From: a virus | Strand: one strand, 5' to 3' | Virus record (IMG/VR): IMGVR_UViG_3300038366_000033 | Span: 1-64,000 of that record | Length of the DNA stretch: 64,000 nucleotides | Shown here: positions 1 through 64,000 of the stretch, piece after piece | How the letters are laid out: each line of letters opens with the position of its first letter | How positions within the stretch are numbered: the first letter of the stretch is position 1 | The notes under the pieces: generated by a model | Told to the model about the DNA's origin: nothing | Database searches by the model: none | What the model saw: only the letters and a program-made list of their open reading frames with translations | Translations under genes and position numbers: made by a program

Positions 1-12
1 GAAGATTATGAG

Positions 13-333
13 ATGAAGAAGAGACAGATGATGAACGACCGCTGGGAGGTGCCGGGTAAGATCGAACAGATAAGCGAGTATCTAGAAGAGGAAGAGAATC
101 TTACTCCAAACGAGATCAATCTGGATCCATCCGCGGAGACCGAGATCTACATATCCCAGCAGGAAGCAAGAGCTCGCGGCCATGATACCAAGTACACAGT
201 TCACTTTCTTGCCTACGACCCTGACGAACAGCCGGAGAACGGAGTGCTTGACGCTCAGTTTATGATAGAAGGCTCGTGGTACGACGAAGACCCATCGAAT
301 ATGAACCTAGAAGATGTGTTTGACTACGATTAG
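13..333 (+). CDS. hypothetical acidic protein
   Basis: 106 aa ORF, acidic composition typical of the genome. Confidence 0.6.
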   Translation: MKKRQMMNDRWEVPGKIEQISEYLEEEENLTPNEINLDPSAETEIYISQQEARARGHDTKYTVHFLAYDPDEQPENGVLDAQFMIEGSWYDEDPSNMNLEDVFDYD

Positions 334-1073
334 TCTTCCTCATTAAGGTTGCCGTCCGGTTCGGCACGGCCGAGTTCTTTCTTGACTTCTACCTTGAAAG
401 TTTCTTTGCCACAGTAGAAACAGTCGTCCTCACACTTGTCGAAAGGATTCTCATATTCTGTGCCTTCTTCCTCGGCGTGTCTGACAGCCTGTGCGACCGC
501 CTTCATGTTCTCGACCGTTTTGTCGAAGAGCTCTTGGTCGAAGTCGAAGGTATGTCTTATCATCTTTTCGTCCTCAGGGAATCTTCCGTCTCGCGTGACG
601 TATTCTAGCTGTCCTGTTTCGACGTCGTCCAGACCGTAGATGTACATGTTGACCTGACGTTTGTCCTTGTCCTTTGGTGCGTCTGTTACGTAGTATGTGT
701 TGCCTGTGAACTTGTGGTCATAGACATTGCCCTCGTCATCAACCGCGTCGGCCTCTCCGTAGACGTAAAGATCGAAGTCTGCCTCTGTCTCGATCCTGAC
801 GCGGACTCTCGTCTCTGTGCGTAGAGCTCTATCATCTATGAGCTCCGGCAGGTTGTGTTCCAGCCAGAAGTGGTTGCGGGTCCCGGCGTGAAGTATACCC
901 TTGATATCTCTGGGCATCGTGGTAAGAGAGAACTTACGGTTATACATCTGGCGCTTGCAGTATCCGGTCATCGAGGGAGAAAACTGGTTGTATGGTTTTG
1001 GAGTGCGGCCGTAGTCTGGTTCGATTACCTTTTCCTCGACGATCTTGTTCAGAAACAGAGGATCCTTACCCAC
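330..1073 (-). CDS. Cas4-like PD-(D/E)XK exonuclease (solo, Fe-S type)
   Basis: SPSxxGYC, GTxNH, GEADAVD, DHK, QVNMY and C-terminal CxxxCxxC; likely GTG start at 1073 overlapping the upstream stop. Confidence 0.8.
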   Translation of the reverse strand: MGKDPLFLNKIVEEKVIEPDYGRTPKPYNQFSPSMTGYCKRQMYNRKFSLTTMPRDIKGILHAGTRNHFWLEHNLPELIDDRALRTETRVRVRIETEADFDLYVYGEADAVDDEGNVYDHKFTGNTYYVTDAPKDKDKRQVNMYIYGLDDVETGQLEYVTRDGRFPEDEKMIRHTFDFDQELFDKTVENMKAVAQAVRHAEEEGTEYENPFDKCEDDCFYCGKETFKVEVKKELGRAEPDGNLNEED

Positions 1074-1455
1074 TCTTGAACAACTCCCTTGACTGTTTGT
1101 AAGCTTTCTCGAAGAGAGTGCGTTTGAGCTCCAGTAATTTGACGGTCTCTTTGTCCTTTTCTCTGACCATCGCCTCCATTCTGTCAAAGCGAGTGTTGGT
1201 TCTGAGCTTGAGAAGTCTGAGTCTTCCTACCTCTGTGATTTCCCACTTGAGGTCGCCGTCGACACTCTCAGGGATCCGTTTGATAAGATTCTGTGACTCA
1301 AGACCGCGTACCTCCGCCTGTATTCGCTTGGGTTTACAATTATACTTGTCGCCGATTTCTTTTAGCGTGAGAGAAGGGTTCAGCGCCAGAACCTGAAATA
1401 CTGACTCCTGATTTGCCGTGAGGTCACCCGTGACTCTGTCTTCCACCAAATCCAT
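1066..1455 (-). CDS. winged-helix DNA-binding protein
   Basis: LTANQESVFQVL..LTLKEIG..IQAEVRGLESQNLIKR..WEITEVG pattern; start trimmed to MDLVED. Confidence 0.7.
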   Translation of the reverse strand: MDLVEDRVTGDLTANQESVFQVLALNPSLTLKEIGDKYNCKPKRIQAEVRGLESQNLIKRIPESVDGDLKWEITEVGRLRLLKLRTNTRFDRMEAMVREKDKETVKLLELKRTLFEKAYKQSRELFKSG

Positions 1456-1478
1456 GGATGATAACAAGTAAAGCACCC

Positions 1479-2021
1479 TTAAATAAGTGTTGACGCAATA
1501 CCGACAGCACATGCTGCACGGACTACAGGAGATCGAGACACGCTGATATACTGCAGAAGGTATGCTGCAAACGCCCTGACAGAATTGCCCATGTATCCGA
1601 GTGACTCGGGAGTTATGCCGGACTCGCGGATGTCTCGCGAAGTATCTATGCCGTGATCGCCGAATACTTCTTTTTTGACGCGGTCGAAGCTGGAGGTCGA
1701 AATGCCGTAAAAGTCTAGGGCTTCTGTTGCGTTTTTGAAGTCTCTGCGGTCGTGCCAGAATACGATGAAGTCCTGTGCCGAGAAGAACTGTTTCTGGAGA
1801 TCAAGTCTGTCCCGGAGCCCGCGGACCACGAAGAGAAAGTCGGAGGTGCCGCCCTGATAGAACATGCCAGGAGACAGAGGTACATCGTGGTTTTGGCGCA
1901 GATCTAGGTAAAGAGAAGCTGCGTGCAGTACCTGATCGCCGCCGCGGTTTGCCGCCAGACGGCCCATGTTCGCAATGTCGAGTCCTGCCTCGTCGCGAGA
2001 TATCTCAAGATTTGCCCACAT
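1479..2021 (-). CDS. hypothetical protein, possibly a divergent TFB/cyclin-fold protein
   Basis: AASLYLDLR and GNSVRAFAAYLL..SRSPVVRAACAVGI loosely resemble TFB repeat motifs. Confidence 0.35.
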   Translation of the reverse strand: MWANLEISRDEAGLDIANMGRLAANRGGDQVLHAASLYLDLRQNHDVPLSPGMFYQGGTSDFLFVVRGLRDRLDLQKQFFSAQDFIVFWHDRRDFKNATEALDFYGISTSSFDRVKKEVFGDHGIDTSRDIRESGITPESLGYMGNSVRAFAAYLLQYISVSRSPVVRAACAVGIASTLI

Positions 2022-2261
2022 GAGGGAAGGCTTGTCGGCGAAAACATATAAACTTACGGCGTGAAAAATACGGGAACTTGAGAGGTGACGGATGGGGAAC
2101 TGCGAGTTTCCTTACGGCACCAAAAATGTGATATCCTGACACAGATTTTCGCAGGTGCACTGCTGCTGTCTGACTCTGCGGATCTGCGAATATATTGTTA
2201 TATACTATTTTGTATATACCAACATAAAAGGTTATTTAAAAGTTAAATACATAGTATATGT

Positions 2262-2441
2262 ATGGTCGATACAATGACCGAACAAAACAACAACCCATAC
2301 GTTATCTGGATATGTCCCACTTGTGGCAATCCCGAGAACGTGCCGACCGATTCAGAAAGTCAAGGTAAAACCGTAACAAAAGAACTAGAAGTCGAATGTG
2401 AATATTGCCGAATTGACGGCAAACTTGAGCTTGAGGTGTGA
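2262..2441 (+). CDS. small Zn-ribbon protein (CPTC...CEYC), 59 aa
   Basis: Manually translated; follows an AT-rich TATA region at 2225-2245. Confidence 0.65.
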   Translation: MVDTMTEQNNNPYVIWICPTCGNPENVPTDSESQGKTVTKELEVECEYCRIDGKLELEV

Positions 2442-2444
2442 TTT

Positions 2445-2633
2445 ATGGAACAACAGGAAAAGGAATACACCAAATTGACAACCAAAGTTAAGAGGGGTTC
2501 AGGGACACGTGATCAGGACACAACAAAGATCACAACCCGACATCCAGACCCATCAGAGGCGGTCACTCGACACCGTCAAGCGGTCAAAACACTTCAGGAA
2601 TTTGCTTCAGAGGGGCGGGATGTTTCCCCATGA
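2445..2633 (+). CDS. hypothetical halovirus-type protein
   Basis: GAGGTG SD; KVKRGSGTRDQD motif. Confidence 0.6.
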   Translation: MEQQEKEYTKLTTKVKRGSGTRDQDTTKITTRHPDPSEAVTRHRQAVKTLQEFASEGRDVSP

Positions 2634-2877
2634 GCATCTCCTTTTTACGTGAAAAATCCAAAGAAGCACCCAATAAGAAAATCTACTTTGGGGGTGGTTC
2701 ATGATGGATTTACAGCGACTTATAGCTATGGATATTGCGGAACTGGATGTCCTCCATACTTTTGGAGGTGATGCCATTCATGAACTCTGATTTATTCAGA
2801 TCCTTATCTGAAGGGGGGCGGCCCCCTTCATTTCTCAACCCCACAAATCCAAAACAGTATTCAGGAGGTGATATATC

Positions 2878-3003
2878 ATGAGTCTACCAGCAAATTTCGA
2901 TGAGGACGAAATCCGACTTGATGAGGATGAATATTGTCGGACATGTGACTGTAAACCATGTGAATGTGAAAAGCTGAATAATGAGGAGTGGAGGGACATT
3001 TAA
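2878..3003 (+). CDS. Cys-rich microprotein, 41 aa
   Basis: GGAGGTGA SD; CRTCDCKPCEC. Confidence 0.5.
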   Translation: MSLPANFDEDEIRLDEDEYCRTCDCKPCECEKLNNEEWRDI

Positions 3004-3068
3004 CCCCCTCTTTTCCTTATACATATACTTATAAGGTTTGGCTACATAGTATGTGTATGGTGACAACC

Positions 3069-3470
3069 ATGAACCACGATTTGGATTATGACTACGTGAA
3101 GCAACAAGTAGAATCACACTTGAACATCGATATAAGAGACAAAGATCATGTGGCATTTGACCATCATGGAGATTCAACTGCCGATGTTCACGTGAAAAAA
3201 TCTGGCAACCGTAACCATTCAGAGATATTTTACAATGTCCGTGTATGTGAAGTTTGCGGTCATAGTCAATGTCTGAACTATGAAGCATATGCCCGACATT
3301 CTCCAGTTGAGGCTAAAAGCCTTCTCCAGGATCTGAGACGAGACGAGGCTGAGGAATATATCGACTTAGGAACAATGCCAAAGTCTGATAAGAGGCTGAA
3401 AGCTATCATCGAGGACAAACATCTCAACTGGAATAAAGCTGAATGTGACAGGAGACATCCAGAGGGGTGA
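3069..3470 (+). CDS. hypothetical early protein (CEVC motif)
   Basis: GGTGA SD downstream of a repeat promoter. Confidence 0.6.
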   Translation: MNHDLDYDYVKQQVESHLNIDIRDKDHVAFDHHGDSTADVHVKKSGNRNHSEIFYNVRVCEVCGHSQCLNYEAYARHSPVEAKSLLQDLRRDEAEEYIDLGTMPKSDKRLKAIIEDKHLNWNKAECDRRHPEG

Positions 3471-3474
3471 TAGA

Positions 3475-3627
3475 ATGATAATTCAACGTTACTGTGAGAA
3501 TTGTGGGCGGACAGAAGGGCTGACAGATAGAGATCTGAAACACCACGAGATTGTACAGAAGCCACACGATGAGTTATGTGGTAGATGTGCCGATGACGGG
3601 ATAGATAACAGAGACCAACCCCTCTGA
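3475..3627 (+). CDS. small Zn-finger protein (CENC..CGRC)
   Basis: Two CxxC motifs; GGGGTGA SD. Confidence 0.55.
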   Translation: MIIQRYCENCGRTEGLTDRDLKHHEIVQKPHDELCGRCADDGIDNRDQPL

Positions 3628-3687
3628 TTTTTTCTTTTTCTATTATACATTCTTTTATAAGGTTTAAGGTGTATACATATAATACCA

Positions 3688-3849
3688 ATGAAACTGACCG
3701 AACAACTTATTGACGAGATGGGAGCAGATACCCGACTAGATCAGACGTGTGCCATTTGTAACGAGACATTCAAAACTGATACGGGCTTCAAGTTTCATAT
3801 GAGAAATTCACATCCCGAGGAAGCTCAAAACAGAGGGCCGGTACTATGA
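3688..3849 (+). CDS. C2H2 zinc-finger microprotein, 53 aa
   Basis: CAICNETFKTDTGFKFHMRNSH; directly after a repeat promoter. Confidence 0.7.
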   Translation: MKLTEQLIDEMGADTRLDQTCAICNETFKTDTGFKFHMRNSHPEEAQNRGPVL

Positions 3850-4025
3850 GTCTGGAAGACAACCCGTACGAGAAAGCGGACGATCCATTCGAGAAAATCC
3901 ATGAGGATCTGAAACAGACCATGGATATGTATTTCCAGGATGGAGGAATTTCGAGGCCGGGATTTGCTGAGGCCCTTCTTACAATCGCTCAGGAGTATGA
4001 GGAGTTTGCCCGACATACAAAATAA
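3846..4025 (+). CDS. hypothetical protein, 59 aa
   Basis: ATGA overlap with the upstream gene; acidic. Confidence 0.6.
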   Translation: MSLEDNPYEKADDPFEKIHEDLKQTMDMYFQDGGISRPGFAEALLTIAQEYEEFARHTK

Positions 4026-4085
4026 TTTCCTTTTCTTTTCTTATAGATACCTTTATAAGGTTTCTTATCACTAACTATAATACCG

Positions 4086-4532
4086 ATGGATACACAAACG
4101 GTTACCTCTGAGGAAGAGGAATGGACGGAATTTGAAGCAAAACTTAAAACCGACTGGCATGATGAGGACGGAGTGAATCAGATCCACCTAGATGGAGAAA
4201 TGGATTTTAGAGCCGACCTATCGATGGACGAGATCTATGAGACCCTACATGAACGAGCCAAACAGATTGGAGGTCTAGTCTCCAAATCGAATGATGGGCG
4301 CATGGTTACCGTCTCAACTCAGCATGGAGCCTTGAAGTTCCGACTTATCGGATCAAACAAGGACGAGCCACTGAGCAAGATTATCAGCCATGACCAGACC
4401 ACTGGAGAAAGTCGCATAAGATCTATGGAGGATCTCCAGGATCAGGGCGAAGCCGCTGAGGAGTTCAAGGAGAAGCTAGAGGAAGCCATTGACGAGGGCG
4501 ATATTGAGATATCCATTGAGGAGAACCCCTGA
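4086..4532 (+). CDS. hypothetical early protein
   Basis: Follows a repeat promoter. Confidence 0.75.
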   Translation: MDTQTVTSEEEEWTEFEAKLKTDWHDEDGVNQIHLDGEMDFRADLSMDEIYETLHERAKQIGGLVSKSNDGRMVTVSTQHGALKFRLIGSNKDEPLSKIISHDQTTGESRIRSMEDLQDQGEAAEEFKEKLEEAIDEGDIEISIEENP

Positions 4533-4596
4533 TTTTTCCTTTCCTTTTTTCTTATACACATGTTTATAAGCCTTGCCTTCTGTTAGTATAATACAC

Positions 4597-4725
4597 ATGA
4601 AACGAGATCTGATCGACGACCTAGATATTGTATTGGACGACTTCAAAAATGACGTAACGGATGAAGACCAAGCTATAAACGACATTCTGTCTGTCCTAGA
4701 AAACCATGGAGTGGAGGTCGAGTAA
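4597..4725 (+). CDS. hypothetical microprotein, 42 aa
   Basis: Follows a repeat promoter; acidic. Confidence 0.6.
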   Translation: MKRDLIDDLDIVLDDFKNDVTDEDQAINDILSVLENHGVEVE

Positions 4726-4726
4726 A

Positions 4727-4984
4727 ATGGAGCTTGAACACGACGAGCCACTGACAGACCGCCTGCTGGATCTTGAAGCGGGCGACGGACTCCACTATGG
4801 TCTCTTGGAGGAACTGGAGAGCTCCGACGTAGACGTAAGAGTGGATGACCATTACCATGACTCGCAGGGATTTATCGAGACGTGGAGAATCGGAGACAAC
4901 GCCAAGATAGTTGTGGACTCTCTGAGGGGTCAGCCTATGGTCAGGAGAACTAGGGGCTTAGTTAAGGAACTCGCCCACAGATAA
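4727..4984 (+). CDS. hypothetical protein
   Basis: GGAGG SD; start at MELEHD. Confidence 0.65.
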   Translation: MELEHDEPLTDRLLDLEAGDGLHYGLLEELESSDVDVRVDDHYHDSQGFIETWRIGDNAKIVVDSLRGQPMVRRTRGLVKELAHR

Positions 4985-5045
4985 CCCTTTCTTTTTCTTC
5001 TTATAAACATACTTATAAGGTTTCGGTTGTATAAATATAATACCG
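4985..5045 (+). promoter_or_regulatory. representative repeat copy: oligo-T terminator plus archaeal TATA promoter for a leaderless mRNA
   Basis: CCCTTTCTTTTTCTTCTTATAAACATACTTATAAGGTTTCGGTTGTATAAATATAATACCG-ATG; TTATAA about 30 nt upstream of the ATG. Confidence 0.8.
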
Positions 5046-5357
5046 ATGACCGACATTAACCAAAGGTTGGCTGACGTTGTAGACGCTGAAATCGAAAATC
5101 TGAAAGACTTGGATGTCCCACACGAGAGGAAGCTTGGTGTCCTGGACGTAGTATATACCGTAGGAGCTGATAAGAGCATAAGAGAGATAACGCTTACGAC
5201 TGCCACAGGTGGACCGCACGTTGAAATCGACCTGATGAGCGGAAGCATAAACGCACACTGGGGAAGCGAGGACCACTACAGGACCATAGATGATGAGGAC
5301 GCACAGGAATCTCTGGACATCCTGATTGAGAGATACAAGGCGGTATTCAACGCCTGA
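5046..5357 (+). CDS. phage-type early protein (TGGPHVEID..WG motif)
   Basis: Follows a repeat promoter; motif reminiscent of conserved phage early proteins. Confidence 0.7.
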   Translation: MTDINQRLADVVDAEIENLKDLDVPHERKLGVLDVVYTVGADKSIREITLTTATGGPHVEIDLMSGSINAHWGSEDHYRTIDDEDAQESLDILIERYKAVFNA

Positions 5358-5420
5358 AATCCTTTTTTCTTTTTCTTATACATATACTTATAAGGTTTGC
5401 TATCACTATGTATAATACCG

Positions 5421-5711
5421 ATGACAAAGCGAATTATGGCCGGAAACGGTTTGGAAGAGCTTGAAGGTTACGATCTCGAAGAAGGCAAAACCTACTACAT
5501 AGGCGCCTCGGACTCTCCAGATCTGATTTACATTGAGAGCCTGGAGAAAAACCGAGTATTTTACAGAACGAGACCTTACACCGAGGAGAAGCTTATGTCC
5601 GAGAAAAGAGACATCGCTGAGGATTTGATAAAGAGAGGTTGCGAGACCATGGAGGAAAAGGGCCGAGACAAGTTTGTTAATCGAGATACGGACCTAGACG
5701 AAATCCAGTAA
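5421..5711 (+). CDS. hypothetical early protein
   Basis: Start defined by the repeat ending ATACCG-ATG. Confidence 0.7.
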   Translation: MTKRIMAGNGLEELEGYDLEEGKTYYIGASDSPDLIYIESLEKNRVFYRTRPYTEEKLMSEKRDIAEDLIKRGCETMEEKGRDKFVNRDTDLDEIQ

Positions 5712-5768
5712 CTTTTCTTTCTTTTCTTTATCATTTACTTTATAAGGTTTCTTATCACTATAATAACT

Positions 5769-5975
5769 ATGGTTATGACAACCTATGACCTACACAGCCC
5801 AGATGGACAACACGAGAAAAGCGGAACAATCAGGACCGAGGCGAGCTTTGAGACGGTGAGAGAAGCTAGAGATTCTGTAAAAGCTGATAGTGGCGAGATA
5901 TATCACTTGGTCCAGTTTCTGAACAAGAGAGGTTTCGAGACCGAGGCAGTCGACACAAAAAAGATTTTTTTCTGA
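5769..5975 (+). CDS. hypothetical early protein
   Basis: Follows a repeat promoter. Confidence 0.65.
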   Translation: MVMTTYDLHSPDGQHEKSGTIRTEASFETVREARDSVKADSGEIYHLVQFLNKRGFETEAVDTKKIFF

Positions 5976-6031
5976 TTTTTCTTTTCTTATACACATACTT
6001 ATAAGAGTTGTTCCGTATAAATATAATACCG

Positions 6032-6208
6032 ATGACACGAGAACGAAACTACTTCAAGGGATCCAAGGACTCCAGAAAATCCGCTTTCCAGAAAGAGGGC
6101 AGCTCCATCGTATGGGTGGAGGACGGTTCGAAGAACTCGGGAGTCAAGCAACAGATGAGCTTCGACGAGGATTTTATTCTGGACCTTGCCGAGAAGATCA
6201 GGAACTGA
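6032..6208 (+). CDS. hypothetical early protein
   Basis: Start defined by the repeat. Confidence 0.65.
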   Translation: MTRERNYFKGSKDSRKSAFQKEGSSIVWVEDGSKNSGVKQQMSFDEDFILDLAEKIRN

Positions 6209-6256
6209 CCCCTTCTCCTTTTCTTTATAATATTTACTATACATATCATATATACC

Positions 6257-6460
6257 ATGACTAGCAAGAAGAAAAAGACTGTTACAATCGAAGAACACCA
6301 CTACGAGTTTCTAGATAAAACCAACATCAACGCGTCGAAGGTCCTGAGAGAGGCAGTGAATCATCTCAGATCTCAGATGACTCATGAGGAAGAGGAGCTA
6401 CTGAGGAAGGCAGCGAATCCAGGACCCGAGCAATTCGAGGGTATGGAGGTAAGGGAGTAA
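6257..6460 (+). CDS. ribbon-helix-helix (CcdA/antitoxin-like) DNA-binding protein
   Basis: KKTVTIEEHHYEFLDKTNINASKVLREAV pattern. Confidence 0.65.
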   Translation: MTSKKKKTVTIEEHHYEFLDKTNINASKVLREAVNHLRSQMTHEEEELLRKAANPGPEQFEGMEVRE

Positions 6461-6511
6461 GCTTTACCTTTATAACTCTTGTTATACATATCATACATAG
6501 GGTGACACCAC

Positions 6512-6652
6512 TTGACAACAAAACTACTTTGGCAAAACAAAGGCGAAGTTGAGCTTCTAGAAGACTACGATAACGACTACTTCAAAATCAGAGATGCCTT
6601 CGGTAACGAGGTTATGGTTCACAGAAAAGAGGTCGAATACATTGACTCTTGA
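6512..6652 (+). CDS. hypothetical microprotein, 46 aa
   Basis: TTG start after GGGTGA SD and a degenerate repeat. Confidence 0.5.
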   Translation: MTTKLLWQNKGEVELLEDYDNDYFKIRDAFGNEVMVHRKEVEYIDS

Positions 6653-6839
6653 GGAAAAGTTCTCCCGACTTGATGGGGCAGAGGTAACCGGATCTGATCC
6701 GGTAACCTTTACCATCGAGAACATCGATCCTGAGAGCGACGCGATGGTATTCAAGAACTTGAGAATGAACTACACCTTCGAGGTCGAGAGAGTGGATATC
6801 AACGACGACGGGAATCTTGAAGCGGTGATCAGAGAATGA
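6642..6839 (+). CDS. hypothetical protein
   Basis: Acidic ORF; probable TTG start. Confidence 0.55.
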   Translation: MTLEEKFSRLDGAEVTGSDPVTFTIENIDPESDAMVFKNLRMNYTFEVERVDINDDGNLEAVIRE

Positions 6840-7054
6840 GATACGCAATCTGGAATACCCATCAGGGCAAGTTTCTTGGTCCTATGGACCACTCGACTCC
6901 CGACACATTCACCGATAAGGAGAATCTATTCGAGTTCTTTCAGGATCAGGTCGATACCCATGACCTAGACGATATCGCGCACCTCAGAGTGGTCAGGGTC
7001 GAGATCGCGGACGACGTGGACGAGGAGGCCGCGGAGGTGGTCCAAGTTGAGTAA
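6836..7054 (+). CDS. hypothetical protein
   Basis: ATGA overlap. Confidence 0.6.
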   Translation: MRYAIWNTHQGKFLGPMDHSTPDTFTDKENLFEFFQDQVDTHDLDDIAHLRVVRVEIADDVDEEAAEVVQVE

Positions 7055-7199
7055 ACATCCCATCATCGAGAACATGGACTCACAGGTCGACTCAGCTTAT
7101 TCTCACACCTGTAAGTTCTGCCAGGAGGAGTTTAACTCCGAGAGGATGTTCAGGCTTCATCAGAAGAGGGAGCATGACGAGAATCTCCCCTTCATTTAG
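7047..7199 (+). CDS. C2H2 zinc-finger microprotein, 50 aa
   Basis: GGAGGTGG SD, TTG start; CKFCQEEFNSERMFRLHQKREH. Confidence 0.65.
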   Translation: MSKHPIIENMDSQVDSAYSHTCKFCQEEFNSERMFRLHQKREHDENLPFI

Positions 7200-7256
7200 T
7201 TTTTCTCCTTCTTATACATTCTTTTATAAGGTTTACCTTCTATAAGTATAATACCG

Positions 7257-7409
7257 ATGGTTGCTATACCAGAAGATATGCTTCCCGAAGGCTTCTCCAA
7301 TCACATGGGGATGCCGATGTGCCCTTGCGGTAACATAACGGAAGTGGACGGAGAATTTCCATGCGAACACGAAAACCCAGTAAAGAAACTACTAGCAGGT
7401 GCTATATAA
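7257..7409 (+). CDS. Cys/His microprotein, 50 aa
   Basis: Follows a repeat; CPCG..CEHENP. Confidence 0.6.
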   Translation: MVAIPEDMLPEGFSNHMGMPMCPCGNITEVDGEFPCEHENPVKKLLAGAI

Positions 7410-7540
7410 TGAGACCTATAGATGAAGCGATGGAAGAAGCGGCAGAACATCTAGGTGAGGCTGCCGACTGCCTTCAGGACGCAGGAGATACTCAGGCACT
7501 AATCAAGGTCGAGGAAGTACTCGCGGAGGTGGAACCATGA
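7409..7540 (+). CDS. hypothetical microprotein, 43 aa
   Basis: TAATG and ATGA coupling on both sides. Confidence 0.55.
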   Translation: MRPIDEAMEEAAEHLGEAADCLQDAGDTQALIKVEEVLAEVEP

Positions 7541-7896
7541 GTGGATGGAAGACCGCACGATTCCACGTCGGGGACGACGTAGATGGCAAAATCGAGAGCT
7601 ACTGTGAAGCTAACGAGTACGCTAGTAAACGTGGACTCAACGGAATAGTCATCCGAGGATACGACGCCAAGATTAAAGAAGCGGTCAGGAAGATTATTCC
7701 AGGCGAGGAAGGTAAAGTACTTATCGTCGAGGCGAACGATACCTCCGACTCTGGAGATGCTTTCCTGTATGAGATCACCGAGGACTACGAGCTTGAACAC
7801 GTCGAGACCAAGCGAGGCTACGAGGGGGCGCGAGGTTACGACGCTATAGGCTACATGAGGGACGAGTACGACGTGGACGCGCCTGCTGGTCCATAA
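7537..7896 (+). CDS. hypothetical protein
   Basis: GGAGGTGG SD; acidic. Confidence 0.7.
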   Translation: MSGWKTARFHVGDDVDGKIESYCEANEYASKRGLNGIVIRGYDAKIKEAVRKIIPGEEGKVLIVEANDTSDSGDAFLYEITEDYELEHVETKRGYEGARGYDAIGYMRDEYDVDAPAGP

Positions 7897-7953
7897 CCTT
7901 TTTTCTTCTTATACACATACTTATAAGTCTTGTTCTGTATAAATATAATACCG

Positions 7954-8505
7954 ATGTTACAGACGAAAAAAATTGAAGTACCAGACCTAGTACTCAACCA
8001 CGAGGAAAAGGACGTAACCGTAAAACTCTACAGAGAACAGGATCCCGAGGACCCACTATGTTGGCCGTCCCTAGTTACACTGGACCTAGACCATTCACGT
8101 TATGACCTAGGAGACCGTAATATCGAGAAGGAAGGTAAGACAGTCATGAAGGCTATGCCAGTGTACCTGTACGACCATTCAGGTATAACTATCAGTACTG
8201 AGCCTTTCCAGTCACGTTGGGACTCCTCCAAGATTGGAACAGCCTATGTCTTCGAGGAGGACGTCGAGGACCGAGGTGTCAAGGAAGAGCACCGTACCAA
8301 GGAACGTGCGAAGCAATGGATCGAGGACCGCGTCGAACAGTACGATAACTACCTTCGAGGTGAGATATACAGATTCGAGCTATACGAGGATGGAGAACGG
8401 ACAGACTCCTGTGGTGGCTTTCATGACTGTGGATACATGGGACGTAACGAGATCCTATGGGACCACATAGGCTATGAGAGAGAGGACTTCGAGGTGATTG
8501 ATTAA
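7954..8505 (+). CDS. conserved phage/MGE early protein (YLYDHSGITIST..WDS..DSCGGF)
   Basis: Motif recalled from phage and MGE leading regions; start from the repeat. Confidence 0.7.
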   Translation: MLQTKKIEVPDLVLNHEEKDVTVKLYREQDPEDPLCWPSLVTLDLDHSRYDLGDRNIEKEGKTVMKAMPVYLYDHSGITISTEPFQSRWDSSKIGTAYVFEEDVEDRGVKEEHRTKERAKQWIEDRVEQYDNYLRGEIYRFELYEDGERTDSCGGFHDCGYMGRNEILWDHIGYEREDFEVID

Positions 8506-8654
8506 TGTCTTACCGCGTCCAGTTTACCCAGACCCTCTTGGTTGAAGAGGACTCCGAGGACGAGGCAGTCAGTACTGCAAAGAACGTTCTGTTCGACCAC
8601 TTGGGGCGCAAGGTCCTCAAGGAAGAGGACTTCGAGGTGCTAGGTGAAGAATGA
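8505..8654 (+). CDS. hypothetical microprotein, 49 aa
   Basis: TAATG coupling; GAGGTGA SD. Confidence 0.55.
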   Translation: MSYRVQFTQTLLVEEDSEDEAVSTAKNVLFDHLGRKVLKEEDFEVLGEE

Positions 8655-8734
8655 GACCGCGTTGCGAGAAGTGTCAGATCCGCTTTCTCCACCACTCCAA
8701 TCTGGTGTATCACTGGAAACAGGAACACCAGTAA
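8651..8734 (+). CDS. minimal single C2H2 zinc-finger peptide, 27 aa
   Basis: MRPRCEKCQIRFLHHSNLVYHWKQEHQ matches C-x2-C-x3-F-x5-L-x2-H-x4-H; GGTGA SD and ATGA overlap. Confidence 0.6.
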   Translation: MRPRCEKCQIRFLHHSNLVYHWKQEHQ

Positions 8735-8780
8735 CTTTCCCTTTCTTTTATAAGATTTCTTATACATAACTATACTACCG

Positions 8781-9053
8781 ATGACACGATTTATATTGAC
8801 CGCATACGAGCCTGTATATCAACATTCGGAATACAGAGTGACTACGAACCGCGAACCCGAGAAAATTCATTCAGAGGTTGATTCTCACATAGGGTCTCTG
8901 GACGGACAGTTCCACGTACGGGATACCGAGCTACAGATAAGCTACCGCGTCGTGGATTTCCAGGCAGGTCTGGACCTGATAAACGCTCTGAAGGACGACG
9001 TCATAGATAAAGAGCCTGAGGACGTAAGAGATAGTGAGTACGTCGAGGCATAA
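8781..9053 (+). CDS. hypothetical early protein
   Basis: Follows a repeat. Confidence 0.7.
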   Translation: MTRFILTAYEPVYQHSEYRVTTNREPEKIHSEVDSHIGSLDGQFHVRDTELQISYRVVDFQAGLDLINALKDDVIDKEPEDVRDSEYVEA

Positions 9054-9113
9054 TCTCTTTTTTCTTTCTTATACACACCTTTATAAGATTTCTTACCACT
9101 TACTATAATACCG

Positions 9114-9500
9114 ATGACAGAATTACGAGAACAGGTTGTATTTGGACGGTCAATCGACTGGGAAGAAGAATCAGTCGGTGGAGTCGTACGCTTCAAAGAT
9201 TTAAAAACTGAGGATGCAAAACGTCTGATGAAAGCCGGAGAGATTGACCCGGAAGGTCGACAGAACAACTCACCGATGGCGAGTGAGTTTATCAAGTTCA
9301 TGGACTCTGTTGACGACCACGATATTCGTGCGATAGGGTATATGGTCGCACCGGACAGGAGCGATTCCAGGATTACGATCGAGGGCTTGAGAGTCGATGA
9401 GTCAATATCCAGAGATCTGATGCTCAGGTTTACCAACAAGTTCAGAATGGCTGATGAGTTCACGGTAGAGGAAGACTACCTGAGGTGCTGGTATGACTGA
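9114..9500 (+). CDS. hypothetical early protein (QNNSP..IGY..LRCWYD)
   Basis: Follows a repeat. Confidence 0.7.
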   Translation: MTELREQVVFGRSIDWEEESVGGVVRFKDLKTEDAKRLMKAGEIDPEGRQNNSPMASEFIKFMDSVDDHDIRAIGYMVAPDRSDSRITIEGLRVDESISRDLMLRFTNKFRMADEFTVEEDYLRCWYD

Positions 9501-9630
9501 GGTATACTGGGTGAAATCCCCGGATCTGCCTGAGAATACTATCAGGTCTTACACTGCCGACGACATAGAGCACCTAGAAGATAAGCTCAGGGACGACGGG
9601 CTCGACTGTTACGACCTAGTACATCAGTAA
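9493..9630 (+). CDS. hypothetical microprotein, 45 aa
   Basis: GAGGTG SD; overlaps the upstream stop. Confidence 0.55.
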   Translation: MTEVYWVKSPDLPENTIRSYTADDIEHLEDKLRDDGLDCYDLVHQ

Positions 9631-9690
9631 TTCCTTTCTTCTTTCTTATACACATAGTTATAAGGTTTTCTGGCTATAAATATAATACCG

Positions 9691-9948
9691 ATGAGCTATT
9701 TTGACCTAACACCGGATACGTACACACCAAAAGAACTTGCAGACGAAATCAACATAAACGTCGACGAGGACCGGGGGAGATATGATACACTCACCAGTAT
9801 AGTAATCGCTCTTGAAGACGTACAGTACCTGAGCGGAGACGACGATGTTAAGTGGGAGGTGATAGCCAGACTTACCGAGGCACTTAACGACCTTGAACCG
9901 GATATGGACGTGGAGGTAACAGACCGGAAAGTCAAGGTCTACCACTGA
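9691..9948 (+). CDS. hypothetical early protein
   Basis: Follows a repeat. Confidence 0.7.
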   Translation: MSYFDLTPDTYTPKELADEININVDEDRGRYDTLTSIVIALEDVQYLSGDDDVKWEVIARLTEALNDLEPDMDVEVTDRKVKVYH

Positions 9949-10003
9949 TTTTTTCTTCTTATACACATGTTTATAAGTCTTGGGTTCTATAAGTATAATA
10001 CCG

Positions 10004-10462
10004 ATGGAAGAACTACAACGAGATCTAGCGGAGAAGTTAACTCTGTTTATGGAGGAAAATCAGCAATTTCACATCTCTAGGGAGTACACATCCGACGACG
10101 GCCTGACCCTGCAGGTACTTGTAGACTTTGGCATTGAGGACCGGGACGATGGTATGGCTTACCCTGCTGACGTGTTCGCGCGGTTCCAGGATAACATGGA
10201 GTACCTGCACGATCAGGGGATCCTTGAGGAAGGAGACAGGATAGAGGATATAAACAACGATGAGCTGAGAGATCTAATAGGAAATCACGAGCTCTTTACG
10301 GAGTTGAGGTCCGACCTGATTCGTGCGGTCAGACAGGTATTTGATATACCTAGGTCCACTAAGTTGGGTGTTCCGGCCCAGATGTCAGACGTCGATATAG
10401 ACGGACGCGTTGACATACACTACGGAATATGGAATACAAGGGACGGGGTCGAGAGCCCCTGA
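10004..10462 (+). CDS. hypothetical early protein
   Basis: Start defined by the repeat. Confidence 0.7.
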   Translation: MEELQRDLAEKLTLFMEENQQFHISREYTSDDGLTLQVLVDFGIEDRDDGMAYPADVFARFQDNMEYLHDQGILEEGDRIEDINNDELRDLIGNHELFTELRSDLIRAVRQVFDIPRSTKLGVPAQMSDVDIDGRVDIHYGIWNTRDGVESP

Positions 10463-10515
10463 TTTTCTTCTTATCAATTCATTTATAAGGTTTCTTATAC
10501 ATAACTATAATACCG

Positions 10516-11091
10516 ATGGGACAGTACTATACGATAGCTAACCTTGACGCGAAAGAGTACGTAAAACCTAGAAAACTTGGATCAGGACTTAAGCTCTGGG
10601 AGATCAGTATGACAAATGTTCCTCAGATCCTGCCTTACCTACTGAGAGAGACAGATAGTTCAGGTGGTGGCGACCCGAGAGTCAGACTTGAGAGAGACCC
10701 CGACATGGATGTAGAAGAACAGCTTGAGATCGAGAGACGGCGCACAGCAGAAGTTTACTCCATGATGGGTAACTGGGCAGGAGATAGAGTTGTGTTCCTA
10801 GGCGATTATACAGAAAGGGAATCTGAGGAATACGGGAACCTATACCAAGAGGTCCAGCAGAGCGAGGAATGGACGGACGTTTCCCGGACCGTGGCTAAAG
10901 AGGTCGCAGACTTTATCGACCACGAGGACAAGAACCCGGAAGTGCCTAAGGACCCACAGGAGTGCGACCACGAGGATCCTATGATTACCAGATACAGCGA
11001 CGAGGAAACATACGGGGACTTCTACTGTAGGGAATGTCATATGTCAAAAGAGCTAGAGACGGAAGAAGAACTAGGTGAAATCCGCGCCTAA
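10516..11091 (+). CDS. conserved phage protein (MGQYY..NLD..KLWE..WAGDRV..GDY)
   Basis: Recognisable motif set; C-terminal Zn site. Confidence 0.7.
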   Translation: MGQYYTIANLDAKEYVKPRKLGSGLKLWEISMTNVPQILPYLLRETDSSGGGDPRVRLERDPDMDVEEQLEIERRRTAEVYSMMGNWAGDRVVFLGDYTERESEEYGNLYQEVQQSEEWTDVSRTVAKEVADFIDHEDKNPEVPKDPQECDHEDPMITRYSDEETYGDFYCRECHMSKELETEEELGEIRA

Positions 11092-11219
11092 ATTTTTTTT
11101 CTTTCTATTTCTACATATATAAAAGTTGAGTGTTATGTATTTTGATTAGGGATCCGGTGTTAACCGTACGTGTCTTATGTACAAGTATATAAAGGTTGTT
11201 ATACAATACTTCAATACCG

Positions 11220-12017
11220 ATGGAAACACAACAAAAACAGGATGTTCCAGACACAACAGACGTACTGGAATCTATGCTGAAAACCAACACCGGACGTCAC
11301 CCACTCGACTCCGGTTCACACTATGGACGCAACTTTGAAGAAAATCAGAAAATAAAAGATCTAGAAGATGCACCTGTCTCGACCCATGACATCAGGAACT
11401 ACGATGACGAAATAGAATTGATTAGTTATGTATCGACGTATCATTTCCTGAAATACCGCGTCGATTATGATTCTGAAGCCCATGAGCTACAGCAACAGTT
11501 CGAGGACTACTGTGATAATCTGGATGCTCTAGAGGGTGAATCATGGTTAAGCTGCATGGAAATGCTCTTTGGGGGCGCGACCGTCAACACCTACAACCAT
11601 GAGCACATAGTCGATCAGGTCCTGCAGTTCTCTGGTTTCTCACTCGAACACGTGGGGTATGTATCTGATCGAGACCCGAGGCCCGAGGACCATGAGTTCG
11701 TACTCGGTGAACGTATAGTTCAGGCCGTCGAGGATATACATGGAGACTTTGTAGCTCTACAGATACACAATGGGTGCGACGTACGTGGGGGATACACATC
11801 TCCGACCGTATTCCGTGCGACCCATGGACTTGATTACCTGATTATGTCTCCAGGAACCGACGTATCATGTACTGAGTGCGGATGGGTCGCTGCTCAACGT
11901 GATGGCTATCATAAAGAGGGTGCATGGGACGAACTCGAATACCGTGAGGAACCGGATCTGATCTTCCATACGGAATGTGGGTCCGAATGTACGGTAAGGT
12001 CGATGGTACAAATATAG
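11220..12017 (+). CDS. conserved viral protein (NTG..LDSG..YGR; QIHNGCDVRGGY)
   Basis: Recognisable motifs; C-terminal Zn ribbon. Confidence 0.7.
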   Translation: METQQKQDVPDTTDVLESMLKTNTGRHPLDSGSHYGRNFEENQKIKDLEDAPVSTHDIRNYDDEIELISYVSTYHFLKYRVDYDSEAHELQQQFEDYCDNLDALEGESWLSCMEMLFGGATVNTYNHEHIVDQVLQFSGFSLEHVGYVSDRDPRPEDHEFVLGERIVQAVEDIHGDFVALQIHNGCDVRGGYTSPTVFRATHGLDYLIMSPGTDVSCTECGWVAAQRDGYHKEGAWDELEYREEPDLIFHTECGSECTVRSMVQI

Positions 12018-12043
12018 GCACATTCCCTCTTCCATTCTTATTT

Positions 12044-12213
12044 TGAATACCTATTCGGTGAGACACACACACAACGGTAAAGTTCCCATATTAAATACCT
12101 TTCCGTGGCAGACTGTTATGAGTACTAAGTGAAAAGGCAAATTCAATTGAGATCTGAAGGTCCATTCGGTGAGACACACACACAGTGCCAACTTTCCCAC
12201 TTTATAAACCTAT
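12044..12213 (-). ncRNA. tandem pair of self-promoted small RNA candidates (handle GTGTGTGTGTCTCACCGAAT..TTCA)
   Basis: Two copies 111 bp apart, each with an AGGT(A/T)T(T/A)TAA TATA-like box and GGGAA upstream. Confidence 0.55.
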
Positions 12214-12285
12214 CAAGCAAGATCTAATTCAATCGAGTAGTAGAATAGAGAGCTAAGGTACCTGAGAATACTAATAAGGCGGCCA

Positions 12286-12349
12286 TTAGTTACCAAAGGG
12301 GTAACTAACTAACGGGGTATACTCGGGGTTAACCGGACCACGCCGTGGA
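12286..12349. repeat. cluster of inverted repeats
   Basis: TTAGTTACC-N5-GGTAACTAA perfect 9-bp stem, plus GGTTAACC and CCACG-C-CGTGG. Confidence 0.6.
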
Positions 12350-12465
12350 CCATACTACAACTATTACTCACGCTCGTTTATAAGTATTAATGTGACTGGA
12401 AAACTGGAAGCAACATGGAGATCATGCGCACCCTTATAAGCTTTAGTATACAATATCTTATTACA

Positions 12466-12651
12466 ATGGAACGAACTACACTTGCGGTCCCTGTCAAGTT
12501 CAGGGAGATGCTCAACGAAAACTACGACGGCGAAAACGATCTAGAACGACTCAAGCTCTGGGCCAATGAATACGAGGTAAGCGAAGAACACGGTGACGTG
12601 CCCGACCAGATGATGATAAAGGTGGAGAACATGATCGAGAAAGAGGCCTAG
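12466..12651 (+). CDS. small DNA-binding (RHH-like) protein
   Basis: MERTTLAVPVKFREML; CTTATAAG promoter upstream. Confidence 0.5.
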   Translation: MERTTLAVPVKFREMLNENYDGENDLERLKLWANEYEVSEEHGDVPDQMMIKVENMIEKEA

Positions 12652-12653
12652 GG

Positions 12654-12812
12654 ATGAGCTCTCTCTCGGAATATGCCGAGTACGAACACGTTCTTAGTGA
12701 GAAGGACGTCATAGAACTTTACTCAGCCTGTGAGAGGGGCGACATTGAACTGACAGATGAGCTATTGAGAAACCTGCAATTTGAAGCGGAAAAGATCCGA
12801 GAACAGGCATAG
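12654..12812 (+). CDS. hypothetical protein, 52 aa
   Basis: Manual translation; acidic. Confidence 0.5.
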   Translation: MSSLSEYAEYEHVLSEKDVIELYSACERGDIELTDELLRNLQFEAEKIREQA

Positions 12813-12881
12813 TCCCTCTTACTTCTTTTCAGATCTGAGGACCATAATTCTTTTCAGAGCTTCTATATATACTAAGACACA

Positions 12882-13280
12882 ATGACAGCAGACTACTACG
12901 CGGACGGCAAGAAGATTGTAGTTAAAGCCAAGGATGGAAGAGAGTTTCACAAAGAGGCCACGGTAACAGAGCCAGATAGGAATAAGTACTACAATATTAG
13001 AGTGGGCGGCAAAGATGGCGCGGCCAAGTTCACAGATGTTGCACGATTTAACGAGGAGGAAGAGTTCCTGCTGGATGAGGTAAGATTGATCTATAACGGA
13101 GAGATGGTCGCGCTCAGAAAGGTCGAACCTGTATATGTACAACCATCGGATGATATAGAGATCACATATGAGTTTGAGCTCAAAAGAGACAGGGGAGTAA
13201 TCAAGGCGATGTCTCCGGTTTCCAGTGGAAACAAAGGTTGGATCTCAAGGGTGAAGGGGGGTCTTGGGCGTCTTCTATGA
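12882..13280 (+). CDS. hypothetical protein
   Basis: 132 aa ORF after TATATATA. Confidence 0.65.
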   Translation: MTADYYADGKKIVVKAKDGREFHKEATVTEPDRNKYYNIRVGGKDGAAKFTDVARFNEEEEFLLDEVRLIYNGEMVALRKVEPVYVQPSDDIEITYEFELKRDRGVIKAMSPVSSGNKGWISRVKGGLGRLL

Positions 13281-13410
13281 GCTTTCACTTGAGCGTACTA
13301 TCAGAGAGAGTTCCACATGAAATCAGGGTGAGATCTACTACTCAATCGGTCAATCTAGGGGTTGATTAGTGATCTCAGAGGAAGTTTCTCTTACAAGTTC
13401 GGTCGGTATA

Positions 13411-13469
13411 GCACACTTTCTGAACGCCTAGGCACACTTTCTGACCACCCGATGTAAAGTACACTTTAC
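13411..13469. repeat. direct repeat GCACACTTTCTGA x2 plus palindrome GTAAAGT-AC-ACTTTAC
   Basis: Copies at 13411 and 13432; palindrome at 13454-13469; lies in a ~350-bp non-coding gap. Confidence 0.7.
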
Positions 13470-13641
13470 GTAATACTTTGTAATATGCCCTCATATGTTC
13501 CTGAGTACTCCCTCTCACTTCTGATACAGACACCTAGAACTTCAGTACTATACAGTAACGACTAATCGAGTATTACAATTTTCACTGGCTCTAAGAATAA
13601 ATACCCTTTATATATTTTACTACCCCTATTATTTGTTACCT

Positions 13642-13821
13642 ATGACCGACGACGACTCTACTTCATGTCCAAGTTGTGACGCACCAGCACCAAAAGCACA
13701 GATAGAAACTCTAGGCGAGTGTGAGAGATGTCACTATAACTCCGATCAGGAGATCACTTCCGCGAATACAGAAACCAAGAAGACCAGTGACGCTTCTATT
13801 ATCGCCAAGTGGCAGAAGTAA
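13642..13821 (+). CDS. small Zn-finger protein
   Basis: CPSC..CERC. Confidence 0.55.
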   Translation: MTDDDSTSCPSCDAPAPKAQIETLGECERCHYNSDQEITSANTETKKTSDASIIAKWQK

Positions 13822-13997
13822 TGACACGCTGGAATCGACAGTTACGGAAACGCCTTCAGGAGGCGCATGAGGACACCGAGCACCCTGAATTGAAGAAACG
13901 CCTAGAGAGACTTAATGAGGAACTTTCAGAGACACCTCTACTTTCAGACGACGAGTTCGACGAGCTAGAGAAACGGATCAACGGCATAGTTTGTTAA
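13821..13997 (+). CDS. hypothetical protein
   Basis: TAATG coupling. Confidence 0.55.
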   Translation: MTRWNRQLRKRLQEAHEDTEHPELKKRLERLNEELSETPLLSDDEFDELEKRINGIVC

Positions 13998-14050
13998 CGA
14001 CACCATACTTATAAGTTTTCTTACTTAATTAGTACATAGGGTGACAACCT

Positions 14051-14335
14051 ATCGAAGTTACACTAAAGGCTGAAGAACCAGTCTATCAACTTTCAGAATT
14101 TAACTCAAGCATGGAGAGAAAAGCTAAAAGAAACACAACTATGGAAGGTCTCGAACACGCCAATCGTTTTTACTGGATTGAGGCGCATGACGACTCTGAG
14201 GAAGTACTTGTCGTAAGCGACTTTATGGTTGCAGAACAGATTATGTCTAGATTCAACGAGGGCGACTTTGACTCGCTTCAGGAAGCTGCTGACATGACCG
14301 ATAACGCACACATCGAGGAGGATCGCCCATGGTAG
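14051..14335 (+). CDS. hypothetical protein, possible ATC start
   Basis: GGGTGA SD at 14039 precedes an in-frame ATC; first ATG is at 14111. Confidence 0.55.
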   Translation: MEVTLKAEEPVYQLSEFNSSMERKAKRNTTMEGLEHANRFYWIEAHDDSEEVLVVSDFMVAEQIMSRFNEGDFDSLQEAADMTDNAHIEEDRPW

Positions 14336-14541
14336 TTCATACGTGTGTCGAGTGCGGTAAAATCTATCGTGCCGGAACCGGAGAGTCTGAATGTCCACAC
14401 TGTGAGACCACCCAGCAGGTGACAGATGATGAGTAAGAGATGTTGTGGCGACACAGACATCTTCCAAGACATAGACGGACAGATAAGATGTTCGTCATGC
14501 GAAAACATCATCTATGACTATGTATCAACAGGTGATATAGA

Positions 14542-14940
14542 ATGAAGATGGTCGATTCTCACAAACTTACCTGCGAGTGTGGAGAGGAAATCGAGAACAT
14601 AGACGAAGCCAAGGAACACTTCCAGTCCCGACCCGACGAGATGAGAATGAACGAACACCTAGACGGTTACAACTTCCATGGGTTCGAGTTTGTCGGGTTC
14701 GATGCCCACACTCACAGTGCCCGATGGTCGCATCAGGACCTCGATTTATGGTTCTACGCGACACCTGCCTCATGGTTCATGCCGGACGAGGAAGGTTATG
14801 TGCAGTTCCAGGTTGAGGGCGGCGGAGCCTTCAGGGAGCTTCAGGGGCAGGTCGTCCACAAGGCTTTCTTCGAGGAGACCCTGAGCTTTCAGGAATACAG
14901 GGAAATGGTAAAACACTTCATAGAGGATCACTTCCTATGA
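14542..14940 (+). CDS. hypothetical protein with N-terminal Zn finger
   Basis: CECG..H; GGTGA SD. Confidence 0.65.
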   Translation: MKMVDSHKLTCECGEEIENIDEAKEHFQSRPDEMRMNEHLDGYNFHGFEFVGFDAHTHSARWSHQDLDLWFYATPASWFMPDEEGYVQFQVEGGGAFRELQGQVVHKAFFEETLSFQEYREMVKHFIEDHFL

Positions 14941-15119
14941 AGGAGACCTACGAGGTTATGCTGTATGAGGACCCCGATACCTACATACACTATGCCGACA
15001 CCCGGGATAATGTCCCGAGATACGTGGAAGAACACGCCGAAAACGTGGAAAAGGCAGATCTGAGCTATCTGGAAGACAACTTTGTTACCGGCGACATCAG
15101 CCGTCTACTTGAGGAGTAA
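14937..15119 (+). CDS. hypothetical protein
   Basis: ATGA overlap. Confidence 0.55.
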   Translation: MKETYEVMLYEDPDTYIHYADTRDNVPRYVEEHAENVEKADLSYLEDNFVTGDISRLLEE

Positions 15120-15141
15120 CTCTCCTCGGCGGCTATTTCCT

Positions 15142-15378
15142 ATGACATATCCTATTACCGAGAGTATGTACGAGTTACTTGAAATCTTCGAAAACAACAA
15201 CCAAAACCTATCAGAGATCGCGGAAGAACACGACATGGACTACTCGACTCTCTCACGCACAAAAGACCTTATGAAGGACAGAGGCTGGATCAACGAGGAT
15301 CCTACGTACAATTACTCTGTATACTTCAACAACGAGAGAGGTCAGAAAGTCCTGAAACTGTTGAGGGAGATGCCATGA
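15142..15378 (+). CDS. MarR-like winged-helix regulator
   Basis: NLSEIAEEHDMDYSTLSRTKDLMKDRGWI..NERGQKV. Confidence 0.7.
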   Translation: MTYPITESMYELLEIFENNNQNLSEIAEEHDMDYSTLSRTKDLMKDRGWINEDPTYNYSVYFNNERGQKVLKLLREMP

Positions 15379-15971
15379 CCCAGACGTTCATGAAGACCCT
15401 CAACAACATATCCAAGGCCCTCTGGGAGAAGAGTGACGACGGCGAAATATCCGAACAGGAGATCAAAAAGACCATCAAGGTCGAGGCAGGATATACGGTC
15501 GTCGATAAGTACTGGGACGAGCTTCACGATTTCAACAGAGTCGAACAGGTCCCGGAGACCCAGACGTGGATAGTCTCGAAACCCGAGAAAGTTGGTATAG
15601 AAAAGACCAATACGGACGTCGAGAAGAGATCGAAGAAAGTCCTAGTGCCGGAAGATGTTTTACAGGCAGCGAAACAGTACGGCGTCGATTTCTCGAAAGT
15701 CTTTACGGAGGCACTGATCGAGGAAGTTTCCGACGTCAAGTCCTTTCTCGAAACCTACATGGGCGGAAAGTACAACGACACTGAGTCAAAGTACATCTTC
15801 GAGCTATTCAAGAAGGGTCTCGATACCCATGAAGGCAGAGATACAGAGAGAGCCAGGAGAGATAAGAGACGCAGAGAGCTCTACAAGGACATCTTCGAGA
15901 CCAGTAAAGCCGATAGAGAACACATAGGCGAACTCAGGAAGAAGGCGGCAGAGCTTGGCCAAATACTATAA
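15375..15971 (+). CDS. protein with internal RHH/CcdA-like domain
   Basis: KKVLVPEDVLQAAKQYGVDFSKVFTEAL. Confidence 0.6.
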   Translation: MTQTFMKTLNNISKALWEKSDDGEISEQEIKKTIKVEAGYTVVDKYWDELHDFNRVEQVPETQTWIVSKPEKVGIEKTNTDVEKRSKKVLVPEDVLQAAKQYGVDFSKVFTEALIEEVSDVKSFLETYMGGKYNDTESKYIFELFKKGLDTHEGRDTERARRDKRRRELYKDIFETSKADREHIGELRKKAAELGQIL

Positions 15972-15995
15972 AAGACTTTGGTGATAGTAACAAGT

Positions 15996-17210
15996 ATGGG
16001 ACTCGACACGAACAAGGGGTTGTTAAAACACAACGCCGAGCAGTACGCGAAGAAGCGCAACGTAGACCCAGCTCTCATTGACTTCGAAAGCATTATTGAC
16101 ACAGAACTTTCTGACGGTGAGAACTGGAGAAAAATCGACAACCAAGTAAAAAAACACATGGACCCAGATGCAAAGCTGGATGAGGAAACACCTCACAAGG
16201 ACGAGATCGCTGCCAAGGAGAGAGAGATTCAGGAAAAATACATAGAGGAAATAGAGAAAGATAAGAAGCTCGATCTCCACAAACAGTTCAAGGACGATAT
16301 GCACGAGGAGGTACAGTCCTTTTACAGTATGTTCAACTACTACCTCAAGTCCATATGCCGCGGACATCATACTTCATTCATGGTCAACGCGGATCCTGGA
16401 ATCGGTAAGTCGTATCAAACCACACAGACTCTGATCAACGAGGTCGGCGAGGACAAGTTCACCAAGTCCCCTGCCGTTGCCTCGCCGTTCCAGTTTTACA
16501 AACAGCTTTGGGAACTTGAGGAGTCACAACAGGACATTCTGGTCCTTGACGACATCGAAGGTCTGCTTCGAAGTAAGAAGGCACTCGCCATTCTGAAACA
16601 GGCGACGTGGACAGAGACCGAGGACAGATTTGTCGGTTGGAACTCTTCTCCCTCGAAGCTTCAGACCAAAAACGGGAAGGACATACCGAAGGAGTTCAAG
16701 TTCACTGGCAAACTTATCATGATATTCAACGAAGTGCCAGAGGACGACATCATCTTCGAGTCACTGCGAGATCGATGCTTCTACTATGAGCTCTCCTTTG
16801 ACTATGAACAGAAGTGTCAACTTCTACGGGCTCTCGCCGACAAGGGTATGGGTTACGATGTCGATCAGGCCGATCGCGAGGAGATTGCATCGTGGCTCAT
16901 CGATGTCTCGAACCCGGCGACGTCGGATCTGAACTTACGTACGTTCGAACTTGCACTCAAACACTTCAAGGGTGCGCGTGACATTCAGGACATCGATGTT
17001 ACGTGGCGTGACGTCATACGTACAAACATGGACATCGACAGAAAGCTCGAAGCGGCACGTGAGGTCATCAAGGATCCTTCACTCACATCTCCTGGAGAGA
17101 GACAGGACGAGTTCAAGTCCATGACAGGACTCTCCAAGAGAACTTACAGGAACGCACGTGAAGAGCTACGTGAAAACTCACAGGAGATCAGGGAGATTCT
17201 GGACCAGTGA
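15996..17210 (+). CDS. AAA+ ATPase
   Basis: Walker A ADPGIGKS, Walker B LVLDD, arginine finger SLRDRC. Confidence 0.85.
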   Translation: MGLDTNKGLLKHNAEQYAKKRNVDPALIDFESIIDTELSDGENWRKIDNQVKKHMDPDAKLDEETPHKDEIAAKEREIQEKYIEEIEKDKKLDLHKQFKDDMHEEVQSFYSMFNYYLKSICRGHHTSFMVNADPGIGKSYQTTQTLINEVGEDKFTKSPAVASPFQFYKQLWELEESQQDILVLDDIEGLLRSKKALAILKQATWTETEDRFVGWNSSPSKLQTKNGKDIPKEFKFTGKLIMIFNEVPEDDIIFESLRDRCFYYELSFDYEQKCQLLRALADKGMGYDVDQADREEIASWLIDVSNPATSDLNLRTFELALKHFKGARDIQDIDVTWRDVIRTNMDIDRKLEAAREVIKDPSLTSPGERQDEFKSMTGLSKRTYRNAREELRENSQEIREILDQ

Positions 17211-17349
17211 GTTGGAAAACTGGAAACAGTATATGGAACACGCGTTCATCAAGCAGTACTGGTCGCTCGGGGGTTCGACTCCTCCGGCTGCTATCTATGG
17301 TAACAACTACCATGCATACCATACAACTTTACGGCGAGGTAAAATCACA

Positions 17350-17715
17350 ATGATGGATCAACCATTTTACATGGTCGAGGTATCAAGATCGGACGCGGAA
17401 AAGATGCAGACGTACATGTTCGAAAACAACCTTCAGCATTACTTCGACATGGACGAGAGAAGAGTCGAGAAGGTCGAGAGAGTACCACTGGAAAAGATCA
17501 ACCACTTCACAGAGGAACACGTACAGGAACTCTTCAGAAGCCTAGAACAGGAATACGACTTCAGCTTCGAGAAGGACCACTCGGACATGAAGAAATCTGT
17601 CCAAGAGATGAGAGAGGCTATCAGAGATGCTCTGGTAAGTGAGCTCATCCAGAAGGGAGATAAGGACGACACGTTCTCAGAGGCTCTTTTGAGAGGTGTA
17701 GAAGATGCCGGTTAA
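17350..17715 (+). CDS. hypothetical protein
   Basis: Acidic part of ORF 17158-17715; start uncertain. Confidence 0.55.
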   Translation: MMDQPFYMVEVSRSDAEKMQTYMFENNLQHYFDMDERRVEKVERVPLEKINHFTEEHVQELFRSLEQEYDFSFEKDHSDMKKSVQEMREAIRDALVSELIQKGDKDDTFSEALLRGVEDAG

Positions 17716-17874
17716 AGAGGTAACAGTCGAGGATCCTGGAGACGGATATATCAAACACGAACTCGGCGACGCCAAAGTCGAGGTAATTTACCGGGCGGAC
17801 GACGAACTAGAGGTGGTCTTTACAAACGGCGACCGCTATGTGTACCCGATTTCAAGAGTGGTGTACTACGTAAA

Positions 17875-18336
17875 ATGAAAAGGAGAGTGAGAGTAAAAAC
17901 AGGGGTGTCGATGCTTTCAGTCGCCTTACTTGTTGTTATCTCATTCGTACTGGGACAGGCGACATCGAACCCCGAGCTCACATTGAATCAGGCCGAGACC
18001 CCAGCATGGGAGTACATGCACGTCAACTACACGGGGAGCTTTCACTCTGGCGGATACCACTTTCACTTCAGACAGCAAGGCGAGGGCATGTTAAGAAACA
18101 ACTCTGTGGGGATTACAAGAGCCAAGGACCCCAGAAATGACATATACATCAGGACAGATAGGTCCGGCAAAGCGATCATCAGGACGTGCCGACACGAGGT
18201 CCTGCACCACTACTTCCCGAACTACAAGCACCAAGATGATGTCAGCAGGTGGGACGACCCTATCTATATGTTAGAGGACAACGTCGAGTTCGCCACCTGT
18301 AAGTACATGATGCAGAAGATTCAGAGACTATCCTAG
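17875..18336 (+). CDS. secreted or membrane-anchored HExxH metallopeptidase-like protein
   Basis: N-terminal hydrophobic segment; RHEVLHH. Confidence 0.6.
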   Translation: MKRRVRVKTGVSMLSVALLVVISFVLGQATSNPELTLNQAETPAWEYMHVNYTGSFHSGGYHFHFRQQGEGMLRNNSVGITRAKDPRNDIYIRTDRSGKAIIRTCRHEVLHHYFPNYKHQDDVSRWDDPIYMLEDNVEFATCKYMMQKIQRLS

Positions 18337-18590
18337 GCCGGGACAAAATACCGGCCCTCTCCACATTCTGGACACTCGAAGTGGAATAGCTCCTTACCTC
18401 TTTCGATATCGTCATCTAGGTGACGATCACCTGTTTTCTTATATACTTCTAGTACCTCTTCGATTCCCTTCCAGATACGTCTTCCCTTGATCGTGATATC
18501 GCACTTGTTTGGTCCGGTCGGTTTCATCTCCTCGGAGGTTCTCGCTTTGAACTTGGCCTTGATCTTCTCGGTCTTCTCGTCGAAGTCCAT
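18333..18590 (-). CDS. small Zn-ribbon protein
   Basis: CPECG; divergent from the ncRNA pair. Confidence 0.6.
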   Translation of the reverse strand: MDFDEKTEKIKAKFKARTSEEMKPTGPNKCDITIKGRRIWKGIEEVLEVYKKTGDRHLDDDIERGKELFHFECPECGEGRYFVPA

Positions 18591-18617
18591 ATACACATAT
18601 TAGAGACCCAGACACAT

Positions 18618-18850
18618 AAAGGTATTTAAAGCGGGAACTTTGGGCTTGTGTGTGTGTCTCACCGAATGAGTGTTCAATTCCAGAAGTTTCCACATGAAAC
18701 CAAGGTAAACACAAAAAGGTATTTAAGGTGGGAAAGTTGCCGCCGTGTGTGTGTCTCACCGAATGAGTGTTCAGATTCAACCTGCATTTAAAAGGGCCCA
18801 TCTTACAGAATCTGTAAACGTTTCTGAACAGTTTTCCACATAACCTTTTT
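18618..18850 (+). ncRNA. second tandem pair of self-promoted small RNA candidates (same handle)
   Basis: Copies 97 bp apart: AAAGGTATTTAA..GGGAA..GTGTGTGTGTCTCACCGAATGAGTGTTCA; T-run at 18846. Confidence 0.55.
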
Positions 18851-18879
18851 GAATGACTTTTACATGACAACAGCTTACA

Positions 18880-19635
18880 ATGGCATTAGACAGAGATAAG
18901 TTGAAGAAAGCCGGCAAAGCTGCCGGTCTCGGTGTCGTCGGAGCCGGAGTTGGGGCACTAGGATCCCAGCAGGTAGACGACGCACCATCAAAGGAGAAAG
19001 TACAAAACCTACAAGATCAGAAAGCTGACCTAGAGGAAAAGGTCGCCAATCTGGAAGAGAGACCTACCCAGGAGGACCTAGACAATAGAGTCGCGGACCT
19101 CAAGGAAGATACGGTAGCTCAGAAGGAGTATCTAGAGCTCAAAAACAAGTACGAACAGGCATACACTCAGGAAGAGGTAGACGCGCTAGTCGCAGACGCC
19201 GAAGAGAGAGAAGGACTTGTTGGCTACCTACCAGTACTGGTAGACGAGGAAGTCGAGCTCAGGAACGGCGATGTCGAGGCCAAACATGACGTACAGGCAA
19301 CAGACGGCAACCTAGAACACCATGTGGTCGCAGATGACGCTGACTTTGACGAGTCAGATCTCGACAACGAGGAATACGACCAGATCAGAGCCGTTTACAG
19401 ACACGACGACGGTCATCAGTATGAAGTACTTGTCAGAGCCTTCGAGGACGGAGACGACGCAGACGAGTACGAGGGAGAGCTCAGACAGGCAGTAGAGTTC
19501 GCAGACTACGACGACCAGATAGATGCAGACGCAGACGTCATAAGATCGGGCGATACAGTACTGTACCTTAAGGGCGAGGCAGACGTAGACGACTACGACA
19601 CTTACAGGTACGACAAACTTGTAGGCCAGTATTAA
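18880..19635 (+). CDS. membrane-anchored coiled-coil acidic protein
   Basis: N-terminal basic and Gly-rich hydrophobic segment followed by heptads. Confidence 0.65.
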   Translation: MALDRDKLKKAGKAAGLGVVGAGVGALGSQQVDDAPSKEKVQNLQDQKADLEEKVANLEERPTQEDLDNRVADLKEDTVAQKEYLELKNKYEQAYTQEEVDALVADAEEREGLVGYLPVLVDEEVELRNGDVEAKHDVQATDGNLEHHVVADDADFDESDLDNEEYDQIRAVYRHDDGHQYEVLVRAFEDGDDADEYEGELRQAVEFADYDDQIDADADVIRSGDTVLYLKGEADVDDYDTYRYDKLVGQY

Positions 19636-19695
19636 TCTGGCCCCCTTTCTATTTATCAAAACTTACTTAAAGTTGCGAGAGCTCATTGAACCATA

Positions 19696-20524
19696 ATGCC
19701 AAAGTGGGAAGACGACAAGCAACAGCTTATTGACAACATACTCGACGAACTAAACCTCCTATCCTCTGAGACTGAAAAACTCATGCTCATTTACGAGGTC
19801 ATGATGTCACTCGACAAGGAGAAAATGCCAAAGATGATGAGGTCGGCACTTGACTGGCCGGACGATGATGTCATATGAAGTATTCTCTATGTGCGAATTG
19901 CGGCCTCAGGATCGATTACACCCAGATGCGGTGTGCGATGCACAAAAACAAAGACAGAAAAACCTCAGCAGTGAAGATAGATATACCATGAACTGCGACC
20001 ATGAAACATACACAGACAGGTGCAAATCATGCTTCATAAGATATCTGATGAACTTTGTGAGAGTTGGAGATGACTGAACTAAGATGTAAGGACTGCGGCG
20101 ACAGAACAGAACACCTCATCTACAAACAGAACCTGTACAAATACAAGGGCGAGAGAGTCAGATCCTGTAAGAAATGCGGCAAACTCCGGACGGAAAACAA
20201 CGAATATGTATCGGAGAGAGAAATGATACACCTGCCGTCACAGAAAAAAGTTAAAAACATCGAGGACTAGAATAGCATATGCCCTACGACGAAGAGGACG
20301 AATACGTAGTCGACTTCAACGACCTTGAATCCGTGTTCGAGGACCTCCGCAGGTACGACGAAGAGGATGATGAGACAAACTATGGCGCTGTCCAGGCTTC
20401 ACTGTACGTAGCACTGGAAGATCATATGTATACAGGCGGCGCTGATGCCCTGAACGTTGCCAGACACCTAGAACGCGGAGAGATAGACGAGGCACAGGAA
20501 CTGACTGAAGAGATGCTTGAATAA
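19696..20524 (+). other. cluster of four small hypothetical ORFs (19696-19878, ~19865-20077, ~20070-20270, 20279-20524), two of them Cys-rich
   Basis: Coupled small ORFs with CxxC motifs. Confidence 0.55.
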
Positions 20525-20695
20525 TCAGTGCCCGTGTTCCTCAACCATCTCCTCTATTAAATCCGACATTTCTTCGTAGAGTTCTTCGCCTATCGGGTTG
20601 TCGCTAGAAACCCGTACCGAAACCCTGTTCCCGGCTACGTCTGTTGAGTGTGTCTGAACCTTGCCATTGTAGTCGTCAAACTTGCCCTCGCTCAT
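20525..20695 (-). CDS. hypothetical protein
   Basis: Acidic C-terminal part of the track ORF. Confidence 0.5.
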   Translation of the reverse strand: MSEGKFDDYNGKVQTHSTDVAGNRVSVRVSSDNPIGEELYEEMSDLIEEMVEEHGH

Positions 20696-20881
20696 GTCTC
20701 GGAAATAGACCTGAAACTTTTTATCTCTCACGCCAAGCTTTATTTGGCAGCGTAACAAAGCACATATCATAAAGATGACAGAGTTCTGGCGTATCAAGGA
20801 ATCAGCACCGCCCTACGAATACCCACTTGAATGGGTCAACGAAAGAAAAAAGACCAGCGCTGTGCTGGAAAAGTGGCGAGA

Positions 20882-21265
20882 ATGAGTACACGATCAAAGG
20901 GAAATGCCAGAGAACGGCAATGTGTACAGACTCTCGAAGAGGCAGGCTGGCATGTCCACAAAAAAGTCAACAACACCTACGACTCGGGCGACATGTTCGA
21001 GCTCTTTGACTGCGTCTCTCTCCGCAAAGGGTATGCTCCAATATTCATCCAAGTCAAATCGAACCGTACTGACGGAGCTTTGAAAGCTATCTCAGAGGCC
21101 GAGTTTGTAGACCCGGCACAGATCACACCAGAGGTATGGGTCTTCCATGACAGAGAAGGCTGGCGCGTCAAACGACTTACGGAAGATGGCTGGGAAACGA
21201 TAGTGGACGAAAGAGACAATGGCATGAACACGACCGAAGAAACTATAAAGCTTTATTCTGAATAG
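20882..21265 (+). CDS. hjc: archaeal-type Holliday junction resolvase (Hjc-like)
   Basis: KGNARER..LEEAGW..FD..IFIQVKS. Confidence 0.8.
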   Translation: MSTRSKGNARERQCVQTLEEAGWHVHKKVNNTYDSGDMFELFDCVSLRKGYAPIFIQVKSNRTDGALKAISEAEFVDPAQITPEVWVFHDREGWRVKRLTEDGWETIVDERDNGMNTTEETIKLYSE

Positions 21266-21272
21266 GTATCAT

Positions 21273-21680
21273 ATGACAACCGACAGATTTTCTGTGGACA
21301 AGACGTTTACCCACTGTGGATATACGTGTGTCATAGCTACGATCAAGGACGACTACCACTGTGGATATATCGCGATCCCTGACGAACACAATATGGCCGG
21401 AAAAGATTATACGGAGATCGACGTGACCGTACACGGCGGACTCACCTTCGGACCGCAAAACGACCTTCACGGCATGGGCGAGGACGATGATACAGTCTGG
21501 TACGGCTTCGACTGTGCACACGCCGGAGATCATACGAGATCGATGCCTGGCGGCACAAACTGGCAGTCAGAAGACGTCAGGGAAGAGCTTCTCAATCTGG
21601 CCGAACAGTTCAGGGACCTAGACACCTCGGAGACAAAAAGTATTTATAGCCTGATGCAGGGATTCTTACCATGGAACTAG
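21273..21680 (+). CDS. conserved phage protein (CGY..VHGGLTF..GFDCAH)
   Basis: Recognisable motif set. Confidence 0.7.
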   Translation: MTTDRFSVDKTFTHCGYTCVIATIKDDYHCGYIAIPDEHNMAGKDYTEIDVTVHGGLTFGPQNDLHGMGEDDDTVWYGFDCAHAGDHTRSMPGGTNWQSEDVREELLNLAEQFRDLDTSETKSIYSLMQGFLPWN

Positions 21681-21891
21681 ATAGATACGAGACCCACCGG
21701 TACATCAGAACACGCATACAGAAATGCTCTGACGAAGACCACGTCCAGCAAGTCGCTTACTCTGCCTACGAGGACGGTCTGACACAGACCTGTTTCACGT
21801 GTGACAAGGTCAGGACAACAATAGGTATGGAAGTATGAGCTATTTGTAACACAGAAAATATTTTAAAGGCAACTAAAGTCTTTGTCTTGTT

Positions 21892-22242
21892 ATGAACTCC
21901 TCTTTCATGAAAACATTTCTCAACGTCAGAGTAGCTGACACGCCCGAGGAGAGAAAGACGGGACTTCAGGGCAGAGAGAAACTACCCGACTACGAGGCAC
22001 TTTTACTTGACTTTGATCAACCCGGCAACCACAAGATATGGATGAAAGATACACATGTCCCTCTCGACATAGTTTTCATGGACGAAGATGCCAACGTCAC
22101 AGACATCAAACACGGCGAACCACTGGACACCACCAAACTGTCCGCAGATGATAACGTCTCTTACGTCCTAGAGCTCAAACGCGGGAAGGCAGAGGACTTC
22201 GGTATTGAACCCGGAAACTCTATGGAGGATATAGTACTATGA
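21892..22242 (+). CDS. DUF192 family protein
   Basis: VADTPEER..GL..WMKDT..PLDIVF..YVLEL..G. Confidence 0.85.
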   Translation: MNSSFMKTFLNVRVADTPEERKTGLQGREKLPDYEALLLDFDQPGNHKIWMKDTHVPLDIVFMDEDANVTDIKHGEPLDTTKLSADDNVSYVLELKRGKAEDFGIEPGNSMEDIVL

Positions 22243-22399
22243 CATGTGATTCATGTGTAATCGTCGCCGCCTTACTTGTTGCAATGATCACGTCCTACTT
22301 TCTTGCTATATACAATTATGTTGGACACGAAGACTGTCACCACATTTCCAGTGAAGATGAACAAAAGAGTTTAAAAGCATAGACACGTAATTATGTGAT

Positions 22400-22535
22400 A
22401 GTGGTCGGTCATGGGTTGTCGACCAAAGGTTGTTGCGATTGCATCGGTTGATTTCGGTACGCGCACCTTTGCGGTACCGGATAAAGGGTGCATGTGACCC
22501 CTATCGTGGAAGATAAGCGTAGGGGGGCACCCACA
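22400..22535 (+). ncRNA. structured intergenic RNA candidate
   Basis: TATA at 22370; stems TGGTCG/CGACCA, CGGTAC/GTACCG, GGGTGC/GCACCC, CCCCTAT/GTAGGGG. Confidence 0.5.
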
Positions 22536-22578
22536 TATTATCCAAAGCTTTTTGAACCTGACTACATAATATACGTAT

Positions 22579-22932
22579 ATGGATAACAGACTTGACCTCC
22601 TCTCCGAAACTGTACGGGATTCCGAATACAAAGACTTGTTTCCTGCAACTTCTCCCGAAGACGCCAGATCTGACCGTGAAAAAGTCAAGGAAGCGATATT
22701 TCAGGTACACCACATGATTTACGACGAGAACCTGAGACAACTCGCAGTCTCAAGCGATGCAGGACTGATACCTTTTGAGGACGTTCTTAACTCGTGTAAA
22801 GACATGGACGACCGTGAAAGAGCCCGGACACTGCTGGCTTCAGACATCACAGAGTTAGAGGACGGCACAGAGGTTGTCATGAGATCGGACCTACTAAACG
22901 TACTGAAATCTCAGAAGGAGGCGGTCCGGTAA
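22579..22932 (+). CDS. hypothetical protein
   Basis: Acidic ORF. Confidence 0.65.
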   Translation: MDNRLDLLSETVRDSEYKDLFPATSPEDARSDREKVKEAIFQVHHMIYDENLRQLAVSSDAGLIPFEDVLNSCKDMDDRERARTLLASDITELEDGTEVVMRSDLLNVLKSQKEAVR

Positions 22933-23135
22933 TGGCACTCTGTGACAGAGACCACTGCAGCGAAGGAGCCACTACACGCATACAGAGATCCGACAGAGAC
23001 AATCTGTACTTATGTGACGAACACAAGTCAAAGCTCGCCGACAAGATAAGAGACAAAGTCGTGGAAAAGTTCGATGACCTCTCGGAGGAAGAAATCAAAG
23101 ACCGGATGCTTGACGGGGGCGCAGACCTGCTGTGA
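22932..23135 (+). CDS. small Cys/His Zn-binding protein
   Basis: CDRDHC..LCDEH. Confidence 0.6.
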   Translation: MALCDRDHCSEGATTRIQRSDRDNLYLCDEHKSKLADKIRDKVVEKFDDLSEEEIKDRMLDGGADLL

Positions 23136-23665
23136 CTGACATCCGCGACAAGCACGACGAGATAGCCGAGGAGACAGATGTCGACCTAAAAGATTTCAAA
23201 TACTACGCGGTCGGATTTCACGTCGCGGACTCACTGATAGGCAAAGACCCCGGACAGCCGGAGTTCGTCGTGACGGAAGAAGACCACGAGTCGATGGTCG
23301 ACCGCGGCTTCAACCATCTCGAAGAACGGTACTATGACCTAGACGGAAGATACGTCTTCACTCTCGCGGAGGGCGACAACTCTCTGGAAGCTCACCTCAG
23401 ACGAAAGAGAACTTTCACTGTCGAGGCCATCGCCATGAAACCGGGAGAGCAGAGTTACCACTTTCCGCTTATGAACACGTTTGACGACGACAGAGAGAGA
23501 CCGGAGAAACCGGTGGATCCGATAGCTGATCTCAAGAACGGGGTCATTCGCCACACGACAAAGGAGGCGGTCGAGAACGCCGGTGACTTCCAAGAAGAGC
23601 TAGAGGACATCAAGCACAGATATCCGGACTTCGAGCTCGCAGAAGAGACAAGAAAACTGATGTGA
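23132..23665 (+). CDS. degenerate class II CCA/poly(A) nucleotidyltransferase head-domain protein
   Basis: YAVGFHVADSLIG, LRRKRTFTVEAIA and DPIADLKNGVIRH match family motifs; catalytic DxD and RRD are altered. Confidence 0.6.
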   Translation: MTDIRDKHDEIAEETDVDLKDFKYYAVGFHVADSLIGKDPGQPEFVVTEEDHESMVDRGFNHLEERYYDLDGRYVFTLAEGDNSLEAHLRRKRTFTVEAIAMKPGEQSYHFPLMNTFDDDRERPEKPVDPIADLKNGVIRHTTKEAVENAGDFQEELEDIKHRYPDFELAEETRKLM

Positions 23666-23666
23666 G

Positions 23667-24152
23667 ATGGGCTTTGATCTTGACTCTCTCAAAGTCGCCG
23701 AGATATCGGGAGAGGGCGCCCGGAAGAAGGTAGATCACATCATAGAACGGAACCACTACCTGCAGTCAGTACCCTTCGTGCCTACAAAACACAGATACCT
23801 GATCACCTTCGGTCTCAAAGGCGTGGTCGGTGCCGCAGCGTGGGGCAAGCCGGTCGCACGTATGGAGGACCAAGAAGATACTGTAGAACTCCTGAGGTTC
23901 TGGACCGCCGACTCCACGCCGAAGAATACTGAGTCCAAGGCCCTAGGGTACATGATGCGAGACATGAAGGACAAGGGCTATGAGAGACTGATCGCCTACG
24001 CCTCCGAGGGAGAAAACCACGAAGGGACAATCTACAGGGCGACGAACTGGGAGATAGAGAAGAGAACAAACAGGTCGGGCACGTGGGAAAACAGATCCGG
24101 CAGAAACGACCGCGACAAGGCAGATAAGATCAAGTTCTGTAAGCAACTGTAA
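23667..24152 (+). CDS. Mom-like (GNAT-fold) DNA adenine modification protein
   Basis: NHYL..ELLRFW..PKNTESK..IAYAS..HEGTIYRATNW. Confidence 0.8.
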   Translation: MGFDLDSLKVAEISGEGARKKVDHIIERNHYLQSVPFVPTKHRYLITFGLKGVVGAAAWGKPVARMEDQEDTVELLRFWTADSTPKNTESKALGYMMRDMKDKGYERLIAYASEGENHEGTIYRATNWEIEKRTNRSGTWENRSGRNDRDKADKIKFCKQL

Positions 24153-24175
24153 CTCTTATCACGTTTAATATACAA

Positions 24176-25012
24176 TTAAGTTTGTTTGAGCCTATTAAGT
24201 GACTGATTGATGTACTCTTGCTGCGTTTCCATTCCGATATATTCTCTATCTCTTCTCTTAGCCGCCACTAAACAACTTCCGCTTCCAGCAAAGATGTCTA
24301 CTACTTTGTCTCCTTTGTACGAGTAGAATTTGATTACTCTTTCAGCCAACTCTACTGGGAAAGGGCAAGGATGGTCTGTTTCTTGAGGTGCTGTAGGTCT
24401 AATCTTCCAGGCATTTTTGCTTTGCTCTCCCTGATAGTCAGAAAGATCTATTTCATTCTCTTCCTTTTGCTCTTGACTTTTGTCGTGGTAGATATTCTGT
24501 TTTGAGTCGCTTTCTGCTGGTTTCTGGAAGACGAAAATATATTCTGTCACTAGACTTGGATAATAATAACCAGGGTATGGATGCTGCATCAACACTCCGG
24601 ATCTTCTATCCTTAGCAACTGGTTTTTCCCAGACTATATCCTCTTGGAACTCCCAGCCAATCTCTTCCATCCAGCTGACGAAATGAAAGGGTAATGCAAC
24701 TCTATCTCCGTTCCAGGAGACAGGAGCGATGTTAACGACATTATATCCACCGGGCTCTGTTATTCTGAATAGCTCTTCAAACCTCTCAGTCAGAAAGTCT
24801 CTGTACTCATCATAATTTATATCCTCCCTCTCCCATTTTTCGTCATTGTCTAAATTTTGCGTGTGTTCATCATAATTCACAGCATTGAGGTATGGTGGAG
24901 ATGTGAAGCACAAAGTAATCTCACTCTTGTCTATATCCCTCATCACATTAAGACAGTCACCTTTGATAATAGTCCCTTTGGATCCAAATGTTTCATAGTC
25001 GGAAAATTCCAT
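24176..25012 (-). CDS. DNA N4-cytosine/N6-adenine methyltransferase (beta class)
   Basis: TSPPY before HPCPFP and VVDIFAGSGS. Confidence 0.9.
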   Translation of the reverse strand: MEFSDYETFGSKGTIIKGDCLNVMRDIDKSEITLCFTSPPYLNAVNYDEHTQNLDNDEKWEREDINYDEYRDFLTERFEELFRITEPGGYNVVNIAPVSWNGDRVALPFHFVSWMEEIGWEFQEDIVWEKPVAKDRRSGVLMQHPYPGYYYPSLVTEYIFVFQKPAESDSKQNIYHDKSQEQKEENEIDLSDYQGEQSKNAWKIRPTAPQETDHPCPFPVELAERVIKFYSYKGDKVVDIFAGSGSCLVAAKRRDREYIGMETQQEYINQSLNRLKQT

Positions 25013-25096
25013 ATTTGTTATTAGTACTGGATTTTGATATATCCTTCCGTCGACAAAAGTACTATAAGTGAGTATAACTTTGTGTAGTAAGGGACG

Positions 25097-25360
25097 ATGG
25101 CAGAGTACGAGGAAACCACAGATAAGATATACGAAAAAGCATACGAGCGAGTTGACGGAGACTCATTTGTTTACGCTACAGATACTTACGACGACGGACT
25201 AGAGTATACACAGACAGACTTTGACGACTTTGAGGACGACAGGTATGAGGTAAGACACACGGATCCACTTGCACCGACCGAGAGAGACGACACGGTTCTC
25301 TACACTTCTATGAACTGGGACGAGGCCGAGAGGTTTCTCGACGCACTTGTCGAAGAATGA
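25097..25360 (+). CDS. hypothetical acidic protein
   Basis: ORF after a TATA box. Confidence 0.65.
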   Translation: MAEYEETTDKIYEKAYERVDGDSFVYATDTYDDGLEYTQTDFDDFEDDRYEVRHTDPLAPTERDDTVLYTSMNWDEAERFLDALVEE

Positions 25361-25638
25361 TCCTGTCCCAGATGATGATCGACTTCCTACTGGCACTGGG
25401 AGGTCTGATAGGTCTGGCCACGAAGCTTTACGCACTTCTTGACGAACAGACGATATGGTCAAGACGAAGCTCTGGCTTCAACACTCTCTCATACCCGTTC
25501 ACAGCACTGTTGCCGTTCGCGGCCCTTGGTCTGCCTTTCACATTCCTGACGTCATTCTGTAACTTTCTTGTCTGGGTCGGCATCTTTATCTACCGGGCAC
25601 CGGAGGACGAAGACTGGCTAGGTCGTGAAAAGACTTAA
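25357..25638 (+). CDS. small three-TM membrane protein
   Basis: Three hydrophobic segments. Confidence 0.65.
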   Translation: MILSQMMIDFLLALGGLIGLATKLYALLDEQTIWSRRSSGFNTLSYPFTALLPFAALGLPFTFLTSFCNFLVWVGIFIYRAPEDEDWLGREKT

Positions 25639-26071
25639 AAAGGTCGCTCACTCTTTCTCCTCTATGAAGCAGGTAGATGACAACCTTCACGTCGGTACAG
25701 TAAGCGAAGCCGCCAAAGTCGAATACAACATATTGAACCTTAGCGAACAGTGTATAGAAACACACGAAGACGCCGCTTATGTACACTTTCCTATATCAGA
25801 AGACGGCAGCGACGAATCCGAGATCATAAAACAGGTAATTAGGGCAGGAAGAGCTCTTCGCAAGAGAGGAGAAACGGCAGTAGTAAGTGATACTCTTTCC
25901 CAGAAGGCAGCGGTCATAGCCGCCGCAGTCATGTCTCTTGACAACTACGATTTACTCGGATCGAACCTAGAGAAGATAAGCTATGTCAAGTCAGGCGTCG
26001 ACACGGAGAACAACCTGACAAGGGAGGTCCGACAATGTCTCCTGAGTATGGGCGAGACCCAAGATTTTTAA
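25625..26071 (+). CDS. dual-specificity phosphatase-fold protein lacking the catalytic Cys
   Basis: DDNLHVG..ILNL..YVHFPISED; HCxxGxxR replaced by SDTLSQKA. Confidence 0.5.
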   Translation: MKRLKKVAHSFSSMKQVDDNLHVGTVSEAAKVEYNILNLSEQCIETHEDAAYVHFPISEDGSDESEIIKQVIRAGRALRKRGETAVVSDTLSQKAAVIAAAVMSLDNYDLLGSNLEKISYVKSGVDTENNLTREVRQCLLSMGETQDF

Positions 26072-26097
26072 AAGCTGAGATCTCTGATACTAATATT

Positions 26098-26466
26098 ATG
26101 ACTGTAAGTAGTTGTGTGCAATGTGACGATTCAGTGATGAAGTCAACAGACGAAGTACCGTTTCTTTGCAGTTCGTGTAGAGACGATCTTACCGAAGAGA
26201 TCAATAGGATTGACCGCAACTCGGACAGATACACAAAGAGAGGCAAACTCAGAAATCGTCTCAGCGATATACCGGACGAGGCAATTCCGAAAGATATGGC
26301 GTTGATGATTGAAGAGGTTGCAGACCCTGAGGTCGAGGACCGCCAGTATAAATTAGGCAACATGGAGGAGATAAAGAAGCTCGACGACAACGAGATACAC
26401 TCTCTCAATAACGACCTGTCTGAAAAAGATCGAGGCAAGATAGTTCTCAAGAAGCGATACAGGTAA
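26098..26466 (+). CDS. Zn-finger-containing hypothetical protein
   Basis: CVQC..CSSC. Confidence 0.6.
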   Translation: MTVSSCVQCDDSVMKSTDEVPFLCSSCRDDLTEEINRIDRNSDRYTKRGKLRNRLSDIPDEAIPKDMALMIEEVADPEVEDRQYKLGNMEEIKKLDDNEIHSLNNDLSEKDRGKIVLKKRYR

Positions 26467-26837
26467 TGGTAAAGCGAAGCTTCAAGACGCCGACCAAAGA
26501 CGACCTGTTGATGGATATGGTAAAGACCAATCGCAGGACGCCTGGCGAGACAATGACCTCTTTAGAATATACGGAACACGGCGAATACGACCGGCACCAC
26601 GCCACAAGACGATACGGTAGCTGGGAAGAAGCCAAGGCCGCTGCTGGTATCTACAAGTACGGGGACCAGTATCAGATTTCGGAACAGGAACTCTTGGCCG
26701 ACATCAAAAGGGTCGATTCGGAGGTGGACGGCAAGGTAACCGTTGACGATTACAGAGAACACGGAGAGCATCATCTTCAGACATATTACCACAGATTCGA
26801 CGGTTTCGCCGAAGCAAGAGACAGGGCGCTAGACTAG
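26466..26837 (+). CDS. homing-endonuclease-associated repeat protein (two repeats, no nuclease domain)
   Basis: Y.EHG.Y..RYGSW..A repeated twice. Confidence 0.75.
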   Translation: MVKRSFKTPTKDDLLMDMVKTNRRTPGETMTSLEYTEHGEYDRHHATRRYGSWEEAKAAAGIYKYGDQYQISEQELLADIKRVDSEVDGKVTVDDYREHGEHHLQTYYHRFDGFAEARDRALD

Positions 26838-26912
26838 AACACAAACCGTTTTCAATGCAGTTTATTTTAGTGTAGTCTTACACACTACACATGTAACCAA
26901 GGTGATTTTTTC

Positions 26913-27911
26913 ATGACAGAGACAAAACAAACAACACCAAATATATTCCAGGCAAGAACGAGCCTAAAACCGTACGAATACTCGGACTTCCTTGACTACA
27001 AGGATGCAATCAGAAACTCATACTGGGTACACAACGAGTTCAACTTCTCGGGAGACGTACAGGACTTCAAGGTTGATACCACAGACGTAGAGAAAAGTGT
27101 AATCAGAAAAACGATGCTCGCAATATCACAGATAGAGGTATCAGTCAAGACCTTCTGGTCTGACATTTACGAGGAGATGCCTAAGGCAGAGATTTCATCT
27201 GTCGGACAAACTTTCGCAGAGTCAGAGGTAAGGCATATGGACGCATATTCACACCTTCTCGACATCCTCGGAATAACAGAGGACTTTGAAGAGGTAACAG
27301 AAGTACCTGCCATCAAGAACAGAATAGACTATCTGAACGAGATGAAGGAGGGCGCAGACTCGGACGACCGTAAAGAGTACGTCAAGTCCATCATGCTTTT
27401 CTCGACCTTCGTAGAACATGTATCGCTATTCTCACAGTTCTTGATCATGACGAGCTTTGACAAATATGAAAAGAAGTTCAAGGGAATCTCCAATGCCGTC
27501 GAGGCCACAAGTAAAGAAGAACAGATTCACGGTCTCTTCGGTGTCGAACTTGTTAATCAGATCCGGGAAGAAAACCCTGAGATGTTTGACAAAGAGTTCG
27601 AGCAAGAGATTCAGGATCACTGCATGAAAGCGTACGAGGCAGAACAAGACATCCTTGACTGGATATTTGAAGAAGGAGAGTTAGACTTCTTGCCACGTAA
27701 ACACATCGACGAGTTCCTGAAGGACAGATTCAACCAGAGCATGGAGAATGTGGAGGTAGAACCGATTTTCGAGACAGACGACGACCTACTAGAAGAGACA
27801 AGATGGTTTGACGAGGACATTATGATGACAAAAGACAACGACTTTTTCAGTAAGAGATCGACCACGTACAACAAGAACACAAAATCCGTCACGGCTGGTG
27901 ACATGTTCTAA
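26913..27911 (+). CDS. nrdB: class I ribonucleotide reductase beta subunit
   Basis: ESEVRHMDAY, EHVSLFSQF and KEEQIH diiron motifs; C-terminal DFF..Y. Confidence 0.95.
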   Translation: MTETKQTTPNIFQARTSLKPYEYSDFLDYKDAIRNSYWVHNEFNFSGDVQDFKVDTTDVEKSVIRKTMLAISQIEVSVKTFWSDIYEEMPKAEISSVGQTFAESEVRHMDAYSHLLDILGITEDFEEVTEVPAIKNRIDYLNEMKEGADSDDRKEYVKSIMLFSTFVEHVSLFSQFLIMTSFDKYEKKFKGISNAVEATSKEEQIHGLFGVELVNQIREENPEMFDKEFEQEIQDHCMKAYEAEQDILDWIFEEGELDFLPRKHIDEFLKDRFNQSMENVEVEPIFETDDDLLEETRWFDEDIMMTKDNDFFSKRSTTYNKNTKSVTAGDMF

Positions 27912-29596
27912 TGGAGAACGTACTGGCCAAGAAACGAGAAGAACACAAAGAGCCTTGGTACTGGCTAAACGATGACGCCAGAGAGTTCCTAGACAACGGC
28001 TACCTCCTAGAAGGAACCGGACCGAAGGAAAGAGTCCGCGATATCGCAGAACGGGCAGAAGAGATACTCGGCGAAGAGGGCTTCGCAGACAAGTTCTACG
28101 AGTATGTATCCAAGGGTTATTACTCCCTTGCAAGTCCGATCTGGTCCAACTTCGGTCTCGATAGAGGGTTACCTATTTCCTGTTTCGGGAGCTACATGGA
28201 AGACAACATGGAAAGTATACTTTACACCCATGCCGAAGTAGGAGAGATGACCAAACAGGGTGGTGGAACCTCAGGGTACATGGGGAACCTGAGACCTAGG
28301 GGTGCGCCAATTACTAACAACGGCAAGTCAAACGGAAGCTACTCATTCACCGAGCTATTCGATACAGCCATCAATGTCATCTCTCAGGGCGAGACAAGAA
28401 GAGGTCAGTTCGCAGGATACATCGACGTAGAACATGATGACCTTGACGAATGGCTGAACATCAAGACCGAGGGCGACCCCGTGCAGGATATTTACTACGG
28501 CGTCATCATAGGTGACGAATGGTTCGAAGAAATGGTCAACGGCGACGAGGAAAAGAGAGAAACATGGGCCGAGATCATCGAAACCAGAATCAACATCGGC
28601 GTACCTTACATCATCTTCAGAGGCAACATGAACGAGGGCAAGCCACAGGTATACAAGGATAAAGACTACGAAATCAACGCCTCGAACCTCTGTACAGAGA
28701 TCGCACTTCCGGCGACACCAGACGAGTCATTTGTTTGCTGCCTCTGTTCAATGAACGCACTGCACTACGACCAGTGGAAAGATACTGACGCAGTAGAAAC
28801 ATTGACGTACTTCCTAGACGCAGTCATGGAAGAGTTTATACAGGAAGCCGAGGGAGTCCAGTTCATGGAGAGGGCCGTCAAGTTTGCCAAGCGCCACAGA
28901 GCTATCGGCATTGGCGTACTCGGATGGCACAGCTATCTACAGTCAAAGGGCATACCTTTCGACAGTATGGAAGCCATGAACCACAACAGGGAGATCTTCT
29001 CTCATATCGAAGAAAAGTCTTACGAGGCATCAGAGGAGCTAGCCGACAAACTTGGCGAGCCAGAGATGCTAGAGGGCTACGGCAGACGTAATACGACCAC
29101 GATGTCTGTCGCACCGACAAAGTCAAGTTCGATAATTCTTGGCCAAGTATCACCAAGCATCGAGCCACTAAAGGCAAACTACTTCGTGAGAGACGGAGCT
29201 AAGTTGAAGTCCACACAGAAAAACAGATTCCTAGAAGCCATCTTACAGGACCGTGGAGAAGACAACAGAGAGACATGGGATAGTATCGCCCAGAAGGACG
29301 GAAGCGTACAACATCTCGACTGTCTGACCGACGAAGAGAAAGAAGTATTCAAGACTTTCTCAGAGATCCCTCAGATGGCGGTAATCAATCAGGCGGCTCA
29401 AAGACAGAACTACATCGACCAAGCACAGTCAGTCAACATTTCCCTAGACCCCGCAGAAGTGCCACTTGAAGACATCAACGAACTTTACATACAGGCATGG
29501 AAGAAAGGCGTAAAATCACTCTACTACCAGAACTCTGTCAACGCTGCACAGAAATTCAGCAGAGACATTCTGGACTGCAAGGCGTGTGAAGGATGA
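27911..29596 (+). CDS. nrdA: class I ribonucleotide reductase alpha subunit (no ATP cone)
   Basis: ISCF, SNLCTEI, APT.SSS, SLYY and C-terminal CxxC. Confidence 0.95.
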   Translation: MENVLAKKREEHKEPWYWLNDDAREFLDNGYLLEGTGPKERVRDIAERAEEILGEEGFADKFYEYVSKGYYSLASPIWSNFGLDRGLPISCFGSYMEDNMESILYTHAEVGEMTKQGGGTSGYMGNLRPRGAPITNNGKSNGSYSFTELFDTAINVISQGETRRGQFAGYIDVEHDDLDEWLNIKTEGDPVQDIYYGVIIGDEWFEEMVNGDEEKRETWAEIIETRINIGVPYIIFRGNMNEGKPQVYKDKDYEINASNLCTEIALPATPDESFVCCLCSMNALHYDQWKDTDAVETLTYFLDAVMEEFIQEAEGVQFMERAVKFAKRHRAIGIGVLGWHSYLQSKGIPFDSMEAMNHNREIFSHIEEKSYEASEELADKLGEPEMLEGYGRRNTTTMSVAPTKSSSIILGQVSPSIEPLKANYFVRDGAKLKSTQKNRFLEAILQDRGEDNRETWDSIAQKDGSVQHLDCLTDEEKEVFKTFSEIPQMAVINQAAQRQNYIDQAQSVNISLDPAEVPLEDINELYIQAWKKGVKSLYYQNSVNAAQKFSRDILDCKACEG

Positions 29597-29742
29597 CAGA
29601 CGAGTGTATTGCGTGCGGTGACGGTGCAGATTCGGCAGAGGCGCTTCAGGAGATCATCGAGGAGAAGAAAGAAGAATGTCCCGAGTGTGGATCTGAAGAT
29701 TACGACGCCGAAGACGGTTGTCCAGATTGCAGTCGCGAATAG
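29593..29742 (+). CDS. Cys-rich Zn-ribbon microprotein, 49 aa
   Basis: CIAC, CPEC, CPDC; ATGA overlap. Confidence 0.55.
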   Translation: MTDECIACGDGADSAEALQEIIEEKKEECPECGSEDYDAEDGCPDCSRE

Positions 29743-29925
29743 CCCTACTATTTTCCCACTGTACCGGGTGATTTTCCCGGTTATTCTTCCCCTATTTAAC
29801 TGAGTTTTACCTGCCCGAAAACCATTATGATTGAGAAAAAACACATCATATTACATGTTGATATCGATACACAAATTCTTCTGTCGCCAAGTGAGAAAGC
29901 TAAAATGTAACTGCCACGACCACAG

Positions 29926-30774
29926 ATGAGTGAGGATGACGCCGGAACTGAGAGAATAAGGCGTTACCTCGACGGAGAAGATAAACGACACTACGAGAGG
30001 GACGACACCGACGTTTACTCCGTCACGACGATTCTCGACGAAGAAAATGACGGGGAGCCATATTACATCCAGCAGTGGAAGAAAAACAACGACGGCAAGG
30101 GCGACAACGCATACTGGAAAGACATACTCGAATACAAGAAAAACCGCGGCACGATGGCACACTATGCTGCACTATCTCAACTGGAAGAACACCACCCTCA
30201 CGCAGAAGAGCTCTGGAGCGGCGATGAAAAGTCTTCACTTGACGCTATCATGGACAGAACGGGAGACAAAGACTTTCTGTACTCTGTTCTCAAAGACCGT
30301 GGAATGATAGAATCACGTGACGCCTACGAACCGATAAAAGACGAGATAGAGCTTACCGACATTTTCTACAACGACATGGACTATTTCAAGGACGCCTTCG
30401 CAGAAACTATGATAGATAAAGGTGTCACGCCAGAGGACGTAGAATCCGTAGAACACATGTTTGCGCTACCGGAGGGTCAGAACCACTCAGGTTACGGAGG
30501 CCAGGCCGACATGATCTATGAGGATCCTTACAACGGTGACCACGTAGTAGTAGATCTCAAGACGTCAAAGAACGTATATGACAAACACAAGAAACAGGCG
30601 GCAGCATACGCAGAGGCAGCCAAACAGTCACCAGACATGAACGGCGACTACATTGATAGAGCGGAAATATGGCGATTCTTTCCTGACGAAGAAGAAAAGG
30701 AGATATATGAAATCGATGACCACAGAGAGTACTGGGACGACTTTGCCCAGCTCACTGATGAAGCTTACGACTAA
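29926..30774 (+). CDS. PD-(D/E)XK exonuclease
   Basis: SVTTIL, RGTMAH, GGQAD, VVDLKTS, QAAAY. Confidence 0.85.
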   Translation: MSEDDAGTERIRRYLDGEDKRHYERDDTDVYSVTTILDEENDGEPYYIQQWKKNNDGKGDNAYWKDILEYKKNRGTMAHYAALSQLEEHHPHAEELWSGDEKSSLDAIMDRTGDKDFLYSVLKDRGMIESRDAYEPIKDEIELTDIFYNDMDYFKDAFAETMIDKGVTPEDVESVEHMFALPEGQNHSGYGGQADMIYEDPYNGDHVVVDLKTSKNVYDKHKKQAAAYAEAAKQSPDMNGDYIDRAEIWRFFPDEEEKEIYEIDDHREYWDDFAQLTDEAYD

Positions 30775-31052
30775 AGCCCTAGGAGACCGGCCACATAGAT
30801 CGCCGATCCGATTGCACCGTACTTCAGAAGATACGATGAAACAAGCAGATAGATGTAGTAATGCTTGTCATTCTCCTCGAACTCTTTGAACGGTCTGTCT
30901 CTGAAAGATTTGAGGGCCTCCGCGAAGTTGTCGGGACGCCAGTACTTTACCATACCGTCGTAGATGCCTCTGTGAATTTCTCTTGCTTCCTGTGCGGTGT
31001 TCGGACCAATACCTTTGGCCCAAGTGACCGCGTACTTAACCTTTTCTTTCAT
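30771..31052 (-). CDS. small membrane protein
   Basis: C-terminal hydrophobic segment. Confidence 0.55.
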   Translation of the reverse strand: MKEKVKYAVTWAKGIGPNTAQEAREIHRGIYDGMVKYWRPDNFAEALKSFRDRPFKEFEENDKHYYIYLLVSSYLLKYGAIGSAIYVAGLLGL

Positions 31053-31579
31053 CTTTCTAGCTTATTGGGTTCGTGAATCGTAATCACGCCCTTTTCCTCA
31101 TACTCCATGAGTTTTTCCGATAACTGGATTGCGGTGTTGTTTGTTACCTCGACGTTGTTTATCTGAGTGTTGGGTGTTGTTGCCTCTTCGATATACTCCT
31201 TCTGGAACTCCATGAGTTTACGGACCTCTTTCATGACTTGAAGGATCTGACCTACGTCCTGTTTGTTCTGTTCATCAAGGGTCACTTCCAGAATCGTGTC
31301 AAGCTTGTCTTCCATCTGTTCTATCTTGTTCCCGTACTCAAGTATGAGCTCCTGTTTCTCCTGAGCCAAATATCCTTTGTTCTCTTCGGTCATACGAGCG
31401 AGTCTTTCATCCTTGTTGTTGTTGAGATAATTCTTTACCGACTCGTGGCTGATATCTGTGTTGAACCTCTCGCTGACCTCGTCCGCTATGTCTCTGAGTG
31501 ACTTTCCCTGAGCGTGAAGACTCATTACCGCGGACTCACAAGTCCATCCGTTTTTCTTGACTTTGTTTTTCCTTCCCAT
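31049..31579 (-). CDS. HTH plus coiled-coil protein, possible terminase small subunit
   Basis: GKSLRDIADEV..ISHESVKNY HTH followed by a helical region. Confidence 0.45.
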   Translation of the reverse strand: MGRKNKVKKNGWTCESAVMSLHAQGKSLRDIADEVSERFNTDISHESVKNYLNNNKDERLARMTEENKGYLAQEKQELILEYGNKIEQMEDKLDTILEVTLDEQNKQDVGQILQVMKEVRKLMEFQKEYIEEATTPNTQINNVEVTNNTAIQLSEKLMEYEEKGVITIHEPNKLER

Positions 31580-31665
31580 ACCGAGACTACATATTTAGCT
31601 CATTAATAAAGATAACGCGGTTTTGACCGAAGAGCATAAAAGTACTGATAAACAATATGTATAAT

Positions 31666-31920
31666 ATGACAGAGGTCGTTGAAATAAGAAAAGAAGATCT
31701 AGCGAAGCTACTTGAACTTATCAATTACGACCTTGAGCTCCTTGAAGATGTCCCGGTCCTGGTGGACGAAGAAAGGGACGCAGAAATTAGCAAGAACATA
31801 GGCAAACTGCTAGAGATAAATTACGACAGTATGAACAAGTTGAAGAAGAGATATTCATTTATCAGAGATTATCAGGGCCCGGACTCGGAGCTCGAAAAAC
31901 TAGAACAAGAATTTCTTTAG
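31666..31920 (+). CDS. hypothetical protein
   Basis: ORF upstream of radA. Confidence 0.6.
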   Translation: MTEVVEIRKEDLAKLLELINYDLELLEDVPVLVDEERDAEISKNIGKLLEINYDSMNKLKKRYSFIRDYQGPDSELEKLEQEFL

Positions 31921-31930
31921 GTGACAACCA

Positions 31931-32923
31931 ATGACTGAACCAGACGACAACGTAAAAGAGCTAGACGGTGTTGGACCCAAGACCGGAGCGGACCTGAAAG
32001 CGTCAGGACGTGGCACGGTCAGGAAGCTGGCAACAGCGAACCCTGACACCTTACCAGAAAACACCTCGCTTGGCGAGAAAAAATCAAAGGACTTGGTCCA
32101 GACGGCCAGAAACGCTTTACGTGGCGGAAGCCCGTTCGAAAACGGACTGGACTTCGAGAAAGAACAGAATAATATGGGAACTATTAGCACAGGATCTGAT
32201 GACCTAGACGGCTTACTCCGTGGAGGCATCGCCGTAGGCTATCTCACCGAGGCTTTTGGTCTTTCTTCCTCTGGCAAATCACAGCTGGCTTTCCAGTTGT
32301 GTGTCAACGCACAGTTACCGGAGGACGAGGGAGGCGCCGGAAACGGAGACATGGTAATATTCATAGACGTAGAAGAGACCTTCAGGGCTGACAGGATTAG
32401 GTCTATGGCGAAGGCGGCAGGACTTGACCCGGACGAGGCACTCTCGAACATAGAGGTCGCAAGACCTACAGACGTGACGGATCAGGAAAGAGCCATACAG
32501 GAGACAAGACAGTTTGACCTGGACAACGTCGCGTTGATCGTGGTCGACTCTATATCAGGCCACGTCCGGAACGAGTATCAGGGTCGAGAAAACTTTGGTG
32601 AGCGCAGCGACCGCTTCGGTGGTATGCTAGAGGACTTGAGTAAGATGGCATCCGGAGAGACAGGTCATGACATCGCTGTGTTCTATCCCAATCAGGCAGG
32701 GAAGAAACCACAGAAACAGTACGGCGACCCAGTCTATTCCTATGGAGCATCGACTCTCGAACACCAGAGCTCTTTCAGGATGAGACTGGACGCCAGAGGA
32801 TCCAAGGGATACAACGCCTCTCTGGCTGACTCACCAAACCTGCCTCCGGGTGAGTGTTATTTCGACATATACGAATGTGGCATCAACGATCAGGACCACG
32901 AGTGTGAGATATGCAGTGATTGA
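31931..32923 (+). CDS. radA: RadA/Rad51-family recombinase
   Basis: N-terminal HhH, STGS..LDGLL.GG, Walker A GLSSSGKS, FIDVE.TFR..R, LIVVDS. Confidence 0.9.
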   Translation: MTEPDDNVKELDGVGPKTGADLKASGRGTVRKLATANPDTLPENTSLGEKKSKDLVQTARNALRGGSPFENGLDFEKEQNNMGTISTGSDDLDGLLRGGIAVGYLTEAFGLSSSGKSQLAFQLCVNAQLPEDEGGAGNGDMVIFIDVEETFRADRIRSMAKAAGLDPDEALSNIEVARPTDVTDQERAIQETRQFDLDNVALIVVDSISGHVRNEYQGRENFGERSDRFGGMLEDLSKMASGETGHDIAVFYPNQAGKKPQKQYGDPVYSYGASTLEHQSSFRMRLDARGSKGYNASLADSPNLPPGECYFDIYECGINDQDHECEICSD

Positions 32924-33432
32924 CGAAGACCCGGAAGACATCGATTTCCCGTGGACCTGTTACATCGAGGACATGGAAGAGATTACAGTGACACAGGAGG
33001 AATGGCAGAAGGCTGCGAACATCATGGACGAAAAGACAGAACTTGAGGCGGCCCGCACCATCCTACAGAGAATAGCAAAATAATACTATGGAACACGCAC
33101 CATCTGACGAAGCAGAAGAGCTCGTAGAAGGCGTAGTAGACAACGGTAGAAGGCAAATCATTTCAGATCACAGTGACTTGATAGACAGAGCAGCGGAGGA
33201 ATTACAGAACTTCAGACAATTCAACGCAGTAATGTCAGAGATCAGGAGGAGAATCTAAGTGAACAAATCACAGGAAAGTTACATCAAAGGACAGATAGAC
33301 CGGGCGAGAGCTCGGTTAGACTTACCTGAAGTGAACCAGCACGATGTAGAAAAGGTCAGGACATATCTCAAGGAGGCACTCGGGGAACTACCCGAAGATT
33401 GAAAAACCTCCGGTACTTACTTTCTTTCTAGG

Positions 33433-35499
33433 ATGACAACCTTCAAGGAAGAGACTGACACTCTCAAAATTATGGTCGAAGACCCTGAAAAAGACGAGGA
33501 TCAAAACCTAAGAGCTCGTGTCCACGCGAAACCGCAAGGACATGAGATGAACTCATATGACGAACGTATCAAGTTCTCAGGCAGATCTGCACAGAGCTAT
33601 GCTAATACCGTACAGGACGTATTCGACTGTGGCGACGACCTTGTCAACGAGCTCAAAAAAGAGATACTGAAACTGAAAAACAAGGTAAGAAACGAAGCCG
33701 AGCCTGAAAATGACTATGACCAAGACGGAGAGAGTCAGCGCTCACAGGAAGACAAAAGACAGAAGCTGTTCAAGATCATGGAACAGATAATGAAAGCTGG
33801 CGACTCCATCGAACAGGAGGCGGTAGAAGAGACTCTAGGCCTAGAAAACGTATGGGATATAGTTGATGACGTTGACATAGACGCAGAATACATAATACCT
33901 GATGGAGACGACTCTATCAGACTTACCGACGAGGGACGCAGCGAGCTCAAACAACACCTCGGCTTCGAGACTTTTGACGGGGACCCACAGGCTGAGGCAC
34001 AGAGACAGCTAGAATCAAACAATCCTCTGCGATATTACCTAGACGCCTTCAATAAGATACACAAGGGCGATCACCTTTTGAAATGCTGGGAGATGATTTC
34101 GGCACTATCAAGCAAGTGCGCGGACCGTCAGATCCACTCTTGGGCAGTAGGACCTTCTGGTACAGGTAAGTCACACCTCAAACGTAAACTTCTGGAGTTC
34201 CTGCCAAACAAGATGTACAAAAGAAAAGAGAGCTTCTCTCCAAAGGCACTTCAGTACAAGTCAAAGACCGAAGGGCCGTCTTTCATGAACAACAAACTTA
34301 TCTACTTCGATGAAGTCGGAGAAGAGGATGTAGACAACGCTATTGAGCTCATGCGTCTTATGACTGACCAGGACCAAGATATCGTGACTCACGAGACCGT
34401 AAAGGATCAGGAGATCATGACAATCACTCTCGACGTCTCTAATATCACGGTATGGTTTACCTCGGTCGTAGCCATACAGGACGAGCAACTCAAAAACAGG
34501 TTCATACTTACCAACCCGGATTCATCCTCCGCACAGAATGAGACGGTCAACATGCACCAGCAAAACATCCTGAACTCCGGAGGAAGCCTAGACTTCATAC
34601 CGAAAGAGACACCAGTAATACAGGCTATGGTACAGGACATTCGCGAAGAGACGCCAGGATACCGCCCGGTAGTCCCGTTTATGATCGACTGGAAGCAGGA
34701 GTTCAACCGCAGACTGTACCCGTTTTTCTACACACTGATGGGTATGATAGCGAAGATTCACATCAGGAACCGCGTCACCAAGGACGGATTCATCTTCGTC
34801 ACACGAGCTGACTTTGACCTCGCAAGACTTATCTGGTCCCGACTCATCGATACCACCGTGGCCCAGACGGATGAGAAGAGCATATCTTTACTCAAAGAGC
34901 TCCCGAACTCACAGACAGCGTCTCTATCGAGAAAGGAGCTCAGAAACAGGCTCACAGGATTTACCACACAGGACATCAAGGATACTGCTGACTCGCTGAT
35001 GGAGACCGAGGAGCTACAGTTGATAAACTCCGAGTACATAGAGGGCGAAGTATACTACTGGGCCGGTGCCGACGTAGAACAGTTAGTTGATAACGTACCG
35101 GAAATCATGGGAGAGCTCACAGACGAGAAGATAGAGAGCCAGTGCCGTGAGGCAGGCGTAGAACCGACACAGGAGATCAGGGACTCAATTTACAACGCGG
35201 AGATCCCGGTCATCGACTTCCTGCGTGACTCTCTTGGAGAAGACACCGAGACAGAGCCTCCAGAACTGACAGAAGAAGAGGTCTACTTCCTGAGGACTCT
35301 CGAACAGATGGAATGGGGGATCACGATAGACTCTGCCAGAGACTTCTTCGAGACAGATACAGAGACCCCGGATGCAGACATACACGAGATAGTCGAGTCA
35401 CTTGAGGATAAGGAGGTCATAGAGGTGGATGGAGAGAACAAACCTTCACCTCTCCCTATGTACGACAGGCTGAATAGCCAAGGGGCGATGGAGATATGA
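33433..35499 (+). CDS. AAA+ replicative helicase/primase-associated ATPase
   Basis: GPSGTGKS, LIYFDE, QLKNRF; wHTH-like C-terminus. Confidence 0.7.
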   Translation: MTTFKEETDTLKIMVEDPEKDEDQNLRARVHAKPQGHEMNSYDERIKFSGRSAQSYANTVQDVFDCGDDLVNELKKEILKLKNKVRNEAEPENDYDQDGESQRSQEDKRQKLFKIMEQIMKAGDSIEQEAVEETLGLENVWDIVDDVDIDAEYIIPDGDDSIRLTDEGRSELKQHLGFETFDGDPQAEAQRQLESNNPLRYYLDAFNKIHKGDHLLKCWEMISALSSKCADRQIHSWAVGPSGTGKSHLKRKLLEFLPNKMYKRKESFSPKALQYKSKTEGPSFMNNKLIYFDEVGEEDVDNAIELMRLMTDQDQDIVTHETVKDQEIMTITLDVSNITVWFTSVVAIQDEQLKNRFILTNPDSSSAQNETVNMHQQNILNSGGSLDFIPKETPVIQAMVQDIREETPGYRPVVPFMIDWKQEFNRRLYPFFYTLMGMIAKIHIRNRVTKDGFIFVTRADFDLARLIWSRLIDTTVAQTDEKSISLLKELPNSQTASLSRKELRNRLTGFTTQDIKDTADSLMETEELQLINSEYIEGEVYYWAGADVEQLVDNVPEIMGELTDEKIESQCREAGVEPTQEIRDSIYNAEIPVIDFLRDSLGEDTETEPPELTEEEVYFLRTLEQMEWGITIDSARDFFETDTETPDADIHEIVESLEDKEVIEVDGENKPSPLPMYDRLNSQGAMEI

Positions 35500-35639
35500 G
35501 ACACGACATCAGGATGATATGCCAGAGGATAAGGTGTATTATCTTCGGTCATGAGTACACTTACAAGCGTAAAAGCAAGGAATACTACTCCGAAAACGTG
35601 TACGAGTGTATTCACTGTCCCCGTCACAGGAAAGTTTAA
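35496..35639 (+). CDS. small Zn-binding protein (C.IFGH..YEC.HC)
   Basis: Manual translation; ATGA overlap. Confidence 0.55.
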   Translation: MRHDIRMICQRIRCIIFGHEYTYKRKSKEYYSENVYECIHCPRHRKV

Positions 35640-35663
35640 AAAAGTATAGTACAGTACTTTACC

Positions 35664-35750
35664 ATAAGGTTGTCACCCAGGTGGCAGTATAGTAGGGCGT
35701 GATCGTGTCGGGTCCCACATCTTGACACAACTCACGCCCTCCCACCTCCA
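35664..35750 (+). ncRNA. long-hairpin small RNA candidate
   Basis: TTTAAA upstream; nested stems GGTGG/CCACC, AGGGCGTGA/TCACGCCCT, GTGTCGGG/CTTGACAC. Confidence 0.5.
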
Positions 35751-35801
35751 TAATCACACAAAAATTATTTAACTGAAGATAACTACACTACAGTATATCA
35801 C

Positions 35802-36101
35802 ATGAATATAGAAGAACTTGTTGATCAAGCATACGAACTGACACTTGCCGAGGACGACCTACCTGTAGATGACAGACGTTTCTTTGTAGAACAGGGCGAC
35901 GAAGAGGGAGAATATGAGGTACGTAAATTTCACAATGAAAACGCCTCCGAGTCCGGCTTTGACAGTAAACAGGATGCTATTGATGCCGCAAAGGACATGG
36001 CGAAAGAGGCCAGCGGACCCGAGACAAAGGCACAGGTCAAGGTCAGGGATGGCGGCAGCTTCTCAAAGGTCATGGACTTTGTCGATGGCGAAAGAGCATG
36101 A
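35802..36101 (+). CDS. DUF2188-like protein
   Basis: YEVRK..AS..FDSKQDAIDAAKDMAK. Confidence 0.6.
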   Translation: MNIEELVDQAYELTLAEDDLPVDDRRFFVEQGDEEGEYEVRKFHNENASESGFDSKQDAIDAAKDMAKEASGPETKAQVKVRDGGSFSKVMDFVDGERA

Positions 36102-36222
36102 ATGAGACAAAGGAAAAGTACGGTGACGTTGCCGCAGTCGTAGCCTCGGTCATCGTGGTGCAGTTTCACATCGCAGAGGCTCTGTTCAAAACTATCTTCA
36201 GAATACTAGAGGAACTACCAAA

Positions 36223-36834
36223 ATGACACTTTACATTGACAGCAGAGAGCCAGTAACTGTTCAAGCTATTGTTCAGACGACACTGGCCGACAGAGATACA
36301 GACGCAGAAACCGAGGTCAAGGAGCTCAAGACTGGAGACTTTGTTTACAAAAACGTGGTCATAGAGAGAAAGGAGGCAAGCGATCTCGCTTCATCGATCA
36401 AGGACAGACGCCTCAAGGAACAGACCCGGCGCATGACAGAGGACTTTGAACACCAGTATATCATCGTAGAGGGTGACCCGTATGACCTACAGTACTCCAA
36501 CCTTCACGATAACTCTTTCATCGGCACTTTGGTATCCCGTAGCCATGCCGGAATCAGTATTGTCTATACGCCGGACGAAGAGGGCACCGCCTACGCCGTG
36601 AACAAGATCGTCTCGAAACACGAGGACGACGAGGAACACAGAACGATCGAGCTAGGAGAGACCACGGTCAGCGACGTAGATACAGAGGTCGCCATGCTTA
36701 TGCAGATTGACGGCGTCAGTAAAAAGAAGGCCGAAAGGATCCTCGACCAGAGGGAGTTTGGAAAACTGGAAAGGCTATGTGAGATACGCGGTATCGGCGA
36801 AGTGCTTGAGGACCGCATTAAATCAGTACTATGA
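36223..36834 (+). CDS. ERCC4/XPF-family nuclease with HhH
   Basis: IDSRE, GDF, IERK..DLASSIKDRRL..Q, IIVEG, HhH motifs. Confidence 0.9.
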   Translation: MTLYIDSREPVTVQAIVQTTLADRDTDAETEVKELKTGDFVYKNVVIERKEASDLASSIKDRRLKEQTRRMTEDFEHQYIIVEGDPYDLQYSNLHDNSFIGTLVSRSHAGISIVYTPDEEGTAYAVNKIVSKHEDDEEHRTIELGETTVSDVDTEVAMLMQIDGVSKKKAERILDQREFGKLERLCEIRGIGEVLEDRIKSVL

Positions 36835-37040
36835 AACAGGACAAGCTAGAAGACGCTCTCGCCAACGCAGGCGAACTTATGGTAGTACTTGAATCAGACA
36901 GGGAATACGATCTTCATCCACACGATACGGAGATCGAGGACGGATACGTCCACACGGAGGGATTGAAGCACGGAGATTACCTCGAAGTGACATTTCCTGT
37001 CGAGAGAGTCGAGCACTACTACCTACACAGGGAGGCATAA
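36831..37040 (+). CDS. hypothetical protein
   Basis: ATGA overlap. Confidence 0.6.
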   Translation: MKQDKLEDALANAGELMVVLESDREYDLHPHDTEIEDGYVHTEGLKHGDYLEVTFPVERVEHYYLHREA

Positions 37041-37085
37041 TCTCCCTACAGTTAATTTTTTGAATGTTCTTTCTTAACCACAGTT

Positions 37086-37334
37086 ATGGCAACCGAATAC
37101 ATGCAGAGAGCCAGAGAGATAAACACTCTCGATGAGGTAAAGGACCACCTGTTCTTGGTAGAAAATCACCCGGACGCAGATGAGGTATTTCTGGACTTGA
37201 GAGATGACAAGTGTTCTCTGTACGGATACGACGAAGACGGAAACTCAAAAAATGTAACTCATACTGTAGCCACAAAGGAGATAAGAAACAGGTATGACGC
37301 CCAAGGAACCAGTAAGCTGGATGAGTTCGTATGA
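37086..37334 (+). CDS. hypothetical protein
   Basis: Acidic ORF. Confidence 0.6.
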   Translation: MATEYMQRAREINTLDEVKDHLFLVENHPDADEVFLDLRDDKCSLYGYDEDGNSKNVTHTVATKEIRNRYDAQGTSKLDEFV

Positions 37335-37834
37335 AGGAGAACATTCTTGATGCGACCTGTGGCGGAAGAAGCATCTGGCACACGGACAACAAGAACAGGG
37401 ACGATGTGCTATACATTGACAAGCGAGAGGAAGAGCCTGGCTTCACAGGACAAGAGAACAGGACTTTCAGCATAGAACCGGACGAGGTACAGGACTTCCG
37501 AGATTTGCCGTATGATGATTCTTCTTTTGACCTGATAGTCTTTGACCCGCCCCATGTAATAAGAGAAAACGGCATGCAGAATCTATCCGGCTACATCGAC
37601 AAGAGCTACGGCGCACTGCACGCAGAGACATGGCAGGCGGACCTGAGAAACGGATTCGAGGAGCTATTCAGAGTGCTTGAAGACGGAGGTGTTTTGATCT
37701 TCAAGTTTGCAAATAGGGCTGCTGACTTCAGAGAGGTGCTTGACCTTGCACCGACAGATCCTCTTTTCGGGACGATGACCGATCAGGACTCGAACTGTGA
37801 AAACAGATTCTTCGTGTTCCAGAAGAACGCATAA
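37331..37834 (+). CDS. phage-type SAM-dependent (adenine) DNA methyltransferase
   Basis: ILDATCGGR..FDLIVFDPPH..RVL..GGVLIFK. Confidence 0.85.
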   Translation: MKENILDATCGGRSIWHTDNKNRDDVLYIDKREEEPGFTGQENRTFSIEPDEVQDFRDLPYDDSSFDLIVFDPPHVIRENGMQNLSGYIDKSYGALHAETWQADLRNGFEELFRVLEDGGVLIFKFANRAADFREVLDLAPTDPLFGTMTDQDSNCENRFFVFQKNA

Positions 37835-37871
37835 ATTCTTTAAAGTGCGAATAACCTTTGACACTTTTATT

Positions 37872-38003
37872 ATGCCAGAACACAGTTGCCCGCACTGCAT
37901 GATGGAGAACATGTCAGCCCATGAGCTTTCAAAGCACATGATGGCAGAGCATCCAGACGAATCGCAGATGGCGGAACACAAGAACATGTCCTACCACGGT
38001 TGA
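37872..38003 (+). CDS. C2H2 zinc-finger microprotein
   Basis: CPHC..LSKHMMAEH. Confidence 0.6.
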   Translation: MPEHSCPHCMMENMSAHELSKHMMAEHPDESQMAEHKNMSYHG

Positions 38004-38100
38004 TTCTAAACTAGGACAACTAACTTAAAGATTGCTTCCCCTTTGTTCTTTTAACGGAGTTAGATTCTCCTATATTCAAAACCTGAAGAAAGACTACAAT

Positions 38101-38490
38101 ATGGAGGTGACAACACAAATGAGCGATCAGGAAGTTATATTTGACGGTAGCGAGGACATAGAAGATTGGGACTCGATTAACTCCTCAACAGAGAACGCAG
38201 ACTTCAATGACTACGACCTAGAATTTATCGACATGGACGAGGTAGAGGAAGGCGACTACTGGGTCGGTGAGTTCACAGGAATCCGAGAGATCGGAGGAGT
38301 TGAGAACGCAATCTTTGACGTTCACGAAGAAGAAATCAGTTACGGGTTTACGCCACACGCGATTCTCAGAGATAAACTGGAAGAAGTAGAAGAGGGCGAC
38401 ACCGTAGCAGTTGTGTACGATGGTACTGTGGAAATTGAAGATCAGGCCAACGACGCACACGTCTGGGACGTAAGGACTCCACCAGAATAA
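38101..38490 (+). CDS. possible OB-fold ssDNA-binding protein
   Basis: VGEFTG..HAILRDKL..EEGDTVAVVYDG pattern. Confidence 0.5.
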   Translation: MEVTTQMSDQEVIFDGSEDIEDWDSINSSTENADFNDYDLEFIDMDEVEEGDYWVGEFTGIREIGGVENAIFDVHEEEISYGFTPHAILRDKLEEVEEGDTVAVVYDGTVEIEDQANDAHVWDVRTPPE

Positions 38491-38503
38491 ACAAGGAGTC
38501 TAC

Positions 38504-38767
38504 TTATTCCCTTTTTATTACGATCTGCAAATCGGTCACGTGTACTTCCTTGCCATCATCATTCTCGAACATAGCTGTCTCTGTAGAAATATCATCTACA
38601 ACCACGCTATCTTTCTCACGCCTGTTGATTTCGGCCAGGTCCAGTGCCTTCCCGTTGTTTTCCTGTCCACGGGAGAGAACATGTACCTCGTCATGGTCCT
38701 CAAGCTGTGTGTTCACAGCATCCTGATAGCGGCTTAGTCTCTTATCACCGATCATCACTTCTGTCAT
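38504..38767 (-). CDS. alba: Alba (Sac10b) family chromatin/RNA-binding protein
   Basis: VMIGDK..Y..V.VLSRG..KALDLAEI..DGK..V..LQIVIKR aligns with the Alba consensus. Confidence 0.75.
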   Translation of the reverse strand: MTEVMIGDKRLSRYQDAVNTQLEDHDEVHVLSRGQENNGKALDLAEINRREKDSVVVDDISTETAMFENDDGKEVHVTDLQIVIKRE

Positions 38768-38778
38768 TTGTATACCTC

Positions 38779-39072
38779 CTAGAGTTTGTCTTCCTTGTTG
38801 TGGTTTAACTTGTCTCTGCGTGTGATAGCCCATGACCCATCGTCAAGCTCGTAAGCTTCGATAGAGCCTTTGCCGGGCACACGGATATATTCAATATTGT
38901 TTTTCTTGGTTCCTGTATCATCATAGACCGTGGCACCGAGTCCTCCGCCCTCGCTTCTGTGGCTATCCTGTGCATAAATGTCTCTTGTAAGGCTGGCGGA
39001 GATTCCATCCGGGAACAGTTCGTCCAAGCTCTCAACTACTTCGTCACAGTTTTCACGCTTGTAATGTGTCAC
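38779..39072 (-). CDS. hypothetical protein
   Basis: Coupled to the protease gene. Confidence 0.55.
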   Translation of the reverse strand: MTHYKRENCDEVVESLDELFPDGISASLTRDIYAQDSHRSEGGGLGATVYDDTGTKKNNIEYIRVPGKGSIEAYELDDGSWAITRRDKLNHNKEDKL

Positions 39073-40001
39073 TTGTAAACACCTTCAGGGTTCAGTGACA
39101 GTCCTGTTTCTTCTAGTACGTTTTCGATCTTGTTTGCCACTGTTACCTCACTCGAACCCGCGAATAGCAATCCAACCAGTTCACCTGCTTCATTGACCAC
39201 GGCCGAACCTGAGTCGCCGCCTGCAGAGATGCTTTCGGTCAGTATCTGGTCCGTGAACTCTCGGGCCCCGTCGCCAAACCTCACGTTGATCCGGGCGTCA
39301 GTAGAAAGAACTTCACCTTTCTTCAATCCGGTAGTTCTTCCGAACTTCTTGACCTTATCACCTCTACTCACTTCTGCAGTCTCTGTCGGCACACCGACAC
39401 TCGGGATGTAACTGTTCGAGTCCCTTCCGTCAATAGTGTACCAAGATACATCTACAAGGTTGTCCTCTTCAACGATTTCAATATAATCATGAAGCTCACC
39501 TATCTTATCGCCGCCCCCATCATATGAGCCAGGCTGGATAATCTTGTCTCCGCGATTGGCTTTGTTTACATTGGCCCCGACATGGTTGTTGGTAACTCCG
39601 ACAGGTTCGGGATACTCGATTCCGTTTTTCTCCTTCTTCCTCCACGCGATGAATCCGGCAGTTCCCGCGGTTACATCTGGGTGACCGATTGATACTCCCT
39701 GTGGATTTGGTCGATATTCTTCCGTGGTATTGATTTCGCCAGTATCTTGTGGTTTTTGAGGTGTGATTTCCTCGATTCCGATTTCTCCCACTGGTTGAAC
39801 ATCGACTTTGACGCCTTCAACCTCCTTCGGAAGAACGTCATCTTCGTCGAGCTCTGACTCTGCCTTTTTCTCCTCTACGAAAGCCACTACGGCTTCTTCG
39901 TCGTTTTCATGCCTCTCTCCCCGTCCGTCCCCATGCCCAACTGCGGTGACTAAGGGGTATGCAAGAAGCTCCTTCTTAACTGATTCTGAAACTCTGGTCA
40001 T
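39069..40001 (-). CDS. trypsin-like serine protease with N-terminal prodomain
   Basis: TNNHV, VDVS and GDSGS triad; K.GRTTG. Confidence 0.85.
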   Translation of the reverse strand: MTRVSESVKKELLAYPLVTAVGHGDGRGERHENDEEAVVAFVEEKKAESELDEDDVLPKEVEGVKVDVQPVGEIGIEEITPQKPQDTGEINTTEEYRPNPQGVSIGHPDVTAGTAGFIAWRKKEKNGIEYPEPVGVTNNHVGANVNKANRGDKIIQPGSYDGGGDKIGELHDYIEIVEEDNLVDVSWYTIDGRDSNSYIPSVGVPTETAEVSRGDKVKKFGRTTGLKKGEVLSTDARINVRFGDGAREFTDQILTESISAGGDSGSAVVNEAGELVGLLFAGSSEVTVANKIENVLEETGLSLNPEGVYK

Positions 40002-40234
40002 AGTACTTTGTTTTCCTCGATATCTGATAAAATAGATTTGTATTCTTCAATAGTTCTCCTGAGATCCTCGTTATTCTTGCGGACCGAGTTGACTTCGTCG
40101 GCCAGATCTTCATTTCTACTGACAAGTTTGTCGACTTTCTCCTCAAGACCTTTGACCTTAGTCGTCAATCTGTTGTTTTTCCGTCTGAGCTTGGAACAGA
40201 AGAAACGCTGTAGATAATCATACAGGCTCATCAT
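39998..40234 (-). CDS. coiled-coil protein
   Basis: Heptad pattern. Confidence 0.6.
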   Translation of the reverse strand: MMSLYDYLQRFFCSKLRRKNNRLTTKVKGLEEKVDKLVSRNEDLADEVNSVRKNNEDLRRTIEEYKSILSDIEENKVL

Positions 40235-40722
40235 TCTACACCTATCGCGTCTTTGACAACTTCGTCAACACTTTTCTCCATTTCAAGAAGTCTTTCGTAT
40301 TCATCGACAAACTGGTCGATGTTCAGTCCTTCCTCTCTGGATAGATAGCCTTCCGCCATATTCTCTTTCAGGTATGTGCGGATGCTCTCCGGTTCATCAA
40401 GTTTTACATCCATACTGCCAGATTGATTATTCTCCTCCTTAAAAGTTTCTGAGCCATACCTTTTATTCTCAAAATGGCTTCCATGTATCTTAGCTTCTTC
40501 AGTTGAGATATTCTGTATTTGAGTTCTTTCCTCTCTTTTCTTCTTCTCCTCGTATTTCTGTTTAAGCTTCTTCACAAACCTCGGGTCTCCCGAATCAGGC
40601 TCATTAAAGAAACCCATGTTTTTTGGAAAAGTGTGTGCGATAGCCTCTCCATTAACAAGTGCCTCTACGCTGACTCCTTTTCCGCTGTCGGCTGTATGCC
40701 TTATCTTCACATCATAACTCAT
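40231..40722 (-). CDS. hypothetical protein
   Basis: 163 aa ORF. Confidence 0.65.
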   Translation of the reverse strand: MSYDVKIRHTADSGKGVSVEALVNGEAIAHTFPKNMGFFNEPDSGDPRFVKKLKQKYEEKKKREERTQIQNISTEEAKIHGSHFENKRYGSETFKEENNQSGSMDVKLDEPESIRTYLKENMAEGYLSREEGLNIDQFVDEYERLLEMEKSVDEVVKDAIGVE

Positions 40723-40884
40723 TTAGTTCAACACCATGATTTTCTACTAGGTCAATCTTCCATTCTTGAATATATTTCACACCATCGTCACTCAGAAAGG
40801 GTTGTTCATCAAACCAGTCAGAGCTGTAGTTTAACTTTTCCGATTCCAGCTCCACAGTGACACTGTTGTCAGTTTTCTCTATAT

Positions 40885-43800
40885 TCATTTTGAATCCTTC
40901 TTATGTTCTATTGATACTTTTGCTTTTGTCTGCGTAGGTTGGTCTGGCTGAAGTTGAAGCTGGTATGGACCCACATCGTTTACCAGTCTTAGCTCTACTT
41001 CGCCACCTGAACCCCCCGAAACGTTTTCATTTACACTGATAGTAGTCTCGTTTGCAGCTGAGTCGAAAGATGTTCCTGACACTGTGAAGTCGCCATCATC
41101 GCTGCTTGTTCCTGAAACTCTCAACGTGTCGCCCGATTTTAGGAAAGATGTTTTATCACCAGAGATAACGAACTGGTTAGGTGATGATGACAGTATGTCA
41201 AATGTGCGATTAATCTTTTTGCCTTGGTCGCTGTTCCTCCCAGAGTTATTTTGTCCAGGATATAGCAGACCGGTGATGTCTCTTGAAGTGTTAGTCGAAT
41301 TGTCTTGAGGTTCTGTATCGAGAAAGATATCGTAGTTGTTGGCTACCGCGTTAGCGTCGGCGATAAGACCTGTACTGACATTTGTAGCAACATCTTCTAT
41401 ACTACCGTTTCTTTTGTCTACAGTGGTCTTTGTCTGTTCCTCTTTAGCCGATGAGAAACGTGAGTTTGTTGCTGTTGCTGCGAGATTCACTCCATCATTG
41501 CCAGAGACATCTCTGACTTCGAAAGGTTTCTCATCCGATGCCGCATCAATCTGTACGAAAAGTTCGTCGTCCTGATAACTGTTGGAGGTCACGGCTGTTC
41601 CGTTGTTGGCGGTTATGGTCTCCTGTCGTGAGAGATTGCCGTCCTCATCTTCGTTTGCTACAGTTATAGAAACATCGTTAGCGTTTTCTGTCGTATCAAG
41701 GACTATACTTTCATTGTTCGAACTGAAGTCAAGAAGTACGTCACCTTCATCATTTACCGCTGTTTCAAAGGATATCTCCTTGTTTTCAGCACCTGCACCT
41801 ACATCAGTCAAAGTGTTGCTGAAGTCAGCACGTCTTGGAACGTCGTGAGTGTGGTTCAACTGCTTCACCTTCACATCGCCTTGAAGCGAATCAATCTTTC
41901 TAACCGCGTTATCAAGTATTGTAACATAAACTTCATATCTACTTGAGATATCCTGATACGGTATAAATGTCTGCTCTCTCAGATAGAAGTCGTTTGTAGG
42001 CGCTCTCTGTTCTCCGACATTAGGCACTGAAACGGACTTGACTGTATCACCGCTGACTGTCTGTGTCGTGACTCCTTGTGAGCCTCCGACACCTCTTTGT
42101 GAGCTTGTTCTTACTGTTTCACCGTCAACTCCAAAACCGACAACCTGCTGCTCTACGTTAGACAGACCTCTCTCATCGTATACTTCTAAGGTGACGTCGT
42201 AAACGTTTTCCTGTGTGTATGTATGAGTAATGTCGCCGCTTTTGTTATCTGGCTGAGGAACATCAGCGACATATATTAAACCTTGCGCTTCTTCAGTTAA
42301 ACCGAGTATATTATTTCTTGAGTCTTTTGAGGAGAAAGCAACTATACCTTCACCGTTAGAGCCTGTACTTCTTATCTCTTCTACATTTACACCGTCGTTC
42401 GGTCCAACCTTATCACCTTCGTTTGCGACCTGAGTGGTTCCATCTACAGTTATTGTTGCCTCGTCACCGTCAGCCTGAACAAAGGTTGTACCTAAAGTCA
42501 ACTCGTTACCATTTACAGTAACTGTAGTGGTGTTACCTGTTTCCGTCACTGCGAAGTTTGATATATTTATTTCATGAGAGTTAAGTTTTATCTCCTCTAA
42601 CTTGACAGCATCACCGACACCACCGCTGTTAGTTGCTTCGAAAAGGTCAAGAATATCGCCCTCCTGTATCTGACTCTCAGAGCCTTCATACTCTACCCTG
42701 ACTGCAGCGTCCTTAATGAATTTTGTAGTGCCGTCTCCAAGGTTCCACTCCCAAGCGATTATTGTATTATCTCCCTCCGGGTCTGTTGAGTTATCTATAA
42801 AATCTATAGGATTACCGACTGATGGTTCGGGAGGGTCAAGGGCGAATTTAGCATCTGGAGCATCGTTTTCTTCAACAGTGAAATTTATACTATCTGTAGC
42901 AAGTGCTGTATTATTTATTTCGTCGTTGTCATCGTTATACTCTGCCTCAATCTCAAGTGTGTGCGTTCCTGTAGACAATCCCGTAATCAGGATGTCTCTC
43001 TTCTGATACAGCTCAAAATAAACGCCTTTTACGTCAAAGTCTGTATTGTTACTAATCTTTGATATATGTGCTTTGTCTCCGCCTCCTAAGTCAATCACAT
43101 CAAATCGCTGTACGGTTTCTAGGTTGCTACCAACTATTACATCAGCTTTTTTGGTTCCGTTGGATTCGAAAACATTAACAACTTCTAGGCTTATTGTTCC
43201 CTCACCATAATCCCAAGAAGTGTTTTCGTTCTCAGTTAAGTGTTTACTGCTGCCCGATGAAACAAAAGATCGAGACTTGGGGTCAATAGGTTTTACTCTT
43301 GAAGATGATATAACATTCCCATCAAGAATAAGTTTGAAATCTGAGAGCGCCTCCCCTGCAATGTATTCGAACTTGACAGGGAGAGACGTATCATTGACTG
43401 TTTTAGATGTGTTAGGCTGGCTTATGAACGCTTCTTCCAGCGTAACGAATAGAGGTCCGAATTTTTTCCGCGATAGGAAGTTTTCTGTATTTAATTCGGT
43501 GAACTCTATAATGTAATTATAAGTTCCAGCGCCTTCTATGGCGAAATCAGGGTTGTCGAATAGTTCCACTTGTTCAGGAAAGTCGTATTGCTCGAAGTTA
43601 GGTTCGAAGAAATCGTTGATGTCATCATCAATAAGATTAAAAACGCCGAAGAAATCATTCTGCCCATCAAAGAATCTGTCTGGAAAAACTAAATCTACAT
43701 CTATCTCACCGCTTCTCTCGGAGTCTATAGAGCCATCAAAAGGTATGAATGTCTGACCTCCTTTTGGCATTGAGAACGTTGTATTGTTGTCAGGAGAACC

Positions 43801-46281
43801 TTTCGCAAGAGTGGTGTCATTAGCCTCGAACAGGGTTTCTTGAGCAGAAATATCTGTTTTCTTAACGTTCTGTTCGTGAATAGTCTGTGCGTTCAGCGGT
43901 GGTGCTACTTTAATATCGAGACCTACGCTGTCAAGATTATTCCCGGAGCTGTCAAGGATAACCATGCCTACTGTTACCTCTCCTTCGAACTGTGCTGTAT
44001 TGTTTGTCTGGTCTTCTTGAATATCATCCAAGGTTAGAGTAGTCTCAAAGTTTGCAGAGTCAAAGGAGACGTTCTGTATGATGAATGTTTTAGCTGCCTC
44101 AGGTATGAAAAGTTTGTTGCCTGCAGATGTCTGGTCATCTATCTTGTTAGCTATCAGTATCTGGTTATTTGCCACATCTGTGCTGGCGATATTCTCTTCA
44201 TTAAACGTGTGTTCAATCTGTGCGCCACCGTCATCTCTTGTTGAGCCGTCAACGCTTCTTCCGTTCGGAAGAGCCCAGTCAAAGCTGGCTGTGAAGTCTC
44301 TGGTAGAGTTTTCTGTCAGTGTTGCAGTCTGACCTGCAGGCGGGTTAAGAGGATTGATGGTAAAGTTTGCTACAATGTCTTTTGCCACGAAAGCAATCAA
44401 AAGATCTCTTGTCGGAGTGCCATTAGCATCTGTTATTTCAGTTACTTCAAACTGGAAGCTGTGAGAAATATCCAGCTCAGGTCTGTCAGTGGTTACTGTA
44501 CCTACCGATTTCCAGCTGGAAGAATTAACAGATACATCAAACGGACCATTATCTAATGAAACAGATTTCTGCCTTATTGAGCCGGCTGTTGCCGTAGCGC
44601 TGCCAACAGGGTGTGTATGCTCTTCTATGTTTGATTTTTCCATCGTCACGCCGCTCGGTGGAATACTTGTTCCGACCACTTTTGTGCCAGGGTTGAAGTT
44701 ACTCACTTCTGTGGTTTCAGCTTCAGCGGACGCCTTGAACGCTGCCGAATCATAGCTCAGGTTTACATCAGTTATCCTGTTTTTGCCTGTGACGTCTTTA
44801 ACCCCGTCAGGAACCTCAAAGTCAAGTTTCAAAGGCTCTGGCTCTGTTGCATTACCGTTTTCTTTCTCGGTCTGTGTGTTTCTGCTGCCTTGCCCGAAAT
44901 CTGTCTGACTCTTCGTAGTATCGGATAGGTTGCTGAAGTCATCGTAGAATGAGGCAGGTTTGTTACTGAGATGTACCGTAGACTCCGCCTCGTTCTGGTC
45001 AAATCTTATCTTCAGACGAGTCTTAACAACCCGGAAAATCCCTTTGACCTTTGCATCTTTATCCACTACCTTGAAGACGCTGCCAAGACCGTAAAGCTTG
45101 TAGCTGTCAGAAGGAGTAACCTCTACGTCTCTGTATGCAATGCTTCTTTCTGCAAGTATTCTGAGAACTGTTTTTTCGGCCTCTTCTTGGGATACAATTG
45201 TTTTATCCGTAAATATCTTTGTCTTTTCATCGCCTACAGCATCAACCGTGTAAACCATGGTTCCGCTGCTGCCGCCTAAACTAAATGCACCGCCTGTGTT
45301 TTTTTCTACGTTACCGGTGACAGATACCGTGGTCTCATTGTTATTACTGTCGAAAGAGGTGGATGCCACTGTAAATTCATCTTTCTCTGATTTGCCGCCT
45401 CCCAGCAGACCGGACTTCTTTCGTATCTTGATAATGTCGCCCGAGTTTATGACTCCGGTCTTATCCTCTTTTACCGTAAATGTGTCGTTCTGTTTGTCAG
45501 AGGCGACTATCTCTGCACGTTCAGCGGATGCTGTAATCTGGTCGTCACCGTCACCACTGCCACGTACAACTGCTGCCTTGAAATCTCCCTTGTTTTTATT
45601 GGTGTTCTGTTTTATTTCTCTGGCGTTTGGGTTCGGTCCCTCCGTCGTAAAAGTGTCTATAGGTGAACCATCGCCGGCTGTATTTGTTAGAGTGGTTTCT
45701 ATGTTGAGAACAGGATTGTTTGAGTCGTCAAAGGTCACATACCACTCTAATCCGTATTCACTTGTCAGTCTGTTCAGGTCTTTGATAGCCGTCTCCTTAA
45801 CACGGAACTCATCTACATTAATCGTTGTAGGCAGCTCAAATGAAGTCGAGAATGTTTTGCCAGTCGACTGAACAGTATATCCGTCTACTAGAAAGTTAAT
45901 TATCTCTGTTGCTGTGGCATTGTCTTTAGGCTTGAAAACCTTGTCATTTTTGCCTTGAAGCTCTTTACTGTATCCTGCGACCTGTAGAAGTGACTCGCTC
46001 CCGGTCTTGTTTTCAGCTTGTTGGACGACACCTCTGAACATCTCGAAGCCCTCTTTCTCTAGGACCAGTTCTTTACCCTGTACCAAGTCTGCGTTGAACC
46101 TCTGGGCGCCGGATAGTTTGACGTTGACCTTAGATGGCTGGTTGATTGCAAATTCAGTCTCGAAGTAGTCAATGTTGCCCTTGAGATCCGTCGGACCCAG
46201 TTTTACGTTCCATTCTGTGTCAGGGCTTGAAAATTTCTCTGCAGCTTCTAGGAAGTCTTTTCGTCTCTGTGGTATATTCAT
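40885..46281 (-). CDS. large tail tip/baseplate hub protein with PKD-like domains
   Basis: Two genes downstream of the tape measure gene; hub-like N-terminus; PDAKF..DPEG..WEWNLGDG..HTY..VTL. Confidence 0.8.
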   Translation of the reverse strand: MNIPQRRKDFLEAAEKFSSPDTEWNVKLGPTDLKGNIDYFETEFAINQPSKVNVKLSGAQRFNADLVQGKELVLEKEGFEMFRGVVQQAENKTGSESLLQVAGYSKELQGKNDKVFKPKDNATATEIINFLVDGYTVQSTGKTFSTSFELPTTINVDEFRVKETAIKDLNRLTSEYGLEWYVTFDDSNNPVLNIETTLTNTAGDGSPIDTFTTEGPNPNAREIKQNTNKNKGDFKAAVVRGSGDGDDQITASAERAEIVASDKQNDTFTVKEDKTGVINSGDIIKIRKKSGLLGGGKSEKDEFTVASTSFDSNNNETTVSVTGNVEKNTGGAFSLGGSSGTMVYTVDAVGDEKTKIFTDKTIVSQEEAEKTVLRILAERSIAYRDVEVTPSDSYKLYGLGSVFKVVDKDAKVKGIFRVVKTRLKIRFDQNEAESTVHLSNKPASFYDDFSNLSDTTKSQTDFGQGSRNTQTEKENGNATEPEPLKLDFEVPDGVKDVTGKNRITDVNLSYDSAAFKASAEAETTEVSNFNPGTKVVGTSIPPSGVTMEKSNIEEHTHPVGSATATAGSIRQKSVSLDNGPFDVSVNSSSWKSVGTVTTDRPELDISHSFQFEVTEITDANGTPTRDLLIAFVAKDIVANFTINPLNPPAGQTATLTENSTRDFTASFDWALPNGRSVDGSTRDDGGAQIEHTFNEENIASTDVANNQILIANKIDDQTSAGNKLFIPEAAKTFIIQNVSFDSANFETTLTLDDIQEDQTNNTAQFEGEVTVGMVILDSSGNNLDSVGLDIKVAPPLNAQTIHEQNVKKTDISAQETLFEANDTTLAKGSPDNNTTFSMPKGGQTFIPFDGSIDSERSGEIDVDLVFPDRFFDGQNDFFGVFNLIDDDINDFFEPNFEQYDFPEQVELFDNPDFAIEGAGTYNYIIEFTELNTENFLSRKKFGPLFVTLEEAFISQPNTSKTVNDTSLPVKFEYIAGEALSDFKLILDGNVISSSRVKPIDPKSRSFVSSGSSKHLTENENTSWDYGEGTISLEVVNVFESNGTKKADVIVGSNLETVQRFDVIDLGGGDKAHISKISNNTDFDVKGVYFELYQKRDILITGLSTGTHTLEIEAEYNDDNDEINNTALATDSINFTVEENDAPDAKFALDPPEPSVGNPIDFIDNSTDPEGDNTIIAWEWNLGDGTTKFIKDAAVRVEYEGSESQIQEGDILDLFEATNSGGVGDAVKLEEIKLNSHEINISNFAVTETGNTTTVTVNGNELTLGTTFVQADGDEATITVDGTTQVANEGDKVGPNDGVNVEEIRSTGSNGEGIVAFSSKDSRNNILGLTEEAQGLIYVADVPQPDNKSGDITHTYTQENVYDVTLEVYDERGLSNVEQQVVGFGVDGETVRTSSQRGVGGSQGVTTQTVSGDTVKSVSVPNVGEQRAPTNDFYLREQTFIPYQDISSRYEVYVTILDNAVRKIDSLQGDVKVKQLNHTHDVPRRADFSNTLTDVGAGAENKEISFETAVNDEGDVLLDFSSNNESIVLDTTENANDVSITVANEDEDGNLSRQETITANNGTAVTSNSYQDDELFVQIDAASDEKPFEVRDVSGNDGVNLAATATNSRFSSAKEEQTKTTVDKRNGSIEDVATNVSTGLIADANAVANNYDIFLDTEPQDNSTNTSRDITGLLYPGQNNSGRNSDQGKKINRTFDILSSSPNQFVISGDKTSFLKSGDTLRVSGTSSDDGDFTVSGTSFDSAANETTISVNENVSGGSGGEVELRLVNDVGPYQLQLQPDQPTQTKAKVSIEHKKDSK

Positions 46282-47174
46282 GTGTCTGTTCCTCCTTTAC
46301 GTAGTTCTAGTTCAATCTTGAAAATGTCTGGATTCTCTGATTCTGAAACAATATTGACACTTTTAGGCGTTACGAGGTATTCTCTTGCACTCTTCTCATC
46401 TGACGGCGCAGTAACGGATTTCTTATCAAGCCGCATGACCGCAGGATTGCCTAACTGTGCCATTCTTCTTATGAGTGAGGCGATGTTCTGTGCTGTAACT
46501 TCAAAGTCGTACTTGACTGTGATATCTTCGTTAATTATTGTCCTGTCGCCTAGGTCTACGAAGCCAAAAGGTCCCTTCACCTGTTCCTCGGTTTTACTTA
46601 ACTGATCTTGCAAGATAGTTATCTGTCCTCTGTCGTAGTCTAGTTTGTAGTCGTCACCCCTGTCTAGCGAACCTTTATCAGTCCCTTCGACAGTCTCTGA
46701 GTCAAAAATTATACCTGTATCCCCAAGTGGCTGTGCCTCACCGAAACCGCCGACTTTGATTGTATCTGTAGTAATTGTTGCTGTTCCGTCACCGTTTCTC
46801 AAGTGGCTGCTATTTGTGGGGTCTGCCGGGCTTCTGAAAGGTGGAAGGCTGTGTATAATCTTACCACCGGGTCTAGAGTCATCTTGGTCGCCTCTGGCAT
46901 AGACGTAAGCAGATATCTCAAAAGTATGTTTTGCCTTCATGGTGTCGACAACCAATGTCTTATCTCCCTTGAAGTGCTGGTCAGGTCCTTTGTTTATGCT
47001 CTGAAACTGCGGTTCCTTCTTGAACACTTCTTTGATGCTCTCCGAGTAAAGTTTGACTTCAAAACCATCAGCCACAGAAGGAGTGTTTCTCTCTGCCTCG
47101 TTAGGAAGTGGTTGATACTGAAGTGTTAATGTCCTTTCTGGAATACCGCCGTCAGTCACGTTTACATTTGCCAT
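46278..47174 (-). CDS. distal tail-like protein
   Basis: Directly after the tape measure gene. Confidence 0.55.
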   Translation of the reverse strand: MANVNVTDGGIPERTLTLQYQPLPNEAERNTPSVADGFEVKLYSESIKEVFKKEPQFQSINKGPDQHFKGDKTLVVDTMKAKHTFEISAYVYARGDQDDSRPGGKIIHSLPPFRSPADPTNSSHLRNGDGTATITTDTIKVGGFGEAQPLGDTGIIFDSETVEGTDKGSLDRGDDYKLDYDRGQITILQDQLSKTEEQVKGPFGFVDLGDRTIINEDITVKYDFEVTAQNIASLIRRMAQLGNPAVMRLDKKSVTAPSDEKSAREYLVTPKSVNIVSESENPDIFKIELELRKGGTDT

Positions 47175-47178
47175 AGTA

Positions 47179-49233
47179 TTAGTTGAAGAATCTGTTCCGT
47201 CTGTTTGTCTCGTTACCTATTGCTTGGCCGACTTGTCTACCTGTTTCACCAGCGGTCTCTTCGCTGTTATTAACTTCGGCTTGGACGTTTATATTATTTT
47301 GCTGGACGTTGTTGTTTCCGCCCGATCCTCCGTTTCCTCCTCCGGGAATACCGCCAACAGTGTTCGAAACACCAGAGATAAGGTTACTTCCTGCTTTGGC
47401 TATACCGCTTCCGATATTCTTCACGGCTGATCCTGCACCGATCAGGGCATCGACGACAAAGTCAGGTAGTATTCCTTTGAACGCCTCGAAGATTGATGAG
47501 CCTACACTGGTCAAACCGTTGACGATTGTAGCGACAATGGACTGCCCTATGCCGGCAATCTTGCCAGGTATGCTCATAATGAACGAGACGATGTTTGCTA
47601 CCATGTCAGGTATTATTGAGTTACCCACGATAGCCTTAGCCAACTTCCCGAAGAAACCGACCACACCTTTGAATATTTGCTTTCCTATGTTGAGAAGCCC
47701 TTTGAGCAAGCCCATGAAAATACTGACTCCTTTACTGACAATAGATGATACTATACTGATTATCTTATCACGGAATACGAATATGATACCTAACAAAGCA
47801 CCGATGGCCGCTCCTGCAAGAGCTAACGGTAGTAGCACACCACTCGCTATGACTGCGCCGATGCCAGCTATGACAGCGATTATTGTTCCAGCCACGGCAG
47901 CAACTTTCTTGCCGAAGCGTGCGGCAATAGAAGTCACGAGCTTGAATCCTACCGCTATACCACCTATCAATGATCCAATCATTGAAAGAACTCCCAAAAC
48001 GCCTGTCTGAAGAATGCCAGCTAACAAGGTCAGGAATGATGACAGCGCACCGCCGACCGTGGTCAAAACAGAAATAATTGTAACTATGGGTGAAGCAAGA
48101 ATAGTTAACAACGAACCGAAGGCAGCCACTGCGGCAGCGGCCAGCAAGAAGTTTCCGATAGATTCACGAACACTCTCATCAAGACCCATGATGAACTCTT
48201 GGAAGTCAAGCACAATATCTAAGACGTTCAACGCCGAAGGCAGGAAGAAAAACCGCAAAGTGTTTCCAAGAACCTCAAAGACTCCTACTGCGCCCAAGGC
48301 CCCAGCCGCAAGCCCTCCAAACACAAATGCAAGAGTTAGTAATGTGAACTGCAGACCAAGTAAACGCATCTGCAACTTTTGAGCTGACGGTGCGGCCCGG
48401 CCGAGTTCCCTCGTAAGTGCGCCCGTCATACGTGCTGTGTTGGACATCCCTCTGCCAGCACGACCTAGAGAACCCCCTAGTTTCTTCGTGAGCCCTGCCA
48501 TAGATTGTGTAGCTGGTGCAGCTCTATCGAGAGCCGTCCTGAAAACCGGTATAGAACGGGCAAGTCTCTGGAATTTCATGTTGGCGGTCTCAAGCCTAGA
48601 TCTGTCAAGGTTCTCAACAGTCTGTACATTTATTCCTTGAGAGGCTGAGGAAACTTCATCAAGACCTGTGGTCACATCAGAAATGCTGCGCACTGCCTCT
48701 TGTGCCCCAGCGCTTAACTCTGATAGAGGAGTCCCTTCTACTAGCTTTGCCGTATCGAAGCTGTTTGAGAGACCATCGTTGAGAGTATTTAGGTTTCTTG
48801 GTTCAGGAGTGAGATTATCTGAGACGGTTGGAGATGGTATTTCGAACCTGCTTGGATCGAAGTCATCCTTTAGCATGTCCGCCGGACTTCTCATCTCGCC
48901 GAAGCTGATATTTATAGGTGTACCGTTTCTCAAACGCCTCAGGGCGGCGGCAGTTTGTGCAAGCACCTCTTGCTTATCCTTGAACTTACCGTCCGCACCC
49001 CTAACTTTGCTGCCTCCTTCTTCAAAAGATACATCTAAATTAGCCTCAGCTAGGGCGTTGTCTAACTTATTGACGCTTGCACGTAGCTGATTGAACTCCT
49101 GAACCTGTCTGAGGAACCCCATACTGCCCGCCATCTGGGCTTCAGTCTTACCTAACTCTTTTCGGAGTCTCTTGAAGCCGTCCGAATCAAGACGGGTCTG
49201 GATGTCTATGTTGAGCTCTTCTCGAAATGCCAT
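47179..49233 (-). CDS. tail tape measure protein
   Basis: Ala/Gly-rich amphipathic repeats and hydrophobic segments; synteny. Confidence 0.85.
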   Translation of the reverse strand: MAFREELNIDIQTRLDSDGFKRLRKELGKTEAQMAGSMGFLRQVQEFNQLRASVNKLDNALAEANLDVSFEEGGSKVRGADGKFKDKQEVLAQTAAALRRLRNGTPINISFGEMRSPADMLKDDFDPSRFEIPSPTVSDNLTPEPRNLNTLNDGLSNSFDTAKLVEGTPLSELSAGAQEAVRSISDVTTGLDEVSSASQGINVQTVENLDRSRLETANMKFQRLARSIPVFRTALDRAAPATQSMAGLTKKLGGSLGRAGRGMSNTARMTGALTRELGRAAPSAQKLQMRLLGLQFTLLTLAFVFGGLAAGALGAVGVFEVLGNTLRFFFLPSALNVLDIVLDFQEFIMGLDESVRESIGNFLLAAAAVAAFGSLLTILASPIVTIISVLTTVGGALSSFLTLLAGILQTGVLGVLSMIGSLIGGIAVGFKLVTSIAARFGKKVAAVAGTIIAVIAGIGAVIASGVLLPLALAGAAIGALLGIIFVFRDKIISIVSSIVSKGVSIFMGLLKGLLNIGKQIFKGVVGFFGKLAKAIVGNSIIPDMVANIVSFIMSIPGKIAGIGQSIVATIVNGLTSVGSSIFEAFKGILPDFVVDALIGAGSAVKNIGSGIAKAGSNLISGVSNTVGGIPGGGNGGSGGNNNVQQNNINVQAEVNNSEETAGETGRQVGQAIGNETNRRNRFFN

Positions 49234-49237
49234 TCTT

Positions 49238-49579
49238 CTAGTTGAAAGTCTGGTTCTTCATGCTTTGTTTCGCCTTCTGTTTTTTCCTCTGCTTTTCCTT
49301 CTCTTCTTGATGCTCTTTCAGGAGCTCAAGATATGCAGCCAGTGTCTTCAGGGGCATCCCACGACGCCTGACCATCTCTGTGGACTCTACCTTTCTCTTA
49401 CCCACGATGTAGTCCAGAATCCCTCCAAGTGGTCCTTCTCTGTCTACCTTCTTCACGAAAGTGACTGGTTCCTCGTATCCGAAGATCTCTCTGTGGTTCA
49501 TCCCTCCTTCTTTCACAAGCTGGTAGACGGCTTCAGCCAGATCCCCGTCAGGGACTTGGTTACCTACCGACTCCAGCAT
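49238..49579 (-). CDS. tail assembly chaperone, gpT-like part (probable -1 frameshift product)
   Basis: In the -1 frame of the upstream gene; open from the GGATTTT site. Confidence 0.65.
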   Translation of the reverse strand: MLESVGNQVPDGDLAEAVYQLVKEGGMNHREIFGYEEPVTFVKKVDREGPLGGILDYIVGKRKVESTEMVRRRGMPLKTLAAYLELLKEHQEEKEKQRKKQKAKQSMKNQTFN

Positions 49580-49590
49580 CTGTCGTCTCT

Positions 49591-49998
49591 TTATGCTTCT
49601 GGGGCTGGAAAATCCTTATCAGACATATCTACGCCATCGTTCCAGCCGAGTGAAGATACAAGCTTGTTTATCAGTACAGGAAGCTTACGAACGAGCAATC
49701 CGTTGATGAATTTCTTCGCCTCTTCGTTTTCCTGTTGTCTTGATTCGTTCAGACTCTCAGGCTCCTTCTCTCTTACATCATCGTAGTAAGGAAGGTAAGT
49801 TCTGTAGAGAATCTTCTCGAATGTGTCTGTCAGTTTCTCAACATCTTCTTCCGAGATGTCCTGACCGCCTTGACCGCCCATGGACATCATAGGTACGATA
49901 TCCTCTACCCTGACGTCAAGTTCAAGCTCTTCGCCTTCTATCTCGATTTTGATGGGTTCGTCCATCGACATGCCTTCAAATTTGTTTTCTAGTGTCAT
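49591..49998 (-). CDS. tail assembly chaperone, gpG-like
   Basis: Between tail tube and tape measure genes. Confidence 0.7.
   Translation of the reverse strand: MTLENKFEGMSMDEPIKIEIEGEELELDVRVEDIVPMMSMGGQGGQDISEEDVEKLTDTFEKILYRTYLPYYDDVREKEPESLNESRQQENEEAKKFINGLLVRKLPVLINKLVSSLGWNDGVDMSDKDFPAPEA
49609..49615 (-). other. putative -1 slippery site G_GAT_TTT
   Basis: The -1 frame begins right after a TAA and runs into ORF 49238-49579. Confidence 0.6.
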
Positions 49999-50031
49999 AG
50001 ATCGTAGTAAACCTCTTCAAATATCGTGTTT

Positions 50032-50334
50032 TCAGTCGCCAAGTGTTGGCGTTAAGTCATCATCTTCATCGTCCGTGGATTTGCCTATCATTGCTTTCAA
50101 CGCGGCAACTTCGTCCTGAAGCTGCGATACACGTTCCTGAAGGATGTCCACGCGACCGAACTTATCCTCCTTCAGTGATGCCATGGCGTCGGCCATGACC
50201 TTCCAAACATCGTCGTCGTAGTGAAGCTTCGCCATTGAGATGTAATCGTTTTTGAGCTCCGTAGGTACATCGTAAATCTTGAAGTCAGTCGGATTCTCCG
50301 GCTGCCAAACTTCGTTGTCTTCTTCTTCTGTCAT
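50032..50334 (-). CDS. hypothetical protein
   Basis: Acidic, coiled-coil C-terminus. Confidence 0.6.
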   Translation of the reverse strand: MTEEEDNEVWQPENPTDFKIYDVPTELKNDYISMAKLHYDDDVWKVMADAMASLKEDKFGRVDILQERVSQLQDEVAALKAMIGKSTDDEDDDLTPTLGD

Positions 50335-50344
50335 AATAGTATGA

Positions 50345-50362
50345 ACTCCCCGAAGGGGGAGT
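50345..50362 (-). terminator. GC hairpin after the tail tube gene
   Basis: ACTCCCC-CTTC-GGGGAGT. Confidence 0.45.
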
Positions 50363-50368
50363 GTTGTT

Positions 50369-50974
50369 TTAAGGCGAGGGTGCTAGGTTGTCTTCAATGA
50401 ACCTATCAGCCACTCTACAAAGTGCCGTACCTGTGATTTCTGCCGCTCCGTCTCCGGCAAGAGAAATCTCTCCCATCTGCTGGAAGATTGCGTTGTTCAT
50501 CAGGTAATTCACTATCTCGTTGTCTGTGTCTGTTCCAGGATTAACCTTCTCTACCCTGAACAGGATTGCCTTGTTAGGACGGTTACCAATCGTGGTTCCG
50601 CCTTCGATACGTCTAAACTCACCGTTACTTGTGTCTGTGTCTGTAACTGTGGTTTCGGGCTCACCCATAAGCTCTTCGACAAGCGAGATATCTTGGAATC
50701 TTGCTGTAAACTCGATTTCCACAAGATCATGAGGGCTCTCTGTCATTACCTGTCCGCCAAACGTGTTCTGAACTTCAACACTGGCCTCAGGGTCTGTCAG
50801 AGTTATCTCAGTAAGAATCCCAGATCTGTCCTCTCCTGTAATCTGAGTGTCAAGAGTCGAGCTAGAATCAATAGTGCTGAGAGCAGGTCCTATAAGCACC
50901 TGTGCCTCACGACCGTGGAATACACGGTTATCTGCGTTTGCTGGTTGAGCTGATGCTGCTTCGTTATCTGCCAT
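50369..50974 (-). CDS. major tail tube protein
   Basis: Beta-rich 201 aa protein; synteny. Confidence 0.7.
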   Translation of the reverse strand: MADNEAASAQPANADNRVFHGREAQVLIGPALSTIDSSSTLDTQITGEDRSGILTEITLTDPEASVEVQNTFGGQVMTESPHDLVEIEFTARFQDISLVEELMGEPETTVTDTDTSNGEFRRIEGGTTIGNRPNKAILFRVEKVNPGTDTDNEIVNYLMNNAIFQQMGEISLAGDGAAEITGTALCRVADRFIEDNLAPSP

Positions 50975-51189
50975 TATTCAATTTCACCTCCTTCGTCTGA
51001 TTCTGTCTCTGATTTTTCTTCATCCGGCTCGTCGTCAATTTCCTGTGGTTCGTTGTCTTCTTCCAGCAAAAAACGTCTGTCTTCTCTATATCTCTCTATG
51101 TTGTCTATCTCTACGTCTTTTGTCTCTTCTGTCTCAATCCTAGTACCTTTGATCAGCACTGGATAATTTGAAACATTTGTTAGCTTCAT
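50974..51189 (-). CDS. hypothetical virion-module protein
   Basis: Start at MKLTN. Confidence 0.55.
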   Translation of the reverse strand: MKLTNVSNYPVLIKGTRIETEETKDVEIDNIERYREDRRFLLEEDNEPQEIDDEPDEEKSETESDEGGEIE

Positions 51190-51196
51190 AGTATCT

Positions 51197-51739
51197 CTAA
51201 TCAAAAAATTCAGCAAGGCTGACCGAGGCCGCATTCTGTGATGACCTCATCCTCTTCCTCATTTTTCCGATAGCTTTTGTCACGGCAGGCTCCATGAAAC
51301 TCCCTTCTTCCTTGTTGATTGGGGTGACCTCTAGTCTCCATGTGTCGTCGTAAATGCCTCTCATTTTTGCCCACTTGATGAGCTCCCTGTTCGGATTGTC
51401 ACTCCTGTCTGTGTAGTAGGCGTAATGCGATTTCTTCGAGTACTCGTGCCATGCAGCATAGTTCGTATTATCGTCGCTGTAGGCGTTTGCCGTTACCTCG
51501 TACCTGACACCGTCGGCCGTGTCTCCTTTCTTGTGAGCGTCTACGTTGTCGTGCAGGTCTCCCTCAAATCTGTCGAACTTCCTGCGAACAGATTCTTTGA
51601 TGGCGTCCTCAAGATCCTCTGCAAGCTCTTCGGCGGTCCGGTTCTCAATCCTAGAAGCGTTTTCGATAAACTGACCGGTGTTACCTTGGACCTTCCTTGT
51701 ATTGCTCTTGAACTGTATGTTGAGGTTAGTTACTGCCAT
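51197..51739 (-). CDS. neck/tail completion protein (HK97 gp10-like)
   Basis: GDL..YAAWHEY..FMEPA. Confidence 0.65.
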   Translation of the reverse strand: MAVTNLNIQFKSNTRKVQGNTGQFIENASRIENRTAEELAEDLEDAIKESVRRKFDRFEGDLHDNVDAHKKGDTADGVRYEVTANAYSDDNTNYAAWHEYSKKSHYAYYTDRSDNPNRELIKWAKMRGIYDDTWRLEVTPINKEEGSFMEPAVTKAIGKMRKRMRSSQNAASVSLAEFFD

Positions 51740-52215
51740 TATACGTTAAACTCGAAACCTGCGGAAACGGTCGCAGTGTATTCATGGATTTTAAGGTCGG
51801 CTCGCTGTTGTGTCAGTACGCTCTTGGACGTATCCGTGACGCTGATGTTGTACAGTCGCACGCTCTTGAGATCAGTATTGTTTCTCAGACACGCAACCGC
51901 TTTCTCCACAAACTTTGGTGGGTGTTCGGCACGGGTGTCGTAGACAGTGATGTCGATGCTCAATACCGACTCCGTACGGCGGAACCCGATGATGCTCTCG
52001 TCGAACTCAGGTGTCATCAAGATGCCTATCGGGTATCGGTCCTCATCCTCAATGATTTCTCTGTCGGGATAGCTTCCTAGCCAGTAGTTGCCACTCTCTG
52101 TTTCATCCAGTTCAATAGTATCTCCTCCTAGGTTCTGGATGGTTCTAACATTCTCGTTCAGCACTCCGAATACCTCACTGAACGTATCCGAAACCAAAGT
52201 GGCTTTCTGTACCAT
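51739..52215 (-). CDS. tail terminator-like protein
   Basis: YP.GI..IDITVY pattern; synteny. Confidence 0.55.
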   Translation of the reverse strand: MVQKATLVSDTFSEVFGVLNENVRTIQNLGGDTIELDETESGNYWLGSYPDREIIEDEDRYPIGILMTPEFDESIIGFRRTESVLSIDITVYDTRAEHPPKFVEKAVACLRNNTDLKSVRLYNISVTDTSKSVLTQQRADLKIHEYTATVSAGFEFNV

Positions 52216-52224
52216 AGTTGCTCT

Positions 52225-52305
52225 ACCCGACACGGGTCAACTGAGAACCAGTCCACTCCGACACGGAGTCATCTGTCCTCTGATAAGAAGTCACGACTTT
52301 AGTCG
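52225..52305 (-). promoter_or_regulatory. paired CCG-TGT-CGG palindromes downstream of an internal TATA box
   Basis: ACCCGACACGGGT at 52225 and ACTCCGACACGGAGT at 52255. Confidence 0.5.
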
Positions 52306-52317
52306 CATTTATAAGAA

Positions 52318-52638
52318 TTAACGTGTCTTGGTCCGTACAAGCTGAACCTTGTCACGGTTCAACGCGGTGTCGCCCTGGAAGCTGCCACGTACCTCAACCT
52401 CGTACTCTCCGAGAGGTAAATCTTCTGTAGTCTGCCAGTCGTACTTGAACTCGGTGTCGCTGATCTCGTCCATCTCTTCATTCTCCACGACGTCGCCAGA
52501 AGACAGATCTGTGATCTCAATATCGACATCATGGTCGCCGTTTGTGGCATCCGGCTCTATAATATTGCCTTCATCGTCTCTGAAAACCGTCTTGAATCGG
52601 GCCGTGTCACCAGCTTCATACTCTTTTATTATAGGCAT
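52318..52638 (-). CDS. Ig-like/BppU-like virion protein
   Basis: GDT..F.D..G..Y.W....GEY.VEV. Confidence 0.55.
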   Translation of the reverse strand: MPIIKEYEAGDTARFKTVFRDDEGNIIEPDATNGDHDVDIEITDLSSGDVVENEEMDEISDTEFKYDWQTTEDLPLGEYEVEVRGSFQGDTALNRDKVQLVRTKTR

Positions 52639-52664
52639 AGTTTGAACACGGGTTTAACTCGTTT

Positions 52665-55600
52665 TTAAGTTTTTTCCAGCCCAGCCTCAGAAACAGTCTC
52701 CTTGTCCAGTTCAGCCACGGCCTTTCTGACGGCGGAAAGATTCGTTATGGCCTTCTGCAGTTTGTCTATCTCGACCGTCTCTGCAAGATCCAAGGCTGGT
52801 TCGAACGATGTAACTACATCATCTATATTGAGAAGCTCCTGTCGCTGCTTGGCTATGAGAAGCCGTATGTTGTCGACAAGGGTTATTGACTCTTGTACTG
52901 GTCGAAGCAATCTCTTACTGAATACATCTAGCGGCGAGATGCTCGCTGAAAGCCCACGTAACAACTTCGCCTCGGAACGAACTTTATCAGAGGATAGTAT
53001 AGCCTCTACAATTACTCGGGAAAGATCTACGGCTTCAGTATCATCAGGAATTATGGCCTCCGCTAATTCACGTAATAACTCAGCCTCAGTTTCGACTGTG
53101 TCATCTAGCTTCGCTCTTTCTGTAAGAGGCTTGGCTATATTCTTTATATCCGAGTCAGCTAGGTCGAGTGTCGCTGATAATCTGCGTAGAAGCTCTGCAA
53201 CTGTTTCGACTCTATCTTCTACATCTACCTCCTCATTTCTCACAAGGTTTGTAAGGCTCTGTGTCTCATCTAAGGCATTTACGTCCTCTAATACCTGTCT
53301 GGATAGAATCTTAGAGAAAACATCTTGGATAGATTGTGACTCAGATAGAACCCTCTGTAAAAAGAGTTCTTCTTGATCTGAGAGAGTCACGGCTTCGGCG
53401 ACAGACCTGAATAACGCATTACGAGAATCATCTGAAAGGACCACGGCTTGAGCCACGACTCTGAAAAGTTCTGCCTCAGTCTCCACATTATCCTCTGTAA
53501 CAATATCTTGGCTTACAACCTTACCTATCTCCCTAACATCAGAGTCACCAATGTCAAGCGAGGCGGAAATATCTCTCAGTAATGTTGCAACAGTCTCAAC
53601 TTTGTCTTCCGGTTGAATGCTTTCAGATTCTACCACACGGGCGGTCTTCGACACGCGGTCCTCTACGCGGAATGAGTCGTCTACAACAAGGTCAACAGAC
53701 TTCCTCACGGTATCCGCAACATCAACTAATTCATCGAGACCTCTGAACAGGCTGGCTTGAGTCCTGACATCGTCTTGGAGCGCTGCCGCCTCAGAGAGAA
53801 CTCTTAACAACTTTACATCGGCGTCATCAGAAGAAACTATGTCCTCTGCGAAGTTTCTGAACAACCGGGATTCGGAGGCGGCACTGTCTGACAGCACCTG
53901 TGTTTCCGACAGCGGTTTTGCCAACTGCTGTATATCAGAGTCATTCAAATTCATTGATGCTGTGAAAGCTCTGAGGAACTCAGAGCTCGTCTCAACGTCG
54001 TCGCCTACATCACTCGTTTCAGATAAAAATCTCGATAGAAGGTTTCTCAAACTGTCGTCAGGCTTCACCGACTGTAGGATATTTCTCGAAACAAGCACTT
54101 TTTCTACATCTTGTACATTTACAGACTCTTCCAGGAACTTGATAACTGAAGTCGTGGCATCTATATCAGTAGGAGTCACTTTCTCGGAGAAAGCTCTCAG
54201 AAGAGTCGCCTTCGCAGAAGCGTTGTCCTGAATATCTGACGATTCTATCAAACGTATGGCTCTTACAGAAAATGAAGATATGCTGTCATTTATATTAGGA
54301 GCTTCTGTTAGCTGTCTAAATAGCTCTGACTCTGACGCCACATTATCCGAAAGAGGAACGCCTTCAAGAATGGATAGTGCGAGCTCAAATTCTTCAGAAT
54401 CGTTCAAAACGATATCTTCAGATACAACTTTAAGCAGACGTGATGTCTGTGTATCAGACAGAGGGATGTTTTCCGAAATATCTCTGAAAAGCTCTGACTC
54501 TCTATTTACTACATCATCAGTTGATGCTGACTCAGAAAGCTGTCTGAGAAGTCTTACCGACTCACTGTCTATCACACTTGCTTGTTCAATAATACTTCTG
54601 AACAGTTCGGACGATGATGTGGCATTGGATGACGTAACAACAGACTGTATTTTCAGAATTGATACCGTCTTACTTAAAACATCGTCAAGAGATATGCTCT
54701 CTTTCTGGCTACGCTGTAAACTGGATACTGGTTGAACAGAGTCGTTTACAGACTCACTCTCCTGCACAACCTTTGAAAGAGACTTCCTGAAACTGTCCGA
54801 AGGATTTACGGACTCGCTTCGCTTAAGAGACGTAACAACGTTAGCCAAGTCATCCGTCTCAATTTGCTCGTTTCTATCCCTGAAGAACTGTGCCTCTCTG
54901 ACAGCGGTATCTTGGACAATAGGTGATTCTTCAAGCGGTTTTGAGATTTGTTTGATGTCTGCGTCACTCACAACAAGCGAGACATCAAGTGAACGTTTGA
55001 GGTCCGAGACGTTTTCAACTGTGTCAGACAAAGATTCAGCTTCTGTAAGCTCTCTTAAAACACTCTTATTGAAGTCGTCATTCACACTCACTGTCTGAGT
55101 TTTCACAGCTCTAAGAGACTTCTTTACGTCTGTATTAGGCACCACAACCTCATCAAAAATTCTTTCTAAGCTTGCGTCTTTATTAATTTGCGCAACGGCG
55201 TTGAGTGTTTCGCCGAAACTTCTGAACAACTTTGAAAGGGGTTCTAGCTGTTCTAGTAATGTAACTTGTTCGCTCCTGTCTCTCTTTAAATCTGCCTCGC
55301 TATTTATCAATATGTTGTTACTTAGGGATTCATTCTGTACTCTAAACAGGTCAGCGACATTATTAACTTGTGAATCGGTTACTAGGGCTTCACTTTGAGG
55401 TGATGAGAATAAGAATACAATTACATCATTAGGAATCACAGATTCAACTCTCTGTCTGAAGTATTCTGTGTCGCGGACAAAAGAATCACTTGCTGGTAAT
55501 GTTTCTTGGACATCCTTGGCAACCTGTTTTAAATCTGAGTCACTCACGGTAGTAGACGCAGTTTGAACGGCTTCGACCTGTTTAGTCACTAGGTCTGGGA

Positions 55601-56537
55601 AGTTACCCGCACTGTACTCCGAAGTACCTCCGCTGAACTCTGAGACGAAGAACTTTCCGCCGGCTCTGACGTCTGTAGCATCACCGCTGAAAGTAAATCC
55701 GGCCGGCTCCGATTCATCAAGTGAGAAGTTTGTAACAGGGTCAAAGGAGACAGATGTTCCAAAGTCAAAAGAGCTATTGAATTTATAGGCATAGGCGGTT
55801 GCACTGTTTCGTCCTGTGATAAACATTCTTTTCCCATTCGGACTGAAAGCCACACCTCTGGGGTTTGAATCAGCTCTGTCAACGGAGAAGCTCTGACTAA
55901 ATGAGGCTGTTGACAGATCAAATGCCGTGTTGAGAGAAAATTTTGACACGGACTGATTATCTTCATTTATCAAAAACAATGTGTTCCCGCCGTTGGCAAA
56001 CTCTAAATCAGCAAACCTTGTATTCTCCCCTAGAGTTGTCTGAAATGTAGGATTACCAATATCAAATGGCGTAGCTAGATTATACTCAGCAACGTTTACA
56101 CCTACCGAATCAACTATAAATAGTTTGTTTCCGGAGTCACCAAACTCTGCTGCACCAGCTCTGTCAAGGTCTGTAGCAGTAAAAGTCTTCTGGTTGCTGG
56201 CGGTGGAAACATCAAAAGGCGTTGACAAAGTATATTGATATAGTGTATCTGTGTCAGAATCTCCTCCTATAAGCACTGTACCGTCGTCGCTAAATCCGAC
56301 CCCGCTGTCAATATTTAAGCTACTTATGGAGTTTCTTGACGCACCGTCAAGCCTGAAGGGTGCATCTGCGTTTGCGATGTCTACAGCTTCAGTTAAAACC
56401 TGGCTAATAGTCTTGGCGGAGGCAATGTTGTCAACAAATGAGACAGACTCGTTTACTGACGCAGTTATAACGCTAGAGAGGTCATCGCTAGAGAGGTCAA
56501 ACTGTCTTTCATCATATTGAGCAGAATCAAAAAGCAA
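52665..56537 (-). CDS. long fibre/adhesin: beta-propeller head plus repetitive stalk
   Basis: Repeated FS.DG..LF..Y.L.T.FD.STAS blades; about 900 aa of ~19-23 aa SE...D repeats. Confidence 0.75.
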   Translation of the reverse strand: MLFDSAQYDERQFDLSSDDLSSVITASVNESVSFVDNIASAKTISQVLTEAVDIANADAPFRLDGASRNSISSLNIDSGVGFSDDGTVLIGGDSDTDTLYQYTLSTPFDVSTASNQKTFTATDLDRAGAAEFGDSGNKLFIVDSVGVNVAEYNLATPFDIGNPTFQTTLGENTRFADLEFANGGNTLFLINEDNQSVSKFSLNTAFDLSTASFSQSFSVDRADSNPRGVAFSPNGKRMFITGRNSATAYAYKFNSSFDFGTSVSFDPVTNFSLDESEPAGFTFSGDATDVRAGGKFFVSEFSGGTSEYSAGNFPDLVTKQVEAVQTASTTVSDSDLKQVAKDVQETLPASDSFVRDTEYFRQRVESVIPNDVIVFLFSSPQSEALVTDSQVNNVADLFRVQNESLSNNILINSEADLKRDRSEQVTLLEQLEPLSKLFRSFGETLNAVAQINKDASLERIFDEVVVPNTDVKKSLRAVKTQTVSVNDDFNKSVLRELTEAESLSDTVENVSDLKRSLDVSLVVSDADIKQISKPLEESPIVQDTAVREAQFFRDRNEQIETDDLANVVTSLKRSESVNPSDSFRKSLSKVVQESESVNDSVQPVSSLQRSQKESISLDDVLSKTVSILKIQSVVTSSNATSSSELFRSIIEQASVIDSESVRLLRQLSESASTDDVVNRESELFRDISENIPLSDTQTSRLLKVVSEDIVLNDSEEFELALSILEGVPLSDNVASESELFRQLTEAPNINDSISSFSVRAIRLIESSDIQDNASAKATLLRAFSEKVTPTDIDATTSVIKFLEESVNVQDVEKVLVSRNILQSVKPDDSLRNLLSRFLSETSDVGDDVETSSEFLRAFTASMNLNDSDIQQLAKPLSETQVLSDSAASESRLFRNFAEDIVSSDDADVKLLRVLSEAAALQDDVRTQASLFRGLDELVDVADTVRKSVDLVVDDSFRVEDRVSKTARVVESESIQPEDKVETVATLLRDISASLDIGDSDVREIGKVVSQDIVTEDNVETEAELFRVVAQAVVLSDDSRNALFRSVAEAVTLSDQEELFLQRVLSESQSIQDVFSKILSRQVLEDVNALDETQSLTNLVRNEEVDVEDRVETVAELLRRLSATLDLADSDIKNIAKPLTERAKLDDTVETEAELLRELAEAIIPDDTEAVDLSRVIVEAILSSDKVRSEAKLLRGLSASISPLDVFSKRLLRPVQESITLVDNIRLLIAKQRQELLNIDDVVTSFEPALDLAETVEIDKLQKAITNLSAVRKAVAELDKETVSEAGLEKT

Positions 56538-56540
56538 AGA

Positions 56541-58445
56541 TCAATCCACCTTTTCAATAGTAACATTTGCATTTAGCACATCTGTTTCTCTACCTCCCTT
56601 TTCCTCGTTAGAAAATACCTCCAGACTATCGTTTTTACTCAGGTCTAATATGTGGGTGTTTCCAACGCCGTTCTGGTCTCCCGTTCTATCATTCCTAATG
56701 TAACACCTACACTCCGTCTCAGGTGTAAGGTTGTTAGAATTTACTCTAACAAACGATTTCATTATCTGTCTTCCTCCTCCTCCAATCTGTTTAAAATTGG
56801 TTGTATAACTTATTCTATATCTTCCTGCTTCGTTCACCGTTATTTTAGAGTCAGAGTTTTTTGTGAAGGGAGAGTCATTCTGCTCAACATTCTTGAATAT
56901 ATTTACAGCCACACCATTTTCTGCTCCTCCCTGCTGATTATTCAAATTTGATACGAATATGTCGCTAGAAGTGTTTAACGAATTTATCTCATTTTCTAAA
57001 GAGTTTATCTCAGTAACTAACGGGTCATAAGTTCCCTTAGTCCATCTATTAGCAATTGCCGTTCCATCACTAAAACTTTGAGCTGTTGTGTCTTCTTGAC
57101 CACGAAATACGCTCTTGAGAGTGTTTCCGCTTTTTTCATTGACACTAACAATCTCTCTCTTGTTGCCTTCTTCTAAACTTGCTAGAAACGGAGGACTCGG
57201 AAAAACAGATGCGTCTTTTACATCAATACTATCACTATTGGTTGAGATAGAACCGTTTAAACTGGTCTCTGCTCTATTGTCTACGTTTACAAATCCTGAA
57301 AGTCTTTTCTTTTCCGTAGAAGCATTCAAGGTTAAAGAAAAACTTGTGGTACTTGCAATATCTTTTGTTGCTGTGAATTGCTCTCCACTCCAACTAAAGA
57401 AAACCTTTCCTCCCTTGTCAGAGGCATCAAATCTACCTAAGATTTTATTTGGTGTTGTCTTAGAATCCATAACCGACACTTCATCAACGATACCATTGAA
57501 GTGGTCACCATTCACACCATTAGCACTTCCTCGTCCAATATTTAATTCAAGTCCTGATAAATCCAGGCTTCCACCCGTTCCTTGGCTTTTATTAGTAGTT
57601 GTGCTTTGCTCGACTCCATCAACAAATAATCTGACTCCTTGTGGTCCATTTCCTTTAGACGTATCTCTTATTGCATCTATCTTATGTATTCCAGAAGAAA
57701 GCGTATTAGTTGTTGCTACTTGGGTGGTGCTTGCGTTTGAATCTGTAAATCTTAATCTAAAATTACTTGCACCAAAATCTATATAGGCGTGAGGATTACC
57801 GTTAAACGAGCCTCCTGACGGCCCTACAACCGTTCCACTTGGTGAACCACCAATATCTACCCATGCCGATATGGTAAAATTAGATGTGTTTGGCATAACA
57901 TCACCAAAATCAATAAAGTCGTCAATTCCGTCAAAGTCATATCCGTCCTCAAAAACAGCAGATACAAGGTCAGGTCCGTCTATTGTACCGTCATTGTTAT
58001 TATTTGTAGAATCATTTGCATCTCCATTAAGATGAACTTTGGTTACGAAACTATCTGTTGAACTAGCCCAAGGATTATTCCCAACGCCTCCTGTTGCATA
58101 ATTAGTTCCGTCACCTGAACCTAAACCGATTACAATTTGGTCGTTACTATTCGAGTTCCAAGCCCCATAGACCCAAATCCATGCCTCTTGATTGGTGTCG
58201 TCAAAATATCCAAATTCATAATCCCTTGTAGTATCTTGGTCACCTTCAGTTATTACAAGTTCAGACCTTGAGTTAATATCATTGGTAAAAGCTGCATCTC
58301 CGTTGCCAGAATTTGTTGAGCTGTTTCCCCAAGTCACCTTAACAGGGACTACAAGATTTAATCCTGTAAAACTTGTACCATCGCTTAAGCTGTTTATTGA
58401 ACCAGCTTGCCTCTTATCCCAGTCATTTATGTCTACTGTCGCCAT
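56541..58445 (-). CDS. tail fibre/receptor-binding protein (DUF2341-like + LamG + C-terminal jelly-roll)
   Basis: YE..D....AWIWV; FDGIDD..FTISAWV..LFVDG..FNGIVDEV. Confidence 0.8.
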   Translation of the reverse strand: MATVDINDWDKRQAGSINSLSDGTSFTGLNLVVPVKVTWGNSSTNSGNGDAAFTNDINSRSELVITEGDQDTTRDYEFGYFDDTNQEAWIWVYGAWNSNSNDQIVIGLGSGDGTNYATGGVGNNPWASSTDSFVTKVHLNGDANDSTNNNNDGTIDGPDLVSAVFEDGYDFDGIDDFIDFGDVMPNTSNFTISAWVDIGGSPSGTVVGPSGGSFNGNPHAYIDFGASNFRLRFTDSNASTTQVATTNTLSSGIHKIDAIRDTSKGNGPQGVRLFVDGVEQSTTTNKSQGTGGSLDLSGLELNIGRGSANGVNGDHFNGIVDEVSVMDSKTTPNKILGRFDASDKGGKVFFSWSGEQFTATKDIASTTSFSLTLNASTEKKRLSGFVNVDNRAETSLNGSISTNSDSIDVKDASVFPSPPFLASLEEGNKREIVSVNEKSGNTLKSVFRGQEDTTAQSFSDGTAIANRWTKGTYDPLVTEINSLENEINSLNTSSDIFVSNLNNQQGGAENGVAVNIFKNVEQNDSPFTKNSDSKITVNEAGRYRISYTTNFKQIGGGGRQIMKSFVRVNSNNLTPETECRCYIRNDRTGDQNGVGNTHILDLSKNDSLEVFSNEEKGGRETDVLNANVTIEKVD

Positions 58446-58454
58446 TCAAATACC

Positions 58455-58808
58455 TCATAAAGTCCAGACATTTCCTAAACTACATGGTTTACTTTCATCA
58501 GAACCATGTTTACAATCATGAATCCTTAATCTTGCCTGTTCAAAAGCTGACGAATTGTTTTGAATGTAGTTTTTAATCCAGTCAAATAAGTTATTTCCGT
58601 CCTTTGCCAATCCACATTCAACTACAACTCCGAGAGTATAAACTGTTTTTATCTCTCCATCACTTACAGTCTTAGAACCTGTATTAACATTTCTTTCATT
58701 TATTTCATAGTTGCCACTATCGAGCTGATTCTTAATGTCTGTTTGTTTTGAGTCAGCAGTAGTAGAATCAACAAGCTCGCTGTCAAGCTGTACAACTCTA
58801 TGAGCCAT
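58455..58808 (-). CDS. hypothetical protein
   Basis: HDCKH..PC motif. Confidence 0.6.
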   Translation of the reverse strand: MAHRVVQLDSELVDSTTADSKQTDIKNQLDSGNYEINERNVNTGSKTVSDGEIKTVYTLGVVVECGLAKDGNNLFDWIKNYIQNNSSAFEQARLRIHDCKHGSDESKPCSLGNVWTL

Positions 58809-58842
58809 TTTTTAATTACCTCCTCTTAAGCAAAAAAGGGTT

Positions 58843-59274
58843 TTAATCCTGGCTTCCTCCAATATTTGATACCTCCAATGTATTTATCTGACTTAAATCT
58901 CGTGACTGACTCAAAGCACCGTTAAAGAATAGGTGGTCAGTATTACTTGAGTCACCTGTCTCATCAGAGGTAAAGTTCACGACTGTAAAGTAAGCATCTA
59001 CAGTCTGAGAGTTTCCTGATACATCAAAAGTCTGAGTCGGGAACGTAATCACAGCATCAGTACCCGAGGTATCAACAGTAAGATTTGCAGCAGACTCACT
59101 CTGCCTAGCATAAGTATTAGCAGTATTCGGTTCTGAAGTAATCGCAGCCAAATCACTTGAATCAGTAAGGCTGTCAGTAGAGTCATTATACAATCCTACA
59201 TCAAAAGATTTACCGCTTGTTTTAATCAAGTCAACTACAAATTCTTCGCCTGTTTCAACCAAGTTAAAAGCCAT
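58843..59274 (-). CDS. virion structural (fibre-associated) protein
   Basis: VGLY..EP..YARQ pattern. Confidence 0.6.
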   Translation of the reverse strand: MAFNLVETGEEFVVDLIKTSGKSFDVGLYNDSTDSLTDSSDLAAITSEPNTANTYARQSESAANLTVDTSGTDAVITFPTQTFDVSGNSQTVDAYFTVVNFTSDETGDSSNTDHLFFNGALSQSRDLSQINTLEVSNIGGSQD

Positions 59275-59322
59275 TTTTCAAAACCCGTTATAGTATGTAT
59301 GGGTTACTTTCACATAAAAAAC

Positions 59323-60012
59323 TTACTGAGGGTCGTCCTCCTCAGCATCCGCCACAATCTGAGCAAACTCAGTCAAATCAGTCTTCCTGTAATGACTGCA
59401 AACATACTCCGCAGACACATACACATCCACGCCTTTCTCACGTAGCTTCTGGGCGAAATAAAAGTCCTCTCCGAGCTTTAATGTACCGTCCTCGTTGTAC
59501 ATGAACTTGAACCATGGAGGCTGCATCTCCTCGAAAATACTTCTATGCACCAATAAACAACCTGTGCCAACTCCGTCGACCCCGATCAGACCATCCTCGG
59601 TCACTTCATCGTTGAACTCGTCGAGGCTGATGCGTCGAAGCTGTCCATCATCGCGTTCTTTAACAATAACTGGATGCGGCACACCCTCTTTCTTGATAGT
59701 TACAGTACCAGAAACAACTTTCTCCCCGTGGTCGACCATCTTCAGGATGTCGCCAGGAGGCACAACATCGTTGTCAATCATCAGCATCCACTCATTGTCC
59801 TCGTCATCAAGAAAGTCTTTCACCATCTTGTTGCGGTTAGCATCAACCGGTTGAAGGTAATTGAAAGAAACTTTCAAGTTGTAGTCGCCGGACTCGGGCA
59901 TGTTCTCCGAGCCGACCTTGTGTATAAAGTTTGCAAGCTCTGCGTTGATTTGTGAAGCCGCAGAACGGTTTGGAATAGCTAAAACTATGTTCTTTGTTTC
60001 GTCGTCCGTCAT
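59323..60012 (-). CDS. GT-A fold (family 2-like) glycosyltransferase
   Basis: NRN..LMIDNDVV (DxD), GTGCLLVHR, GEDFYF. Confidence 0.85.
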   Translation of the reverse strand: MTDDETKNIVLAIPNRSAASQINAELANFIHKVGSENMPESGDYNLKVSFNYLQPVDANRNKMVKDFLDDEDNEWMLMIDNDVVPPGDILKMVDHGEKVVSGTVTIKKEGVPHPVIVKERDDGQLRRISLDEFNDEVTEDGLIGVDGVGTGCLLVHRSIFEEMQPPWFKFMYNEDGTLKLGEDFYFAQKLREKGVDVYVSAEYVCSHYRKTDLTEFAQIVADAEEDDPQ

Positions 60013-60060
60013 TGTAGTATACACTCTTTCGAAAAAATGTAAATAGTTTACGTAATCACT

Positions 60061-60405
60061 TTACTGGATTTCTACATCCCATGTAATCTCCAATGTGTCG
60101 CTCGTCTGAACGTTGACAGTTGAAATAACCTGTCTAGCTAGAAGGTCGTCACTGACGCTTTCGAAAGCAGTAGCTTCCCTGACAGTCGCTGAATTACCTG
60201 TAAAGGTTCCGACTAAAGTCAGTGTGCTGCCGCTTACCGATGCGGTTAGACCTGTTGCAGTATCAACTGTGGTGCCTAGGCTTCCGTCGCCGTCTGAGAA
60301 CGCTGTAGAATCTGAACCGATTCCAACTCCGTCGTAACGATTTCCTCCTGTCCCAGCTCCTATCAGCTTTGCAACGTTGTTTCGAGCTTCGCTTGGTACT
60401 CCCAT
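60061..60405 (-). CDS. virion structural protein (fibre/baseplate-associated)
   Basis: GIGS..D..L..VRE...LLAR..DTLEITW. Confidence 0.6.
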   Translation of the reverse strand: MGVPSEARNNVAKLIGAGTGGNRYDGVGIGSDSTAFSDGDGSLGTTVDTATGLTASVSGSTLTLVGTFTGNSATVREATAFESVSDDLLARQVISTVNVQTSDTLEITWDVEIQ

Positions 60406-60432
60406 ATCTAATTTTTCACCTCGTAGTATTGT

Positions 60433-60645
60433 TTAAATCTTAAATTCCTGTGACTCTACCTGCTTCTCATTACCGTCCTCATCAATCACACGGGCTGTTA
60501 TCTCTCCCTCCATGTTCACATCCTGAAGCAGTCCTGAGGGGGTGTCGCCGTCTTCAAGCTTGTTGTGAAGCTTTTCTAGCAGTTCTATCTTATCCTTTTT
60601 TGGCTTCTCTTCAAAGTTGTCGAAATCTATGTCTTCTTCTGTCAT
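60433..60645 (-). CDS. hypothetical protein
   Basis: ORF in the late operon. Confidence 0.55.
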   Translation of the reverse strand: MTEEDIDFDNFEEKPKKDKIELLEKLHNKLEDGDTPSGLLQDVNMEGEITARVIDEDGNEKQVESQEFKI

Positions 60646-60980
60646 TTTCTTGATGCACCTACCTCGATGTGTCCTTCACCGGCTACGGCGTATCTCTGGA
60701 CATCTTGGATTCTGTATTCCTTATCTTGGAAGACTAGGATGTTACCTTCTTCGATGTTTTCGAACCCTGCGGGTATGTACGCACGCAGATCTCCGGAATC
60801 AAAGTTACCCTCTGTGACCTCCTCTCTTTCGTCGGAAAGGAGCTCAAATACTCCTGTAATCTTCTTTTCAGTTACGGATTCGTCCGCGTCACCGTATCTG
60901 TTAATATCGCTTTTCTCAACGACTTTGAGGGTCGCCCTCTCTTCGCCGGTAGACTTAACTATATCGTCTATATAGCTCAT
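60642..60980 (-). CDS. head closure protein (SPP1 gp16-like)
   Basis: Synteny; beta-rich, EG..L.F..EYRI..V. Confidence 0.6.
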   Translation of the reverse strand: MSYIDDIVKSTGEERATLKVVEKSDINRYGDADESVTEKKITGVFELLSDEREEVTEGNFDSGDLRAYIPAGFENIEEGNILVFQDKEYRIQDVQRYAVAGEGHIEVGASRK

Positions 60981-61014
60981 AAATTAATCTCACATTAAAA
61001 GATTTTCACTGCCG

Positions 61015-61383
61015 TCAGTAATAACTTGCGCTATCACAGGCAGAAATTAAGATATTCTGTGATTTTCCCTTACTGTCAAAATCGTCGTTCAAAAGACCTT
61101 CGGAGTATGCTTCACGTCGAGCCTTATTCCTGAAGTATGATTTGTGTACCTCAATGAACAGCTTTGGTAAGACCTGCGCTATAAATATACCAGCCGCCAC
61201 GGCCGGAAGCTGTCCTGCAGGAACCTCTGTCAGAAAACTCGTCACTGCGGTTGCGGATGCACTTGATAGTATAGATACAACTGTGTTCAAGACTATGCCT
61301 TTATAATCTATTTGATATCTCTTACGAGCCTGTTTGAGCGCCTCTTTTTTCTTCTGTTCGCTAATAGACGCCACCTCCTCCAT
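61015..61383 (-). CDS. two-TM membrane protein
   Basis: Two hydrophobic segments. Confidence 0.55.
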   Translation of the reverse strand: MEEVASISEQKKKEALKQARKRYQIDYKGIVLNTVVSILSSASATAVTSFLTEVPAGQLPAVAAGIFIAQVLPKLFIEVHKSYFRNKARREAYSEGLLNDDFDSKGKSQNILISACDSASYY

Positions 61384-62104
61384 CGTTCATATTGTTCAAT
61401 GCACCTCTGACAGTGTTCTCGTTTTCTCCTGACTGAATAACTTGGGTCTGGTTGATTCGTCTGCGAGTAGCCATGTAGTTCTCTCTCATGATGCGTGCAC
61501 CTTCGGACTGACTGTTGATCGTGACGTTGCCTATGCTGAAGTCCTTGAGCTTGGATGCCTCGATATTCGTGAAGGCGTAGGCGGATGTAAGCTGTGCACA
61601 TGCTGTCTCGATTAGAGGGTTTGGTCCTCCTGTTTCAAAGTCCGTGCCCTCGTAGCCGTCTTGGTCAACAGGTGATAACACGTAAGAAACATAAAGCTCT
61701 CCTTGATCAAGTGCCGTGCCGTCGGCGAGTTCAACTGAGAATCTACCGACCTCTCTATCTTCGAGAACTACGTTTAAATCCTCTACCCTCTTGTCGTCAT
61801 CCTCTATGAAAAATACCTCTAGGTCAGAAGCATTTACTCTGCCGTCATCGTTTTTATCACCGACCTGCAACTCAGATCTGTGAGTTCCCTTGAGGTGAAA
61901 GGTCTTGTTTTTTCCGTTGATATTATTGTCCTTTTCGCTTGACAACTGTTCGAATATTCTCTCGTCCTGACGCTTCTGGTTGATATCCTTGTTGAGCTCA
62001 GAGGTCGCGACCTCATCACGCAAGTCTCTAATCTTCTGATCGCCGATATCCTGTGAGTCTAGGCCAGAAATCAGGCGAACCTTGTTTACCGAACAGTATG
62101 TCAT
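61361..62104 (-). CDS. head-tail adaptor protein
   Basis: MTYCS..V N-terminus; ACAQL..FSIGNVTI. Confidence 0.65.
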   Translation of the reverse strand: MTYCSVNKVRLISGLDSQDIGDQKIRDLRDEVATSELNKDINQKRQDERIFEQLSSEKDNNINGKNKTFHLKGTHRSELQVGDKNDDGRVNASDLEVFFIEDDDKRVEDLNVVLEDREVGRFSVELADGTALDQGELYVSYVLSPVDQDGYEGTDFETGGPNPLIETACAQLTSAYAFTNIEASKLKDFSIGNVTINSQSEGARIMRENYMATRRRINQTQVIQSGENENTVRGALNNMNDGGGGVY

Positions 62105-62105
62105 T

Positions 62106-62393
62106 TTATTCTACCTGCTCAAGTAAAGACTCAGCCCTAGTCTCCCCTATGCCCGAGATATCTGACAGTGATTCAACGTCTGCCTCTTCTACAAAATTGC
62201 TGTAATCTCCGTAAACCTGTCTGATTTCGTCTGCCAGTTCATCACCGACACCTTTCAGATCCTCATATTTTCCGTCGGTGTCAGAGGTTTCAACCTCTCT
62301 ATCGCCATGTATTTTTCGAGCAACCTCTGTGGCTTCTTCAGTTCTACCATCTCTCAGAGCCGAAGCATACTCCTTTTCTAAATCGTGTGTCAT
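62106..62393 (-). CDS. helix-hairpin-helix protein
   Basis: LKGVG..A and ISGIG..RA. Confidence 0.75.
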   Translation of the reverse strand: MTHDLEKEYASALRDGRTEEATEVARKIHGDREVETSDTDGKYEDLKGVGDELADEIRQVYGDYSNFVEEADVESLSDISGIGETRAESLLEQVE

Positions 62394-62449
62394 AGTATTG
62401 TTTTGTGCTAGCTATAAAAAGAGTTTGAAGGGTGTGTTCCCTTTGTGTG

Positions 62450-62707
62450 TTATCTCCTGTCGTCGTTGAAAGCTATGAAGCCGACATCTACATCTGATGA
62501 AGCGCCAGTTCCCAGCGTAAAACCGTTCTGGTCTTTACTGACTACAAAAACGTTTGCGTCAGACTGAGCGGTGGCGACAACTTCAGGCTCGCTTTTCATC
62601 GAACGATTAAAAGCAAAGCTTGTATCAGCTCCTCCGGAAAGAGTTACAGCGCCAGCTCTTAGATTCCTGGTCTGAACTCCTCCTTTGCTAAAGCTTGCAT
62701 CTCCCAT
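62450..62707 (-). CDS. capsid decoration/head fibre-like protein
   Basis: Follows the capsid gene; F...P.VV.T...GFT pattern. Confidence 0.5.
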   Translation of the reverse strand: MGDASFSKGGVQTRNLRAGAVTLSGGADTSFAFNRSMKSEPEVVATAQSDANVFVVSKDQNGFTLGTGASSDVDVGFIAFNDDRR

Positions 62708-62747
62708 TTTAATTTTTCACCTCTTAGTATTGGTTATATTGTGGTTT

Positions 62748-62849
62748 TGGCGTGTACCGTTCGGCCTTCGGCTCGACATTGCCATCCTGATTGGATACAG
62801 GCGTTGACTCCGTGGTGTCCGAGCTCACGCTTTCGCGTCTGGCCGCCCC
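62748..62849 (-). ncRNA. GC-rich multi-stem RNA candidate downstream of the capsid gene
   Basis: GGCG/CGCC ends, CGGCC/GGCCG, ACGC-GAAA-GCGT, GCTCG/CGAGC, ATCC/GGAT. Confidence 0.55.
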
Positions 62850-62953
62850 ACCCAGATAAATGAAAAACGGTCGGGGATAAAGGGTATAGTGGCTTCGCCA
62901 AGAGACTTACGTAGTTTTGCCTCAGGGCGTCACCGGAAAGTCAGACTAGGTTT

Positions 62954-63928
62954 TTACGCCTTTGTCTGAATCAAGCTAAGAGCGTCTGGCTGGACTGTGT
63001 TCGTTTCGAACGCGTGATCGTAGTAGATCCTCTGTGCGTTCTCTTCCCTGTTGTACTGCATGTCCATGTTCGGAAGCTCCTTGTAAGCAAGAAGCGGTCC
63101 GACTGCACGGCCATCAGGTCCTTCTCCAACTAGGTAAGCGAACTCATCTCCTGCGTCATCTCTGACAGCTGCCTGTGTCTTCATAACTGAGACACCTAGG
63201 TACTGTCCAATCTCTCCTTCCATAACTACTTCGTCATCTCCGTACTCGGAAGCGTTTGTGAACTGAGAGTCTTTTCTGAGATCATTAATCTGTGCAGGTG
63301 ATACTATGAGGAATCTTGGTGTGTAGTTATTACGTTCGACGTTCTCCATTGCATCAGCAATAGCTTCAGGTGTAAGCTCTCCTGAGCCAGTCTGATCAAC
63401 GACATTTGCTGCAGGTGTTGCGTCTACAATCTCATCACGGATTGCTAGGTCAACGTCCTCTGCGATCTGTTGAGTTACCGCATTACGCGCTTCCTCAACA
63501 AGATCAATGTTCGTTGTCATCATAGCTTGCTTACTTATCTCGATACCGCCTGAGACAAACGAATCTGCCGTAATAGTTGTCTCAATGGTGTCAAGATTCT
63601 CAAGCTGCTGGTAGGTTCTGTCTTCTCCCTCAACTGACTGTTGATCAGTCAAGTCAAGGTGACCTGTCGTCCTCGGAATCTCCAAGGTGCTGTCTCCAAC
63701 ATCAACAAGGTCATCATAGACTGAAGCAACTCTTTCGAACACTCTTCTTTCTTCAGCGTCTCGAATTACTCTTTCGAGGAACTCAATCGCTGTAAAGTCG
63801 GAAAGATTGTCTCCTGCGTTCGTGGTGGTGCCTGTAGTTGTGGCTCCGCCTGTTGCCTGCAGTTCAGCTACCTTCTCTGAAAGCCTCTGCCTATCTTTGG
63901 CTTTCTTTCCTTTTGCCATTCTTGTCAT
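62954..63928 (-). CDS. major capsid protein (HK97 fold)
   Basis: E-loop-like LEIPR, LIVSP...DLRKD.QF, GEIGQYLGV.V; synteny. Confidence 0.9.
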   Translation of the reverse strand: MTRMAKGKKAKDRQRLSEKVAELQATGGATTTGTTTNAGDNLSDFTAIEFLERVIRDAEERRVFERVASVYDDLVDVGDSTLEIPRTTGHLDLTDQQSVEGEDRTYQQLENLDTIETTITADSFVSGGIEISKQAMMTTNIDLVEEARNAVTQQIAEDVDLAIRDEIVDATPAANVVDQTGSGELTPEAIADAMENVERNNYTPRFLIVSPAQINDLRKDSQFTNASEYGDDEVVMEGEIGQYLGVSVMKTQAAVRDDAGDEFAYLVGEGPDGRAVGPLLAYKELPNMDMQYNREENAQRIYYDHAFETNTVQPDALSLIQTKA

Positions 63929-64000
63929 TGGAACATCATCTCCTTTGTTGCTGAAACTCCGCTATCAGAGTTCATCTGTGAGAAAATCTGGGCGTGAAGT

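Follow-up and report, generated by a model that had tools for sequence, protein, structure and literature searches.

Intergenic repeats resembling fused terminators and promoters separate small genes in a probable tailed virus of halophilic archaea and recombine among related strains

Composite repeats lying between small viral genes have been described more than once. In the T4-type phages RB49/phi1, PST and nt-1 they are named promoter-early stem-loops, or PeSLs (PMC2839356, PMC4122927). In halovirus HGTV-1, one conserved motif precedes most of the small ORFs in one arm of the genome, and its TATA-like box lies some 30 nt ahead of a start codon lacking a ribosome-binding site; the motif was likened to PeSLs, and a dual role in regulation and shuffling was proposed (Sencilo et al., 2013; PMC3950731). 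In virus HF2, the activity of repeated intergenic promoters was established by reporter assays and primer extension; these repeats hold their position among relatives, and no terminator part is described for them (PMC8707807). The concept brought forward in a preliminary description of the present DNA is already known from these three systems, and its novelty is not supported, since the idea was published earlier for PeSLs and suggested for HGTV-1. The element reported here is a hairpin-free variant of unrelated sequence.

The window, by which we mean the whole stretch of 64,000 nucleotides analysed (IMGVR_UViG_3300038366_000033:1-64000), belongs to a 78,377-bp virus record whose ends overlap. 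The encoded proteome is acidic and the G+C content is about 46%. The capsid protein, the protease/scaffold protein and the large terminase distantly resemble their HGTV-1 counterparts, and among the phage records an Altiarchaeum virus (29%) was the sole match of the capsid protein. A megablast search against phage records found nothing; given this result and the capsid match, membership of the HF1/HF2 group was rejected. Searches with PF00589 and PF00239 gave no tyrosine or serine recombinase in the record, in agreement with its earlier characterization as integrase-free. The virus does encode a PD-(D/E)XK nuclease, an ERCC4-HhH nuclease and the following recombinase:

31931..32923, + strand: viral RadA/Rad51-type recombinase (PF08423, 9e-48)

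A start-anchored listing of the sequence revealed 18 intergenic elements at 3004-11219, 16 clear and two degenerate (E9 and E10), all of them on the + strand and none elsewhere in the 78,377-bp record. Each spans a whole gap, beginning 0-3 nt past a stop codon and ending at the next start codon; 17 copies measure 45-66 nt and E18 measures 128 nt. An nhmmer profile trained on 12 copies and scanned against the full record recovered its training copies at E 1e-11 to 1e-15 and also four untrained ones (E1, 6e-6; E13, 1e-5; E7, 0.04; E18, 0.25), with no match better than E 0.6 in the remainder of the record; shuffled genomes (n=20) gave just 1-7 hits at the reporting limit of E<=10. Listing and profile together bear out the initial impression of about 18 copies of a ~55-bp stop-to-ATG element. 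Pairwise identity among the modules is 50-93%, and the units between them contain one to four genes each. The copies are as follows:

3004..3068, + strand: E1, leadered variant with a T/C tract, CTTATACATAT, TTATAAGG and a GGTGAC box ahead of the ATG at 3069
3628..3687, + strand: E2, repeat found by listing and nhmmer
4026..4085, + strand: E3, repeat found by listing and nhmmer
4533..4596, + strand: E4, repeat found by listing and nhmmer
4985..5045, + strand: E5, repeat whose counterpart in related strain L021 is 98% identical
5358..5420, + strand: E6, repeat at which the L021 replacement has its left breakpoint, directly past the TATA box
5712..5768, + strand: E7, repeat with the distance from TATA box to TATAAT 4 nt shorter
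5976..6031, + strand: E8, repeat missing from L021, the genes of U7 and U8 there overlapping as TGATG
6209..6256, + strand: E9, degenerate copy preceding an RHH-like gene, with TATACATATCATA
6461..6511, + strand: E10, degenerate leadered copy with a GGGTGAC box, a TTG start and TATACATATCATA
7200..7256, + strand: E11, repeat found by listing and nhmmer
7897..7953, + strand: E12, repeat at whose position L020 has a copy of E16 type; a Logan contig joins 7905 to 9953
8735..8780, + strand: E13, short copy without the CTTATACACAT box, with a TATACTACCG signature
9054..9113, + strand: E14, repeat with an E13-type copy in its place in L020; right side of the in-register joint from 8770 to 9104
9631..9690, + strand: E15, repeat found by listing and nhmmer
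9949..10003, + strand: E16, repeat found by listing and nhmmer
10463..10515, + strand: E17, repeat whose L017 copy has a 3' half of E18 type
11092..11219, + strand: E18, long copy (128 nt) with a T8C tract and an upstream TATA-like box; its proximal part is a degenerate copy ending in CAATACCG ahead of the ATG

MITE-like repeats carry terminal inverted repeats and target-site duplications and insert in either direction. Such a mobile repeat was considered and rejected for the array, as all copies point the same way, each fits precisely into the interval from a stop codon to a start codon, and flanking duplications are absent.

In order, the parts of the element are a T(4-8)C pyrimidine tract, a CTTATACACAT box, TTATAAG and TATAATACCG, and in 14 copies the first base of TTATAA lies exactly 33 nt ahead of the ATG. 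Within the array, the repeats make up 13.4% of the sequence and hold 13 of the 14 + strand T-runs of at least 5 nt and 17 of the 18 pyrimidine runs of at least 10 nt. Genes that stand first in a unit have no GGTGA box or ribosome-binding site, and internal genes mostly carry a GGTG(A)-type site or overlap the preceding stop codon. Leaderless transcripts (0-5 nt) account for 72% of mRNAs in Haloferax volcanii, whose promoters combine a BRE with a TATA box and a -10 WW element (PMC4983044); a T5C stretch stops 95% of transcripts (PMC7237163). The fixed TATA box at -33, the AT-rich -10 region and the absent ribosome-binding site match these haloarchaeal rules at the sequence level, and the whole resembles an archaeal oligo-T terminator to which a promoter for leaderless transcripts has been fused. 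On this sequence evidence each unit appears to be expressed on its own, as had been proposed, since every copy pairs such an apparent terminator with an apparent TATA-type promoter ahead of a leaderless first gene.

We consider it probable that the array consists of terminator-promoter modules that also serve as recombination substrates in an uncultured tailed virus of halophilic archaea. The modules would split a presumably early region into at least 18 short transcription units, probably co-regulated. The T(4-8)C tract, 0-3 nt past the stop codon, may act as an oligo-T terminator or attenuator for the preceding unit; the conserved CTTATACACAT box occupies the position expected for a BRE, TTATAAG would be the TATA box at -33 relative to the ATG, and the AT-rich TATAAT plus ACCG would form the initiator region. 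The predicted start sites fall from -4 to +1 relative to the ATG, so that the mRNA would be leaderless, and the downstream genes of a unit would be translated through GGTG(A)-type ribosome-binding sites or stop/start overlaps. The TTATAA lies 4 nt farther from the ATG than the TATA box of the HGTV-1 units, so that the start site could be a few nucleotides upstream of the ATG.

No stable stem-loop or conserved fold was found among 14 copies that were folded: minimum free energies ranged from -1.3 to -10.6 kcal/mol, z-scores lay between -1.2 and +0.5 in 10 of the 14, and some copies could form only a weak A/U hairpin of 6-8 bp (CUUAUA/UAUAAG). The terminator position is taken by the T(4-8)C tract rather than by a stem-loop. 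This distinguishes the element from PeSLs, which combine bacterial sigma-70 promoters and Shine-Dalgarno sites with a stable, often G/C-rich stem-loop proven to terminate, whereas here the promoter appears to be of the archaeal TATA type and the mRNA leaderless. Promoter and terminator activity and mini-circles have been established experimentally for PeSLs, and the present element is known from its sequence. The two systems are alike in having composite terminator-promoter repeats that occupy the gap between one gene's stop codon and the start of the following gene, in their concentration among small orphan, presumably early genes of a variable region, and in the fall of indel or replacement junctions between close relatives within repeats (here in contigs L017, L020 and L021).

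With HGTV-1, which has about 21 motif copies at 128.7-142.2 kb of NC_021328, this virus shares the probable character of a tailed haloarchaeal virus, the array layout, the TATA box, one cargo gene and distantly related head genes. The HGTV-1 unit, of about 110 nt, includes a hairpin rich in G+C (ACTCCTCGTG-GCA-CGAGGAG), along with a CGAAAG BRE and a second TATATAAA box, sequences that are all absent from this virus. In contrast, the element here is 45-66 nt long, has a T/C tract only and no stable hairpin, and fills the entire intergenic gap, and its inverted repeat amounts to just 6 A/T base pairs flanking the TATA box. Population evidence on shuffling exists to some extent for this virus and is unavailable for HGTV-1. 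HF2, also a haloarchaeal tailed virus, has similar AT-rich intergenic repeats with BRE/TATA promoters, but only nine copies over 16-77 kb and none in the first 16 kb of early genes. Its gamma motif (CGTCTNNTAGAG) and class II motif (CCCTTTAC) had no match anywhere in the record, and its 10-nt beta motif gave only scattered one-mismatch hits, all outside the array.

The TATAAT of the element could also be taken for the -10 hexamer of a sigma-70 promoter (TTTATA-18-TATAAT) making leaderless mRNA in a bacteriophage. Seven copies score 10/12 against the consensus, all with a perfect TATAAT; however, the total of 17 sites compares with 16.6 expected from shuffles and the E7 spacer is 4 nt shorter. 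The Rad51/RadA-type and ERCC4-HhH proteins, the head genes and the one cargo gene matching archaeal virus HGTV-1, and the capsid protein matching an Altiarchaeum virus also argue against a bacteriophage, which we judge extremely improbable.

The cargo of the array amounts to 18 units, of which those bearing on what follows are given separately:

3069..12017, + strand: units U1-U18, with 34 genes whose products have 27-265 aa and are, in nearly all cases, acidic and of no known family
5421..5711, + strand: U6, 96 aa, missing from L021, no relative in IMG/VR
6257..6460, + strand: U9, 67-aa RHH-like protein with a weak CcdA match, TATACATATCATA box on both sides
7257..7409, + strand: first gene of U11, 50 aa, its sole homologue among phage records being HGTV-1 gene 311
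7954..8505, + strand: first gene of U12, 183 aa, of the widespread viral family phrog_6186
8781..9053, + strand: U13, 90 aa, a 28%-identical allele in L020, skipped in one Logan contig
10004..10462, + strand: U16, 152 aa, missing from L017

These proteins are small and, as first described, acidic (pI mostly 4.0-5.5). None reaches the Pfam cut-off, the C2H2 matches being sub-threshold and the CcdA/RHH-like match weak (E 0.015), and two C2H2 zinc fingers form the sole paralogous pair. HGTV-1 gene 311 sits within that virus's own motif array. U16 has about 13 distant relatives (E<=1e-10) among 1.84 billion representative proteins. The 183-aa protein of U12 is the best-modelled cargo (pLDDT 93), with no solved analogue found for its fold; its invariant His, Ser, Asp and Tyr residues, together with a near-invariant Cys (present in 90% of sequences or more), point to an enzyme and not an inhibitor.

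Three metagenome contigs from related strains (L017, L020 and L021), together with Logan contigs, were compared with this virus. L017 has lost U16, with the junction inside the T-tract of E17. In L021, U6 and E8 are missing, one junction falls directly after the E6 TATA box, and the repeat at the E6 position is a hybrid. The L020 copy at the E12 position equals E16 of this virus at 46 of 46 aligned nucleotides, departing from E12 in the 3' part alone; the repeat ahead of U14 is of the E13 type, and U13 is swapped for a 28%-identical allele without a repeat of its own. Protein identity changes abruptly between adjacent units (96%, 56%, 95% and 100% in L021; 98%, 28% and 70% in L020). Logan contigs from three other runs showed three of the same junctions again and an in-register joint between E13 and E14 (8770 to 9104); repeat-to-repeat joints that occur in these k-mer-based contigs alone could be assembly artefacts. 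A lone backward joint, 6009 to 5766, in assembled contigs of four runs agrees with the linear arrangement of L021. A relative, L024, with 70% protein identity in a neighbouring gene, is without the array. Fixed gene order among relatives, which the preliminary description had named as contrary evidence, was not what we found: units are lost or replaced, with the order of the shared ones identical in all three contigs.

The unit loss, unit replacement and mosaic repeats of the related strains indicate that the repeats do recombine, and where exchange is seen it looks like homologous recombination or gene conversion. Being 50-93% identical and co-oriented, the modules would also be substrates for both processes, and the outcome in the natural population would be mosaic repeats and whole-unit loss or replacement, as with the PeSLs of T4-type phages. 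The expected breakpoints inside repeats were seen in 10 of 12 cases, yet a repeat is present anyway at 13 of the 16 gene junctions that the three contigs span, so that this figure is no more than selection at gene boundaries alone would give. Whole genes have moreover been lost at repeat-free junctions (7402 to 7537, 8502 to 8651 and 12654 to 12826) that share just 4-5 nt of sequence; repeat-driven shuffling therefore does not demonstrably exceed turnover at gene boundaries. Of the role first proposed for the repeats, recombination with junctions inside them stands, but homology as what places the breakpoints is not supported.

These same losses, the similarity of the two fractions and the stability of the HF2 repeats among relatives (PMC8707807) would fit a purely regulatory account, in which strong early promoters and terminators with a shared operator, perhaps the CTTATA...TATAAG inverted repeat overlapping the TATA box and read by a viral regulator, have no special role in gene flux, and strain differences come from ordinary recombination, illegitimate or through short homology, with selection for intact genes acting as the filter. 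We nevertheless hold it to be rather unlikely, as the mosaic repeats (E12/E16, E17/E18 and the L021 E6 hybrid) require exchange between copies 0.6-2 kb apart and the joint from 8770 to 9104 is in register between E13 and E14.

Integron cassettes are promoterless, carry attC sites and are handled by the IntI integrase under a single common promoter, Pc. The array resembles them in its small, unrelated, co-directional genes, in the recurring site between them and in the presence or absence of units among relatives. An integron-like bank of selected anti-defence genes, swapped through the repeats by the viral RadA, would accommodate the gain and loss of units between strains, the RadA and the two nucleases, the near-orphan small proteins and the gene common to the HGTV-1 motif array. 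The analogy is not supported, however, in that the virus has no integrase, the repeats have no structured attC-like fold (most z-scores being -1.2 to +0.5) and every unit has its own apparent TATA-type promoter instead of a common one. As the cargo, for which anti-CRISPR or anti-restriction roles had been proposed, had no match to known anti-defence families, the confidently modelled U12 protein has residues suggestive of an enzyme and the shared units keep their order across the three contigs, we find such a bank very improbable.

Beyond our preferred reading of modules that both regulate and recombine, we put forward as doubtful a further step: that the array, together with the RadA, the PD-(D/E)XK nuclease and the ERCC4-HhH nuclease, operates as a system for exchanging cassettes. 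Circles with one unit and one hybrid repeat would be freed when adjacent repeats recombine, and these would re-enter co-infecting genomes at any repeat. A virus-specific factor reading CTTATACACAT at the BRE position would tie gained units to the early programme, and the gene shared with HGTV-1 would be a traveller that gained new flanks on arrival. If this were true, orphan early genes would move between haloviruses.

The region between positions 3004 and 11219 carries eighteen intergenic elements (E1 to E18), each of which spans from 0-3 nt past a stop codon up to the next start codon and stands in front of a gene unit (U1 to U18). Seventeen of them measure 45-66 nt, and E18 has 128 nt. A profile trained on 12 copies recovered its own 12 and also E1, E7, E13, and E18, which were outside the training set; every match was on the + strand, no further convincing match was found outside the array in a search of the whole record, and shuffled genomes gave only noise. 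The array of repeat-bounded small-gene units put forward in the preliminary description is real and confined to one strand. E9 and E10 are degenerate copies, and in an alignment anchored at the start codon the TTATAA sequence starts exactly 33 nt upstream of that codon in 14 copies. From 5' to 3' the element consists of:

Part 1 (5'-most): pyrimidine tract with T(4-8)C
Part 2: box CTTATACACAT
Part 3: TTATAAG(G); together with box CTTATACACAT it makes a short A/T inverted repeat
Part 4: a variable stretch of about 16 nt, followed by TATAATACCG and the ATG

Occupying 13.4% of the array sequence, the repeats hold 13 of the 14 T-runs of at least 5 nt and 17 of the 18 pyrimidine runs of at least 10 nt on its + strand. 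No stable hairpin was found by folding the copies, and the element had no Rfam hit with E<=0.1.

Among the mRNAs of Haloferax volcanii, 72% have a 5' leader of 0-5 nt, and promoters combine the BRE and TATA box with a -10 WW element (PMC4983044); transcription between genes terminates there at T stretches with a final C, and T5C halts 95% of the transcripts (PMC7237163). Since the element fits both the leaderless promoter layout and the T-stretch-C terminator, we read it as a putative composite of an oligo-T terminator and a leaderless-mRNA promoter, from which transcription is predicted to start at positions -4 to +1 relative to the ATG. The genes that come first in a unit have no ribosome-binding site, and most of the internal genes either follow a GGTG(A)-type box or overlap the preceding stop codon. 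E1, E10, and a weaker site at 14009 differ: in these three variants, the TATA box is more distant upstream and accompanied by a GGTGAC box, so that they look leadered. A sigma-70 promoter reading of the element was rejected. More is conserved than a basal promoter would require, namely the box at the BRE position, the palindrome of this box with the TATA box, and ACCG; this suggests that one regulator may be common to all the elements. The window contains exactly two copies of the 13-mer TATACATATCATA, against 0.01 expected, at 6238-6250 and 6483-6495, in both cases inside the degenerate repeats on either side of the RHH-like gene 6257-6460, and this placement makes it a candidate operator for the RHH-like protein.

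Composite repeats of this general kind have precedents. The promoter-early stem-loops (PeSLs) of T4-type phages combine a promoter and a stem-loop and mediate modular shuffling (PMC2839356, PMC4122927); in halovirus HGTV-1, most ORFs of one arm follow a conserved motif that was likened to PeSLs (PMC3950731), for which we counted about 21 copies of a unit of approximately 110 nt with a hairpin; and the intergenic repeats of halovirus HF2 contain experimentally demonstrated promoters (PMC8707807). Unlike these three, the element of the window has no stem-loop, and it has no sequence in common with them. A cargo gene of U11 (7257-7409; 50 aa, cysteine-rich) encodes a protein with 59% identity to the product of HGTV-1 gene 311 (L023 47919-48050), its sole homologue among 50,697 phage records. 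Gene 311 lies inside HGTV-1's own array, such that each virus carries its copy behind its own repeated promoter motif. We consider the element genuine and well defined: it is a viral regulatory cassette of an already known kind, in a version that lacks the hairpin, and it opens no new class of system. Natural strain variants of the array, missing from the HGTV-1 description, are available here.

A motif scan of metagenomes retrieved three related contigs (L017, L020, and L021), short and 75-96% identical to the window; L016, L018, and L019 were discarded as chance motif matches with no similarity to it, and motif scans of IMG/VR gave no matches. In L017, U15 runs directly into an E17-type repeat and U17, with U16 (10004-10462) and one repeat absent, and the 3' half of this E17 copy is of E18 type. 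In L021, the E6 sequence continues through the TATA box and is followed by a U7 allele of 56% identity that directly overlaps U8, with U6 (5421-5711) and E8 absent. In L020, the E12 position is occupied by a sequence of E16 type (46/46 nt), gene 8505-8654 has been lost at a junction without a repeat, the U13 allele (8781-9053 in the window) is only 28% identical and coupled to the zinc-finger gene, and an E13-type repeat stands before U14. Contigs from three more runs of one study reproduced three of these junctions and added an in-register joint of E13 to E14 as well as more whole-gene deletions outside the repeats. Depth differences among the bins of these runs were set aside, since genes cannot be ranked by contig depth. 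From these variants it follows, at the level of sequence, that the repeats exchange sequence and that unit content is variable. The order of the common units is unchanged. The proposal that the repeats mediate gain and loss of genes stands in part: exchange and the gain, loss, or replacement of units were seen, but the breakpoints do not show repeat homology to be what sets them. Ten of the 12 breakpoints fall inside repeats; 13 of the 16 gene junctions that the three contigs span carry a repeat anyway, so this count does not single out repeat homology over selection for intact genes. Small genes at 7402-7537, 8502-8651, and 12654-12826 are also absent or replaced in related strains at start/stop overlaps instead of repeats, and gene turnover in the early region thus extends beyond the repeats.

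The cargo comprises 34 genes for proteins of 27-265 aa, nearly all without a family. Pfam gave sub-threshold C2H2 zinc-finger matches, a weak CcdA/RHH-like match, and nothing more, and two C2H2 proteins are the sole paralogues. Searches of IMG/VR with the U17, U16, and U6 proteins found no relatives; a search of 1.84 billion representative proteins gave about 13 distant relatives of U16 (E<=1e-10). The 183-aa (7954-8505) and 265-aa (11220-12017) proteins belong to viral families without assigned function that are present in bacteriophages too. These families span phages of Actinobacteria, Alphaproteobacteria, and Bacillota and archaeal viruses, and in Erythrobacter phage vB_EliS-L02 members of both are separated by 1.2 kb. 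The search with the 265-aa protein returned only distant viruses of 32-54% G+C, all without the array repeat. For the 183-aa protein, the structural model is confident (pLDDT 93); Foldseek found nothing below E 0.1 in the PDB, a wide VIA-align search reached a best Z of 5.0, and a protein atlas returned only unnamed viral clusters and a structural neighbour fused to DUF3846, so the modelled fold is one without a solved analogue. Y73, H75, S76, G77, D90, S91, G95, and G155 are invariant in the family and a Cys is near-invariant (at least 90% of sequences); with such a fold, these residues indicate that the protein may be an enzyme.

The window covers positions 1-64,000 of an IMG/VR virus record of 78,377 bp. 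This record is alike at its two ends (1-1670 and 76708-78377, 92% identity over 1,670 bp), which is why the contig probably makes one full turn of a genome unit of about 76.7 kb, joining two strain variants, and its label "linear, 71% complete" probably understates its completeness. The G+C content is about 46%. A megablast against the 50,697 phage records gave no match, the sole match of the capsid protein was an Altiarchaeum virus (29%), and by these comparisons the virus is not HF1/HF2-like. It encodes a ribonucleotide reductase, a RadA/Rad51-type recombinase, and a DNA methylase; the capsid protein, protease/scaffold protein, and large terminase have distant similarity to their HGTV-1 counterparts, and the small proteins are acidic. 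Gene content, HGTV-1-like head proteins, and these acidic proteins identify it as an uncultured tailed virus of halophilic archaea. Its recombination set consists of a PD-(D/E)XK nuclease (29926-30774), RadA (31931-32923), and an ERCC4 nuclease with helix-hairpin-helix motifs (36223-36834). A search of the record found no tyrosine or serine recombinase, in agreement with the array having been called integrase-free; its reading as an integron-like anti-defence bank is speculation.

Two further relatives, L024 and L025 (66-70% identity in a 285-aa neighbouring protein), lack the array; all that they have in common with the window is TATA-like boxes (TTTAAGGTTT or TTATAAAAGTT type). The genes 1066-1512(-) and 1479-2021(-), which diverge from the early array, are conserved in L024 (8006-9190) and L025 with 32-42% identity. 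For the 148-aa protein of this pair, winged-helix (TrmB/MarR) matches were weak; the 180-aa protein, from 1479-2021(-), has an all-helical model (pLDDT 66) with TFB/TFIIB chains only among non-significant matches, and neither Pfam nor PF00382 matched it. The first rightward promoter (2220-2262, before gene 2262) is TTATTTAAAAGTTAAATAC, not a copy of the array repeat, and resembles TTATAAAAGTTAAACCC, the promoter of the first rightward gene of L024 (reverse-complemented, near 11940-11972). Another repeat family consists of AAAGGTATTTAA and a conserved stretch that contains a GT/AC run; it is present as two pairs:

12043-12211, - strand (by reading of the sequence): two copies just past the array
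18612-18780: two copies at 18.6 kb

With the first pair on the - strand, the pairs would bracket 6.5 kb in opposite directions.

The array represents a compact, hairpin-free archaeal counterpart of the T4-type terminator-promoter cassettes, with natural variants that show sequence exchange among the repeats and the gain, loss, or replacement of entire units next to them. It provides about 16 near-identical modules of natural origin, predicted to act as promoter-terminators and suited to Haloferax reporter systems, and its 34 early proteins are candidates for host takeover.

Follow-up and report, generated by a model that had tools for sequence, protein, structure and literature searches.

Four short intergenic units in a virus genome, each with a constant block behind a promoter-like box and a variable sequence after it, raise the question of whether they specify guide or decoy RNAs, as originally predicted, or regulate the genes around them. 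The window analysed here, 64,000 nucleotides long, comes from the record of an uncultured archaeal (haloarchaeal) tailed virus with a halophile-type acidic proteome, an assignment based on its RadA/Rad51 and RNR genes and on the acidity of its proteins (pI about 4.3-4.6). We consider it probable, though well short of certain, that the units form a small second class of intergenic repeats carrying promoters, arranged as two tandem pairs of regulated promoters that fire outward from a strain-variable block of 6.5 kb. They look like a kind of repeat already shown in halovirus HF2, and nothing we found supports a guide or decoy RNA system.

Four copies of a promoter-like repeat

A search of the whole 78,377-bp record found exactly four copies of the 20-mer GTGTGTGTGTCTCACCGAAT, at 12053-12072 and 12164-12183 on the minus strand and at 18648-18667 and 18745-18764 on the plus strand, and 100 shuffles gave zero occurrences, confirming the predicted two tandem copies on each strand. 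As had also been predicted, every copy (4/4) is preceded by AGGT(A/T)T(T/A)TAA and then GGGAA(CTTT/AGTT), with the archaeal BRE/TATA-like box about 18 nt 5' of the 20-mer, and each is followed by N5-6 TTCA and then by mostly non-alignable sequence. The tails, whose first letters had been quoted correctly, had been called unrelated; this holds for most of their sequence, but those of units 3 and 4 have the motif (A)GTTT(T)CCACAT(G)AA(A)CC in common. All four units are intergenic, and across the record the 20-mer, the TATA plus GGGAA pattern and CTCACCGAAT are confined to them. Their A and B subtypes run in the order B-A ... A-B across the two pairs. A further family of repeats in this virus comprises about 14 promoter modules heading leaderless early genes, in which TTATAAGG sits 33 nt 5' of the ATG; units 3 and 4 and these early modules have ACACA(T/A)A 5' of the TATA box in common. 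The features of the locus are as follows.

11220..12017, plus strand: phrog_11344 gene, the final one in the early array, transcribed toward units 2 and 1
12018..12043, minus strand: unit 1 tail, a 26-nt purine-rich spacer reaching the stop codon of the convergent plus-strand gene
12044..12072, minus strand: unit 1 invariant 20-mer (12053-12072) and AGGTATTCA; predicted start at the 3' end of the GT run
12073..12103, minus strand: unit 1 promoter-like part, AAAGGTATTTAA (12091-12102) and GGGAACTTT, then a variable 6-nt spacer
12104..12154, minus strand: unit 2 tail, directly abutting the unit 1 promoter-like part; its T4 run is lost in strains
12155..12183, minus strand: unit 2 invariant 20-mer (12164-12183) and the strain-variable GGACCTTCA
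12184..12214, minus strand: unit 2 promoter-like part, AGGTTTATAAAG and GGGAAAGTT
18333..18590, minus strand: gene for a small CxxC protein, divergent from unit 3
18618..18647, plus strand: unit 3 promoter-like part, AAAGGTATTTAA and GGGAACTTT
18648..18676, plus strand: unit 3 invariant 20-mer and GAGTGTTCA
18677..18714, plus strand: unit 3 tail, containing TTCCACATGAAACCAAGG
18715..18744, plus strand: unit 4 promoter-like part, AAAGGTATTTAA and GGGAAAGTT
18745..18773, plus strand: unit 4 invariant 20-mer and GAGTGTTCA
18774..18879, plus strand: unit 4 tail or leader, 32 hypervariable nt and then a conserved island ending CCTTTTTGAATGAC (T5 at 18846-18850)
18880..19635, plus strand: gene for an acidic 251-aa protein, 3' of unit 4, opening the next plus-strand block

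In unit 3 the BRE/TATA-like AT motif TATTTAAA occupies 18623-18630. Using the spacing of the virus's own leaderless early modules together with the TATA-to-start spacing of HF2 (IR4), we predict that unit 3 starts at about 18652-18658, at a G of 18652-18656 inside the conserved block; the motif would then lie about 26-30 nt 5' of a purine within the conserved 3' block, a sequence prediction only. With the predicted start at the 3' end of the GT run the 20-mer would span about -8 to +12, so that only about 10-15 nt of it would be transcribed. The first suggestion of self-promoted units holds: every copy has a good archaeal BRE/TATA-like box, rightly spaced from the block, and both are under purifying selection, as described below.

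Read on the minus strand, the unit 3 TATA box lies 40 nt 5' of the ATG at 18590, and because of this position it is probably bidirectional and common to the divergent gene 18333-18590, for which no other TATA-like box was found at a workable distance. Gene 18880 has an orthologue in a related strain that stands behind an early-type ...ACTACCGATG module, so promoter modules are interchangeable before this gene. The T5 at 18846-18850 is the only run of T5 or longer on the plus strand between 14.2 and 20.7 kb, and the conserved island of unit 4 may act either as a terminator or, if the gene at 18880 starts leaderless, as the site of its TATA box. For a minus-strand RNA running past unit 1, the first T5 is at 11233-11237.

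Conservation between strains

The units were compared with two strain-level contigs (L015 for units 1-2 and L022 for units 3-4) and with virome contigs. Over all four units the 20-mers showed 0 changes in 80 positions, whereas four-fold degenerate sites differed at 8.1% (Fisher p 0.003). For promoter and block together the count was 7 of 249 positions; this part of the units is under purifying selection between strains. In unit 1, the promoter-like part differed from L015 at 4 of 31 positions, all in the spacer beside the GT run, the invariant block with AGGTATTCA at 0 of 29, with no variant listed in the virome contigs, and the tail at 7 of 26 (Fisher p 0.008 against four-fold sites), a third version of this tail being present in viromes. 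Unit 3 had no differences from L022 in its promoter-like part and 4 in the 38 nt of its tail, and the first 32 nt of the unit 4 tail differed at 14 positions. The outer tails, those of units 4 and 1, diverge faster than four-fold sites, which counts against the promoter reading in that it explains them only by invoking recombination at module junctions. Where tails differ, they do so by substitutions and 1-nt indels, their sequences remaining alignable, with no spacer swaps.

Between the two pairs, the 6.5-kb block varies in gene content among strains, with strain breakpoints immediately adjoining the repeats. One gene of the block is AAA+ ATPase-like; its product of 410 aa is the largest among the ten genes searched at 11.2-19.6 kb. 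The unit 3 tail motif TTCCACATGAAACCAAGG also occurs at the 13311 locus, identical over 18 nt in strain L015.

Other readings of the units

Solitary CRISPR units, RNA anti-CRISPRs and guide RNAs likewise have a constant part followed by a variable part and their own promoter, but the units analysed here have no Rfam or CRISPR match, no stable or conserved handle structure, no targets for their tails and no recognisable effector nearby, and their tails change by point changes rather than by spacer swaps, so the guide or decoy system of the original prediction is not borne out. Against Rfam 15, including its CRISPR-DR families, nothing reached the gathering score and the one match at E<=10 was a chance lncRNA (E 0.89), leaving the handle without a CRISPR-DR match at that threshold. 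Searched against the virus's own genome, GenBank phages and PLSDB plasmids, the tails matched nothing, and Pfam and PHROGs returned no effector nuclease or RNA-binding protein among the ten genes at 11.2-19.6 kb. The small GAA..TTC hairpin described at the end of the handle is not kept, since strain variants of unit 2 replace GGACCTTCA by GGGCCCTCA or GGGCC-TCA, and the units carry no RNA-structure signal, none folding better than shuffles (z +0.72, +1.71, +0.03 and -0.94 across the four units).

The mildest form of the guide or decoy idea makes the units genes for four small non-coding RNAs, with a common 5' seed of about 12-20 nt (GUCUCACCGAAU...) and fast-evolving bodies, which could act on a host target by base pairing or as decoys. 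We regard this as unlikely. Each unit would have its own promoter, the part of the 20-mer predicted to be transcribed is invariant across paralogues and strains, the outer tails diverge faster than neutral, and units 2 and 1 have no gene to serve, all of which would fit such RNAs. In unit 4 there is in addition a conserved T5 about 95 nt downstream, 30 nt before the ATG at 18880, and a stem UGUUCAGA/UCUGAACA, formed by the handle end with the tail, in which L022 carries one compensatory change from G-C to A-U. Besides the folding results and the searches of Rfam, phages and plasmids, however, what weighs against them is that units 1-3 have no conserved T5 or longer run downstream to serve as terminator, so that discrete short RNAs are not indicated for these three, and that in the virus genome complements to the handle stay below 10 nt and those to the tails do not exceed 12 nt. 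Some late genes carry GAGGTGA or GGAGG, but an anti-Shine-Dalgarno action would involve 5 nt only (UCACC against GGUGA), and the TATA spacing would leave most of the GT run untranscribed.

We are slightly more doubtful still that the units represent something new, be it a halovirus small-RNA family or, in a second version, a promoter switch gated by (GT)5/Z-DNA. In the first version RNAs with the same 12-20 nt seed and faster-than-neutral bodies could act on host RNA or protein, and paired A/B-type promoters could stand at both edges of the strain-variable gene block; in the second, the (GT)5 run could sense supercoiling during infection.

It is improbable that a recombinase, transposase or replication protein uses the units as its DNA sites, in which case they would either delimit a 6.5-kb segment able to move or invert or serve as ORB-like origin elements. 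Two inverted copies at each end do resemble multi-site transposon ends, and the intervening block is strain-variable in genes and includes the AAA+ ATPase-like gene. But Pfam and PHROGs identified no transposase, integrase or invertase in the block, and no strand-changing, empty-site or 12.0-to-18.8 kb joint was seen at the units in four virome runs, represented by contigs, which drop rare forms, so the inversion sites originally offered as an alternative fare worse than the guide reading. The B-A ... A-B order is not that of a simple inverted duplication, and DNA sites give the conserved TATA boxes no role. For an origin, GT stretches adjoin ORBs at a Haloferax origin (PMC1868953), the locus has a perfect ORB core (13220-13232), and the unit 3 tail contains the mini-ORB-like TTCCACATGAAAC. 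We compared the units with the ORB consensus GTTCCAGTGGAAAC-AAA----GGGGG, looking also for a flanking AT-rich unwinding element and an adjacent orc1/cdc6 (PMC1868953). The units themselves do not match the consensus, the unit 3 tail motif agrees with it at 10 of 13 positions, which is chance level, as is the number of ORB-like matches with <=3 mismatches (24 found against 21 +/- 4.7 expected), the record has no Cdc6_C or MCM match, and the arms stand 6.5 kb apart with coding sequence, not an AT-rich unwinding element, between them; on these grounds the units do not qualify as an archaeal origin.

Tiny peptides starting at the ATG of CCGAATG are for practical purposes refuted: three of the four units do have this ATG, as had been noted, with frames of 24, 41 and 26 codons, but in both strains unit 1 has GAATAGG instead, L015 has lost the ATG at 12035 in the unit 1 tail, and the 26-aa frame of unit 4 in the window corresponds to 16 unrelated aa in L022, leaving no coding signal.

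Halovirus repeats and a possible role for the units

For the promoter reading, the closest comparison is with the class I intergenic repeats of HF2, where transcription starts at a G inside a conserved 19-bp gamma block whose mutation abolishes promoter activity; these repeats are proposed binding sites for viral regulators, and some drive long counter-transcripts or act bidirectionally (PMC8707807). In both tailed haloviruses the short repeats are confined to intergenic DNA and unique in the genome, combine a BRE/TATA motif with a conserved block spanning the start, and fall into distinct classes tied to gene modules on either strand, within a similar layout in which small genes make up the early arm and the late arm faces inward. 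The HF2 repeats are conserved in sequence and position in close relatives. The comparison here is at strain level, where the repeat is kept perfectly in two contigs and in the virome contigs. In contrast to HF2, the repeats of our virus number only four, grouped as two tandem pairs that point away from a single 6.5-kb block, and their invariant block consists of a (GT)5 run and CTCACCGAAT instead of an AT-containing gamma motif. Conservation may also reach further into the transcript, to about +12 (+21 with TTCA) against +5 to +10 in HF2. It speaks against the promoter reading that the invariant stretch exceeds the length of most initiator regions and is not AT-rich at -10, that units 2 and 1 have no gene to serve, that the conserved T5 and the stem of unit 4 would suit a discrete short RNA as well, and that start site and activity, both measured in HF2, are here predictions from sequence. 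Since blastn matched the units to no GenBank phage record and HF2 IR4 is unrelated in sequence, the analogy is functional and not by descent, and the units are IR-like rather than homologues.

The promoter-early stem-loop (PeSL) cassettes of T4-type phages are a possible parallel, repeated promoter modules bordering small accessory genes and possibly serving as recombination linkers; they are bacterial sigma-70 early promoters with stem-loops, from a different virus group. The likeness lies in repeated promoter modules beside a strain-variable region, with breakpoints that in our virus adjoin the repeats.

As regulated promoters, each unit would be a complete archaeal promoter: an ACACA-type box upstream (in two copies only), then the BRE/TATA-like AAAGGTATTTAA, the conserved GGGAAnnTT box and finally the invariant initiator block. 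Host RNA polymerase is predicted to start at the G at the 3' end of the (GT)5 run, and we infer that the invariant block is both initiator and docking site for a virus- or host-encoded regulator, which would switch all four promoters together; the alternating GT run may add supercoiling sensitivity. Units 3 and 4 would transcribe toward the gene block starting at 18880, giving either the leader of that block or a short RNA of about 100-200 nt ending at the T5 at 18846. From units 2 and 1, non-coding counter-transcripts would enter the last early gene, unit 1 transcription running on antisense into this convergent gene (11220-12017), and might reach deeper into the early array; they could help shut off early expression. 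The geometry is that of Tant, the counter-transcript of halovirus phiH1, whose promoter faces an early lytic transcript and yields an antisense RNA leading to mRNA processing (PMC8707807); the likeness is in geometry only, with no sequence relation.

Tailed haloviruses, which lack an RNA polymerase of their own, appear to time their gene expression through repeated promoter classes, and here two sharply different classes stand side by side, the roughly 14 leaderless early modules and the four GT-run modules bordering the variable block. Were the small-RNA reading true, the units would be a virus-encoded small-RNA family in archaea, of which to our knowledge there are very few examples. As the evidence stands they are an ordinary regulatory feature, well delimited, and they make this virus a clean test case in which to ask what viral protein recognises each module, and whether outward promoters silence the early array by counter-transcription.

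The virus and its early promoter modules

We take the source to be a tailed virus, not yet cultured, that infects a salt-in halophilic archaeon. The window is the first 64 kb of a linear record estimated to be 71% complete. Among its products are RadA/Rad51 and both RNR subunits, tail proteins with PKD and lectin domains, a Mom-like protein and a DNA methylase; searches returned no tRNAs and no Rfam hits. The proteome is acidic (most proteins have a pI of 4.3-4.6, with D+E at 17% versus K+R at 10%), and the genes run rightward from ~2 to 38 kb and leftward past that, the same layout as in HF1/HF2-type haloviruses. GenBank phage records gave no nucleotide match, and no close relative was found in IMG/VR using three proteins and two DNA patterns. 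The IMG/VR queries without a result were the 251-aa plus-strand gene at 18880-19635 (gene 18880), a 9-sequence alignment of its orthologues, a primase-helicase-like 688-aa gene and the early-promoter pattern.

That pattern comes from the array of small early genes, where the following feature recurs:

3009-11231, plus strand: early module, ~14 copies, each running up to the ATG of a small gene

Each module runs from a T-rich tract through TATACACATAC, TTATAAGG and ~15 variable nucleotides to TATAATACCGATG, with an invariant block of ~13 nt around the start site. TTATAAGG begins 33 nt 5' of the A of the ATG, the spacing required for a leaderless archaeal mRNA, and the region reads as an array of leaderless early genes in which a terminator-promoter unit separates the cassettes. 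Since some 14 modules lie directly 5' of ATGs, repeated near-invariant promoter modules are the rule in this virus. The leaderless early genes contrast with several late minus-strand genes that carry Shine-Dalgarno motifs (GAGGTGA, GGAGG; starts at 46281, 50974, 58808, 60405 and 62707), and three late upstream regions have in common a ~30-nt repeat with a TTTAAAC box.

Four repeat units and their conservation among strains

Downstream of the early array, four units are built around an invariant 20-mer, GTGTGTGTGTCTCACCGAAT, which includes the (GT)5 run and is called here the handle:

12053-12072, minus strand: exact 20-mer copy, unit 1
12164-12183, minus strand: exact 20-mer copy, unit 2
18648-18667, plus strand: exact 20-mer copy, unit 3
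18745-18764, plus strand: exact 20-mer copy, unit 4

These are the only copies in the whole 78,377-bp record, degenerate ones included, and none arose in 100 shuffles. Alignment bears out the originally predicted layout: AGGT(A/T)T(T/A)TAA is followed after 3-4 nt by GGGAA plus CTTT or AGTT, a 6-nt variable spacer, the 20-mer, 5-6 variable bases, TTCA and mostly non-alignable sequence. GGGAACTTT plus TTCAA is common to units 1 and 3 (subtype A), and GGGAAAGTT plus TTCAGAT to units 2 and 4 (subtype B). In genome coordinates the subtypes follow each other as A-B ... A-B, so that in the direction of transcription the minus-strand pair reads B then A and the plus-strand pair A then B; the arrangement is not a simple inverted duplication. 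Units 3 and 4 also resemble the early modules in two elements, an ACACA(T/A)A box 5' of the TATA and an ACCGA(A)TG ending. A fifth, decayed unit at 13215-13335 was considered and rejected, as only a ~20-nt TTCCACATGAAAYCARGG motif is in common and the remainder has no convincing alignment. Upstream of unit 2, a 190-nt non-coding stretch holds three G-rich near-repeats, GGGGTAAC, GGGGTATAC and GGGGTTAAC, at 12296-12335.

A metagenome scan for the handle returned nine loci. Seven were chance matches within unrelated sequence, and promoter context was present only in the contigs L015 (1.3 kb, spanning units 2 and 1 at 93.8% identity) and L022 (1.9 kb, spanning units 3 and 4 at 95.4% identity). 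Four virome runs, consisting of DNA contigs from one 2012 study, contain the region with much microdiversity. As a neutral reference we used four-fold degenerate sites of the flanking genes, 18 of 223 of which differ (8.1%). Against this level the four 20-mers had no differences in 80 positions (Fisher p 0.003) and the promoter plus block 7 in 249 (p 0.009), while the tails between tandem promoters, those 3' of units 2 and 3, were at the neutral level (6/89). The outer tails diverged faster than neutral: 14 of the 32 positions directly 3' of unit 4 differed (p 1.5e-6), as did 7 of the 26 that follow unit 1 (p 0.008).

Between strains, the unit 1 tail is known in three purine-rich, alignable versions, which differ by substitutions and one-base indels and are not exchanged spacers. 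The small GAA..TTC hairpin is not maintained, since the bases between GAAT and TTCA of unit 2 vary across three strains (GGACCT, GGGCCC, GGGCC-). Elsewhere, an 18-nt motif in the unit 3 tail (TTCCACATGAAACCAAGG, 18688-18705) is identical to L015 85-102 on the minus strand, in the copy of the 13311 locus carried by that contig.

Promoter, small-RNA, guide and peptide readings

The TATA-like TATTTAAA of unit 3 lies at 18623-18630, and early-module spacing predicts a start at about G18652-18656, the 3' end of the GT run; the TATA-to-start spacing of halovirus HF2, whose intergenic repeats are promoters, predicts the same start for the units. The invariant 20-mer would then span roughly -8 to +12, and most of the handle would thus be promoter/initiator region rather than RNA. 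The GT run may have a parallel in the 'RY box' of the bop promoter. On the minus strand, the unit 3 TATA stands 40 nt 5' of the start codon (ATG 18590) of gene 18333-18590, which is divergent and for which no other TATA-like box stands at a workable distance.

The closest described system is that of HF2, whose seven 58-bp class I and two 29-bp class II intergenic repeats all showed promoter activity in a reporter assay (Russ, Pfeiffer and Dyall-Smith 2021, PMC8707807). There the start site is a G inside the conserved gamma block, with a TATA ~26 nt before it, and activity was lost when gamma was mutated; the classes differ in the gene modules that they serve, some repeats are bidirectional or drive long counter-transcripts, and control by sequence-specific viral factors was proposed (PMC8707807). 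The bidirectional TATA known from HF2 (PMC8707807) is what we propose for unit 3 and gene 18333-18590. The present units have every HF2 feature that is readable from sequence. Their sequences do not resemble those of the HF2 repeats, and the activity and start site measured in HF2 are predictions here. The units are therefore filed as HF2-like in working and not as homologues.

The most likely reading, held with moderate confidence, is that the four units make up one class of promoters whose initiator block binds a regulator. A putative regulator would dock on this block in all four promoters, the pairs would transcribe outward from the strain-variable block of 6.5 kb between them (~12.2-18.6 kb), and units 2 and 1 would counter-transcribe the early array on one side. 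A TFB or TBP of viral origin was rejected as the module reader, as neither was found in the record. What this mainly leaves unexplained is why the two outer tails diverge faster than neutral.

A small-RNA family with a common 5' seed, mainly for unit 4, strikes us as unlikely. The one positive hint from the RNA-level tests is in unit 4, where the handle end UGUUCAGA can pair with UCUGAACA ~55 nt downstream; in L022 one G-C pair of this stem becomes A-U, and two end pairs are lost too. Against it, the four units folded from predicted start to tail end did no better than shuffles (z +0.72, +1.71, +0.03 and -0.94), and Rfam gave no family at gathering score and, at E<=10, only one chance lncRNA match (E 0.89). 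A C/D-box sRNA was rejected because the would-be C box differs in every unit (AUGAGUG, AUGGACC, AUAGGUA).

Possible transcript ends were sought in T5-or-longer runs, the terminator-like signal between early genes here; a T stretch is also the intergenic termination motif of Haloferax volcanii (PMC7237163). No conserved T5 follows units 1, 2 or 3, and a T4 run 3' of unit 2 is missing in both other strains. The conserved T5 after unit 4 (18846-18850) is the only one on the plus strand between 14.2 and 20.7 kb. Because it also lies at -33 to -26 from ATG 18880, where the TATA of a leaderless start would be, it may act as a terminator, as a weak promoter or in both roles. An RNA reading out of unit 1 on the minus strand would meet its first T5 at 11233-11237, in the opening part of the last early-array gene (11220-12017), which makes a counter-transcript of ~830 nt across this gene possible, an argument limited by the distance being about the average spacing of such runs.

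The guide or decoy system originally envisaged found no targets or partners. No other part of the virus matches a tail over more than 12 nt, handle 10-mers, direct or complementary, do not recur in it, and neither locus gave anything meaningful in GenBank phages or PLSDB plasmids. The exact 18-mer of the handle is absent from IMG/VR; its 16-mer has 53 matches in 185,579 species genomes, all in unrelated bacteria and called chance, and none in the archaeal genomes of that collection. Gene 11220-12017 has homologues at 29-36% identity; the loci that carry them, bacterial phages with SD/sigma-70 signals among them, contain no handle-like motif. Ten genes from 11.2 to 19.6 kb gave no informative Pfam or PHROG hit; the largest of their proteins, of 410 aa, resembles viral AAA+ ATPases in language-model features and predicted structure. 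As an anti-Shine-Dalgarno mimic or decoy the handle fails, with complementarity of just 5 nt, though several late genes carry GAGGTGA or GGAGG.

Tiny peptides, suggested as an alternative, do not account for the units: unit 1 has no ATG in either strain, an ATG at 12035 in its tail is gone in L015, and the unit 4 frame encodes 26 aa in the window and 16 unrelated aa in L022. Nor do the units match the euryarchaeal ORB consensus (GTTCCAGTGGAAAC-AAA----GGGGG; PMC1868953); TTCCACATGAAAC in the unit 3 tail agrees at 10 of 13 positions, a chance-level match, and the record has no Cdc6_C or MCM match.

The variable block and the gene beside unit 4

Inversion between the unit pairs, also raised in the original prediction, left no trace: among contigs of the four virome runs, which drop rare forms, no strand-changing joint at the units and no 12.0-to-18.8 kb joint was found, and the 6.5-kb block has no recognisable recombinase. 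Its gene content does vary among strains. In L015, 413 nt of unrelated sequence (106-518) replace window 12640-13302 (663 nt), a gene-cassette replacement inside the block, and strain homology breaks off at 13303-13311. Joins seen in virome strains connect 12382 with 17212 and 17292 with 18333, and strains with 17292-18333 missing exist, a span that includes most of the 153-aa gene 17875-18336. The 12382-17212 join in one virome strain is a 4.8-kb deletion between two copies of a 33-nt repeat (TTGGAAAACTGGAA...), which occurs three times (12396-12428, 17212-17244 and 36758-36790). The 153-aa protein (plus strand) is basic, with an N-terminal hydrophobic segment and an HEVLH (HExxH) motif, and may be a membrane-anchored metalloprotease. 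Within the block, the region 13214-13642 contains GTTTCCAGTGGAAACAAAGG, a match to the euryarchaeal ORB consensus with one extra T, whose 13-mer core occurs exactly once in the genome; a non-coding stretch of 360 nt, lying 3' of it, holds TTCCACATGAAAT and two copies of GCACACTTTCTGA and has an AT-rich end. We regard this region and the AAA+ ATPase-like gene 15996-17210 as a candidate replication origin and its initiator.

Gene 18880, 3' of unit 4, has orthologues in other metagenomes with 43-69% identity. One orthologue type begins MEISKKH, and the virome sequence before that start, ...ATACTACCGATG (loose end at 18901), is the end of an early-type module. Depending on lineage, gene 18880 is thus headed by a GT-type region or by an early-type leaderless promoter. 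This alternation fits module swapping by recombination at conserved parts, which offers a possible explanation for the sudden jump in divergence just 3' of the invariant block.
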